The position numbers and the translations under genes were made by a program. 64,000 nucleotides of DNA from Piedraia hortae CBS 480.64. Lineage: Eukaryota. This document shows positions 1-64,000 of this stretch, one piece after another. The notes under the pieces were generated by a model. It ran no database searches and was not told where the DNA came from. It saw only the letters and a list, made by a program, of their open reading frames with translations. Numbering within the stretch: the stretch's first letter is position 1; every line of letters starts with the position of its first letter. The stretch spans positions 62,001 through 126,000 of the forward strand of contig MU005994.1 in NCBI GenBank assembly GCA_010093745.1, written 5' to 3'.

Positions 1-174
1 GGCATGTTCAAGAATGACCGCACACCGGAACAGCTGTATTATCTGCGCACCCACCAGGTTCAATCATCCGACTCGACCTACTCGATGCTTCACGTGCTAC
101 TGTGCAACATCGTCGAATTCCAAAACACATCTACGATTCTCATCTTCGATACCACTGCTGGCAGGTGAGAGGAC

Positions 175-541
175 TGTTGGATTGAAGCATCGCAGCTAGC
201 GCGTATGCGGGGCTCCTGCATAGCAAGTCAGCGAGACCTCCTACACTACCAGCTGCACCCTAGGTTTTTCCCTCACAGAGGTTTTCCCTCAGGGTCATGT
301 AATATGTGACATGGTGAATGCGCCCTGCTGGTGTAAGACGTGACGTCACCGGCCCACCGGTGCCGAATATTTATCCTGAACGTCCCCTCATAGAGATAGA
401 TAGTCATTCACACTGTCATTTTGACACTGGTATTGACTCATATACATATACATCTGCATCTGTCCTGTCCCTGATTTTGTCTATCGCTTCGTCCTCGTCG
501 GGCCGCTGCGCACTCTCACCCACAGGAGCCCAATCGCTACA
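175..541 (+). mobile_element. LTR, family A (retrotransposon LTR)
   Basis: Starts TGTTGG, ends GCTACA; colinear with copies at 57315, 58881 and 61698 (shared core CAGCTGCACCCTAGGTTTTTCCCTCACAGAGG). No TSD (AGGAC / TTCCG). Confidence 0.85.
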
Positions 542-775
542 TTCCGGTGCTCAGATGAAACGGTTCAATAAGTCCCAACAACGAGGACAATCAGAACTGC
601 TATCTACTGGGAAGCTAGAATACTATAAACCAATCTAGAAGCGCCGTTCATCTGCGCGTGGTAGTGAGTGTAGTTATGAATAACTAGCAAGGCGCGTTGG
701 TGTATTAAATTCCCTGTGCGCTTAGGCGGCGCGGGTCGACCCGCGCGCACTTACAGCCTTTCCTCAACAGTAAGA

Positions 776-1864
776 ATGCCTTCAAATACTCGCTGTCAAC
801 CTCTTATTGAGATTACCAATCAACGAAAATCTCGCCATGATATTTTTGAGTGGCAGGGGGGTGCCATTGTTGCGAGGTACAACGCTTGGGAAGGACCTGT
901 CAATGTCTCTAATGCAGAAGGACTCCCCCAATCTACTGTGACCAATATCATTCGTCGAGCGAAGCAGGACAAGAGCGTGGAGAATAGGCCGAGGTCTGGA
1001 AGGCCGAAGAAGGCGAATAAACGTGATGAGCGGGCGATACTACGTTGTATCCGCCTAAAGCCCAAAATGACATATCAGGAGTTGGTGCAAGAAGTTGGGC
1101 TGACCCTGAGCCGCCAAACGTACCGGCAAATTCTTCAAGACTCTAAAATTGCTTATTAGAAGGCCAGGAAGCGTCATGCCCTTAACCAGGAAACTGCCAA
1201 CAAGCGACTAAGATGGGCAAGGCAGCATCAAGACACAGACTGGGGCGTCCTGGATATTCTCGTACGAGTGCTCCGTTGAAACAGGGGCGGGAAATAAGCC
1301 CTAAAGGGTTTTCGGAGCTCCAGGCAACAAGTTGGATAAGGCCTTTGTCCAAGATTACTCAAAAGGTAAGCAAGGCCGCGTAATGGTCTGGGCAATGACT
1401 GGCAAAACGATCGAGGAAAGCCATCTTGTCGTCATGTAGCGTGATCTCACCTCGCGTAGCCAAGGCCACACCTCTCGATCTTACGTCGCAGCCATGCAGG
1501 CCGGGCTGCTGCAACATTACAATGGGCAGGTATTCCAGCAGCACAACGCCCGAATCCATATCCTCGTCAGGCGATGGCCTTTCTTCGGGTCCAGGGGGTC
1601 AGGATGATTGACGACTGGCCGCGGTACAGCCCAGACCTGAATCCTATCGAGCAAATTTGGGGTTTTTTGAAGTGGAAGGTCTACGAGATCAAACCAGACA
1701 TTGACTGCATAAGAAATAAAGTAAAGCAAATGGCCATGCTCGAAGAAGTTCTGCCAATCGTTTGGAAGCAGATTTATCGTGGAATCGTGGAAAACCTGGT
1801 CGACTGCATGATAGAGCGCGTTGAGGCCATCATCTTGGCTGACGACTGGTACATTCGCTTTTAG
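776..1864 (+). pseudogene. Degenerate Tc1/mariner (impala-like, DD34E-type) transposase
   Basis: HTH region with RPRSGRPKK; WIFSYECS (first D lost), VMVW, FQQHNARIH (second D lost), WPRYSPDLNPIEQIW; in-frame stops and frameshifts. TIRs not found. Confidence 0.9.
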
Positions 1865-2029
1865 TTCACGATAGATCATTCATTCATCTTGTTGAGCCCT
1901 TTCCAATACTATTTTTAAGTTGCGGGTCTTCACGATGTTGTTGGCTGAAGTAGTGTTGCTTCAAACTTGACAGCATCTGGGCTGAATCGGAAAGGTGTTG
2001 AACTTCGGGATCTTGCGCGTGATTACCAT

Positions 2030-2120
2030 GATCAACATCCTTTCATGTATGCAGCATACATAACCATACAATTATTCACGTCTTAGTGTACTCGCACTAT
2101 CAGTTCGTCCCCATTAACTC
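2030..2120 (+). repeat. Dispersed repeat family C fragment (possible old LTR)
   Basis: About 90 bp matches the reverse complement of 55833-55925 (GGGGACGAACTGATAGTG.GAGTACACT.AGACGTGAATA). Confidence 0.7.
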
Positions 2121-3844
2121 CCTTACATCGCCGGCAGTTTAATACTTGTCCTTGCACTTGCAGTCACCTTGGGCATTGCAAGGACTGCATCCAATGTCCA
2201 CCTCGTATTCATACATCTGAGTGCATCGCAAACGATGCCTTTTGCTGACCGCGCGGCCAAAGACTTTGATAGGAACAAATAAGCTGAAAGGCAGCCCAGA
2301 TGTCCGTGACAATGTTTGTGAACTTTGTGATAGATCTAAGCGTTAGGTAACTCACTGTACCGAGATATTATTCCTGCAAAGGTCCTCTAACCTTCAAAAT
2401 CATGACAATCTATCATACCACATATATACTTCTTCTAACATTCCCTATGAATTTTATGCCGATCGGAGACGAAACTCAAGTCAATCACAGTTTTTGTCAG
2501 TTTATTCACCTGTCTATGAAAGTATTCGCTAACGTACAGCAGACGACTGCCTAGCTGCCAACGGCTGTCTTGGATGCCAGATAATGGTGGAGTGCCCCAT
2601 CCATCATCCAATCTGTAAGAGCCCACTTCAGAGTTTGTGTATTAATGACTGACACGTTGGACAGGGCGCAGTATATCCGCCCTCATCCTGACCCCTGCGG
2701 CCATGGCGCCTTTGTGGAAATATCCCATGGTCAATGGCTCGGGTATGCAGGACCATCATACACAACCACCGTACTATAAGTTTCCCGTCCATATTCGCGG
2801 ATACCATCTAACGCAAAGTAGCTGATGACGTTGGCTCCGCGCCCGCTAGTAAGCCCCGACTCTGCCCCGATGAGGCCAGCAGACAGAGCCTAACCCATAT
2901 GCTGGGCTCAACGCGACAGCTTCCCGAGTGTAGCGACGCTACTTATGTTCAAAACCGCGCATTCTTCGTGAATATGCTTCATGTATTGAATGGGGCGACA
3001 TAACAATACACACAGGCCTACGTGTACCCTAATTTACGTGGAGTTAGGTATATTAATTGTTCTGCATGAATGATGTTTCTGGCCCTTAGTGGTCAAGTAT
3101 CACTGGTGTGGACAGGAAACAGCGATGGAAGAAAGACAACGCGACTGCCCGCCCGAGCCGGCGGGCGGAACTATATACAAGAAAACAACTAATCTATTAG
3201 CGACAAAAATGTCGATCATACGATCGACATGCCGAGGCACCGGCAAGGATCGACATTATGCCACCTCTCGTATCAAGCAATCCTTTGTACCAGTGAGACC
3301 CATGTTTCATATAATATTCTTACTGCTGAAATATATATCTCTTGTCATTTTACATGCTAAAGAGTTGGCCATACGTGCTCCCTGCCTTAGCTCTTTCACA
3401 TTGAATCAAAGACAGCTCTCTTCGTCTCTGTCATCGTTTCCGCCGTTAGTCTAGTTAAGCTTGCCCAAGTGGGATTTGCAATGGAGACCGAGGACTGGAA
3501 TGAAGCTGGGAACATTGTTTTTGGGCATCAGCCAGGGCCATGATATCGAATCAAGGGAGGGACCAGCGCATATAGGCTTTGAACGCAAACAGATCCATGT
3601 AAATGCCTTTCGTCTTGATGTGCAGCGTGAAATGGCCCATGGACAATTCCCCTTTGTCCACACTTGGGGGATAAATTTGCAGATAACAGTAACTCCAACT
3701 CGTCCAGGGTATGATCCATCCTTGTCGGCAATGGATAGCTGGCTGGCGGAAGCGTCTTTGCAGACTGAGCGGCGATAACAGAAACGTGCTCATGGAAGAC
3801 GCTAGGAGCTGGTAGACCAGTCCCCGTTTGGCTCAACTCGATAA

Positions 3845-4220
3845 TGTTGGCATGAAGTCTCGTTGCTATCAGTGTACGATGCCACTGCGCGACACCTCTT
3901 ACACCAGCAGCTGCACCCTAGGTTTTGTCCTCACAGAGGTTTCCCTCAGGGTCATGTCGCATGCGACATGGTGAATGCGCCCTGCTACTGTTATGAGGTG
4001 AGTCATGGAGTAAGACTGCATGCTGACAGTCTTACTGCATGTATGACCACTTGCTTATGGTCATACAATTGATGACTCTTCATACGAGGCTACGCACGGG
4101 CCTTCCAGCCCAGAATATATTCTCTGATGTTCCCTCGAAGATATACTTGTATTCACTCATAAAACACATCTCTACTTTCCATCCATCGTTCTCACTCATA
4201 CATACTATCTGTCTTCGTCA
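3845..4220 (+). mobile_element. Solo LTR, family B (376 bp)
   Basis: TGTTGG...CGTCA termini; near-identical inverted copy at 10534-10909; shares its core with family A. Flanks GATAA / GTTCA. Confidence 0.92.
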
Positions 4221-7200
4221 GTTCATCGTGAGCCATAAGGATCATAGTTCCGGGTGTGGGCAAGAAGTAGTACAGCAATGAGCATGGAAAGCAGGACGAA
4301 GGATTGAAGCTTGGAATCGTGGACTCCAAGGCCGAGGTTGGAAGATAAGATATGGCTGGGATTGGATGAGACGATCTGGGCAAGAGGGAATTCGGGCACA
4401 GGACAAACTTTCTGTGGACGTGCTTCTCAGCGCCTGGAGGAGCATTGCACTGGAAACAATGCCAAGCGTACTCAACTTTGAGAGCACGAATGCTCGAAGT
4501 TCGCCCGCTCGCTAAGGCTGATAATGCCTTGCCCTTGCCAACATTGAGCAAGGTAGATATACGTGGACGAACTTGGCAGGTGGATCATTACAAGATATCT
4601 TCTCCATCGTTACTAGCTCGCCAATATTCTTGAAAGCAGGTTAACACAGTATTGTGGGCATTGCCGGGTGAATCAAATCAGTCAGCTTGTAAGACTTTCG
4701 ATTGAGCAATTCAGATAATGTCTCAATGGAAAACAGAAGCTCCACCATGACACTAGCAGATTGCATAGTCTGGTGGCAAGCACTGTTTCATCTCCTCGAA
4801 GGAGCACCCTGGGGCGAAAGTCGGCTATCGTTGAGGAGGGTCGGGCCAGACGTTCTTTGAATCACACTTTACAGGCCGGCGGCACTAAATTGCGGATCTG
4901 GTCTGGGTCACCCCTTTTCCCTCTGACGGTCTTTGCTGGCTCCGATGCTGACGGCAGTATGGCGCATATGACGCTGGAGCTTGTGCGCGTTCTCAGACCT
5001 GCCGGCAAAAGATGCAGAGTCCAGACACAAGAACTCCACGTGGGTTAACTGCGGCAAAGTCTTAGTCAATCCACGTGGAATTAGCTATGAATGAACAAAA
5101 GCATGATCGGGAATCCATGCCTGTCGAACCGGAAGAGCTGATCGGGGTGTTGCAGTTCCGAGACGAGGAAGTCTTCTTTCCGGGTTTGCAAAAGCAATGT
5201 CAAAGACCGAAGTCGGCCAAGCGCTAAACCTTGGTCAGGGCTTTGCAAGATTTGAGGGTCGGGCTGGGGTTGCGGAGCAAGACGGTTGGGGTAGGATAGC
5301 ATTTTTACTGCTGGAAGACCAAACCACGAGGATGGAGGCAATGATGAGCATGCTGTCTTCCCTCTTCTTGCTTCCCAGATCTGTCTCCAGGCCAGCTCTG
5401 GCTTGATCAGATAGAATTCGCCAGCAACCTGCTTCCACGGCTGACAGGTCCACGACGTGCCATTTTCGGCACTTTGACCTTTTATGTTTTCATAAAGCCC
5501 GATCTCCTCTGTGAACAGCGGCTGCCCTGCGTTTCGGCGAAACTATATATAACAAACTTGCCCCGATGCCTATGTTCCTCCAAGCTTAGGCTGGGTGCTC
5601 TGCCAGTTCAAAACCTGTCAGCAACTTCAGTACTGGATCATTGACAAGCGCAACACTGGTACCAATACTGGGCTTCACAAGTTCTAGCCTGAACATTGTT
5701 TCCGTCCAAGAAGGTGGTTGGAATTCTTTACCGCTACTCGAACCGGGGAGTCAGCGTATGCCCACGGAGAAATGTTGCTGCTCTCTTGCGGGCTGGCTGC
5801 ACATGAATGCAGACTCCAATGTCCATCCCCACTCGAGTCAATCATTGAACTTGAGCCTTACTGTTGTTGTGAAAAATTGGGAAGGAGTTTTTCAGTTGCG
5901 TCTGGAGCACGACTATGAAGATGTTAGGGGAAGGGCAAGAGAGGGGGTTGATAGACGATTACGTGGTGCATTTGTACAAGCTAAGCACAAGCTAGTACTG
6001 GATATCTCACGGGAGCATTGCGCTGGAAGTTTTTCAGATCTGTCATTGTTGTCCTCCACGACGTGCCCTTGAAGATAATGTACGTAAACTTCACCGGTTC
6101 CGGGGAACGATGCAGAGAAGATCTGCTCTGTCCTTCTGCTTCCGAAAAGAAATGCAGAGCATGAGCCCATTGTCTTCCGTGAAACATCCTAACTACATCA
6201 CCATTTGCTGCCCTCTCCATAGACCATATGTTCGATTCCTTACAAAAAGAGTTCCCCTAAAGACTCAGGGTTTGGACATTTATACTTTCGGTTTACTCAG
6301 TATAGCAATCTCCACGAATTCCTCGGTTCACTCCTCAGCGGTCTTATCATCGTGACTTGCCGTGAAGGCCATTCGTTGCAGTGGCCCAGGGGTTCGTGGA
6401 ACCAAGGTGCGGCCGCTTATCTCGGAAGTTGTAATGCCTTTAGCAAGCAAGCGCCCTCCGGCTGCGCCAGGGATCCACTCGACACGGCGCTCACTCATCG
6501 TGGTCGTGAGCATTACGGCCAGATCATCACTGCCTTCTTTCGTGGTGGAAGCGGCGAGCGTCGTTCCGAGACTTGTAAGCCAAGTTGCCGCCTGGGCTGC
6601 AAATGGCCCACTCTGGTTTGCTTGAAGGACGTTGACGAGGTTCTTCGCGGAACCCAGGGAGGTCGTAGGAACGTTAGGATATCAAGCGCGACCAGTTCAA
6701 ACGCGGTGATCATTGACTTGGAGCTTGGGCGCCAAAAGGGGCCGTCTCCAGCTTTCGGTCCAGGACGGCCGTTGAGTCAGCATCAGTTTGGTTTCGTTTG
6801 GAGCTGCTTCAGGTCGTCATGCTTCGTTCCAACCTTTCTTCAGCTTGCTTGCCGTTCGCCCAACTTCACCATTACATCGCGGATAAAGTTTTCCGGCAAA
6901 GAGATAAAACCCATCACTGTGATCCCTACATGCTGAGCCAGACTTCTCTTTCTCATGCCAATACCAGGCGCACATCGAAGTGAAGACGCAACTCCATGAA
7001 GTGAACGGGTTCAAGCTTGCCATCTATCTTGGTCACCAACGGCATTGGCTAACAACTGGTGGTCTCTCCTCTGCAGTCCATGACGTCTAGAACTAACATG
7101 GCCACACACCCTTCTCCAACAGGTGGAGTTTACTGACCTGGCCTCAGAAGCGGCGCCGAGGGTGTCGAGGGTCTGCAGGACAAGTTGTTGCCAATACGGT

Positions 7201-8317
7201 TCAGTATGGTCCGAACTCCGCCCTCCATGTACCAAAGACCCCGCTCACTGCCAGTAAGGAAGCGCTGTGGCATTTCCTTGCATGCGAGCTGATTACCGAC
7301 AGCGGTAATGGAAGAAAACGAGGCAGCGTCAAGCATAGAAAGTGCGGAAGATTTAATTGTATCCCTCGCAGTCTTAGACGAAGAAGCGCTCCAAGGGCGA
7401 CATTGCCGTGATGGTTGTGGTGAATCTCGTTGGTGGCAGACCCAACGACCGGACACACGGCCTGTCCCATCTAAGAGAATTTGCCTTCCTGATAAAAGGA
7501 TTGCCCCGATCATTTTCATCCTGGAGAGTTCTAAGGCGCCGATGGCGTCTTTACCCATACAGGCTAGCAGCACACTGTGTAGCTAACGGAAGGGCCTTCG
7601 TAGACCGCGGCCTTCCAGCTGTCTTTACTACAGGCGAAGTCGATTCGCAAGCCGTGTGTCGCCTCCAAAAAAGGTACCCTTCCAGCGCTTGGGGCTGCCG
7701 CCTGCCGGCGCTCCCATCGTTTGATCAGGCTTCTTCTTCTTCTGGCCCTTGCCTTTTATAGCCAAGCTGGCCAGGAACCTTGTCCAGTTCTTCTGCTGTC
7801 CTTTTCTCCAGCGGTCGTTCCCCCTGCCCGGCCTCGCCGCCTCTTCAACTACGTTTGGCGGAAGTTTGTTGGATGAGCCGCTATGGCTGACTGTTGGCAT
7901 GCTTCACATGGGAAATGACGACTCTGGCGTGTAGATAGGCCTCTATGGGTGGACGGGCAGTAAATATTGATGCCATTGAAAGAACGGTTGGCGACTCTAA
8001 AGTTTGGAAAAAATAATTGCTATATTCAGTCTGATAACATTACTCGGCCAATGGTCTTGCCTGAAAACTACGCTACCAAAGCAGATACTGGGCTCCAAAG
8101 CTCTTCAGATGCTCAACTGCACCATTTTGTTTCCTCGCCCCCCAAAAATTTGCGTCATATCACGTGCAGCTGCTGAATTATATGCAGGTGGGGCCCACGC
8201 AGCCTCCCTTCTTCAACGCAACGTCGATTTTCTCTTCTACTATTCCACCACCACCCACTTCAAACCAATCTCCACCCAATTCGTTTTCAACACACACGCG
8301 ATATCTCTCTGCTTACC

Positions 8318-9541
8318 ATGTCTTCCTCTACCAAAGGCGTGCACTTCGGTGCCGGCAATATCGGCCGCGGCTTTGTTGCCGAGTTCTTGCACAACTCGGG
8401 CTTTGAGGTCGTTTTCGTTGATGTGATGGATGCCGTCATCGACTCGCTCCAGAAGACCAAATCTTACACCGTCACCGAAGTTAGTGATGAAGGTGAGCAT
8501 GACTTTACGATCGACAACTACCGTGCCCTCAATTCCAAGACCGACATGGAAAGTGTCATTCAGGAAATTGCCACGGCCGATACAGTTACTTGTGCCGTTG
8601 GTCCGAACATCTTGAAATTTATTGCGGAGCCTATTGCCAAGGGCATCGCCGCTCGTAAGGCCGAAAAACCCATCGCAGTGATTGCCTGCGAGAACGCTAT
8701 TGGTGCCACCGACACCCTTCGCCGCTTCATTGAAGAAAAGATGGATTCAGAGACGAAGGATAAGATTGGTGAACTAGCTCGCTTTGCCAATTCCGCGGTT
8801 GACCGCATTATCCCCATCCAGCCCGACAACGCTGGCCTTAACGTGCGCATTGAGAAGTTCTATGAGTGGTGTGTTGAGAAGAGCCCGTTTTTGCCTATGG
8901 AGCCCCCTGCCATCAAGGGTGTACACTATGTCGAGGATTTGAAACCGTACATCGAGAGAAAGCTGTACACGGTGAACACGGGCCACGCAACGGCAGCCTA
9001 TTACGGCTACCAGTACGGGGTCAAGTACATCCACGACACCCTCGCTAATCAGGATCTCAAGATAAAGGTGGTGGAGGTGTTGATGGAGACTTCTGACCTG
9101 ATCTGCACGATCCACCCCCACGTAAGTCGTGAGGAGCAGGCTGAGTATATGAAAAAAATTATTAGCCGCTTTTCAAATCCGGCATTGCGTGACAACATCG
9201 AGCGCGTGGGTCGCGCTCCCTTGCGGAAGCTCGGTCGCCGTGATCGCCTCATTGGTCCCGCTGCTCAGTTAGCGGATCTAGGTCAATCCTGTAAGGCCTT
9301 GCTAGGAGGTGAGAATATCAGACTTCTTCAAGGGAAAGACTAACGTTGGACCTCAGCCATTGAGATGGCTCTACGTTTCACCAATGTGCCGGGCGATGAC
9401 GAGTCCGTTCAGCTGTCGAAAATACTCAAGTCGGATGATGCGACCACGGCCACCAAAAAAATTACCGGGCTTGAGGAATCCCACCCGGTCTTTAATGGCG
9501 TGTCTGATAAGGTCAAAAAGGTTCAGAATGAGATTGCTTAG
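8318..9541 (+). CDS. mpdA: Mannitol-1-phosphate 5-dehydrogenase
   Basis: [57 protein letters not shown]; one intron 9309-9356 (GTGAGA..CTAAC..CAG) restores the C-terminus AIEMALRF...EIA*. Confidence 0.96.
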
Positions 9542-9769
9542 GTACTGGGCTGCCAGAAATCAGAGCTGTTAAGTAGATACATGCAATAACTTTCCCAAAT
9601 CGCGTCAATGAGTAAAAGTTGCTTTTGCAACCGCTTAGGAAGATATCTATAGGCCATCGAAAAGGCTCGCGGTCACTTAAAAAGTCGGCGTTAAGTATGA
9701 AGTGGATAACGATTCTCAGGGCACGCATAACTATGACACCATAGCAGTAAGGCTGCTCCTTACGTCCTA

Positions 9770-9970
9770 TCTGCCGTCCTCTCCACGTCCCCCTTCACAT
9801 TTCCATGTCTTCTTCACGCTCCCATCCCGTCCTTCTCCTTCACCTCCATCCTGTCCTCCATTTCCTTCCACCCCCTGCTCCCCCTTTCCTCTCCTCTCCA
9901 TCTTCCCCCACATCCCCTCCCTTCTCTTGTCCCCGCTGCCTCTTCTATGCTTCTTAGGCCCCCTTTCGTT
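9770..9970. repeat. Pyrimidine-rich (C/T) low-complexity tract
   Basis: Strongly C/T-rich on the + strand for about 200 bp. Confidence 0.7.
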
Positions 9971-10533
9971 TTCGCTGTCGAACACTTGTTATCCTGTGCG
10001 CATCCCCCTCAAGGACGCCACCTTTGGCCTGATTCGAAGGCATCTTCAGAAGATTGTTCCAGGATGACATAAGTTGTTCAGTGTGTATGTACTGGACCGA
10101 GAAATTTCCAGAAAGAACAAAAGAAACAAATTCGCTATCGTGGGAAACTCGGAGCCAGTAAGAAGACGGCTCGGGAGTGACGAACTTGGCGGAGTAATGT
10201 CGAGATCACTGATGTCGGAGGCAAGGATTTCGGTGTAACGCTTCATGACTCGAGTCTTGAAGAGTTGGACGAGAAATGGAGACTGAGTGTGCGTTTTTTC
10301 TTATGCGCATGGAGTTTTCGAGCTCCTTCCGCGTTCGCTAAGATGACGTCACTACTGACCCGCTCCACCGTGTAGCAATTCCACCATTATGTGCATCTGT
10401 TATTAAGAATGAAAATTTCTGTCTTCCAATGCAAAAACCGATCGACCTCAGCCAGGAAGAACTGTCTAGGCCTCATACCAGCTCTTCAAAGACGAGACAT
10501 GGGAACAAATTTCGGGCAATATCTCTGATTATC

Positions 10534-10909
10534 TGACGAAGACAGATAGTATGTATGAGTGAGAACGATGGATGGAAAGTAGAGATGTGTTTTATGAGTG
10601 AATACAAGTATATCTTCGAGGGAACATCAGAGAATATATTCTGGGCTGGAAGGCCCGTGCGTAGCCTCGTATGAAGAGTCATCAATTGTATGACCATAAG
10701 CAAGTGGTCATACATGCAGTAAGACTGTCAGCATGCAGTCTTACTCCATGACTCACCTCATAACAGTAGCAGGGCGCATTCACCATGTCGCATGCGACAT
10801 GACCCTGAGGGAAACCTCTGTGAGGACAAAACCTAGGGTGCAGCTGCTGGTGTAAGAGGTGTCGCGCAGTGGCATCGTACACTGATAGCAACGAAACTTC
10901 ATGCCAACA
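10534..10909 (-). mobile_element. Solo LTR, family B (376 bp)
   Basis: Reverse complement of 3845-4220; I see one mismatch (LTR position 15). Flanks in its own orientation GTTCA / GATAA. Confidence 0.92.
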
Positions 10910-11687
10910 TGAACCTCCTGCGGTTAGAAAGTGAAAAGCACAAGCGCAGATCTCGAAACCGACCGGCCTTTTACTACTTCAGATCTCTTCTTGAATTAAA
11001 GTGAGGCTCTCAATTTGACAAAGTGGACGGGACACCGGTCGTTAAATGTCAGAGTTTATATGAAAGCGATACGGGGAGTTGAAGCAGAACATGTCTAAGC
11101 ACTGTGGCCCAGGATAAATAGAATTAATCGAGATCCGGGCGCTCCAATGTTATGTCTCGTCGGGGATAGTGGCCTTTGGAGCATTCTTTGACTTTGGATT
11201 AATATCTTAAAACTTGACATTACTTATCCAGGTATCCATTGCATTTTGTGGACTGAGGACTCCTCAATCTGAGTTGTGTGCCGCTACTTGTATTTCTAAG
11301 ACCTTTTAAAAAAAATTTATCTATGTCCACGGCGCCGCTTTTGGCCTTGCGATGACCTCTCACAGCGCTCTTTGGAGGCTTATTAAAACACGCAAGGCAA
11401 CTTGCTGTGGCTTCAATGAGGTTTTTGCAAATGTGAGTTGGCCTCATTGTGGTTGGTCATTCCCACAGAGACTTGATGTCATCATATTTGTTTGCAGGGG
11501 TTGCATGGCATCATCTGAATCGGGTAATTAATAACAGGGCTAAATTAGCGTTGAATTTTGTATGTTGCTTTCGGTCTGCTGTCACGAGCCAACTCCACTT
11601 GTGTGAAACCCCCTCCATCCTCTTTCAAAATACCTCTTCCACAGCACGGAGCACTCCCTCCGCAAGACCAATATATCTCAGCACCCT

Positions 11688-12451
11688 ATGGATCTTTACG
11701 CCGGGGAAGCCTCTGACTATCGCTTTTCTGCCATAGCTGCGGCATCCACCAGTGAGTTTTTTCCCCGCTCAATCGTTTGATTAATGACAATGCAGACAAC
11801 GTACCGCGTCGTCCCGCCAAGATGGCTTCACTCCCTGATCCTTATGAAACGGAGCCGGACATTGAGCGCGAGAAGCTCATGTATGCTTTATACGGTGGAG
11901 GAAGTGAAGAGGAGGAAGGCCACAAGACCAGATCGGAGGGCTCGAAAAAGACGGACTCCAGCGCTGTGACGAAGCAACGCAAAAAGCTGAACAAGTCCAG
12001 CATGCCACCCAAGACGACCTTCGAGTTGGATCCATGTCGTCCATCTTTCTTGTTGGTGCGTCCGGTCGACAACTACGGATACCTCCCAGACGGCAGTTAC
12101 TTCGAGATTAACCCTCCCACGGACGAGAAGGCTACCAAGACACCGTTCTGGCAGCATGCCGCTGAAAAACACGCCGCTGGAGCTTATGAGGCCCTCAGCG
12201 AGGCTACTATTCAAAGTCACATTATCGAGAACAGCGGAATCCTCGACACAAAGGACGCTATAAAGCAGCGGGATGCATTCGATCATAGAGAAGGACCGGC
12301 CATGATAAATATTTTTGAGACTCAATGTGTACTGCGACGATGGCCAACTTCAGCGTCATGGCAGTTAACGAAGGGTGGTAAGACCGGGCTTATGCAGCAG
12401 ACGCACTCACGGTTTATCAATGCACAACGTGTTCATTCATTGCAGAGTTAG
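11688..12451 (+). CDS. Orphan protein A (putative paralog of 12705-13532)
   Basis: ATG 11688, intron 11752-11795 (GTGAGT..CAG) joins in frame to the 224-aa ORF; no recognisable domain. Confidence 0.6.
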
Positions 12452-12704
12452 GCTAGTAGAATGACAGATATCCAATCTTTTACCCGACTTGGTCTAACCT
12501 TTTACTAGAGCAAATGAATGGCATCCTCAATTTTGCATGCATGTACGGTGAGGTATAAAGTACAGTCTAGGTCATGGCCATTTTAGCGCAGTGTCTATGT
12601 ACACATGGACTGGATACCCCCCTTTAATACCCTGGCTTCCTACTATTACCGGTAGAGAATCATCATCACAGCTTCAGTCGCGATAGAATACCCTCGTCAG
12701 ACAT

Positions 12705-13532
12705 CTACTCGGAGTCTGAATCATAGTGTGTAGCAACATACTGCCAAAACGGCTGTTGCTGCACAAGGGGCTCTGATGGTGTGTATGAATCAGAATCGGA
12801 CAATGAGACAAATTGCTTTTTCGGGGCCCCAGGAGGGTCGGCTTTGGGAACCACCGACACGCACCCGGGATTGATGGAGAATCGCATGGTTTTGGGGCCT
12901 TTTGGCAGCCCTTTGCGCTGGTTGGATCCTTTTTTGGCGTTTCCCTCGCTGCGTGAGGCTGCGTGAGGGTCATCTTTATTTGCGGTCTCGGCCCTAATGT
13001 GTTGAACCGCCTCATGGAATTCGGCTGGCCATTCGCTCTCGCTGTCGGTGGCGTCAGGGTCGGTGGCCGAGTCTTGCTTTCCGCAAGTTCCATCGTGGCA
13101 AGTGGATGCGTCATTGGCAGGTCCCTGAGGCACCGAGGAGAAAAGGGCCGATCCATTGCAGCGTCCAGAATTCTGATAGCCTATTCCACAAGTCAGTCAA
13201 ACGGCTGAGACACTTGGGATGAGCTGTAGTACCTCCTGAGATAAGCCCGGCATCATGCTTGTAGCAATGGACCGATGGCAACCCTTGACTGGCAGGCGAG
13301 GGACCGTCATGAGGCAGTGCGCGACACGCTAGATCGTCTGAGAGAGGATAAGAATGGCTGCTAATATTGCCGGGTGCTGCGCGGCGAACTATTGATTGTT
13401 AGATAGGCTCCACGTTCCTCTGGAACATAGTAGGAGATATGTACCGGGGGCGCTTTCCAGGCTCAGGGCCTCGAGTAAAGAAGTAGGAGCATCCTGGTGA
13501 CTGAATCCTTCCATGCTATGACCTTGGTTCAT
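12705..13532 (-). CDS. Orphan protein B (putative paralog of 11688-12451)
   Basis: ATG 13532; introns 13444-13389 and 13232-13181 (GTAC.. / CTAAC or CTGAC / TAG) give an open frame MNQGHSMEG...PFWQYVATHYDSDSE*. Confidence 0.55.
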
Positions 13533-13543
13533 GACGAATAACA

Positions 13544-13618
13544 ATGTTGCGCGAGACGATGTTGCGCGAGACGATGTTGCGCGAGACGATGTTGCGCGAG
13601 ACGATGTTGCACGAGACG
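13544..13618. repeat. 15-bp tandem repeat (ATGTTGCGCGAGACG)x5
   Basis: Four perfect units plus one with a single change, directly upstream of the orphan B ATG. Confidence 0.95.
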
Positions 13619-14774
13619 ATGTCGTGCAGGGAATGAGAAGACAAGTTCTATACGCAACTTTCTGTTAGTCAACTAGCACACAGGCCACTCACGAACCGGA
13701 AGTCGCAAAATTGCACACAAACATGACGCGCTAGTTGAAGCTAAGTCCAGAATCCCTGTCTAGTGGCAAGGCAATATGGGGAGGCAACCAATCAAATAAC
13801 GCAATTTTGCATTAGCTTCAAATTAGCGCGTTGTTTTGGTGCGACTTTTCGGTGACCGGTATCAAGGGCCCTTAATCAGACGAAGTTTCAGTTGAAAGAG
13901 ATTAAGGGGGTGTATGGCCAACTCTCAAAATCCTTCTAGGCTCAAGAAGGTCAACTACCACCGCATGATGCTAGTAACGTGTTCAAAAGTGTTTGTCATC
14001 TTTGACATCATACATCGGTCTTGCCATCTCAGATCATCACGCACATCTGGCAGAGACTCACCTGCTAGTAGGTTCTATGAGCTGCTGCTCATCAACCGGA
14101 GAATGCGTGAGTCTATATATCACTCAAGCCATTAATGCCCGCTTACATCCAAAACTCGAAACTCACGCGCAACGCAGTAAGAACTATTCTCAATTTCAGA
14201 CAAGGCTCACCGAAATGATCAAACAAATTATCTGCAGTGTCAATAACAAAAAGCGCGAACGGATGGACTTTAGAACGGAAATACACACGCAAGAATACTC
14301 ATACAAGTGCAGTTATCGTGTATCACAGACAGAAAGCAAAATCACTGTAACGATTGTTGATGTGACTACAGGTTCCCTGTGCTTTAGCAGGCATTTGTGT
14401 CTTTTTGAAGATCTCTTTGCTCCTTCCGATCGCAATGCAAAAGAGACGAACATTGCAGATTCACAAGCCACTGCAATACAATGATCCGAAATGGCTTTTC
14501 ACAGCATCTACTCCAGCACCTTGCTGCGGTGTTATTGTGCATGAGTTAGTGACCACCTTTGTGTCATCAAGTCATGCGCATTTGGAAAATACTACGATAT
14601 ACTTGCAATCCCAACAGCTAAAACGGAGCCAGAAGCAACTTGTCCATTGTCAATCGCTTTAGAGCGATGCATGTCGATTGTGTCGCCAAACACGGCAGGA
14701 GCCGAGCGAGATGACGTAAGCAAGCGCAAAGGCGATCGCGGACGTCACTCCAACATCAACAGCATCAAACAGCG

Positions 14775-15608
14775 ATGGCTGACCAAAGCAGCGCGCTAAA
14801 TGCACTTGCATCGTTTATAGCTCTTTCCAAAACTGCGACATCCGCCCGTGCAGCAGCCGAGCTGATAGAACGTGCGACATCCGATCCGAACACATTCGTC
14901 TTTGGAGAACTGCTCCAGCAGCCCAACATTCGTGCATTGAACGACGACGCAGAGTATCGAGCGGCCTGGGAAGTGCTAAAGGTATTTGCTTGGGGCACAT
15001 GGCAGGATTATAAGGGTGATTCGTACACTGGCTAAAATATTGATCGTGCTAACGACTCAACAGCTACTCCGGGTCTTCCTCCACTTTCAGATGCTCAAGC
15101 GCGAAAGCTTCGGATGCTCTCCCTCATAACCATCGCTTCCGAGAAGTCTCCCTCCCCCGACGCTGCACAACACCTGACTTATCTGGCACTTTGTACACGC
15201 CTCGATCTGTCCTCCTTCACTGAGCTGGAACAGCTTGTAATTCAAGCCAATAACGCTGGTCTCATTACCTGCAATCTGGACCATGCTTCCCAAAAGATTG
15301 TTGTGAGGTCTGTAGCACCGCTCCGCGACCTGGCTCCCGGAAGTGTGAAGTTCATGCTTTCAGAGCTGTCCGCGTGGTCCGACAGGAATGAGAGCGCACT
15401 GGCTGAATTGGAATCCAGGATGAACGCGATAAAAAAGAATGCATCAAAGCGGGCGCGCCAGCAATCTAGAGCTGAAAAGCAACTACAAAACGCCTTGCAG
15501 TTTGAGAATCCAATGACCAAAGCATCGTCCTCACGCCAGCCGGAAGTGATGGATTTGGATGGCCAGCACCGTAACTCCTCGAAGTTAGAAGCTGCCGTAC
15601 GTAATTGA
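14775..15608 (+). CDS. csn7: COP9 signalosome subunit 7 (PCI domain)
   Basis: ATSDPNTFVFGELL, LKVFAWGTWQDY, KLRMLSLIT, PLRDLAPGS; intron 15016-15063. Confidence 0.9.
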
Positions 15609-15769
15609 GGCAAAAGCTCCATCTTTGATACGCTAGTTTGGGTGCATGATGAGACAAGCCTAGTAGATCACAGCCTTCTTCGAATCTCCACTGTGAGCTT
15701 GTAATATTTTGTGAGTGAGTCATTGTGATCATGCTCTGTCTTCTTCCACGTCTATATATAACCCCTTTA

Positions 15770-16144
15770 GAGCGTCCACAGCGGCCCGAGGTAAATACCA
15801 AACTGGGGTATTTATCGAACGATTTGTAAACTTTGCCCAACAAACCCCCACACCGGTCCCAGGTTAACCGACTCTTATTTGCCAAACGCCCGATAAGCAA
15901 TGAAGCTATGGCTAACTTACTTAACGCTTTATCCGTCACGTATTTCACAAAACAGGTTAGCGCTACCCACAATTTCTGTCCCTCACCACATCATCTACGC
16001 CGCTTGGCCGGTACTTACCAACACCTGATTGGTATTCACCAAGTACTGATGTGCGGAGCGTAGATTCCGACTGGTAAAGCTTTAAAACCACTTTTATTTA
16101 CCCCACGCCTGTTGGGTATTTACCCCGGACCGCTGTGGATGCTC
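15770..16144. mobile_element. Non-autonomous PIF/Harbinger-type MITE (375 bp)
   Basis: About 30-bp TIRs GAGCGTCCACAGCGGCCCGAGGTAAATACC / GGTATTTACCCCGGACCGCTGTGGATGCTC, flanked by TTA on both sides; no coding capacity. Confidence 0.85.
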
Positions 16145-16884
16145 TTAGGACGAAAGACGGCGTCGTCATCCTGTCAATTCCTGGCGGTCTGTTAACAAAT
16201 TTGAGGCACGTGACATGTGGGGTAAAACGCGCCAAGGAGCACAGACCACAACAACTTCATCTCCAAAGTTTCAGTAGTCAATGTTATATAACCAATCTTC
16301 AGGCAGATATTGCAGATATTGTACATAGCAAAAATGATTATTCACCTGTTCATGGTGTCATATCGAATCTCGGGCACGAGTTGTCAAAAAATTGTGTTGC
16401 TCGTTGCTACTGGAAGTGTTATGATGTCAAGTGTTACTCCTTGAGCGGTCAGGGCAAGGTGACTTAGGGCCTAAAGCCTTTAAGACGAACAGAACCAAGC
16501 CCACAGTAGTTTGGTTGGCAATCAGTATCGCAAGCTTCTGAATAACGTTCCGGGTATGCTTCCAATCATTTTGTAACATCTTCAATTCATTAAACGAGCA
16601 TTAACTTCGAGAGCAGGCCTCTTTTGCCAGAATTACTGCCGCAGCTCCAGACTAGCTTGCCCTTGAGTCACTTGACCAGATTTCCCTGCACGTGATATTC
16701 GACCCCAGCAACCAAACAACAACGCGCTAAGAAGTTTCATTTGATTTGCAAACATAATAGACTGCACGGGGTCATCTTCCTTCAACACAAAGTAGAATCA
16801 TCAAGACGGCAATCCCATCTGCTTGCCCCATCTACGTGAGTAAGCGTACATGAGCCGAGTTGGCGAGCTGAGATAAAGAGAACC

Positions 16885-18297
16885 ATGTCTGAACCCCCGG
16901 CGGTCTTCGAGAACCCTCCCTCGCCGTCGAATAGTCGCCGCGGCAGGAAACTTTTTTCTACCGTCGGGCATGCTCGACAACAGATCATGGGCCTCGGCGT
17001 GGAGTATGAATTAGCAGAAAACAATGGCCAAGGCGATGTAAATCCGTTTGTCCTTGGCATCGGTGAAGATCATGAGGATCAGCCGGGCTTGACGGCCTAT
17101 CTTGGGCCAGGACTGTCATCTAGCCTAGCAGAGATAGGCCCAGAGCCGACGCCGATGCGACGCCGCCTGGTACGCACCCATTCCGACGGGTCAGATCCGT
17201 TTAAAGACCCCGCCGTGCGTTCAACAGCAGCCGCTCCTTCCTCGTCTCAGAAAAGGTTCTCCCACATGACGCAAGTCGACAGCGAAGCAGATTGGGAAGA
17301 TATTCCTATGAGTCAACCTAATCTTCTGAGTGCCTATCGGAGCTCGTCGGGGTCGAGTGCCCTCAATGTGGCTATGTCTGGTCAGCATTATTGCAGGCCC
17401 TTTCTACCTCATTCTTCTCGACTCCGACGCAGCTCATCCGAACCGTCGACCCTCTCCCGTCCGCGGGCGTTCACGCTTCCAAAACGCGAGGAACCCAGCC
17501 ATCCCGCCGCCAGGGCGCAAGAACCACAGAGCAGTTCCAACTCCTCAGGGGGTTTCTCAGACATAAGCGATGTCATGCCGACAACTGGGCCACTGTCGGC
17601 GAACAACATCCTGAGCATGGTTGGCCGCCGCGCTCAGGAGAGTCCGCGCCTTCTGGAGAACCCGCGTCCGGCACCAGCTCCCCCTCACACGCCGGTCGGC
17701 AACAAACACCGCGGCCATACCCCTTGGCCCTCTCCCATTTACTATGAATCACCTTCGCGCCCAGCCGCTGCCACAGGGCCACCTACCCCCCGCCGCCTCC
17801 TCCGACTGGGTGCCCTGCGTCCTTCGACATTGTTCCGTCATCCCACGGCCGATGACGACTTCGAAGAGATAGAACTGGGGCCCATACACCCACAAATCCA
17901 AGGTGCTTTGTCAGACCGCCAGATGGCTGATCGCGAGCCGAACTGGCGTCTGGCTCCACCCTTGTCCTGCGCCGGCCATATCAGCCCGTATGTTATGGAT
18001 GCAGGCCGCGTCCTTGTGCCCCCCGCGTGGGCTAGCCATGGATCCATTAAACAAGAGCAGCGAAAGATCAGCTTGATCTTCCAGGCCTTGTCCGTCCTCT
18101 TTCCGCCCTTGGCCATCCTCTACGGTCTCGGCAAACTTGATGTGCTCGCGCGCAAGCTGTCCAAGGGCCGAGTGCAGGCATTGGATCCCGAAAGCAAGCG
18201 CGACGCCCTCTATGTCCTTGCACCCCTTTCCATGCTGGCGTACGTTATCATCGGCCTCACTATTGGCCTGATTGTGCATTTCAACAAGCAAAGGTAG
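16885..18297 (+). CDS. Hypothetical S/P/R-rich protein with C-terminal transmembrane segments
   Basis: 470-aa ORF; hydrophobic LFPPLAILYGLG and LSMLAYVIIGLTIGLIV near the C-terminus. Confidence 0.75.
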   Translation: MSEPPAVFENPPSPSNSRRGRKLFSTVGHARQQIMGLGVEYELAENNGQGDVNPFVLGIGEDHEDQPGLTAYLGPGLSSSLAEIGPEPTPMRRRLVRTHSDGSDPFKDPAVRSTAAAPSSSQKRFSHMTQVDSEADWEDIPMSQPNLLSAYRSSSGSSALNVAMSGQHYCRPFLPHSSRLRRSSSEPSTLSRPRAFTLPKREEPSHPAARAQEPQSSSNSSGGFSDISDVMPTTGPLSANNILSMVGRRAQESPRLLENPRPAPAPPHTPVGNKHRGHTPWPSPIYYESPSRPAAATGPPTPRRLLRLGALRPSTLFRHPTADDDFEEIELGPIHPQIQGALSDRQMADREPNWRLAPPLSCAGHISPYVMDAGRVLVPPAWASHGSIKQEQRKISLIFQALSVLFPPLAILYGLGKLDVLARKLSKGRVQALDPESKRDALYVLAPLSMLAYVIIGLTIGLIVHFNKQR

Positions 18298-20041
18298 TCT
18301 GTCTGATTGTCTGTGTGGAGAGTTGTCTGGGAGGCTAGTTGTGTGGCAGGATAATTGTGTGGTAGGACTGAGTCGGAGAGGGTTTTGTTGTGTGCGGTGA
18401 TACCCCAGCTGTTGTCACGATACGGGAGAGTGTCATAGTAGCTCGTGCTAGCTACTGCTTTAATGTGTCAATGCCTTGCTCTGTGCTTTTGTTTCTATGG
18501 ATGCTGTATACTCGTGATTGACAGACGTGCAGCAAAGAGCCAGGGCCGCTGGAAAGTCTATTAATAACTCTGATTCTTGATACAGTAGGTTAGTTTCCCT
18601 GGGAGCGTCTCTTTTCCCCAAGTCTCGACTTGTGTGAGTCAGAGCAGAGTTTGCGGCAACGCCATTCCATCTCTTTTCTCGACCGTCCCCTGATCCGGCT
18701 CTTGCAAGAGGGCATTGCCCTCTAACTGCCACCGCGCGTTAAGGTCTTTTTTTGCTGCCGGCGCTTCGGCGTCTTTTGTTTTGCAGACTCTTGCGCACTA
18801 GCATCTTTTTCTTCCCAGCCGGCCATTGCGGCCTCTTTCCCTCGCCCATCACAGGATTGGAGCGTCGCCCAAGTCACAGGGACCTTGGGGGACCAGCGTG
18901 CGCTGAAGGAGGGAGGAGCTGCACGCAGTTTGCTGCAGGTTTGGGAGTGGCTTTGCGCTGGGGTTGGACGGCCAGTCTACTGTGGAGACGTGGACCGCTT
19001 CTGCGCTGCGCTGGAGGTGAAAGACTGATTCATGCGTGGAAAGAGGGTCGATTCGACTGCTCGAGGAAACTGTCTTAGGCCCTTTGTCCGGACGCTTTTG
19101 CGCTCTTGGTGGAGAAGACGCGCTGGGGAACACTAGCCTCGCACTCTTTTTTTTCTCCCGTGGTTGGGCTCTCGAACATGTTGCGCGGTGTTTGCGCCGG
19201 TATGAGCGGGGTCTTTCTCGGTCTGTGGGAGTGAGAGTTTTTTTCCTCGACCATAAGAATCTCGAAGCGGGGTTTCGGGGAGACATCATTGAGTAGGTAG
19301 GCTTGATTTGTCAGTGAGAGATCAGACTGAGGGTTCAGGGGTTACAGCTGGAAGAGGGTGGACGAAGGCCATTGCGCTGGGCTGAGCAGTTGCGTTGATG
19401 AGAATGCTCGCCAAGCATGTGCTTGGGCCTGGAGGGAAGGCGGGTGCAGAAGTTGCTTTTCGGCGGCTTGGGCTCCGTGATTGACGCCGGAAAGCTGCTT
19501 GTCTGACTGCATCTGCAGTCAAGTCTGAAGCGCATTTGCTCGAAGTCGACCACTGCAGATGCCGAAGGTCCTTGGACAATTTACTACTGAGCTAGAACGA
19601 GTGAGAGTTGATGTTCAGGTACGTCGACGGTGGATAGAAAAATTTATTACCATGAGTAGAGTCTCCTTGGCGTGAAGTCTCTCCCACCCGATGTATCCAA
19701 GTACTGCCAGAACCACATCAGACCCCACCTTCTCGAAGAATTCAATTTTGAACACCCAAAAGGAACCATTCTACGTGATTCTTTGGCAATCAAATCTAGC
19801 GTGCACGGCCTCATGGACCTGAGAAAGGTTATTCGTCCGGTATACCCTCGGCAAAACTTTAGCGCGACGCACTGCAGGTCAAGTTGTCCCTACTTTTATC
19901 CCAATTTCCTGTCCACTTATTCTTTCTTCCTCCTTCATTAACCTCACTCACTTTACACAAGCACGCATTCCCTACACCCTTCACTCATATCCGTTCACTC
20001 ACTCTATTCGCATTCATATATCATTCACTATACCCAAAATC

Positions 20042-23000
20042 ATGTCGCCGCGGCGCAACCCACCGCGCAAGCGGAATCAGCCTCCAGTCATATATGAACC
20101 ATTTGGCAGGGCGCCTAATCGCAGCCGCATCCGTAATGGTATGCCCGTTCACTCGACGCAGGAAGGGCCCGCAGCCTCCACTAAGTCCAAGCGCCGTCTA
20201 AACACTCCCGTTTCCGACCGTCTGGCCAAGCGCACCAAGGAGTCTTCCGAAGATACCTCGATGTTGGCCGATTATACAGAGCGACAACCAAGTGCGCCCG
20301 CATCTGCAGATGAACAAAGCGACCATGAGCCCCAAGTCCATTCCAAAAATACTTTCCCAGCCCTGACTGGAGTGGACAAGGCAGTCAAAGCAGCCAAGAC
20401 TATGGTTGCTGGCACAAATACAAGCACTACGGCCCAGCGATCCTTGCAGCCGATTACGTTGACAATGTTTGGCTTTAATAAACAGGCGAAGCCTAAAGAG
20501 CCGATCGTGCCCGCGGCACCTTGCCGCCTGGAGGAGATTTCTCGTGCCATGACGGCGCACACTCGTACCCTAGTCAACAAACCCCCTCCCCAGGGTATGC
20601 CGATTGTCTGGGCTGATTCCCGTCAAGCGCTTTGCGAAACGGTGCCCTACTTCAAAATGCAATATTCGGGGTGCCACGCCAACGAGGGTCACATATATGG
20701 CCTGCTGATTGACGGTACTGCCCAGTGCAGAGATTACCTTGATGGGGATGTTGTTGTGGCTCGCGCTGCTGGCGGCATGGAGGGAGAATCCTCGTCAATG
20801 CAGCAAGCGAAAAACCACTCGCTAAACGATTCGCAGGCAGTGTCGTTTGTTAACGACATCCAGTATAGGAACCCCATTGTCGTGATTACGGGGAACAAGT
20901 CGTCGGTCGTTCCTTGCTCAGTCCCCCATCGCTACTGCATCTTAGGCTGGTTCAAGCCTATCGCGATCTGGGTCGAGCTCACGAAAGGTAAAAACGGCCG
21001 AGATTTCAAAACAGTCAAGTTCCGCCTCGAGCGGCTGAAGTCGACAATACCGTGGTGGGTGCCCCAAAACAACGACTTGGCTTTTTCCCCCGAAGAAGCT
21101 GGACCCCTCCACCACCAAGCGTGTTCGGAGTGCAACAATGAATATCCCCAAGTTTACCTCCCCGGGTGGGTTTGTTTGAACGCAGATTGTAGGAAATTCT
21201 GGGAACTGCCATCGGGCGAGCAGGCAGCTACTAGTTTCATCGACTATAATCCCGCCTGGCTGTTGTCCCGCCAGGAATGGGAGAACGAAATGCCACCCTA
21301 TGATATCAAGCCTGCTTTACCAAACATTGGCAAGGCTCTTGGGGATAATTTGACGTACATTAACACGCGAGGCGTCTGCTGCCCTTTATGCGGCCGATGC
21401 AATAGTCGGTATCTGTTCAGCGGTTGGAGGTGCGACAATCAGGCCTGTACCTGGTCATGGTACCCAAAGCACCGCCCTGTCATCCCCGGTGCACTCAACC
21501 AGCCTTGGGACATTGCCGGGAACGGGCCGGCTCTCACGCGTTGCAAAGTTGTGGACGGCGTGCATGTCAAGACCTCGTACGTCTGGGGGTACAAGGTGCA
21601 AGAATTTTCGTTTAAGGGTGTAGAAGGGTCGCTTATACATGCGAGCGCCAATGCAGCCCTTAACAAACAGAAAGGTAGTGCGGATGAGATGTTTGCTGCC
21701 CTGCAGAGTGTGGAGATCGGCCTCAAGCGTCGTCGTTTCGCCACAGAGCGCGGAGCTAATGCTGAGACTGCTGACCCGAACATGGAAAGGGGTGATTTCA
21801 TGAGCTCATTCTCGATCAACTACGGCATGCCATACAAGTTCATCGCTAGCGGGAATAGTCTCCCATTCGACGGATCCCCGTGGCCGGTTCGTGAGAGTCG
21901 TGCGCGACTCAACTGGGCTGCCAAGGCTTTTGGGGCTAATCCCGAACACGACGACTTCAACGAGGAGTTGATACTGGCGTACATGGAAGGCCAGAAGCTG
22001 GAGTATCACGACGACGGCGAGGACGGCCTTGGGCCGATGATCGCAACGCTCTCGATAGGCGGTTCGGCGAAGATGCATCTACGTCTAAAACGCAAACACT
22101 ATGTTGGGTGCTCAAAGACGGGGCTGTTGACGTCTGAGAAGCCCGTTCCTGGTGGCTATGGTGGTGAGGCTATGTTCACGAAGCGACTCGCGGCCTGGAA
22201 GCAGATCGAGGAGATGAAGAGCAAAGGCACGGCCGCTGCCGAGATCCGTGCCAAACAGAAACAGCTTGCGGCCCAGTTGCGGTTGCCGAGTGTCAAGGCC
22301 AAAAACGCACCCGACTCGGTAGTTATTAACCTCAGGCACGGCGACATCGTTATCATGAACGGCTACGAAGTACAGAGGTTCATGGAGCACAAGGTAGTGC
22401 CGGATGGGATGTTGCGTTTCGCCCTCACATGCCGCACAGTCCTGCCCGGGCATTTGAAGCCGGACGAGCTGCCTGACTACGAAGTCAAGGCGGACGACTA
22501 TGTCTACAAGGGGCCCTCCGAGGTAAGCCAGCAGCCTGGGACAGGGCCGCCGGTCGATGCGGACGAGGAGCTCCATACAAGGGAGGAGCAGCTTCAGCTG
22601 ATTCTGGATCGTTTGGAAAGACACCGCCGCTCAAGGGGCAAGGCCCGTGCAAACAACCAAGATGGCGGGGAAACCTTTCTAGATAAGTTTCTTACGATCG
22701 AAGTCCGGTCTGTCCCTGAGCTGGCCCACACGCTAGATCCTACTGATAGCTCGGTTATGGTAGAAAGTGGCTCTCCTCCCTCCGAGCTGCCCATAAACCG
22801 GGACCACACGCACGATAATGCTCCGGCCGAAAGCATGGCCGTCTACAATACCGGCGCTGATGACGATGTTTTTCCTATCCCTGAGCTGCCTGTTAATGCG
22901 GCTCGCACTCACAATGTTGATGTCTCGCCTACTCAGCAGTCCGTTCAGCCGGCCAGCACGAACAATGCTGCTCCATCTGGACACACGAACACTGTCAACG

Positions 23001-23671
23001 TTGCCCCTGATGACAATGATTCACCAGCCCCTGGGAGGTCTGTTGAGCTGGTCGGCATAAGCAATATGGCTATCGCTGGAGAGCCGTCTGTCAACAGTAC
23101 GGCCATCAACGACGGTACTGTTCCAGAGACCAACGACAACGGTGCAGGTCGTATACCGCGCAAAATGTCTATCGCCAATATTATCTCACATGATGATAAT
23201 TCACCTGTTCTCGGGCAATTTGGTCAGCAAGTTAACACAAGCGACGCCGCCCCATCCGACGAACCGTCGATCCACAGCCCTGCCATGCACGACGGCGCCT
23301 CGACTGCCTCTGCGCAGTCAGGCCGGCAGGCCGACTTGCACGATTCGACACCGTACGTAGAGCCGTTCACCGCCACGGACCACCATGCCTTCTCTGCCCC
23401 AGAGTACTCTATTCAGGGCATTCAGACTGACGATCTACTGGGAGTGGCTAACCTCGCAAGCATGAGCGACGACGTTTCGTCCGTCCCTAGACTATTTGGC
23501 CAACACCCCGGCGCCAGCGGGTTTCTCGCTTCGGACAATTTGTCGTCAGAACACGACCTGGACATGGCACACTTGCGGGCGCCTCGCAATATGGAGGATA
23601 TCTTCGAACTAGGGATGAGGGACACCGAGGTCCGCAACGTGTCCCGTGGCAGCTTCGGGGATGGAATTTAG
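20042..23671 (+). CDS. Fungal AlkB-type 2OG-Fe(II) dioxygenase with N-terminal SRA-like region and Cys-rich knuckles
   Basis: 1209-aa ORF; YHDDGE (HxD), HGDIVIM...EHKV, RFALTCR; N-terminal WADSRQALCETVPYF...YCILGWF...KFRLERL; CxxC clusters; long acidic tail. Confidence 0.85.
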   Translation: MSPRRNPPRKRNQPPVIYEPFGRAPNRSRIRNGMPVHSTQEGPAASTKSKRRLNTPVSDRLAKRTKESSEDTSMLADYTERQPSAPASADEQSDHEPQVHSKNTFPALTGVDKAVKAAKTMVAGTNTSTTAQRSLQPITLTMFGFNKQAKPKEPIVPAAPCRLEEISRAMTAHTRTLVNKPPPQGMPIVWADSRQALCETVPYFKMQYSGCHANEGHIYGLLIDGTAQCRDYLDGDVVVARAAGGMEGESSSMQQAKNHSLNDSQAVSFVNDIQYRNPIVVITGNKSSVVPCSVPHRYCILGWFKPIAIWVELTKGKNGRDFKTVKFRLERLKSTIPWWVPQNNDLAFSPEEAGPLHHQACSECNNEYPQVYLPGWVCLNADCRKFWELPSGEQAATSFIDYNPAWLLSRQEWENEMPPYDIKPALPNIGKALGDNLTYINTRGVCCPLCGRCNSRYLFSGWRCDNQACTWSWYPKHRPVIPGALNQPWDIAGNGPALTRCKVVDGVHVKTSYVWGYKVQEFSFKGVEGSLIHASANAALNKQKGSADEMFAALQSVEIGLKRRRFATERGANAETADPNMERGDFMSSFSINYGMPYKFIASGNSLPFDGSPWPVRESRARLNWAAKAFGANPEHDDFNEELILAYMEGQKLEYHDDGEDGLGPMIATLSIGGSAKMHLRLKRKHYVGCSKTGLLTSEKPVPGGYGGEAMFTKRLAAWKQIEEMKSKGTAAAEIRAKQKQLAAQLRLPSVKAKNAPDSVVINLRHGDIVIMNGYEVQRFMEHKVVPDGMLRFALTCRTVLPGHLKPDELPDYEVKADDYVYKGPSEVSQQPGTGPPVDADEELHTREEQLQLILDRLERHRRSRGKARANNQDGGETFLDKFLTIEVRSVPELAHTLDPTDSSVMVESGSPPSELPINRDHTHDNAPAESMAVYNTGADDDVFPIPELPVNAARTHNVDVSPTQQSVQPASTNNAAPSGHTNTVNVAPDDNDSPAPGRSVELVGISNMAIAGEPSVNSTAINDGTVPETNDNGAGRIPRKMSIANIISHDDNSPVLGQFGQQVNTSDAAPSDEPSIHSPAMHDGASTASAQSGRQADLHDSTPYVEPFTATDHHAFSAPEYSIQGIQTDDLLGVANLASMSDDVSSVPRLFGQHPGASGFLASDNLSSEHDLDMAHLRAPRNMEDIFELGMRDTEVRNVSRGSFGDGI

Positions 23672-25067
23672 ATGATTTGTTTGTGATGATGAAATATAAT
23701 GATGATGAGATGGGCAAATGTAATGTCATCATGGCGATGGAGAAAGATGTACGATAATAGATAGGATTTAGAAAAAAAGATAAAAAAAAGTGAAAATAAA
23801 AAGACAAAAAAACTGGAATTTGTGTCTCTTTATTTCGTTATCTTGTGGGGGTGAGTTTGTTCTTTGTTCTGTTGGGCTTTAATGTTGGGCTCGTAGTCGA
23901 GAGTCTCATGTAAATGGTAGTTTCCGCACGCCTGGATTCATAAAATATTGCAACGAATTTTTCTCGAAATGACGTAGATTTTGCTGAATGTCTCTCGTCT
24001 GGCACACTCAACTGACGATCACAGATGAATCATGCAACTGGCAACATATCTTAAGGGGACTCCAACTTCTATAAGAATGGATGAGCAGCGCCCTTTGTTA
24101 TTTCCGCGACCCCAGCCAGAGCATAAATCAAGGTCCAAAGCCTGCCCAAACAGAGTCTCTGTGAAGTTTATGCAGTGAGTCAGCTAATTCACACAGGTAC
24201 CCAGCCCAAGGGAGTGCCAGTAACGACATCTCTATAGGATTGGCAACAGGAAGCAAAGACAAAGGATTCGAGCAAATCCGATCAGTTTTTGAATTTGCCT
24301 CACTTGTTGATACAACAGCCCAGAAACTTGCCTCTTAACTGCCTTGATAAACTAGGACCGGAACTAGTTTTCCTCAAAATTGATTCTCAAAATTTGACGG
24401 TCTGCTTCAAAGATGAAAACGACGGTGAATTAGGCGCTGGTTTGACAAGAGAGCCTCTATCTTGGATGCTCGGTATCCCAGTCCTCGGGACCGATGACCA
24501 TTCTCAAGAAACCTAGACTCCGTACGGATGCTGTGATTGAATTTTGCCAACTCTGGTCACAAAAAGTTCTAAGAGGCTCTGACTCACTATACAAGCCAAG
24601 ATCCAGCTGAAAATGCAGATACTACCCGGGAGGGACTCCTTTCTCTCAGAGACTGGAAAGGTAGAGATCACGATGAAGGTAGACCTGAGGCAGCAGTGAG
24701 TCTTCTAGACGCATGTCAGAAAGGATATAACGTGGCTCAGACACAGAGTCGAACCTGAATATTGCAGATCGATCGGACAGAACTCATGTCCGCTATAGAG
24801 AAATACATTTTAGCCAGCCTGCGCTCGTCCCTGTATACAGGTTGAATGTTACTGGATTTTCTTCTCCATGTCTCTCTGGACGAGGAGAAAAGTTTTCCTT
24901 AGGCCGGAAGATTGCAACCCTCTGCTTTTGATTCACTGGGGTACATCCTTTTCAGCTCAGTCTTCTTCTCCAGCCTCTCCTACCCAAACCCCCAATTGTC
25001 CCCCAATTGTTCCCCCCCCCTCTCAACCAAGCCACACACACAACCCACAAAATACAATAACATACAC

Positions 25068-26774
25068 TCACCCAACCTTCCTAGTCTTACTCGCAGGTAG
25101 CCCGGGCACCGTAAAACCCTGTGCATCCCTCTTTACCCCCACCTGCGTAAACGTCCCGCTCGAAAAATACTTATCTTCCTCGGCCTTCTGCTTCCTCTCC
25201 CTCTCCTCCCTCACGCGGGGATCAACAAGTTCAATCCCCTGCACAGGCGTAAACGCCAGACTCGAGGTCGTCCCCGCAACCTGCGTCTTGAGTCCCGAAC
25301 TCCCCACTCCCATCGTCCGAAGCCCGGAGGCTTTGAAAGCCGAGAGTGGCATTCCGCTCGCGGAGCGGAACGACGTCGCCGTGCCCGCGACCTGGGTAGA
25401 CGTGCCTCCCCACCCGGGGTTCTTTTTCGAGAGTTTCGCTCTGGTGCGTTGATCGACTTGTAGGGCTCGAACGCGACCGTCTTGCTTAGAGCCCATCATA
25501 CCTAGACCTTTGGAAGTGTCTCCGTAGTCGACTTCGGCTTCGGCTTCGCCGAACGCGACGCGGTTTTGGGCTTTGCGGAGCTCCGTCATGGCCACGGCGG
25601 CTTTGGCTTTGCGGGCTTGGCGGCCGCCGCGCTTGCGGGCGGGCTTGTCGTCTGGAGCACGCAGGGCGCGGACGCCTTGGTTTGGGGGCGCTTGGGAGAG
25701 TTTTGCGATGCGGGTTTCGACTTGTTCGTAGAGAGCCAGGCCTTCTTCGCCTGCGGGAAATTCGCGCGATTGGTCAATTCGGGCGGCGAGAACGACTTTG
25801 GCGGCGAGGATACGCATGGCGGATTTTTTGAGGTCAGTGGGGACTTGCTTGATGATGGCGTTGTGGTAGAGGAAGCCTTGGTGGCGGACGCCGACGTTGG
25901 TGGCGAGGCCGGTTGCGGCGGCGTCTTTTTTGCTGCCTAGAGGTGCTAGGTTGCAGGCGGGGGTTTTCGCAAGGCCAGATATGCCGCCCGCGTAACTGAG
26001 AAGTTGCGCGGCTGTCTCGGAGCCAATTAGGGTGGTCAGGTTGGGTGCAAACACAGACATGCGTGACTGAACGTAGTCGGTTAGGATCTTCTTGCCGCGG
26101 TCGAGGTCTAGGACCATCTGGCAGGCTCGCTGGATAGTTTCCAGCTCTTTGGGCGGAAGCGACTCGCCGCGGGTTTGGGACGCTTCGATTGTGACTACCA
26201 TCAAACTCGGCCCGTCCAACACTTGGCGGAGGGACTGTCCTACGATATTGTCCTTGCTCTCACTAAGCTGACGGATGTTATCCATGGGTCCATCGCCCAG
26301 GATAGCTACGGCCTTGGCATAGTCAAGCGGGTTTCTGATGAGCGTCTCCAGCTCTGGGAAGCGGACAGAGTAGTGATCGCGAATGAACTTGTGCAGGAGC
26401 ATGATCTCGCCATCGATCTGCGTAGCGAGCGTGTTGGACTGCGTCAACAGCTTGTACTCTGGGTTCGAGTCTACATTGCCAATGTTGCGCATCTGCTCAT
26501 CGGGCGGCAAATTCTTGTACGATTGGACTTCATTTATGACCGGTTGGAGTTGCTTCATCAACGTGGCCACGCTACGCACATCGCTTACATGATGAAATCG
26601 CATCTTCTCCACTTCCGCTGCTGCGTCGGCGGGGTTTGGTGGCGCCGTCTGATTCTCGTCATCCACCTCCATCCCGTTTTCTCCCGATTCCTCCTCCACC
26701 AGCAGGACATCTCCTCCTTGCTCATCTTCGCTGTTTTCAAAGTCGTTCAGAAGCTCGTCGGCGGCGGTAGCCAT
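25068..26774 (-). CDS. prp31: U4/U6 snRNP protein Prp31
   Basis: LHKFIRDHYSVRFPELE, Nop domain, RKRGGR, TELRKAQNR, GTTSSLAFTPVQGIEL; start at MATAADELL. Confidence 0.96.
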   Translation of the reverse strand: MATAADELLNDFENSEDEQGGDVLLVEEESGENGMEVDDENQTAPPNPADAAAEVEKMRFHHVSDVRSVATLMKQLQPVINEVQSYKNLPPDEQMRNIGNVDSNPEYKLLTQSNTLATQIDGEIMLLHKFIRDHYSVRFPELETLIRNPLDYAKAVAILGDGPMDNIRQLSESKDNIVGQSLRQVLDGPSLMVVTIEASQTRGESLPPKELETIQRACQMVLDLDRGKKILTDYVQSRMSVFAPNLTTLIGSETAAQLLSYAGGISGLAKTPACNLAPLGSKKDAAATGLATNVGVRHQGFLYHNAIIKQVPTDLKKSAMRILAAKVVLAARIDQSREFPAGEEGLALYEQVETRIAKLSQAPPNQGVRALRAPDDKPARKRGGRQARKAKAAVAMTELRKAQNRVAFGEAEAEVDYGDTSKGLGMMGSKQDGRVRALQVDQRTRAKLSKKNPGWGGTSTQVAGTATSFRSASGMPLSAFKASGLRTMGVGSSGLKTQVAGTTSSLAFTPVQGIELVDPRVREERERKQKAEEDKYFSSGTFTQVGVKRDAQGFTVPGLPASKTRKVG

Positions 26775-27104
26775 GTTGATTGCGTTAAGGTGACGTCGGG
26801 CGATTCTGGAACAGATTAGCGGGGTTCCATGCATAAGGAAGATTGCCCGTTAGCGCCCCCGCGCTAGACCCCGCGCCACCACGCTCTGGCCCCAACAAAC
26901 GGCACCTCGGGTATGCACGTTTGCATCGGCCAAGACGAGGCAAACGCCACGCTTACGCTGACCAATCACGGGGAATACTTCGCTGCCGCAAATCCAACGG
27001 TCCACCAAGACATGATATCATACTTTTCCGGCCTCTAGTTACCGCACTCCATAACGCCCGCTATTGAATAAACGAAGAGATAACCGTCCGCGAAATTTCC
27101 TCCC

Positions 27105-28250
27105 TCACATCATTCCCGCCACGTTAACATTGAGTCCAATGCCCATCTGCAGTTCCGGGTTGCACTGGTTGTTATGTTGCCGGTGATATTTCAGTCCGTT
27201 TAGATTCTTGTACCGCTTGCCACAATAGTCGCACTGGTGCGGCTTCTCTTTCTCCATTCCCATTGACCCAGGATAGGGCATGCTTGTGACGGGATCGACG
27301 ATGGACATGGTGCCGTCTCCGTTCTCCTGTAGTTGCTGTTTCTGATGCCCGTGAGATCTGTGATACTTGAGCCCATTCTGATTCTTATACGACTTCTCGC
27401 AGCCAATGACAGGACACTTGAAGGGCTTAACTTCCTCGGTGAATGGCGCTGGCATGCCTAATGCAGGTCCTTCGCGCATCCGCTTTGCTAGATCATTGTT
27501 ATTGTTTGCTGTGGGCGATGACGCGCTAGAGGCGTTTGATCCGTTCTTCCCCTGCAGTCGCTTGGCCGGATCGGTGATGGTCCCGTGTTGAGCAGCAATC
27601 TCACCTAGACGTAGGCTCGCAGAGTCAGGCCGGTCAGTGTCTGATGACGAGCGAGACAGAGAAGAAGCGTGAACGGTCCGCGTCTCGAGCGTTGGCGTGT
27701 TCACGGACGAAACGGTTGGGTTGAACGGCGCACCGGTGCGCGGTGCAGTCGGCGTATTCAACGAAGCCCCCTGAAAAGCGTTGATCAGGTTTGTGTTCAC
27801 CTGCGTGCCACGAGGCTGACGACCAAAGTGCGGCTGAGGTTGGAAGCCCTGCTTCGGCGGGGGATCCATGTCCATGTCGTCCAGAGGATCAAAGTCCGAC
27901 AAATCGGTCGAGAAGAGAGGCAGCTCCACAGCCGAACGGGGACCTGGCACATGTTGGCCGGCATGGAACTCCTCGTAGTGCTGCAGCAGTTCGAACATCG
28001 ACTCTAGCGCCACGTCGCAGCAACGATAATCCCTCATGTACGTTGCCTCCATCTTGGGCACGTACGACGAAGATTGGTAAGATTGGAGGTTCATCGGCGA
28101 CGTACCAGTCATGCGAGAGTCTAAAGCAAAGGAGTTGAATGACAGGCCGCCAAAACTCATTGCGCTCCCGCGGGGAACGCTACTGGCCCCATTGTCGTTG
28201 CTGCCGCGACGCGGTACGTGCAGCCGTGAGATGGCAATGGGCTGTGCCAT
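27105..28250 (-). CDS. sfp1: Split C2H2 zinc-finger transcription factor Sfp1
   Basis: YRCCDVALESMFELLQHYEEFH; KPFKCPVIGCEKSYKNQNGLKYH; CGKRYKNLNGLKYH. Confidence 0.93.
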   Translation of the reverse strand: MAQPIAISRLHVPRRGSNDNGASSVPRGSAMSFGGLSFNSFALDSRMTGTSPMNLQSYQSSSYVPKMEATYMRDYRCCDVALESMFELLQHYEEFHAGQHVPGPRSAVELPLFSTDLSDFDPLDDMDMDPPPKQGFQPQPHFGRQPRGTQVNTNLINAFQGASLNTPTAPRTGAPFNPTVSSVNTPTLETRTVHASSLSRSSSDTDRPDSASLRLGEIAAQHGTITDPAKRLQGKNGSNASSASSPTANNNNDLAKRMREGPALGMPAPFTEEVKPFKCPVIGCEKSYKNQNGLKYHRSHGHQKQQLQENGDGTMSIVDPVTSMPYPGSMGMEKEKPHQCDYCGKRYKNLNGLKYHRQHNNQCNPELQMGIGLNVNVAGMM

Positions 28251-29233
28251 TGGAACGTATTACGGAAAGGTTGGGGTGCAGGGAAAGAGGGAGGGAGGCG
28301 AAGAAGGCGGTAGCGCCCGGCCCTTCTTCCGTCACCGCTATTCGAGTCGACCGGCGCCCGAGCCGCTTAGCCAATCACATGCGACCGTTCTTCCCGCCGC
28401 CAGCCAGCGGCTCCACTTTCGCGGGCCGATTCATAAGCGTAATGGTAACCCCGTTTGCCGTTATTCCTGGTTATTCTCGGTAATCACGTAGTTTTTTTCT
28501 GGCTTTCCGGACGGCCCCAAAACCGTCTAGTGAGTCATCAGATGTTCAACGCGCAAGACCGCACAATTGTTTTGACTCATAACGCGACTCCTTGGCGCTT
28601 ATTGGGGACATGTTGACACCCAAAAAAAAACAAGCGCGATGATTGTAGAGTGCAAAGAATAAAACGAAAATCTTTTTTTCCAAGACACCAACACGACACG
28701 CGATCAGGTGATTGACACGTGCTGCATCGGAGATCGGCAGAAGTCCAACGGCTGTCATCAGGGCGGACGCTCATTGGTCCTTAGTCTGGAGAGATCTCAT
28801 TGGCTACGCGATTGTTCAAAGAAAGTGATGGAACAAACGGTGGCACAAAACAACTACCATCACTGTGTTCCAACTGAATACTCCTGACATTGTTCCATGT
28901 AGGAACACTGTACCTTCGGTCTCTATTACCGTATCAATCTGTGGCCCACCAGCCAGGTCGTGCAAGCCGCCGGCTTTCCTTTCTCGAAAGGATCGGTGCG
29001 GCCCGAAACCTCTCTCAAATCCCTGCATCTTGGCTAACCCCTTACTGCCTGTTCTAAGAATAACGTCGCAGTTCAGGCCGCCAGCCGCGAGCCTCGTGTA
29101 CGGGCGACTCCCCTATTACCAGCGCCAGGCCCTCTCTCAGCCTCTCCATTCACCTCTTCTTCGCGCAATTCTTTACGCATGCGCTACCCTGCTGATCTGT
29201 CCCCTAGCCGACAGCTGTAACACACCCCGGCCG

Positions 29234-32200
29234 ATGACGAGCATAGCAACGGGAAAATTTCCAGTAGAAACAGAATCAACGATGACAAAGAAGACGACGT
29301 TGCGGGTGGGAGGCATGACATGCGGTGCCTGCACATCTGCAGTTGACGGCGCATTATCTCCGCTGAATGGAGTTGAGTCGGTGAGCATATCTCTGCTCTC
29401 GGAACGCGCCGTGGTGGAGCACGATGACTCGATCAAGCCCGAGGAATTGGCAACAGCCATCGATGATTCTGGTTTCGATGCCGAGGTCCTCAGCACCGAA
29501 GTGTGCGAAAAATCGGCCGCAGCGGCGCCCCGAATACTGTCCACAACTGTTTCCATCCAGGGAATGACATGCGGTGCTTGCACTTCTTCCATCGAAGGTG
29601 CCTTTGACGATGTAGAAGGCCTTGTCCAGTTTAGTATCAGTCTGCTTGCCGAACGAGCCATAATCCTCCATAATCCTGAGAAACTGAGCGCAGACAAGAT
29701 TCTGGAACTAATAGATAATCGAGGATTCGATGTTCAACTCTTATCCAGCACCGAGGAGGGACTCACTGCGCCTGCTGAGCATGCTCAGGTGCAGCTCAAA
29801 ATCTACGGCCTCAGCGACAATCCTGCAGCAGCTGCTGGGGCTGCTTCCACCCTTGACAATCATCTATGTTCTCTAAAGGGAGTCATTGATGTCAATCTCG
29901 ACCGCGCAAATGCCCGAGCAACGCTGACGTACAAACCCGCTGCCATTGGCCTTCGTGCTATTGTGCGTGCTGTTGAGCAACTTGACCTCCATGCGCTGGT
30001 GGCTGATGCCGACGATAACAACGCCCAGCTTGAGTCACTTGCAAAGACCAAGGAAATTCAGGAATGGTGGCGAGCATTTCGCACTTCACTCGCTTTTGCC
30101 ATTCCTGTATTCTGCATCAGCATGTTGTTTCCCATGTTCCTGCCTTTTCTCGACTTTGGCAGCCTTCACTGGCAGGGCATCTGGCTGGGTGATGTAATTT
30201 GCCTTATCCTGACCATTCCAGTTCAATTTGGCATTGGACGCCGGTTCTACGTTTCGGCGTGGAAGTCTATGCGGCACTGGGCCCCGACAATGGATGTGCT
30301 GGTCGTTCTGGGGACGAGTGCTGCTTTCTTCTTCAGCTGTGCAGCCATGGCGGTTTCATTCTTGATTCCTCCCCATACCCGTCCAGCAACCACCTTTGAC
30401 ACAAGCACCATGCTCATCACCTTCATCCTCCTCGGTCGCTTTATGGAGAACAGAGCAAAGGGCCAGACCAGCAAGGCCTTGAGCCGCCTTATGAGCCTCG
30501 CACCCGGGAGTGCAACCATCTACGTTGACCCAATTGCAGCAGTCAAAGCATCCGAGGGAGGTGCAGATGCCATTACCGAGGAAACGAAGAACGAAAAGGG
30601 TTCGCCAACCCAAGAGCTTCGTCTGCCCTCGGAGCTCCTTCAGGTAGGCGATGTTGTCATTCTAAAGCCAGGTGATCGCATCCCCGCCGATGGCATCGTC
30701 ACCCGCGGCCAAAGCCATGTCGATGAAAGCATGGTCACCGGCGAGGCCATGCCTCTGCTTAAATCGATTGGATCAGCCGTCATGGCTGGCACCGTCAACG
30801 GGGCTGGGCCTCTTGACTTCCGCGTCACCCGCGCTGGACGTGATACTCAGCTTGGCGGCATCGTGCGTCTTGTCCAGTCGGCACAGTCTAGCCGCGCACC
30901 GATCCAGCGCATGGCTGATATCGTCGCTGGCTACTTTGTGCCGGTTATTGTTACCCTGGCACTGCTCACATTCACGTGTTGGATGGTACTCAGCCATTCG
31001 ATGAAAGATCCTCCAGCCATCTTCATGAGTGGTGCCTCCGGCGGAAAGGTCCTTGTCTGTGTGAAGCTGTGTATTGCTGTTGTGGTATTTGCATGCCCCT
31101 GCGCACTGGGGCTTGCAACTCCCACGGCTGTCATGGTCGGCACTGGAGTCGGCGCTGAAAATGGAATCCTGTTCAAGGGTGGCGCAGCCTTGGAAACGGC
31201 AACTCGGGTACGACATGTTGTTTTGGACAAAACTGGCACCCTTACTGTCGGCAAGATGAGTGTCGCCGCAGCTCGGCCCCGTGGAGATTGGGATTCGACA
31301 CCAGTCAAACGCTCGCTCTGGTGGGCCCTGGTCGGCTTAGCAGAAGCGGATAGCGAACACCCTGTTGCCCGGGCCATTGTGATAGCAGCAAAGGAACGGT
31401 TGGGAGTGGCATCGGAAGAAATGATTGAAGGGCGCGTGCCCGAAGTGGATGTCTCGGTAGGACATGGCCTCATTGCTCTGGTTGAACGGGAAGGTCGACA
31501 TCGGGTGATGGTAGGCAACGCAGCCCATCTTGCTGCTCATGGTGTTGTGGTGCCAACAGCAGACGAAGAATCGGCAGCTGAGACCTTGACCGGCACAAGC
31601 GAAACGTCGGCTGGAACGACCATGATCCATGTCGCCATCGACTCCACCTACGCTGGGTATCTCGCCCTCTCGGATACGGTCAAACCCTCTGCGAGGGCTT
31701 GCGTAACAGCACTTCGAGAAATGGGAATCGTGGCATCGCTCGTTACTGGCGACCAAGGACCAACAGCACGAAAAGTAGCAGAGCTGGTCGGCATCCCGCT
31801 CGACCACGTCCACGCCGGGATCCTGCCCTCCGGCAAGCAATCCATCATCGAAAAGCTCCAACTCAATGGCGAGATTGTTGCCATGGTCGGTGACGGCATT
31901 AACGACTCTCCAGCGCTAGCCACAGCGAACGTAGGAATATCCCTCGCCAGCGGTACAGACGTGGCAATGGAAGCCGCCGACATTGTCCTCATGAAACCAG
32001 ACCAGCTCCTCGACATCCCTGCCGCCCTTCACCTCTCGAAGTCCATTTTCCGCCGCATCAAGATGAACCTACTCTTCTCCTGCGTCTACAATGCCGTCGG
32101 TCTACCAATTGCCATGGGTGTTCTCCTACCCTGGGGCATCACGCTCCCGCCTCTAGCCGCTGGCGGCGCAATGGCGTGCAGCAGCGTTACCGTGGTTATG

Positions 32201-32368
32201 TCATCACTTTTGCTCAAACGATGGCGACGACCGGAATGGGAGGACGAAGGAAAAACCTTCAGCATGCGTGGCATGAAGCAACGAGCGACGGGATGGATCG
32301 ATTACATCAGACGGAAGAAGAATGATAGGGGTCACTATGTTCCTCTGGAGAATTATGATATGGTATAG
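29234..32368 (+). CDS. ccc2: Copper-transporting P1B-type ATPase
   Basis: Two GMTCGAC HMA domains, TGEA, CPC, DKTGT, SEHP, GDGIND, YN...MACSS; start codon uncertain. Confidence 0.95.
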   Translation: MTSIATGKFPVETESTMTKKTTLRVGGMTCGACTSAVDGALSPLNGVESVSISLLSERAVVEHDDSIKPEELATAIDDSGFDAEVLSTEVCEKSAAAAPRILSTTVSIQGMTCGACTSSIEGAFDDVEGLVQFSISLLAERAIILHNPEKLSADKILELIDNRGFDVQLLSSTEEGLTAPAEHAQVQLKIYGLSDNPAAAAGAASTLDNHLCSLKGVIDVNLDRANARATLTYKPAAIGLRAIVRAVEQLDLHALVADADDNNAQLESLAKTKEIQEWWRAFRTSLAFAIPVFCISMLFPMFLPFLDFGSLHWQGIWLGDVICLILTIPVQFGIGRRFYVSAWKSMRHWAPTMDVLVVLGTSAAFFFSCAAMAVSFLIPPHTRPATTFDTSTMLITFILLGRFMENRAKGQTSKALSRLMSLAPGSATIYVDPIAAVKASEGGADAITEETKNEKGSPTQELRLPSELLQVGDVVILKPGDRIPADGIVTRGQSHVDESMVTGEAMPLLKSIGSAVMAGTVNGAGPLDFRVTRAGRDTQLGGIVRLVQSAQSSRAPIQRMADIVAGYFVPVIVTLALLTFTCWMVLSHSMKDPPAIFMSGASGGKVLVCVKLCIAVVVFACPCALGLATPTAVMVGTGVGAENGILFKGGAALETATRVRHVVLDKTGTLTVGKMSVAAARPRGDWDSTPVKRSLWWALVGLAEADSEHPVARAIVIAAKERLGVASEEMIEGRVPEVDVSVGHGLIALVEREGRHRVMVGNAAHLAAHGVVVPTADEESAAETLTGTSETSAGTTMIHVAIDSTYAGYLALSDTVKPSARACVTALREMGIVASLVTGDQGPTARKVAELVGIPLDHVHAGILPSGKQSIIEKLQLNGEIVAMVGDGINDSPALATANVGISLASGTDVAMEAADIVLMKPDQLLDIPAALHLSKSIFRRIKMNLLFSCVYNAVGLPIAMGVLLPWGITLPPLAAGGAMACSSVTVVMSSLLLKRWRRPEWEDEGKTFSMRGMKQRATGWIDYIRRKKNDRGHYVPLENYDMV

Positions 32369-33838
32369 CGGAGCATAGCGAGCGATGCTTATTGATATAA
32401 TGACCTGAGGATGTACATACTTTAAGTGTATAATTATGTAGCAGAAGTAGCAGGGTAGTAGGATCTTTAACCTGAAAATTGTTGGTCCTCTTCATCCGGC
32501 GAGAGAAATCTAATTGGCTCAGCTTGCTGAGCTAAATTTAAGTCCAGCTACGAGCCACACTCAGGACGCCTCTTGATTGGTCCCCATTTCCGGCGGAATG
32601 ATATTGCCACCACGAGCAACACGTGTCACACTTCTACGGAAGTGTACCACGTATCAGCGGATGAATCACCGTTTTTTCTGATCTTAACCACGTGATGCGG
32701 GAGTATCCGCATCCGTCCAGGGGGTTTAGGGGGCTTGGCCCCCGCAACAGAAAAGAAGTTCATGAAGGCCAAACGAAAATTTAGCCCAAGCAATGTGAGC
32801 TACAATTTGGGTGATTAGAGTCTTAGTGCTGAACTGTCAACTGGGAATGGACAATGGCCACCACGAATGGCGTGGGTTTTTTAGCGGCGTGGTTGGGCTA
32901 GGCTGGGTAGGGTGTACCTGTAAATATCCTAGACTAGCATGCCCGATGCCCTTCAGGAAGCCGCGGGCGGCCGTTCGCGACCGCTTCCGCCCAAACGTTG
33001 AAACATAAAGCAAAACAAAATGGATGGCGTGGGTCGTACAGCGGTCCGTTGGCTGAATTGAGTGATTTGTTTGCTGCGCTTTGATTTTACGGGGACTGAC
33101 GTGAGTCTTCGGAGTTGCACTGTGCGGCAAACGATACAAGGTGGGGTCAGCTGACTCGAATATGCTGATATGAGATGTGGCCTGAGAGAATATTAACATT
33201 GAAGCAATACCGGAAAAATATTCGAAGAGCAACTGCCCTTGCAAGAAAGACCTCGCCAGGACGTCTCTACAGTCTAAGCAATCTTATGTTTACTGCCCAA
33301 TGAACCACAGAATACATCACGTATTGGATCGAATCGCCGTCCTTCAGCAGTCAAGCAGTTTTGCAATTGCAGTGAGCGAAATTGGTCCATCAATAAGTTC
33401 ATGTGCATTCGCACAAGCATTTAGTGACTACCTCATACTCAAAATCAAACAAAATTCCCGTCACGATGAGCAACAAAACCACTCACAACCAAGTCCCCTC
33501 AACAAACAACAGAACACCCTCCTTCACCACGAACCGAACGGTCACTGACCCAAATAATCCGTGCCGGTTTTGCAACCCACAATTCCACCTCATCAACAAA
33601 AATGCTAAATCCCATCTCCTCTACCCATCCTTGCAGCAAACACCCCCCTTCACAAGCGCTGTGATCGCTCACCAATTCACCCTATCCCTGTGACAGTCTC
33701 CGCAAAGGGTGACTTTGTCATACAGAAAAACATATAAAAACCCGCATGCAGGCTTGCTATTCTCTTTCACTACTCTTTGCGATTACCCCGTTCTTACCTT
33801 GTAAGAAAAAACTGGAAACGTTTTGCATTACTGCAAAA

Positions 33839-36800
33839 ATGGCCAAAAGTAATAAGAAATGGAGTGATATTGTTCGTGAGTCGATCCCAGATGTTGCCAA
33901 ACAAGGTCCGATCCAGAAAAGGAATTACCAGGCGAATCCAGTAGCGCAGAGGGCTCATCAGGCTGCTCAGAATGGGGAGGGTCAGGCGGCGGAACAGCAG
34001 AGCGGCGGGCAGGGTGGGGCTGCTTCGCAGGAAGGTGGTGGGCAGAGTCATACTCAGGTAGAACAAGGCAATGGTCAAGCTCAGGTCTCTACACAGAAAG
34101 CCCCCGCAACCACGCAGAGCGGTGATCAACAGTCAACGTCGAAGCATAGCAATGGTCAGCCTTCAGCCTCCACGCAAAGGGACAGTGATAAACTTCCCGC
34201 ATCCTTTGACTTGGGAAATCTAGACCTTGGCTTTGCCGAATGGTCACACGTCCGCGGCTACGGCCAAGTACCGGCACGCCCAGCGCCATGTAAACTTGGC
34301 GGGCCTTTTATGCTTAGCGTCAATGCTTTTCTAGTCACTCAGATGAATAGCAAGCCTGTGTACCAGTACGACATCACTATTGACAACGGCGCGGAAAAGC
34401 GAGGCCTTATCCGACGCGTTTGGGATTCCAACACGGTCCAAAAAGAATTGGGCGAAATTTTCATCTTTGATGGGCACAAACTGGCATGGTCAGGGAGGAA
34501 AATCGAAAAAGAGCTTCGTATCTCGGTCGACCTCGATGTTGACGAAGATTGCGAGCCTCATGAAGGCAAAGGGAACAAGCATGTCATTGTAATCCGACCG
34601 ACGCATCAAATCAAATTCGACACGCTCCATAGTTACTTGGCCCACCGGTGTGACTTTGACAAATCGATTCTCGAGGCGATCACATTCTTCGATCACATGT
34701 TGAGAGAGACTCCGTCGAAGAAGCTGACGTCCATCAAGCGAAGCTTCTTCGCACCCGAGGACAAGCGAACGTCTTTGGGCCGCGGTGTCGAGGCATATAG
34801 GGGCGTGTACCAGTCTCTTCGCATCATACATAGCTCAAGGCAAAACGCGCGTCTGGCCATCCTCGTCGATGTGTCCAACGGCACTTTTTGGACGAGCCAG
34901 CGTCTAATCGAAGCCGCTAGAGAGGTCCTCGATGAACAGAGTCTCAACCATTTGGTTAATACGATGACACGAATGGGCGGTGAAAATTCCCGTGCGGTTA
35001 TGCTGAGGCAGAAACTAAGGCGTCTACATGTTACCTGTCAGCATCGCGGCAAGGATGTTACGGACGAGTATGTGGTTGACCGCGTCCTGACCCAGGGCGC
35101 GAGGCAATACAAGTTCATGAAGGACGGCAAGGACATCTCCGTCTTCGACTACTTTATGCAGGCGTACGGTATCCGGCTGCAGTGGCCCGACCTACCACTC
35201 GTCAAGATGACGGGAGCCAACGGACCCGTGTTGCCGATGGAGGTTTTAACCATCAAGCCGCACCAGCGATATATGTTCAAGCTTGATGAGAAACAGACAA
35301 GAGCGATGATAGACTTTGCCGTTACGTACCCAATGAAACGCTCGGAAGCCATCAGAGATGGTGTGGAGAAGCTTGACTGGGCAAATGATCCCGTGCTGAA
35401 GCACTTTGGTGTCAAGATTCAGACAGGACAAATGTTAGAAGAAGCCCGCCAATTGATGGCTCCTCGGGTTAAGTTTAACGGAAGCGAAGAGGATCCGAGA
35501 GACAAAGGTCGGTGGAATCTAAAGGATAGAAGGTTCATCCACAACAACGCCCGCCAACCGTTGAAGACATGGGGTGTTTGTATCTTCACAGGTCGGTTCA
35601 ACCCGAACAAGCCCGTGGTCGAACACTTTGTGAGAAAATTTGTGGATGCATACGTAGGCCACGGTGGTGTCGTCCATGAACGCAACCCATTTATAACAGT
35701 CCACCGCGGCAACGATTGGGAAGCGGGAGTCCAAAGAACATGGAACGACACCGGCAATCATTTCAAACAAACACCCCAGCTCCTCTTCTTTGTCCTCCCG
35801 GAGAAGAACGCCGAAATATACGGCAGCATCAAGCGCAAATGCGACTGCCAATACGGGGTTCCAACCCAATGCGTTCAATACCAACACGTCCAAAAGGCCC
35901 TCGAACAATACATCTCCAACGTCTGCATGAAAGTCAATGCCAAACTCGGCGGCGCCACATCCCTCGCCGTCAACAACACAAACACCAACCTCGTCAAGCC
36001 CGGTACAGCCATCATCGGCGCGGACGTCTCTCACGCCGCCCCGGGATCCACAACCCCCTCCATGGCTGCCATCACCTGTTCCGCGGACATATACGCCTCG
36101 CGCTACTGGGGGCTAGCCGAAACGAACGGTTTCCGCCAAGAAATCATCTCGCCCGACAACATCCACACCGTTTTCGGCGAGCTCATCCGCGCGTGGATCC
36201 ACGGTGTCAACAACAACCAGCCGCCCAGCACAATCCTCTACATCCGCGACGGTGTGTCCGAGGGGCAATACCAATACATCCTCTCTCACGAAGTCGCGGG
36301 CATGAAGAACTTCATGACAGACTACCTCACTCAAAACGGCCACCTACGCCACGGGCAGGCCCCCCTCCCGAACTTCGTCGTCATCATAGGCTCAAAACGC
36401 CACCATGTCCGCTTCTTCCCGGGCCCCGCGGGAGATAATAATTGTAACCCCAAACCCGGAGCCTTACTCGATACGGGTGTCACGCATCCCTATGAGAATG
36501 ATTTTTACCTTTGTTCGCACGCGGCGATTAAAGGGACCGCAAGACCGGTGCATTATTGCGTGTTGATGAATGAGTCAGGATACAGCAATGAGGAGCTGCA
36601 GACATTGTTGTTTGAGCATTGTTATATGTATGTCCGCTCGACGACGCCGGTGTCGCAGCACCCGGCCGTGTATTATGCGCATGTTGTGTCGAATAGGGCC
36701 ATTCCGCATTATCCGCTTTGGAGGGAGAGTCTTAGGGGCGAGTCGAGCAGTGGGAGGGGGACGGAAGAGGGGGATGGGTTCAAGGAGAGGAAGTTGTTGC

Positions 36801-36856
36801 CGCTTAAGGAGATGGGGGGTGGGTGTCATATTAAGAGTGTTATGTGGTTTGTTTAG
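33839..36856 (+). CDS. Argonaute (PAZ-MID-PIWI), intronless
   Basis: KVNAKLGG, IIGADVSH, YIRDGVSEGQ, KRHHVRF, DFYLCSH..IKGTARPVHY, YYAH; Q/G-rich N-terminus; QDE-2 vs SMS-2 clade not resolved. Confidence 0.96.
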   Translation: MAKSNKKWSDIVRESIPDVAKQGPIQKRNYQANPVAQRAHQAAQNGEGQAAEQQSGGQGGAASQEGGGQSHTQVEQGNGQAQVSTQKAPATTQSGDQQSTSKHSNGQPSASTQRDSDKLPASFDLGNLDLGFAEWSHVRGYGQVPARPAPCKLGGPFMLSVNAFLVTQMNSKPVYQYDITIDNGAEKRGLIRRVWDSNTVQKELGEIFIFDGHKLAWSGRKIEKELRISVDLDVDEDCEPHEGKGNKHVIVIRPTHQIKFDTLHSYLAHRCDFDKSILEAITFFDHMLRETPSKKLTSIKRSFFAPEDKRTSLGRGVEAYRGVYQSLRIIHSSRQNARLAILVDVSNGTFWTSQRLIEAAREVLDEQSLNHLVNTMTRMGGENSRAVMLRQKLRRLHVTCQHRGKDVTDEYVVDRVLTQGARQYKFMKDGKDISVFDYFMQAYGIRLQWPDLPLVKMTGANGPVLPMEVLTIKPHQRYMFKLDEKQTRAMIDFAVTYPMKRSEAIRDGVEKLDWANDPVLKHFGVKIQTGQMLEEARQLMAPRVKFNGSEEDPRDKGRWNLKDRRFIHNNARQPLKTWGVCIFTGRFNPNKPVVEHFVRKFVDAYVGHGGVVHERNPFITVHRGNDWEAGVQRTWNDTGNHFKQTPQLLFFVLPEKNAEIYGSIKRKCDCQYGVPTQCVQYQHVQKALEQYISNVCMKVNAKLGGATSLAVNNTNTNLVKPGTAIIGADVSHAAPGSTTPSMAAITCSADIYASRYWGLAETNGFRQEIISPDNIHTVFGELIRAWIHGVNNNQPPSTILYIRDGVSEGQYQYILSHEVAGMKNFMTDYLTQNGHLRHGQAPLPNFVVIIGSKRHHVRFFPGPAGDNNCNPKPGALLDTGVTHPYENDFYLCSHAAIKGTARPVHYCVLMNESGYSNEELQTLLFEHCYMYVRSTTPVSQHPAVYYAHVVSNRAIPHYPLWRESLRGESSSGRGTEEGDGFKERKLLPLKEMGGGCHIKSVMWFV

Positions 36857-38227
36857 GGGGTATGATTGTGGTTAAAGTTTGATTGGGTTGTGTTGTGGAT
36901 TTTCGTGGAGGACGGCTTTGATCTGGGGACTTGAGCGGGAAAGTATGAGTTGGGGTCTGAGACCAGTCTACTGGGGTGGGTTTCCTTATGTCGAGTAGAT
37001 AGAGTAAACAAAAATCTTGCCCTAAAACTTTTCCTTTTCCTCGATACCTTCAACGTTCAACCGTTATGTAGGTAGAGACCACCCATCTCCCCTCAGCGTG
37101 CTGAAAAGCCACACGCTATGGTGTCCTTGTGAGTCATATCCATGGAATTTATCGTTAAGATTTAGCGTTTCCGTCGACGGAGAGTATATCATGATGTATA
37201 GAAAGCGAAAGGGTTGTTGTCCCCGATTGCAGCGCAGAGGCTTCAGATTTTTTTACCAGATGGGAATAAGGCGAACGCGTCGGGGGCCATGTCTATTGTA
37301 TATCTTTATAGAAGGATCTGATGTCAAGATCGTAAGATATCAACAGGGCAGCATTTGAGTTTACGGGGGGATGATTTGGGGAGTGGGGAGTGATCATTTC
37401 GCTGTGCCACGCGAGACACTAACTTGTGCTCGTTCCTTGTTGCCAAGACTTTCGTGCGGAGCGAACGGGGGCTGCATGCTGGGAAATGTTGTTATGGAAT
37501 TCAAGTGCACAAAGACTCGGTTGGCCGCTTTGTCCTGCATGAAGAGGGATTTCTTTTTTCATCTCTTCTCCGTCGAGGGAGGGCTCGGCAATGCCACTGA
37601 CCCTCATGGTGCAGGCCTATGTTCTAACATAACCACAAGTGGTGTTTGGCAGAGATTGATCGATGCGGTTTCGTGTCTGGACATCTCCAAGTGATACGCG
37701 TTGCCGCCGTGGCTTAGGGCCTGGTTGGAGTCTCGGCGGTACGGCCTCGAGCAGCTTTCTCTGTGGCTGGAGTTGGGGAATAAAGGTATTTGAGCGTTCC
37801 CGCTCGATTACAGGGACTGCTGTTTATTTGTAGGCGCTAATCGACATGATGGGCTTTGTCAGTGCATTGGCACTAATGGTCCCATGCGGAGGGTGTCAAG
37901 CGCACCATTGCTTTGAAGGTCTGCGGGCCATGGGGAACTGCTTTTCGATGTGATGCTCTCAGAGAGGCGCGGATCCAGCCCGCTGCCCAGTTCCCGTTGT
38001 GAGCCTACCTGTTTTGTCTTGTGCTAGAGTTCCTATACAGGTTTGATTCGTGATTGAGCTTGTTTGCTGATTTGGGAGTCAGTGTTGAAATGCGGATCCT
38101 GCTCAGCAAGCTAAACTATCGATAGTTTCCTTAGTCTTCTTGGTCTCAGCCGGGGTCACTTTCGAGGTACCGAATCGCATGGTGAATTTCGCAGGACCAT
38201 CGGTCTGTGTTTGGTCTTCCTTTAACA

Positions 38228-39720
38228 ATGATTGCAGAGATACCACGACTTTACAGTTCAGAGTCAGTTTGGATAAAGTTATTGCCTGATCACAAAGAGG
38301 TGTTGCTCTCGAGTACTTGCAACACGAGGGGTCAACTTCAGCGGGTTATTAACGCCCCACGCGTCTCTTCTCGCCTATAACTTTCAAAGTCACCACACAC
38401 TACCCATTTTGAAACGGACCAGCGCTCGTTGTCCAAGATCACGCGCGTCTGTAAGGCCTTTAAAGAAGCAGACACAGGCATTCTTTGGCGCCATGCCACG
38501 ACTGCCATGCTCCAGGCAACTGAACGGCACAGACAGCAACACCAAAGATCTGCTGTCCCCCCAGCTCCGTAGCCTTGCTATAGGACGTTGTGGGCTCCGG
38601 AATTGCAGTAACGATATCCCACTGGAGCTATTCCACCGCCTTAGCGCGCTTGGCATCTGCAAGAGATTCGTTTACCCGCAGATAAGCATTCACCTAGCCA
38701 AGTCGCACCTCAAGAGTGGACTACAAGCGCTCCACGTCATTGACAAACTGTGGGTAACGGCACTATTGCCTCTTGTGCCAAGAAGGAGTCCCCAACTCAA
38801 AGAATTGCACGTCCACTTGTATCCTGAACAGGTTGAACTAACGGCGAAATCTTATATGGACGTCTTGACAAAGCTTGAGAGCCTCGAAAGTCTGATCATC
38901 TGCCAGGACTAGAGCAACGGCATAAGACTCAATGCAAACTGGATTCTTTCCTTGATGAGCAGCTGCTCAAAACTGCAGGCCCTAAGATTGGCAGGCCACT
39001 TCAGCATAGATACGCTCCAAGCCATTAGTGACGTCGACCCAAGCATCTTTTCGAATCTTCAGTCTGGGCATGTGGCTCACAATGGACGCCGTGCCATCCG
39101 TCCCCAGAATGACGTCCCGTGGTCTTCAAAACCTCGTCCTCATGGTGACTAACTCCCTCGCCGGCGTACTGAGCCTCCTCATGTCCATGACTCTGCTTCA
39201 AAGCCTGAACTTGAGTCCCGAAAGCAATCGTTTTTCAACCGTGCACACATCAATTTGCTGTGTGGCATGAAACTACTTAAACGCCTTGAGCTAACCGAAG
39301 GATATTAGAACAGATCATTGTCAACTATACTCTTTGCCAGGGAGCATTAGCTAGTTGTAATCTTCTCCACCCTGCATAACCTGCGGACTTTGCGAATATG
39401 GCTGCCCAATAACGCGTGCTGGCGGTTTTCAAGGCTCTGGTTATGAGCAATCGTATGCTTGAATCGTGTGCATTCTGCTTGGATCTGGATCTGTGCGCAC
39501 TGATGGAGGGGCATGCTCCGCTTTGTCCTAATTTGGAAGAGTTGTTCCTTCGGGACACGACATCAAACATGGATGTCTTCTTCCAAAGACATATGCCCAT
39601 GCTGATGAGAGTATAGTTTAGTGATGGTGGCTCTCTAACTGAAGAGACTGTTGCCGACTTTCAGGAACGGACGGGACGGCTCTATGGAATGGAGCCGCAT
39701 ATGATCAGTTGGCTAAGTTA
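38228..39720 (+). pseudogene. Degenerate LRR (F-box/LRR-like) gene
   Basis: Fragments with LxxLxL motifs (PQLRSLAI, PQLKELHVHL, LESLESLII, SKLQALRL, CPNLEELFL) broken by stops and frameshifts. Confidence 0.55.
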
Positions 39721-40285
39721 GATCAAATGTGGGCATATATCCCGGAGATAGTGGTCACCATCGCTATCAGGGCTTTCGAGAAAAAAGGTAACATTCGGCT
39801 AGAGTTGACTTAAAACTGAGAACTTTTTTAGGATATCTGAAGGTTTTGTAAACCGTGGCCATCAAGACAGCTGTCCTGAGATAATCAAATGGATTCGGAT
39901 CATAAGTAACAGTACCATGAGCTTCCATCAATGGTGTTCTAGCCAGGGCTAAAAAGGTTCGAACATAGTGCAGTGCCAAGCTGTCACCCACGCATTCCGT
40001 ATACCGGCAAGGAGATTCAAACTCAAACAGCCTCAGCCTTAGTGAAGCCTCTCATCTGCTACCTGATAAACATATATCTATCCAGTATAGGGCGCCAGTG
40101 TAATTCGAAAGGGTGAGCATCACAGGCAAAAAGCACGTGACTCACCAATAATGACGTATTTTTGGACCGCAAACACCATCGACCTTGAGAGGTCACCCGG
40201 GTCATTTTCCTATACCCCTCTGCAGCTCTCTAATTTCATTCTCACTCGTTTTCTCACGCAATTCAAAAGTAAAAAGTCGACCGCC

Positions 40286-41623
40286 ATGCCGTACACACCT
40301 GCGCTTTCAAAGCTGCCGAAGTCATCGAGAGCCGCTGGCCACTCCAAGGCTCAAAACGACCAGCAAGCCATGAAGGAGAGCGGAATTGACCGACAGCGCT
40401 CCAAGTCCCTTTCGTACCTGCAGAAGCCGCGCCGAGCGCCGTCTATATTCGACTCCACAATCCCTCAGCCATCGTTTGACCCCAAAGTGTACAAGTGGAA
40501 TAAAAAAGTGCAGGATTCGCTTAGCCAGGACGATGATGACTCTGATCAGGAGAAGCAAGCATCTAGTGAGCGTTCAGAGGCTGGTGAGAATAAGTCTGGC
40601 AGCTCGCCAACCCAAGATATCGGGAAGTCAACCCGCTCACGCCCGTCCACGGAGCCAATAATTGGGAAATGGGGACTGGCATTCCCAGTTTTCCCACCAA
40701 ATTCTTCTGACGAGGACTCTGATGGAACTCATGCTCCGCTACCCCTGCGTGGTCGCAAAGATTTCGAAACGCCGGCCAAATCCGCTATGCAGCCTCGACG
40801 TTGCTTCAGCACTCCTCAAAAAACCACGCGCTCCAAGTCTGTGCACTTCTGCGATGGTGACAACGAAACGAAGCATTTCCGTAAAATGGATACCCCCACG
40901 TCCATCAGCACGGGGAGCTCTTCGTCAGCAGTGGGCAGTGACAATACAAGGCGCGCTTCAGCGGGTAACATTGGGAGCACCAGGCGTGGGTCCGCTGGGG
41001 AAATTGAAAGCGCCAGACGTGGTTCCGCAGATCGCCGTGGCAGTGACGCCAACTTCAAGTACAGCATTGAGGCGGAGAATTTTTCCGGGGCCAGGGCTGA
41101 TCACAAAGACTGGGCCGTGAATCTTATTGGCCTTAAAATGGCATCTGACCAAGAAACTATAATCGGAACAGTGGCGGTGCAGAACTGGTCTTACTTCAAG
41201 GAGGTCTTCGGGTGTTTCACTTTTGACGACTGGCAGACAATGTTGCAAGTCAGTGCCGAGTACCATCTACGGCCACATGATCCTGCAGACGCGCGCGATC
41301 ATTTCATTTTCAAGATTCTTTTGAACAATCACGCTAATCTAGACCAGAAGATTATGCAACTTTGTGTTCGCTACAAGGTGAACGATGGGGAGCACTGGGA
41401 CAATAACGAAGGGAATAACTATCGCGTTAAGATATTCCAGGCCACTGAGGAAGAACGTTCTCCGTCGCCCGAACCACTGCCTTGTTTACCGCAGAGCAAT
41501 AAAGAAATCCGCTCTTCTCCGTCCCCTACGCCAGGGCGCCCCATGATGGACCATGCAGAGTACCAGGAAATTGTCAGACGGTATTGCGCCCCCAGTGCTG
41601 CGTCTCAGCCTGAGCGTCAATGA
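40286..41623 (+). CDS. Glycogen-targeting PP1 regulatory subunit (CBM21, Gac1-like)
   Basis: KSVHF (RVxF), GTVAVQNWSYFKEV..FTFDDWQT, CVRYKVNDGEHWDNNEGNNY; start at MPYTP. Confidence 0.9.
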   Translation: MPYTPALSKLPKSSRAAGHSKAQNDQQAMKESGIDRQRSKSLSYLQKPRRAPSIFDSTIPQPSFDPKVYKWNKKVQDSLSQDDDDSDQEKQASSERSEAGENKSGSSPTQDIGKSTRSRPSTEPIIGKWGLAFPVFPPNSSDEDSDGTHAPLPLRGRKDFETPAKSAMQPRRCFSTPQKTTRSKSVHFCDGDNETKHFRKMDTPTSISTGSSSSAVGSDNTRRASAGNIGSTRRGSAGEIESARRGSADRRGSDANFKYSIEAENFSGARADHKDWAVNLIGLKMASDQETIIGTVAVQNWSYFKEVFGCFTFDDWQTMLQVSAEYHLRPHDPADARDHFIFKILLNNHANLDQKIMQLCVRYKVNDGEHWDNNEGNNYRVKIFQATEEERSPSPEPLPCLPQSNKEIRSSPSPTPGRPMMDHAEYQEIVRRYCAPSAASQPERQ

Positions 41624-43101
41624 CCCAGCGAGGGTGGAAAAACGCGAATCTGCACATTTTTACTTCTCGTCATGCGTTAGCGTTCTTTATCCATGGAAGC
41701 AAAACCTCCAGAGGTATCGGGTGTAGTATCCTAGTCCGTAGAATGTACCATGAATCCTTATAACTTTCTCTCTCCTCCGTCTTGAAAGCCCCTATCCCTG
41801 AGCCAGGAAACCGAAGCATACCACGATAACCTGCCAATATTAGCCAACGAGTCACTTACGACTGCACAAATTATGATCTAGATAACAAGAATTGAGTCTA
41901 AAGACAGAGTGTCCAGACTTGTCCGAACTCCTATAGATGTCATGGCCTCGTATGATCCCTTCGTTTAAAAACCGCACTGGCAAGCTCCAGTGTCCTCACC
42001 ACCTCGTGCCACCTGACCAGTTTAGCCGCACAGCCTCCCCCTCGAGACTCACAAGTGTCAATCCTCAGGCTGCAACTCAATCCTCATCAATGAGCTCGAG
42101 CACAAAAGTTGTAATGTTGGATCAGTGTCAAAGCGGCAAGGCTTGATATTACGGTACCGAATTCGATACCAACACCTTTGTTGTGTGAGATGGAGCTTTC
42201 CTCGCTGGATGAATTTTGGGCTATGTAGTTGTCATTCAGCTCAGTAAATGAGAGGCGAAATAACCAGTCCATTCCTGGATAACATATGCCCCAGAACCGA
42301 GGGGAACTCGCGTGATGATATTCCCGAGCAGAAACAGGTCGTGGGCAACATTGGCGGTCTAACTCTCATCAGAAGTCAAAGACTTCGAGGCGGACAGAGA
42401 AACATGCCCCTCCAAGAGGCAAGTGTTGGATGGCATTAGATAAAGGTCGAGATTTCTCAGGGTGTTTAAGTTTCCCTGGGATGAGGCACGGTCCCGGTCA
42501 TGCTCTGTGCGTGCTTGGTAGCTGGTCTCGGTGAATGCGGCTAGGTCTGGGGTAGAGTTCTGCACTTCACCTCACCTCACCTGACATACGCACATATAGA
42601 CATCTACGTGCACCTTAGTCAGTTTCGATTGACCTGACCCCCACACATTAGGCTTTTCACTTCTCCCACTGGAGGCTTATTTTCCAACGGGCTGCCTGAA
42701 GGTGATCATACCATTCAATGCAAGAATGGATTTCGAACTTGGCCTTTTCAGCGGACCTTTTTACCGGAGATTGTCTTCAAAAAACAGTTACAATTCGTGA
42801 ACTAATGGTGCACTCTTAATCCCAGACTCGAGATCCATTTCATTTACTTTTGCATAGCTATATGCTCGTCATATTCCGTGGGCTCTTGACAGTATATGCT
42901 GATGAACTGGGTCGTATGAGTTGATTTTCTCAACATTATAACGTTTTTCAACTGCTATAACGCGTCGGCACCCTCTAGTCACCCCTCTCCTCTTGCTCAG
43001 CATTAATGTCATTCGTTTACCCAGGGGGATATGCTCGTCATATTGCGTGGAGTTTAGATAACATATGACGATCATATCCTTTGAGTAATCATATGTTTGT
43101 T

Positions 43102-43200
43102 ATATGCTGGGGATATGCTGGGGATATGCTGGGGATATGCTGGGGATATGCTGGGGATATGCTGGGGATATGCTGGGGATATGCTGGGGATATGCTGGGG
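43102..43200. repeat. 11-bp tandem repeat (ATATGCTGGGG)x9
   Basis: Nine perfect units read directly from the sequence. Confidence 0.95.
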
Positions 43201-45442
43201 ATATGATTCGGGGTCCGGTTCATCTCTCAATTGACATGTTGTGGATTAGAACATGACTGAGAGGCGTTTCATGCTGAAGATTGACCGACTGAGGAGTAGC
43301 AACTCCCGTCCCCATTCTCGTTCCTGGATCCCGTCTCTCCGTGTCTCAAACACGGATGCATTCCCTCGAGATCACCAACCCTCCAATCCCGAGAAGCACA
43401 ATTTGCCCTACTCCTCCAGCAGTCAAACGCTGTTGCTGTACCTATCTCTCACCCACAGCCTAAAGTTCCTCTCCTGCGATAGCGAATTATCTCTTTGTGA
43501 TATTCCCGCGTAGCATCGCAGTACAAATGTCATCGGCCCCCAAATCCCAGGGTATATACCCGCCGGCACAAACTCTCATATAGTTCCCTTGTTTCCGCAC
43601 TCCCTTCTGCCATATCACGAAGTCTCTCCCCCTCCTCTCAAGTAACCGCTTCCCAGTCTATTTGGGATACATCGCGGAGGGATTGGCATCTACAGGCCCA
43701 CGACGCCTTATAGGGGAGAGTGATAGATCTGCGATGCCGCTTGGCATCTGACCTTGCAAGGAAGATTAGATTCTTTGTGCGGTTGCGGCAACATTCAGCT
43801 TGGTGCCATGGCAATTCTTGAGGTTATCAATCCGCTCCAAACTGCGCAGCCAGCCCAAAATTCAACGCGTCTGATCTCCCCAAACCTGAATGATTTCCTC
43901 ACTTGATCGATTCTGCCTCCCCTCGTCTCACCCATGAGGTTTTCCAGTGATCTCTATATAGCTCAACGATCATCAAATTCTTCACATCCACTCCACTCCC
44001 TGGCATTGAAGACAAGTTCAAACTGTCTCTGCAAAGCGGCCTCGCGAGTTTTATTATATTTTTTACCGACCAGTAAGGTTCTGTACCAAGGCGCTGGAAC
44101 GGCTAACTTTTATGTCAAATTCAATACGGTTGAGTAAATTGAGAGGGGAATGGATCTTATACTAGCTCCAGTCCAGATGGTGTTGAAAGCAGTTTATGCA
44201 GACCTGGGTTGGTAATTGGAGGGTTGGTTTACCCGTGGATTGGAGGTTGGATGGTGCATATCGACGTTTGTTGACATTGGTGGGTAGACTACTTCGATTG
44301 AGGTGGTGTAGCAACTTTGAATTTTCTTGATGATCATGTTGGGATAAAGCTGATGTAACGCCCTGCCAGTCATCGTCATCGAATTCCTCTTGGGTCTGAT
44401 TCGTCGAGAGAATGGCGTCTTCGTCCGTAATTGGTACTTTCTGAAGGACAGGCTTCATTCTGTGACTCTCTGCAAGGCAGTCATCACACCCATACAACCT
44501 ATGCGTTGATACCTTGTGCAAACGCAGTATGTCCTTCTCTCTTTGAACCCTTTCGTGGCCTGATCAAATCTTCTCGCCATATACCCCATAATACTTTCCC
44601 AGTTGATAGCGAGGACGTAAATAGGATTGCTATACCCAATCCCCACCTACCTGCTGAGCTGCAAGTCCCTCCAAGTATATATCCTCAGCGGAATAGACAG
44701 ACGTATACCAAATATCCTGTAACTCCTCACAGAAAGATCGTCTTTGAACGAAAGGCCGACAGCATAAAACGACTTCGCCATTCGCAGCTGAATATTTCCT
44801 GCAAAGTGAAGTTCATAATCATGTCTTTACCTAATCCCCTGGTTTATGTGGATGATGTTCAGTCCACTGGAGAGGGACATGTCCCTCAGCAGTTGTCCCG
44901 CGGGAAATAGTTTTCCTGCCATGCTCTCCCATCTTCGTTCCAGTCTACGATGACATTCGCTGGTCGACATTGATAGAAAATAATGGCCGTCTTTGCACCC
45001 ATATTCACACGCAGTCACATACAGATCGACTGGGTGCCAGGGCAGATGTCGAGGACTTACTAGGTGATATGCATCACAAGATCGGCATGAAGGCTAGTGA
45101 AATGACCTGGTGCGTCTACAGAGATTCGGCGGTTGAGGCCTGTCACCAGGCTGGATGAGAGAGACCCAGATCTATGATTTTGTCGTGTGATAGACTCAGC
45201 GCAGAAGTATGTAGAAGTTTCTAGATAGTTGGACTGCCTGCCCCTCTGGAGCGGGGCCCAAAATTCACGCGGTGCAAGACGCGATAAAGTAACACTTCCC
45301 GTGTAAGGGGGTACAAAACGAAGAGAATCCCACCATAGGGAGAGTGACATATAGTGACTGGGTACCAAGACCTTTCAAGCTATATAATACAATAAGTTTA
45401 CACAGAGTTGAAGGTATCATGGTCGTCAGATGCCTACACTTG

Positions 45443-46132
45443 CTAAGTGCCGCAGCACCGCCCTCCATCGCAGTAAACATAGCAATCGCCCCAGATGTGC
45501 ATGGGGGGTTGATGAGCAAAAGAGTCGTGGCGCGGGGTCGCTGCGGGGATATTCATGGGCGGTATAGGAGGTGCTTGAGGAGGCATCGTCATGAGAGACG
45601 GATCGGGTGGACCTTAATCTACGTTAATACCGAGGCAGGCATATGCTTGGACTGACTCACAAGCAACAGGGGCCGCATTTTGGCGGTCGATAATACTGTT
45701 AGCCTTCGCCAGAGCTTCTCGATAGTTGGCGAGTGTACGTTCCAATTGATCGATGCGTTGTCGTTGGCTATGATTTGTTCGCTCGAGATTCTCAATGTGA
45801 TCCTTGGTCCTCTGGCGGATGGCACGCTGTGCCTCGCGGTCATTGGCCCGTTTTCGCTCTAGCTGGGCAGGCGTCAAGGTCGAAACGCTGCGGGTGCCTG
45901 CACGCGTTGTCCTCTTCTTGGTAATAGCCCCGTTGATGTTGACTGCGCCGGCGCTGACTTCATGGGGTCCAGACACCGAAGACACGGATACGGTGCGCGG
46001 GGTAGCTATGCTCGCGCCGACACCATTGACCTGCGGATGATTCGCATGGTTGACGACCTCGTCAGGCATCGTTCTGCAAGAGTCACGCCCAGTCTGAGCG
46101 TTCGCCCGAGTCGCGATCCGAAATGAATTCAT
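45443..46132 (-). CDS. bZIP transcription factor
   Basis: RAGTRSVSTLTPAQLERKRANDREAQRAIRQRTKDHIENLE; probable intron near 45660-45614; 3' end uncertain. Confidence 0.8.
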
Positions 46133-47375
46133 ATGCGACTCCCTTGTTTGTCTACCGAGGGGTGGTTATTGTGCACAAGGGCTGTTGGTCACGTTGATTC
46201 GTCAAGCAACAATAGTGTGATGCAATGCAAGACGATGGTCAATCGTAATGGTGATTCGATGGAAGATGAGAACGAGAATAGATCAGCCAGGCCTTATAAA
46301 AAGAAGCCAAGACGCTGGTGAAGCTCGACCCCACCATGACGCTCAACATGTTCACGTCTGGTGCTTAGGAGGGCAGATCTCCGATGGGTGAGTCACACGT
46401 GAATTCTCGCTCCCACTAAGTTAGTACGCTAACGCTATGAAGATGCCGGACCCTCAGCTGTCCGAGCTGCGGAGTCAGGGGAGACCCACAGAATCGAATG
46501 GAAGCCGCCCTGAGCCACCAAGCTGGGTCCGACAACTCAAGCTAGAGGGAGTGACTGAGCATTGCAAGATTTGTACTTTCATCGTGCAATCACACATGAC
46601 CAGGGCGTTGAGTTGGTTGAGCGAGCAATAGAGTGGATGCACTGACGCTGAATAGGGACGCGGAGGGTTTTTCGCGCGTTGGAAGCTCCATTTGGCTGCC
46701 GTCATCTCCCCATTACTGTTATTTTGCATGACTGTGGCTGGCTGTATCTGGCCAATTTTTGAGAGTCACAGATCTCCGTGTAGATCTTTCTCCCCGCACC
46801 GAGGGGCTGGGTGGATGCAGGAAAAAGCTGTTTAGAATCGATTCCTTGTCCTAAGCCGATAAGCAAGCCTCATACGAGTCAGTAAGCTCTCTTCCTTTCC
46901 CAGGGCGTGAGGTGATGTCTCCACATCTGAACGCTAGGCCACATTGGCTTGGACGAACGTTGGGAACCGTCTTTAAATTTAGCACGTAACCGTTATTTCA
47001 AGCCGCACATGGCTCGAGCGGTGGGATCAACGGAAAGCCGATTGAAGAGGCTGTCGGAAGCCCCTGTCACCGGGCAATGCCGAGCCATGAACAAGGATGG
47101 CGAGCTGCCCGACCTCGGTATGACAGCCGTCAGACGGTTTTTTTCTCTTTCGAGATGGAGCGACGCGAAATTACGTGCCGACGCTACTGCAGGTCGCGTT
47201 TGCGCCGCGTAGTCACGTGCCAGGGCTACCGCTGGTCGCGGCGCGCGGCGCGGCGCGGCGCGGTCACTGCAGCTGCGCGTTGCCATGCGCAACGCGGGAA
47301 TCACTCACCCTGCTAAGCGCTCCACGCCAGCACGTTTTCACTTGACATCGATTTCACTTGACATCGTCCGTCAAC

Positions 47376-47977
47376 ATGGCATCTACCACATCTTCAACCG
47401 CCGGTAACGGTGTCAAAGGCACCGGGGATGCGTCCGCGCCGTCGCCGAACCTCATCAAGCGGTAGGTGCTCATCCGTATAGGCTGATCTGTCGAGCTAAC
47501 CAAAGCAGCTTGCAGTCCGAGCTGTTGACCTTCATGAGCTCTCCCACGCCCGGCATTTCGGCTTTTCCCAGCGAAGGCGCCCAGGGTCCGGACATGATGA
47601 ACTGGAACGCCACCATCGCGGGCCCGTCGGACACGGATTACGCTGACAAGACGTTCAAATTGACAATTGCTTACCCCACCAACTACCCCTATGCTCCGCC
47701 GGTTGTCCGCTTCCGCACGCCCGTCTACCATCCTAACATTGACTTTTCCGGCCGTATCTGCCTCAGCATTCTAGACAAGGTCAACGGCGAAGGTGGCTGG
47801 TCGGCGGCTCTCAACACGGCTAATGTTCTGCTGTGCGTGCAGAGTCTTCTGGGAGAGCCCAACCCATCCTCCCCGCTCAACGCAGAGGCCGCTCGTCTAT
47901 GGGAGACTGACCGCGAAGAATACAAGCGCAAGGTCCAGGCCAGGCACCAGGAGCCCGAAGAAGTCAACAATGCCTAA
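47376..47977 (+). CDS. ubc11: Ubiquitin-conjugating enzyme E2-C (UbcH10/Ubc11)
   Basis: KRLQSELLTFM, GISAFP, YPYAPP, YHPNIDFSGRICL, LLGEPN..SPLN; intron 47462-47508. Confidence 0.9.
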
Positions 47978-48041
47978 TGAGATGACGTGTGTACGATCCG
48001 GTGTTATTCATCAGCGGCGTTGCATTTCCGTAGCGGTTTCT

Positions 48042-49099
48042 TCAGCCATCCCGTGTTCTATAGCTCTTCAACACCTCAGCTTTCCACAACCATATACTCC
48101 ACCAGCACGTAATATCACTTTCACCTTGCTCTCCCCAATCATCAGAGCCCATTTCCGTCCCTTCATCAAGCAGAACAAGTGAGTTCCCTGCCATCTGAAT
48201 CCTGAAATCTTCCCTTTCAAGCTCATAGCGCTCCCGAAGTGGTAATTCAACCACACACCGTGCAGTAGCATCCTTCTTCAAATGCCATGCAACAGTCTTC
48301 GCTAACAAAGCGGGATGTTTGCCAGAGTAGATCGCATCCGCAGCTAGAATCATCGGGAAAGAATTTGGGGATACCTTCCCTCGGTCACATAGGCTAAGAT
48401 CCGATGGGTTGGACCAATCGAGCACAGCCACCGTGGCAGCACCGCCGGTTAGAGCGTTAGCCTGGACATTACGCCAGAGATTGGGCACGATAGCTGGCAA
48501 ATCAGTCAATGTTACGTTGGTTTTGAAGATAGATGCCGCTGCGAGACCGACTAGACCTGTTCCTGAGCCTAATTCGAGGATTTGGGATCCTGTTGGGAGA
48601 GAGGGGAGGGTGCTCTTTAGATGGAGGAGACGTTTGGCGAGGACGTAGGATGATGCCCAGGTTTTGAGACCCAGATTGTCTGCAGTCAAGGCAGGTTCGT
48701 GGAGGGTTATGAACAGGGATTCGGAGATTACAAAGGTTCGGCTTATGGCACCCATGGCTGTTCTGCCTGATCTCTCGCTTAGGCGGACGGAGGCTGTCTC
48801 CCATATCTGCTCTCGCAGGGTTTCGTCATTGATCCAGGCTAGGGGACTGGAGATTATACTTGTGAGGTAGCGAGGCAGGCCTTCGCTCTTGATTGTGATT
48901 GTTTTGTGCTTGGGAGTGGAGGTCCCTGATCCCCATGAGGGCGTTGGGGAGCCAAGAGATTCTAGGACGGATAAAAGTTGTGCTGCTGGTGGTCTGGTGT
49001 ACAGCTGAGGAAGGTCAAGGACTGGGAGGTGTTAGCCATATTGGGGGAGTGCTAAGTACGAAGCTCACCATCGAGCACTTGACCTGTTTCTGCGTCCAT
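48042..49099 (-). CDS. Seven-beta-strand protein-lysine methyltransferase (Efm2/Rrg1-like)
   Basis: VLDLPQLY, RLSERSGRTAM, EPALTADNLGLKTWASS, LELGSGTGLVG, LTDL; intron 49068-49022. Confidence 0.88.
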
Positions 49100-49196
49100 G
49101 GCCATCCATTTCCTGGCCGCAGGCAAAATACTGGGCGGAACGAATTCCGAGATAAAAGACGCCCAAGGAGGTGGAATCGCACCATCCCGAGATGGA

Positions 49197-50021
49197 TCAC
49201 TCCAAAGTCTTCTTGAAACCGTCGTAGGCTCCGTGTAAATCAAAGCTGAGCTCCCGTGCTTGTTCTGCCGTCAATTCCTCCGCTGCACGCATCTGGTTCA
49301 GCGTGATTAGCCACTGCACAATCTTGCCCTTCTTCTCGAAATCCACACTCGTCACTTTGTTCACAGCTTGGATGATGTCGGCCAGGATTGGATGCAGGGT
49401 ATCCTTGGACAGCATGTTCATGCTGATGGCGTCAAACAAGGTGACGAAATTCTCTGACGCCGTGACAAGATGCTGGGCGCTCGGCGGAGGGGCTGCTGAA
49501 GGGGCAGCAGCGGCAGCTTGGCGATGATGTACGGTGGCAGGAGCACTCTCAACGGTAGCTGGGATGCCAATTCGTAGTCTCTCCGTCGCTTTGGGAACGT
49601 CTAGCTGGTAATGTGAGCCTCACTCTCGAACGTAGATACCACACCAACATTCCACTCCGCCTTGAATTGTTCCAGATCCCCAAACGCTGCTGCTGCTGTT
49701 TCGTCGGCGAGATTGCTCTTGTACTGTCGTAGCAGCCGATCACATATCTCCGTATACTCGGCTTCGCGGATGCTGTCTCGTAGGTAGGCCTTCTCGAGGG
49801 CATCCAGGGTCAATAGAATGCTGTAGATCTCCGCAAGAGATTCGTACTTGTCCCGCTCAGCTGCATTGTCTGCTAGCTTGACTTCCTGTATCGAAGTCAG
49901 CCTGGACAACGATTGAGACGTGGAACCGGACTTGGTCGGCATCCTTCATGGCAGAGGAATGTCTAGATGGCATATATCCATACGGCGAAGACGCATGGCT
50001 TCTCTGCGGCACTCCATACAT
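49197..50021 (-). CDS. vps28: ESCRT-I subunit Vps28
   Basis: YESLAEIYSILLTLDALEKAY, ATERLRIG, KDTLHPIL, WLITLNQMRA; two introns. Confidence 0.93.
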
Positions 50022-50163
50022 GGCTCTCTCTCGGCGTTCCGGCCGCCTGTCCTTAGGGTTGTCGCTTTGAAGTCGGCATCTCCCGCCGGGCCGAGCCGTC
50101 ATGTGGAGCTACGCAGAGACGCGCAAAAATTCTTGCAACGTCCCCGAGAAACTTTTGCTGGCC

Positions 50164-52371
50164 ATGGCGCAAACCAAGGCAACCAAGAAGTTTGAAAAGC
50201 GACATCTAAAGGATACGCTGGCGAAGAGGAACAGCGTCAAGAAGATCAAGCAACAGAAGCAGCGAGCAGTCAAGAAGAAGGCGCGGAAAGCAGAGCACAA
50301 TGGAGGTGAAAAGGCGCCAGACAGCAAGGCACCGGACAAGGCGCTCGAGTCGATGACCGTGGACGACTTCTTCCAACAAGAATTTCAAGTCCCCGAGTTG
50401 CCCGCAAAGGCGCAAAAAAAGAGGAAGCGGCAAGAAGCCGTCAATGATGCAGCCTCATCGTCAGATGAGGGTGAGCAGTCAGATTCTCAAAACGAGGGTG
50501 ATTTGCAAGCCCAGATAGATGCGCTTGCGAAGAATCAGCCCGAGTTTTACAAGCACTTGAAGGAAGCTGAACCGGAGCTGCTCAAAGTCGGCAAAGACGA
50601 GCAGATGTTTAGTGATGAAGAGGACGAGGATGAGCAGCCGGAGAGGAAGAAAAAGAAGCCAAACACGGGAGGGTCGGAGGACGAACAGGCTAATCAAGTC
50701 AGCCGGGCCATGGTTGGCGAATGGCGCAAAATGATGACGACGGCGCATTCTTTGCGCGCGGCGAGGAAGACGGTGGCTGCGTTCCGTTCTGCTGTTTCCG
50801 CTACTGACGGAGAGGAAAAGTTCAAGTACACGATTCGCGATCCCGAGGCCTACCACCAGCTACTCACCACCGCCCTCGAATGTGTGCCGCTTGTGCTGCA
50901 GCATCATGCTCCCGCTCAAGAGAGCAAATCGGGAAAGGTTCGCGTTCAAACGGATTCCGACAAGTTCAAGTCGTTGGTGCCTCTGCTGCGGTCGCACACT
51001 ACTAGCATCGTGTCTCTCCTCGACACCCTCACAGACACGGCAACCCTGCGTCTGACACTGCAGTCCATCTTACCCCTGCTTCCGTATCTATTGTCATTCA
51101 AGAAGCTCTGCCGCGACGTTGTGCGTGCTGCCGCAGCCGTCTGGTCCAGCCCGGGCAGCGTGGAGTCGGCGCGGATAGCAGCGTTCATGGTTCTGCTGCG
51201 ACTTGTCGTGATCGGAGACGCAGCCATGCGCGAGAATGTCCTCAAATCCGCCTACCAGGCCCTCATCAAGGGCTCCCGCAACACCACCGTCCACACAATT
51301 GCGGCCGTGAACCTGATGAAGAACTCGGCAAAGGATCTCTGGGGGTATTGCATAGCCGACGGGGTAGCCTACACCACGTCGTTTGGCCTCATCCGCCAAC
51401 TGGCCATTCACCTTCGTGGCAGCATCACCAACAACAGCAACGAAAGTTATAAACTGATCTACAACTGGCAATACGTCCACAGTCTGGACTTTTGGTCTCG
51501 CGTGCTCTCTGCCCACGCCGCGGATCCCTCGTCCCCACTGCGGCCGCTCATCTATCCCCTCGTGCAGGTCACCCTGGGTGCTCTCCGCCTTATACCTACA
51601 GCTGCCTACTTCCCGCTCCGCTTCCAGCTGATTCGATCTTTGCAGCAACTCAGCGTCGCCACACAGACGTACATTCCCCTCGCTCCCGCCCTTTACGAGG
51701 TCCTTTCTTCAGCGGAGATGCGGAAACCTCCTCAACCGTCCACTATCAAACCCCTAGACTTTGCCACCAGCATCCGCGCCTCAAAGTCTCATCTCCGCAC
51801 GCGTGTCTACCAGGACGGTGTGGGCGAACAGGTCGTTGAGCTACTGGCTGATTTTTACGCGCAGTGGTCCAAGTCGATTGCGTTTCCTGAGCTTGCCCTG
51901 CCGCTGACGTTGCAGCTACGTCGTTGGCTGAAAGACGCTGGCTCAAAGGAGGGCAACTGCAACGCCAAAGTCAACGGCGCTCTGACGGTTTTGGTGCAGA
52001 AGCTGGAAGCTCATAGCGCTTTTATTGAGTCTAAGCGTGCGCAGGTCAACTTTGCGCCGGATAATCGGAAGGAGGTGGAGCAGTTTTTGGTTGATGTCAA
52101 GTGGGAGACGACGCCGCTGGGGGCGTATGTGGTCCACATGCGTAAGGCAAAGGAGGAGCGGGAGCGTGTTGTGAAAGAGGCTAGGGAGGAGGAGCGGAAG
52201 AGGGATGGGAAGGAGAAGATGATGAAGAAGAAGAAGAAGAAGAAGTCGGAGGCCATTAAGGGGGAGGAGAGTACGAGCGACGAAGAACAGAGCGAAAGTG
52301 GAGCTGAGGCTTCAGTGGATGGAATATCAGAGGCATCGGATGACGAGATGGAAGACTTTAATAGTGCGTAG
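50164..52371 (+). CDS. noc2: Nucleolar complex protein Noc2
   Basis: KATKKFEKRHL, PEFYKHL, FGLIRQLAIHLRGSI, IYNWQYVHSLDFWSRVL, SIAFPEL. Confidence 0.95.
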   Translation: MAQTKATKKFEKRHLKDTLAKRNSVKKIKQQKQRAVKKKARKAEHNGGEKAPDSKAPDKALESMTVDDFFQQEFQVPELPAKAQKKRKRQEAVNDAASSSDEGEQSDSQNEGDLQAQIDALAKNQPEFYKHLKEAEPELLKVGKDEQMFSDEEDEDEQPERKKKKPNTGGSEDEQANQVSRAMVGEWRKMMTTAHSLRAARKTVAAFRSAVSATDGEEKFKYTIRDPEAYHQLLTTALECVPLVLQHHAPAQESKSGKVRVQTDSDKFKSLVPLLRSHTTSIVSLLDTLTDTATLRLTLQSILPLLPYLLSFKKLCRDVVRAAAAVWSSPGSVESARIAAFMVLLRLVVIGDAAMRENVLKSAYQALIKGSRNTTVHTIAAVNLMKNSAKDLWGYCIADGVAYTTSFGLIRQLAIHLRGSITNNSNESYKLIYNWQYVHSLDFWSRVLSAHAADPSSPLRPLIYPLVQVTLGALRLIPTAAYFPLRFQLIRSLQQLSVATQTYIPLAPALYEVLSSAEMRKPPQPSTIKPLDFATSIRASKSHLRTRVYQDGVGEQVVELLADFYAQWSKSIAFPELALPLTLQLRRWLKDAGSKEGNCNAKVNGALTVLVQKLEAHSAFIESKRAQVNFAPDNRKEVEQFLVDVKWETTPLGAYVVHMRKAKEERERVVKEAREEERKRDGKEKMMKKKKKKKSEAIKGEESTSDEEQSESGAEASVDGISEASDDEMEDFNSA

Positions 52372-52391
52372 TAAACCACTGTGGGTCCTAC

Positions 52392-53538
52392 CTAGTGTTC
52401 ATTAAGCGTAAATTCATCTTCTGGCCCCTTGATCAAAATTTTGATCCCCTTTGCATCTCTCGTCTCGACAAAGGCCTCTTCTGCCTTCTCAAAGGGAAAC
52501 TTGGCCGTGATCAACTCCTTGACCTTGACCCGACCAGTAGCCACAAGCATCACGGCAGTGGAGTAGTCCCCCGCAGCATAGCGGAAGCAGCCCTTGATCG
52601 TCGGTTCTTTCGGCCCAAGCAGACCAATAGGAAACACAACATTCGGCTTCCCCATGCCACCCTGTATATACGTTCCACCCGCTCTCAAAATATGCATCCC
52701 AGCCTGGACACATGCCTCCGCCCCGGACGCATCAATTGCCACGTCCGCTCCATCACCCAGCGCAGCATCTCCAACAATCCTCCCAGCCAACTCCTCAGGA
52801 GCATCCTCCCTCCCGCTCACAAACCCGCACGTAGCAGCATACCCTTCCGCAAACCGCACCCTCTTCTCGTTCACATCCACCGCCACAACCGTCGTGGCAC
52901 CATACGCCTTCGCAACAGCCATAGCAAGGAGCCCAACGGGCCCACACCCAAACACCACAACCCTATTTCCGGGTACAACCGCAGCCTGACGCACAATGTG
53001 CACCCCCACCGCGAGGGGCTCCATCAGCGCCCCCTCCTCAAGTGACACACTCTCTGGCAGAACATAACAAAAATCCTCCGGCACGCGGTAAAATCTCGTC
53101 AACGTCCCATCAACTGGGGGCGTCGCAGCAAACTGCATTTCGGCGCAGAGATTATATCTCCCTTCGCGACAGCGCGCGCATCGTCGACAGGGGATTCCAG
53201 GTTCGATGGCGACGCGGTCGTTGGGTTTGACTTTGGTGACTTTAGATCCGATGGAGTGGATGGTACCGCTGGATTCGTGGCCTAGGACCATGGGTGCCTT
53301 GACTACAAAGTCGCCGATGGCGCCGTCGACCCAATAGTGCACGTCGCTGCCGCAGATGCCGGTCCATTGGACTTTGATGAGGACGGAGTGCGCGTGCTCA
53401 GGGTTGTTGAGGTGGGGAATGGGACGGTCGGCGTAGGTGAAGTGGTTGGGTTTTTCGAGGAGGAAGCTGGGGTTTTTCTGGACTGGTTTAGTTGGCTGGA
53501 TTGGTCGTGTTGGCGTGGCCTACGTCTTCGGGGTTCAT
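52392..53538 (-). CDS. Xylitol/sorbitol dehydrogenase (Zn-dependent MDR)
   Basis: GICGSDVHYW, MVLGHESSG, FAATPP.DGTL, EPLAVGVH, GCGPVG; short first exon MNPED followed by an intron. Confidence 0.93.
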
Positions 53539-54469
53539 CGTGGTTGATGGATGTTGACGTTGACGTTGACGTAATTGCGGGGGAGGTGGGGAGGTGGGGG
53601 CGGTGGGGTAGACTCGTGCGGGGTTGGCTGGCACGAACCAAGTTTGTGGGAAAGTTTGATAGAGAAGACTGACCAATAAATGGTATCGCCTTTCTCAACC
53701 TATTTAGCAGTTTGATATTCTTTTGAAACATGTATCACATCCCAGTTACCTGAACGAACGCTTCCACCCGGTCGGCAAGCTTCTCGACGACCAGCCATAA
53801 GATTCAGAAGCAGGCTTATGGAAAAGTAGCTTGGGTGCGACTTGATTGCCCATGTTGGAGGTATGCCATGAAATCATTCGACCGTTGCCACGTCATTCGC
53901 CAAACGTTGTGTCAGCTTATTGTCTGAATTGATACAGGATCAGATGGATGATTAGCTACCACCTTGTCGAAGAAGCTCGTAGCCACCGTTCCCCAGACCT
54001 AGCTTGCTTTCAATTGCTGGCAACTCTCTTAGTGACCTGTGCCTAATTGGCCAGCAGGTTGCGCTCGAGACTGAACAATGAGACAGCTGAGGCACTTGTA
54101 GACCTGGGCATCAGGCAGGCCATATCCAACGCGGCCCTGACAAGCGTGCTGGTTATTGAATCTCGTTCTATGGCTCTAGAGTAACATCCCAACTTTTATT
54201 GCAAAGTCTCAATACAGTGATGAATCTCCTCGGCAATCACATCCACGACGTCTCTCCTTTGATTCACTCAAATCATAAATTCCAATCTGTGAAACAATCA
54301 CTAAGACTCCCCCAATACGACAGTGTCCAAGTCCTTGGTAGATGCTGCCTCTCAAACCCACTCCCAAACCAGCAGGAGCGATTTCGTAGTAACCTCCTCT
54401 CCCAATTATCACCCTCCCAGCCGCCAATCCCCCAAACAAACCACACAAATACAATTCACACCAACGAAA

Positions 54470-55173
54470 ATGCAAGCCGCAAACCCCTCCTCCGGCTCAG
54501 ACTCCTCCACCAAGCCAGCTCCGCCAAGCCACTCCCCCATCCCACGTCCCACAACCCTCAAAACCTCAACCACACTCCTCCCACAAGAAATCGATTCGCC
54601 CCTCAACCCAATCCCCCACTTCCAGCCCCCCGCGCGCCTAAACTACACCGCTCTTCCCCCCGAAGAGAAACAAACCGAAGTATGCGCTAGCATCCCTCCT
54701 AAATTCCCAAAAACTAACACCCGCAGAACGAATACATCCGCTCCCTCATCGCTGTTGCACACATGTTCACGTACTGGACCCTCCTCTCCACCATTCCAGC
54801 CAGTACCCTCCGCCTCACTAAAAACGACCAACTCATCTACTCTAGCTTTTTGGCTATGTTTCCAGAGTACACCCCCTCAGAGGGCTTGATTAGCGAGAAC
54901 TTTTTGAAGGACGTGTATGCGAGGATTATGTGGGGTGCGTTTGGGGAGAGGGTGGGGGGGTTGGTGAGTAAGCCGGGGGAGAAGGTTTTGTTGAGGTTGG
55001 ACCCGAAGAGAGAGTATCATATTGATAATGTTACGCTCGTGAGTAAACTGCAGTTTTGTGCGGTTGAGGGCGCGAGGTGTAAGGCCGGGTTGAATGAGTG
55101 GGTTTTTAGGTGGGTGGGGAAAACGAGGTGGAAAAGGGGTAAGGGGGTTAATATTGATGTTGGGGGGGAATAA
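54470..55173 (+). CDS. Divergent PBDC1/YPL225W-family protein
   Basis: HMFTYWTLL..LRLTKNDQLIY..FP, LLRLDP, KLQFCAVEGARCKAGLNEW resembles the family pattern as recalled; intron 54680-54726. Confidence 0.75.
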
Positions 55174-55832
55174 GATGGAGGGGGTTAAAATTGAGGATAA
55201 GACGAACGTGCAGGAGGAAAAGGCTAGTAATAAGATGGGGAAGGATGTAAAGGACGCCAAGATGGATGTTGAGACACCGAAACAGAAAAAGGAAGAGATG
55301 CCGAAAAAGAAAAATGATTCGAATAGGAAAAGGGCGCAGAATAAGGGAGAGAGGAATAAAGCGGCCAAGGAGAGGAAGGATGCTATGGTTAAGGAAGACA
55401 AACAACAGGGGGGTGAGCAGCAGGGGGGTGAACAACATGACGGCGAAGAAATGGAAATTGATGAGAAGGAGGCTGAACAGAATGATGCTGGGAGCGATTG
55501 AGGTTGCTGAGTTGCACTATGATTGAATAGAATCAGTGAATGGATATGCCAATAGGTTTTTATTTTACTGTTTGTTGCCTCGACCTGTCTGGCATCTGTC
55601 GTGTTCCAACCTAGACGAGTCTATATTGTTCTAATAAGCAGCGGCACCTCACAGGTGTGTCAGTATACACGCGTATCTAGAGCTACAAGAAAATTTCTGA
55701 GTACTCGAACCCTGGTCAGGGATGGGGGTCATCACCTGCGGATCGCTCCGTGGCGGCCTGCACAACATATATCAGGTAACCTAACCGCGAGAGGTGCTCT
55801 TACTGGGCAGATTAAATGTATCTCGCAGTTGC

Positions 55833-55925
55833 AGTTAAAGGGGACGAACTGATAGTGTGAGTACACTGAGACGTGAATATATGTATAGCCATCTATACTG
55901 CATACATGAGGGGACGTTATGATCA
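55833..55925 (-). repeat. Dispersed repeat family C fragment
   Basis: Reverse-complement match to 2030-2120. Confidence 0.7.
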
Positions 55926-56395
55926 TCACGTGACACATCCTTCAACTGTTCCATACTGTTGTGGAGTCGGAGTCGGTAGGCGGAACGGCTCATGCCGCTA
56001 ATGCGTCACGTTGGCAGAAAATATTCATTTGGAGTTAGAAATGGATATTGGTAGATATCTCAGTCTCGTTTTCGCCGGGTTCGATCTAAGAGTCATCTTT
56101 ATACTACATGCTTTTAATGTCAGTAAGGATGTGTTTCATCGAAGCGTCATGCATATACATGTCTTTGCAACCCAGACTTGGCTGACACTTGTTGCCTTGA
56201 CGGGGGGTACAACTTGCGCAACGAGGTCATCCTTTCAACCTTCCATTATCAACCTCACTTTGCCAACAATACCTACCGTGGTTGATAAATTGCCATGGGC
56301 TCGGACTTGATGCTCAGCCCCGGCGAAAAGCTCATGAGCATATACCTCGACAGCCTCAACGGAATGGACCTAATCAATAATATCATTTCAAAGAA

Positions 56396-57314
56396 ATGGC
56401 GCACAAAGTGCGCGAGATGCTGCACTTGAGCGATGGTACATATGCGTTAGGCACAAGTAAGCCCGCTAGCACTGACGAGGAGAATGTTGGCCGACCTGAA
56501 TTGAATCTTGAGGCATACGGCACTGAGCGCCTGAAACAGGAATTGCATTGGATCACCGAACGAATGGAAAAGCCCATTCTTCTTCACGCAGGGGTCTTCA
56601 TGGAAATATATAAGGACACTTACGAGAAGGCTCTCGGGGTTTCAGATGAAGAACATTCTCCAGCTAAGCGAATTGCCCTGGCAGTCGTTCCAACCATGGA
56701 CAGGGCACAAGAATCTATCTCTGTTGTGTTTATACCTTTCCCGGCTGGTTTGATGGGTGTATGCAGTATGTCATGCTCAGAAGATTTGCGCTTTTGACAT
56801 GTTACGGACTGTATATTGGGAAGAGGAAGCGGGCGATTCGAACAATGCTCAGGGAGGTTGGGAGGGCTGAGCACCCCGGAGTTGAATTGGGGTTAGACGA
56901 GAATGCGAAACTGGAATGGGATCAGCTGAATGAGCATCTACAGGCTTGCAACTGGGCTAATAACCCGGTGCGTGGATATGCGGGCTTCATGCTTGGCATG
57001 ATCAAGCAGCGGTTCTCGGAATTTAAAGACTGATCGACGAAACTTGGCCAGGTGCAGGATGAAATCACGCTGTCTGTTCGACAGTGTCACTTTTGGAGGC
57101 TAACATTCAAGTTGAACAACGATATCAAAGAACTGCGTATCACGTTGGAGAATGATCGTATTGCAAAACAGTATGAAAGAGTCTTGCTGTTCATCCACAA
57201 TCGGTACCTTTATAAGTCAGATGTCAGAAGTCTGCCGCTTGCGGAAGGGTTGAGAACGGATTCGTTTCCGAATAGAGGAGATGATGATATGAAAGGATTT
57301 GAGGACAAAATCCT
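56396..57314 (+). pseudogene. Broken orphan ORF running into an LTR
   Basis: Three consecutive ORF pieces; 56761-57033 and 57052-57321 share a frame split by one TGA; the last piece runs into the LTR at 57315. Confidence 0.4.
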
Positions 57315-57639
57315 TGTATAGGTTTAGCTCCCGTGGTTGAGAGTGCGCAGCAACCCGAAGAGGACGGAGCGATAGACGAAATCAGGGACAGGACAGATGT
57401 AGATGTATATGAGTCAATACCAGTGTCGATATGACGGCGTGAATGACTATTTTTCTCTATGAGGGGACGTCACGTCGTACACTAGCAGGGCACACTCGCC
57501 ATGTCACATATGAAATGACCCTGAGGGAAAACCTCTGTGAGGGAAAAAACCTAGGATGCAGCTGATAGTGTAGGAGGTATCGCTGACTTGCTATGCAAGT
57601 GCCCCACATACGCGCTAGCGGCGATGCTTGAATCCAACA
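57315..57639 (-). mobile_element. Solo LTR, family A (325 bp)
   Basis: TGTTGG...ATACA in own orientation; flanks AGGAC / AGGAT (TSD with one mismatch?). Confidence 0.88.
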
Positions 57640-58880
57640 GTCCTCTCATGTTTTTAGTCAGGAGGATTTTTTCCCAAGAACATCATTCATCCAGGGAAAT
57701 TCACTTTCATCTCTACTGAGGTATGCGTTCCTTCCTTCTCCTCTGACATCAGATTTGCTCGAAGGTGAGAGATGATGACTAATGAGGCGACTGAAACGGT
57801 TGGAGGTGAGGGCTACAAAACAGAGGCGTGTCGAGATATCTGACTCATGAAGGTGGATTAATAGGATACTCCTCTGTACTACTGCACACCTCTTCGCCAA
57901 ATAGATCTACGAGTCCAAAGTATTCCATGCAGTTAATAGCTTGATTTCCCAAAACTCAACGCATTGCTATCGTGAATAATCAAATCTGGTTTCACATGAA
58001 GGATGATCTTGTACAAACAAGTGGGATTTACATAACACCCATCGTGTATTTCCATCTTCTTGGAACGATTCTCGAATGTTCACATCGGCAGTGGGCCACT
58101 GGTGGCACAACCCGTGTGGTGGGGCGGATTCTGTCATCCATCTCACGCTATCAGAAACAAATCATTGACTTCTTCGAAATCCGATTAAACGCTCCTCCTT
58201 CCCAATTCCATCTTCAAACCCCATCAATAGTGATAACAGGAAGACGCGCGAGACGATATACTTGTCGACAACCTACACGCCAAATAGTAGAGATTAAGTT
58301 ACCAGTCGCCCTAACCTTGATGGAACTGGCTCCTGGGTAACATAAACCGAGTCTTCATAAAACTCTGCCTTTCCACCACTAGATTAACACCAACCAAATC
58401 CGCTCTTCATAAAACCTCACAACATTACCATTTCCGACATCCTCCTCAACCCAGCGGAAAATTGAGAATTTCAAGCCGCCAAGCTTCTATACCCCACTAC
58501 AATGACTTAATAAATGGCACCATACCCAAAGCATGTTTCTCTACGAACGCGATAAAGGAAAAGACGGAGCCACGAATCCCACAACGTGCGTAGATGGATG
58601 CACAAGAGGGAAATAAACACACAAGGACCCACGCTCCAGTTTTCACAAGTACGAAGCAAATGATTCATCCAAAATAGTTCATCTGGAAAGATGTCTTGTC
58701 AGTATTGGGATCCCGGATCTTCAATCGAGATGGGGAAGTAAGTTCAGATTACTTCAGCGATCTCATTGCTTTCTCTTGCCCATTCTTAACATCCATGGAG
58801 AGATGCGATGAATGGACTATTACATTCTTGCAGCATATAATGTGCATCGGTAACATGTGTTCTTGTTTCGTCTTACACTT

Positions 58881-59205
58881 TGTTGAAGTCAAACGTCGCC
58901 GCTAGCGCGTATGTGGGGCACTTGCATAGCAAGTCAGCGATACCTCCTACACTATCAGCTGCACCCTAGGTTTTTTCCCTCACAGAGGTTTTCCCTCAGG
59001 GTCATTTCATATGTGACATGGCGAGTGTGCCCTGCTAGTGTACGACGTGACGTCCCCTCATAGAGAAAAATAGTCATTCACGCCGTCATATCGACACTGG
59101 CATTGACTCATATACATCTACATCTGTCCTGTCCCTGTTTCCGTCTATCGCTTCGTCCTCTTCGGGCCACTGCGCACTCTCATCCACGGGAGCCCAATCG
59201 CTACA
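58881..59205 (+). mobile_element. Solo LTR, family A (325 bp)
   Basis: TGTTG...GCTACA; centre nearly identical to the 57315-57639 copy; flanks CACTT / ATAGA (no TSD). Confidence 0.88.
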
Positions 59206-60373
59206 ATAGAGATACCTATTTGCTTGCCTCGCGCAGAGATGACTTGTCATTCAGCGAGGTTGGGGCAGGCTCACATAATGCTTGCTTGTGAACACGCATC
59301 TACGAGTCATTGTAAGTACTGAAAGACCTGCTTGTATGGATGGAATATTCTGAACAAGAGCGGGGTATTATCAGGGCCTTGGCGCTACTGGCGATGCTGG
59401 TGCTATCGACATTCATCTGAAGTTTGCTATCATGATAACATTTTTCCGCACGGTCACGAAGTTCTTTGTCACTCGTCCTTTCCACAGCCCCCTTGATATG
59501 TCCAGCCATTGACTTGTTCTTCTGGTGATGGAGACAGAAATGATAATGTATCTGAACTTGGCCCAGCATTTGTAAGACATTGATTTGAGTGTATTCTGCT
59601 TCGGAGTCCATGCAATTTTGCGTCTTGTCGGTTCGCAGACCAATCACTCCGATAGGGCCGGTCTTGTGTTAGGTGGCTACTACTGCTGCTATCCTGTCCC
59701 AGACGTACCCCAACGCCCATTCCAGGTTTTTCTGTCGATGTCCGTAACTGCGCTCACCCATGGTCGAGCCACAGTCTATCATGTAGACGGTTGCCACTTT
59801 GGATACCATGTTTCATTAGCTACTGTCTGTTTTGTGATTACAACATCAAGCAATTGTTGGGTGACTGTCTCGCTGCCGTCACGCCTAACTCGATGCACTA
59901 AGCCGTGCCAAGATTCTAGATTGGACAACGATTGGCGCGAAACCATATCATATCATTGCCTGTGGAACACTTTTCGGATCCAGTGTACTTCAAACCTTAA
60001 TTGGAGAGCCGTTGGCTTTCAAAGCGCTGCCAAAAGCTCAGTTCTCAACGCTCCAGTAAGCTATCTTCCCAATCTTTTTCTCACTACAAACAAGTCTACC
60101 TCTCCTGCTTGCGCTTACATGCCACGGGAAACGGGTACAAACGACTGCTTGAGGACAACAAAGCTCTCGGAATCATTGGCATTATGTTTGGTACAGTGTT
60201 GTTGAGCCTTGTGGTGCTCGGCCCAGCAATTACGAAGGTTATGAAGGTGCGGAAACACCAAGGTGGATGCGTGTTCTGGTCCCACGTAACGACAATGCCT
60301 TCGGCCAAAAAAAACTTCAATCAAACTTGGGGAAAACTGTAACTTAAACAATCTTGCGACTGCAACGCGTTGC

Positions 60374-61284
60374 TTACAATGCATCCCGCGGTACATCGTT
60401 CCAACCAGCCTCTGGGAAGAAAATGGCAGGATGTGCTGTTGTAAGTAGTATGGACGCAATGGCGATCATCCTGACCACATTAGTATATCACCCACACGTT
60501 CTACAGGACCAGCTCACATTCCATCCAGAATCATAAACGCCGTCTCGTTCTTCATTAGCGAATTGCCCCATCCGCCAGCCATCTCAGGTAACCGATAAAC
60601 GCATCGTATGAAGATGGCTACAAACGCCGCAGAAGAGCAGATGGCGTAGTAATTGAACTTTCCCGACAACTCCCTCGACTTCTCCGCGCCTATAGGCTGA
60701 CGATACACCTTGTACCCAAACTCAGCAGCAAGGCACATGCACGCAAACATGGTGACAACCTGGAACGCAATTCCGGCAATCATCAGGTTGTCACCCACAT
60801 CGAGAATCTTTGGGTTGCTCTCAGCTGCAGCCGCAACGCCTCCGCCGATCGACTGCGTGAGGATCGACACAAGATCGCATGAGATGAAGATCCACGTATA
60901 CAACTTGGGCTTTAGGCGGGACTTGATGGCTCCAAAGTGGATGACAAGGTGTTTGAGGGTGAGATAAATGGCTGCGGCGAGGAAGGAAGGACAGAAGATT
61001 AGACACACAATCTGCGTCTTGAACCCTGCGCCAGACCACGGATTGGAATTCATCATCACCCGTCCTCCGTAGCCGACCGCCTCGCCTGCTGTTCCGATCG
61101 CCATAACGATGCTGAACGATCTTCGCGCACGGTAGCGCAGCGCCAGTGCAATCTGAATGAGTGCGCAAATGCTGAATATGGCTACCAGGAAGGCATTTCC
61201 ACCCAGGCTGGGCCGGTAGCCATAGAGCGTAGCTTCAACGGGGCATAGGGGTGTGACTTTGTCGCAAAGGCGACGGTCGGCCAT
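60374..61284 (-). CDS. RTA1-like multi-pass membrane protein
   Basis: CPVEATLYGYRPS, GEAVGYGGR, PSFLAAAIY, FISCDLVS..QSIGGG, IRCVYRLPEMAGGW; intron 60517-60471 adds MIAIASILLTTAHP. Confidence 0.92.
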
Positions 61285-61697
61285 GGTCCTTAAGGGAGGT
61301 TGACAGTAGGTTCACTGTAGGTGTCTAATCAGAACAAAAGCTTCGCCGTTTATTGACAAGATGTGGGCAAATTCTCATTGTCGCAGCCTTGCGACGCTAT
61401 GAGTCAGCCTCCGCAGGAGGAATTGAATCGTACCGAAATAGATTTTGCCACAGCACCGCCTCACATATCAGCCAATCACAGACGACGTTAGGGTTAGTAG
61501 GATTAATCTATGCGAAACGACCCGTTGCCTTGCGACTTTTGGGTATATGAAATTCAACCTCACTTTAACGAATGCTACCCGCTCGCTAAAGGCTTTGTCC
61601 TCGCGTGGGTCAGAACATACATCTATAGGCCGCGAAGAGGCGGAGAGAATGCATGAAACTGAGAAAAGTCAGCCACCTCCAACGGCAATCCATGCCA

Positions 61698-62107
61698 TGT
61701 AGCGATAGGACTCTCGTGGATGAGAGTGCCCAGCGGTGCGAACTAGGAGGACGTAGCGATAGACGGAGATCAACGATAGGTATAGGAAAGATGCAGATGG
61801 GTAGGAGTCAATATCAGTGTCGATGTGACAGTGTAAATGACTATGCGTGTGTCTGTATTTTTATGAGGAGACGTCGAAATAAGTATTCTGTACCAGTAGG
61901 CTGGTGACGTCACGTCATGATATGAGTCATCTATGACTCACTAGCCTACAGTAGCGGGGCGCATTCGCTATGTCACATCAGACTTGACCCTTAGGGAAAA
62001 TCTCTGCGAGGGAAAAGCCTAGGGTGCAGCCAGTAGTGTAGGGGGTATAGCTGTCTTGCTATGTAAGTGTCCCGCATACGCGCTGGCGACGATGCTTGAC
62101 TCCAAAA
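61698..62107 (-). mobile_element. Solo LTR, family A, diverged, with perfect 5-bp TSD
   Basis: TGCCA on both sides (61693-61697, 62108-62112); colinear with the other family A copies. Confidence 0.9.
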
Positions 62108-62880
62108 TGCCATTCATCGCTCGAAGGGGAGTATCAAACTTGTACATCATATTTTGTAGGCATTCATGTCATCCTAGACCTGCAACGAAAGGCCTCAACA
62201 CGCTTAAACAAGCCATGAGTTCATCCCACATCCTTGGTAAAGTGAGACATTGGGAGTCTACCTTGCCCAACCCTGCCATGACCAATGTACTTGAAACAAA
62301 AACTTAGGCTCACCTCCTTTACCGCTCGTCCTCCCACTACCGATAACGCTAATACTATCAATCTTGATTCGAATCCATTTCAAAGGACCCGCGGATCGAC
62401 AATGAAATTCTCCTCCATGTCTCACTCTCGCAAAACACTCAGCATCAACATCAGCATTAGCATCCCAACCCCACCAAGAGCATTCCCCTAACCTACAGGA
62501 ACATCAGCCTAACGATGTCTCAGGAGTTCAACAACCTCTCAACCTTTCCCAAGTAGGTTCTGGGCTTCGAAGACTATGAGATCTTAGGCCTCGATCTCGA
62601 CCTTAACCTTTTCGATTTCGAGCCGAGAAGAGACTCTCGCCGCTCACAGATTGATTAAGGAGCCGGTAGCATCATTCATCGACCGGCTGGTTCCGCAGTT
62701 CATCAATCAGTCAACGGCAGTTCTACCAGGATGCAACCCAAGCGTAGGATGGTACTAACCCGCACCCCAAATCTCTCCTACCCCGGCGGGAAAATCATCA
62801 TAATTTCTTGCTGAACTCCACCCCGATAGCAACGCCTCCCATGGCACGAAATGCGCCCGCTCCCCTTCAGCAACATGCAC

Positions 62881-63323
62881 CTGCCACCCCAACAGAAAAT
62901 CAAACGCCCCCGTGACGCCTTCATCATCTTCTGCCAAGCTCATAGCCAGCAAGTCATGTGACATCTCAAAGACGCCAATGAACATGCATCTACAGGTCAG
63001 GTCTCAGCTGTCAATGGCCAGATGTGGAATGCAAGTGCTGAATCTCGCAAAGAGTTTTTCACTCGTGCGGAAGAGGAGAAGCGGGTGCATGTAGTTATGA
63101 ATCCGGGGTATAAGTACCAGCCGAAAGGTTGGGGAAGGGGGGGGGGTGCCGCATTTGCGATGCTGGAGCGGGAAATGATGGGAGGGATGCTCCGCGGAAG
63201 AGGGTTCTGAGGGCTGAGAAGAGAGTGAGGGTTGAGGAGGAGGAGACGGAGGAGAGTAGTGTTGGTGAGGTTGAGGATGAATTTTCGGACAAGGATCGTG
63301 AGGATCCGACTTGGAGGGGGTAG
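62881..63323 (+). pseudogene. HMG-box (MATA_HMG/SOX-like) gene with in-frame stop
   Basis: KIKRPRDAFIIF...VM*HL...VSAVNGQMWN...FFTRAEEEKRVHVVMNPGYKYQPK; TGA at 62959-62961; 5' end unresolved. Confidence 0.8.
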
Positions 63324-64000
63324 GTTTGTTGATTTGATAGGGATATGGGTTTTTTCAATTTGTGCCGGTTCTTTGATCTATTTGTTCTCTTTATCAAGGT
63401 TGCTGGGTAGGACTTGAGCTGCAATCCGACAATAAGAAGGTGGAGATTGATATCTTTGTTGGAGAGCATATATATTACACTGCCAGGACTTGTATCAAGA
63501 CTTAAGAACGTTTCGCAAGTACCTTCGAAAGTATTGCTCTATTATCAAAAATGTAGTCGCGTTTTGAGGTCTAATGGCCAAGATGGCCGGTAATCGGTTG
63601 AAATCACCACGTCTTCTCTCAAGATGTGAATCTCGAATCGTCACACCTGCGCCGTCACGGTTTGAGACGATTGGCGAGCATGTAGCACCAAATTCATCAG
63701 AGCTGCTAATTGATCATCTTTTTGAAAAGTGAAAGCTCAGAGACGTTACAGAAATGCCATTGAAATATTAAGGCCACGTTTCACAATCAAGCCGTCGCAA
63801 GATGTGAAAACACCGGGATCATTTGGCGTAGGGATCAAAAAACCGTTGCCAAGCACGCGCAACGCATTCCCTGTCCATGATTGGCCGAGTCGCTCGCAGG
63901 GCCGCAGCGCATAAGCTATTTTTAGCCGACCTCAATCTTCCTTCCGGTCATGAGAACACAAGGCAAGACTGCAACAACCAACATTCTCCATCGACAAAAC

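Follow-up and report, generated by a model that had tools for sequence, protein, structure and literature searches.

Exchanged target-site duplications (TSDs) have been described as the predicted signature of ectopic recombination between inverted copies of a transposable element (PMC2775673, in the passages cited here). The closest described case is inversion 2z3 of Drosophila buzzatii, which was generated by the element Galileo: opposite copies lie at the breakpoints, their TSDs are exchanged, and ectopic recombination is given as the cause. In fungi, yeast Ty-mediated inversions cited in the same source involved intrachromosomal non-allelic recombination between inverted repeats and flipped a few kilobases. 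The same mechanism and scale apply to repeat-mediated inversions in Candida albicans, mostly with longer repeats and in some cases centromeric, which were confirmed by PCR or long reads (PMC6591007, PMC12047244, in the excerpts used). Other fungal inversions act as switches. The MAT locus of the filamentous ascomycete Sclerotinia sclerotiorum carries short inverted repeats (250 bp) around a 3.6-kb segment that inverts in every meiotic generation; the repeat is a piece of MAT1-1-1, and the flip truncates this gene and alters expression (PMC3574095). In Ogataea (Hansenula) polymorpha, starvation induces inversion of a gene-bearing mating-type segment, the ends of which differ in expression state (PMC4238957). 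As far as these accounts extend, known fungal inversion switches either interrupt a gene or exchange an active for a silent position (PMC3574095, PMC4238957).

A comparable arrangement occurs in Piedraia hortae CBS 480.64, within a window of 64,000 nucleotides (contig MU005994.1, positions 62,001 to 126,000). Like 2z3, it shows opposite element copies at the breakpoints and exchanged TSDs. In contrast to that large inversion by a DNA transposon, for which non-inverted chromosomes were in hand, the present elements are 376-bp solo copia LTRs that enclose 6.3 kb in one assembly, and the inversion is read from the sequence pattern. The relevant features are as follows.

3840–3844, plus strand: GATAA, outer left copy of target site A
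3845–4220, plus strand: left LTR, a solo Ty1/copia LTR with its sense strand toward the segment; would be a chimera under a real inversion
4221–4225, plus strand: GTTCA, inner left copy of target site B
4221–10533, no strand assigned: putative inverted segment, 6313 bp, single copy
7591–7954, no strand assigned: probable decayed LINE fragment, 66% identical to G000:C15:236969-237352, just 3′ of an RVT_1-encoding open reading frame (ORF)
8318–9541, plus strand: predicted mannitol-1-phosphate 5-dehydrogenase (M1PDH), second, fast-evolving paralog; exons 8318–9308 and 9357–9541, intron 9309–9356
10529–10533, plus strand: TTATC, inner right copy of target site A, the reverse complement of GATAA
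10534–10909, minus strand: right LTR, an inverted solo Ty1/copia LTR with its sense strand toward the segment; one difference, at 10895
10910–10914, plus strand: TGAAC, outer right copy of target site B, the reverse complement of GTTCA

Both focal LTRs measure 376 bp, have TG...CA ends and lie in opposite orientation, with 375 of 376 bases identical. The sole mismatch affects LTR base 15 (C at 3859, T at 10895, in LTR orientation), the longest identical run is 361 bp, inverted and 6.3 kb apart, and with only this one difference the crossover point cannot be placed. Read along the LTR, the left copy lies between GATAA and GTTCA, and the right copy between GTTCA and GATAA. In silico reverse complementation of 4221–10533 yields GATAA-LTR-GATAA and TGAAC-LTR-TGAAC, i.e. 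two perfect TSDs. Two independent five-base matches would arise by chance about once in a million cases (4^-10, by hand arithmetic that leaves aside the target-site bias of the family). The exchange involves neither deletion nor duplication, and depth is flat in sequencing run X1; the window contains no N bases, and there is no gap at either focal LTR. Searched against the genome assembly (G000), the segment gave three matches, namely itself, the mpd paralog and the LINE relic. The first-pass annotation had reported two inverted 376-bp LTRs about one base apart with swapped TSDs, which proved exact when coordinates and flanks were re-read; its expectation that re-inversion of 4221–10533 would restore both 5-bp TSDs held, as did the perfect 5-bp TSD it had noted for a copy of a related family at 61698.

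The family to which these LTRs belong was surveyed in the assembly, which comprises 16.9 Mb in 132 contigs. An LTR search gave 372 first-look candidates, 40 of which were scored; these are full-length copies at at least 97% identity, after a duplicate row had been merged and an additional 87% copy (L023), the end of which could not be located, had been left out. Perfect 5-bp TSDs flank 33 copies, and one copy, on contig C4, is unmatched, with a 3′ flank similar to what follows the 5′ LTR in a full-length element. Two are the focal pair, the only copies with swapped flanks (0 among the 38 other young copies). The remaining four TSDs carry one mismatch (L019, L020, L028 and L040, 4 of the 38 young non-focal copies), and two of these LTRs are 99.5–100% identical to the focal ones. 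The left LTR is one of ten copies in G000 with identical sequence (100%), and the flanks of the other nine all match. Among 16 older copies (fifteen plus a second L023 copy), the flanks match in nine, match with one mismatch in one and are unclear in six, a count in which best-offset fitting inflates the matches.

The affiliation of the family follows from L155, L159 and L156, whose LTRs are 96%, 95% and 89% identical to the focal one. In each, a match to copia reverse transcriptase (RVT_2, PF07727) and then a polypurine tract directly precede the LTR. Hence, the family is Ty1/copia, its sense direction is fixed, and both focal LTRs point inward. TGT...CA ends together with 5-bp TSDs have been described for fungal GalEa copia elements (PMC5445492, in the part cited). 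The flanks of the focal LTRs contain neither a polypurine tract nor internal sequence; both LTRs are thus solo members of a young Ty1/copia family. Solo copies are in excess, suggestive of common LTR-LTR recombination over a few kilobases in this genome, with the proviso that the solo share may be inflated by short-read assembly. With 40 copies distributed over 17 Mb, the expected number of inverted pairs spaced at most 7 kb apart is about 0.3 (hand arithmetic), and the assembly contains a further three close inverted pairs (contigs C55, C26 and C48), each LTR of which has its own TSD. Two independent insertions as close as the focal ones are therefore not unlikely.

Taken together, these data are best explained by one past, effectively fixed inversion of 4221–10533 through ectopic recombination between solo LTRs, to which we assign a probability of roughly 0.75. 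A recently active Ty1/copia retrotransposon would have inserted twice, independently, about 6.3 kb apart and in opposite orientation, each insertion producing its own 5-bp TSD, as is seen for the family and presumed for the focal two. Both copies would have been reduced to solo LTRs, the state in which they are found. A single non-allelic crossover between the inverted copies, to which the flanks point, may have flipped the intervening DNA and exchanged the TSDs. The event is most likely recent. The flanks are correctly paired at the nine other copies identical to the left LTR, which indicates that the assembler handled identical 376-bp repeats properly elsewhere. The earlier proposal of two independent solo LTRs whose exchanged TSDs stem from an inversion by ectopic recombination is retained as the likeliest cause.

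Alternatively, though we regard this as unlikely, the chromosome could carry the TSD-restored arrangement, and the assembler could have inverted the unique segment, whose bordering repeats exceed the short fragments in length; a flipped contig would give the same exchanged-TSD appearance. According to the part of the source cited here, a published Illumina assembly of Piedraia hortae was built with AllPaths-LG from 270-bp fragments and a 4.5-kb mate-pair library (PMC7082219). The focal pair is the only examined close inverted pair whose identical run (361 bp) exceeds a 270-bp fragment, and for Candida albicans it has been suggested that the reference is wrongly oriented between inverted repeats (PMC6591007, as excerpted). 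However, if G000 rests on the 4.5-kb mate pairs, these are shorter than the 6.3-kb segment and would orient it unambiguously; both focal LTRs are free of assembly gaps, and among the 38 other young copies there is no case of flanks mispaired by a swap. Identity is lower within the remaining close inverted pairs (97%, 93% and about 87–93%), and the longest identical runs of the first two measure 113 and 67 bases, versus 361 in the focal pair. Since recombination and misassembly both favour the most identical pair, these more diverged controls do not separate the two readings.

Two public runs, X1 and X2, both available as contigs only, were compared with the locus over 2200–10533. X1 may itself be the origin of the DNA described here; X2 is at most tentatively taken as RNA, and neither run is recorded as such. 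Contigs of X1 contain the junction between left flank and LTR, the junction between LTR and inner segment, and the entire inner segment at even depth (13.6 versus 13.4 and 11.2 in unique left-flank bins), which speaks for a real event. The LTR-to-inner junction (left LTR/4221) is found on contigs of both runs, while X2 covers 13 of 30 bins, has low depth outside repeats and is uninformative on expression. No contig of X1 or X2 crosses a whole LTR in this interval, which leaves the orientation unphased and is compatible with an assembly artefact. An LTR-free (empty-site) allele was not seen among the contigs of either run. One contig joins 3264 to 3845, with 29 letters on its short side; instead of an allele of this locus, it is better read as another locus, in which the LTR lies beside a copy of the repeat at 3121–3265. 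This short high-copy repeat has very high depth in both runs and a 92% match over 75 bases in L155. Homologues of the flanks that could orient the segment were sought in G000, where 3270–3844 and 10910–16000 gave self-matches only.

An actual inversion that still flips is improbable in our view, and more improbable still is unregulated recurrent flipping in which both orientations coexist at measurable frequency in one culture or among isolates. The 361 bp of perfect inverted identity at a distance of 6.3 kb would favour such a process, and inverted-repeat inversions are polymorphic in C. albicans centromeres (PMC12047244, PMC6591007, excerpts). Yet, lone LTRs and retrotransposons together account for only 5.7% of copy-number and inversion breakpoints in C. 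albicans in the cited portion of PMC6591007. The first-pass annotation took the near-identity of the repeats as a hint of continued flipping; with ten copies in G000 that are 100% identical to the left LTR, this near-identity is accounted for by the youth of the family and needs no gene conversion. Under the favoured single inversion, a reverse flip would be possible in principle, at the low rate of spontaneous ectopic recombination and without being programmed.

The gene content of the segment bears on a possible function. The start codon of the M1PDH gene lies 4.1 kb from the left LTR and its stop codon 1 kb from the right LTR, so that both breakpoints are intergenic and the gene and its near promoter are untouched. 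In either orientation, the distances, the LTR sequence and the inward LTR direction around the gene are the same; given this unchanged setting, any difference would have to come from outside the LTRs. The left surroundings hold another LTR and a decayed Tc1-like transposase, ordinary genes are present within about 5–15 kb on both sides, and GC content stays at 46–55% across the region without sign of a one-sided silent domain. Judged from sequence, there is neither a breakpoint in a gene or promoter nor an evident difference in expression state between the ends, unlike in Sclerotinia, where a gene is cut by a flip between copies of a gene piece, or in Ogataea, where such an asymmetry exists; transposon remnants form the repeats here. 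The suggestion of a switchable cassette is not supported, because the breakpoints miss the gene and near promoter and the local setting is identical both ways. That of a recombination-suppressed cassette fares no better, as 6.3 kb with one gene would be negligible as a suppressor.

Very improbable, accordingly low in our ranking, is a reversible switch made from two ordinary solo LTRs, in which the segment would flip often enough for one mycelium, or different isolates, to show both orientations, and its differing surroundings, transposon-rich on the left and gene-rich on the right, would tune the second M1PDH. A regulated switch of mannitol gene expression resembling the Sclerotinia and Ogataea mating-type loci is scarcely credible, since it shares with S. 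sclerotiorum (PMC3574095, passages cited) the geometry alone, while breakpoints that fall 4.1 kb upstream of the start codon and 1 kb downstream of the stop codon, LTRs facing inward in both states, generic repeats from a family of 372 first-look candidates that are not locus-specific, and ordinary genes on both sides with no evident one-sided silent domain all speak against it. The inversion is probably neutral, as no gene is cut and the mpd duplicate, bordered by equivalent LTRs, takes its promoter and terminator region along.

A composite or cargo-carrying mobile element was rejected as well, given that the outer flanks GATAA and TGAAC differ and that the gene is old and keeps the intron of its paralog. 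The ORF at 8318–9541 is intact, encodes 391 amino acids and contains one 48-bp intron; its product scores over the cut-off for PF01232 (Mannitol_dh) and PF08125 (Mannitol_dh_C) and matches two solved M1PDH structures. It is thus a predicted mannitol-1-phosphate 5-dehydrogenase, in agreement with the initial assignment. The label of a "key gene", mpdA, does not carry over, however: the window copy is a divergent second copy, and a syntenic, slowly evolving M1PDH gene is located at C1:240816-242030, the protein of which is 75% identical. A tree built from 38 proteins, selected among the 120 matches listed, places the two as sisters (100/99), with branch lengths of 0.49 for the window copy and 0.037 for the C1 copy, i.e. 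a window branch about 13 times longer.

The two copies have the same intron position, a dN of 0.17 and saturation at synonymous sites (pS 0.80), which points to an old, DNA-level duplicate; a retrocopy origin was rejected. The window copy is thus under purifying selection and far older than the LTRs, which did not bring it. Neighbours were compared in 31 of 79 metagenome loci, those longer than 6 kb. The neighbours of the C1 copy, which we take from their translations to be WD40 and ArfGAP proteins, adjoin mpd in 9 and 3 of the 31 loci, respectively. None of the neighbours of the window copy lies beside mpd in these loci; likewise, the ORFs in the first 40 kb of the window and in the 20 kb upstream gave no match to the mpd surroundings there, so that synteny gives no orientation of the segment. 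The C1 copy is accordingly the ancestral locus. With its long branch and intact frame, the window M1PDH is a candidate for a changed role. Among the titles and abstracts searched, in which subscription journals are thinly covered, no report on this locus or the duplicate gene was found.

The inversion is most likely an ordinary rearrangement of an already known kind, cleanly exemplified and with no sign of switch function. If real, it would be a tidy and very recent fungal case of solo-LTR recombination that flipped a gene-bearing segment, read from the TSDs of one genome, and the locus could serve as a PCR target for the rate of recombination between 376-bp inverted LTRs. Knowledge of transposon-driven inversions would remain unchanged, and little phenotype is predicted. 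Possibly more deserving of attention is a side result, namely the retention, in a fungal genome of very small size, of an old second M1PDH on a branch about 13 times as long as that of its sister.

Several further repeats were recorded. The LTRs at 57315–57639 and 58881–59205 form an inverted pair of a related family, 94% alike and 1.2 kb apart, with TSDs that are not swapped. As a candidate second swapped pair they were discarded: the former has its own TSD with one mismatch, and the flanks of the latter are unmatched. The LTR at 175–541, which lacks a TSD, shares with 57315–57639 nine identical bases just 5′ of the LTR (166–174, 57640–57648) that resemble the polypurine tract of the family. 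In L154 (1872–2218 and 2947–7973), a solo LTR lies inverted 730 bp from a near full-length copia element, and its 5′ flank is the same as the 3′ flank of that element. As the reciprocal comparison gives no match, this is at most half of a swap pattern. The Tc1/mariner-type transposase at 680–1864 is decayed, with stops and frame changes, and its HTH_Tnp_Tc3_2 and DDE_3 matches are below or near the cut-off. A 1047-amino-acid ORF at 33713–36856 is presumably Argonaute-like, from a reading of its translation. Tandem arrays occupy 43069–43222 and 13526–13627, with units of 11 bp and 15 bp.
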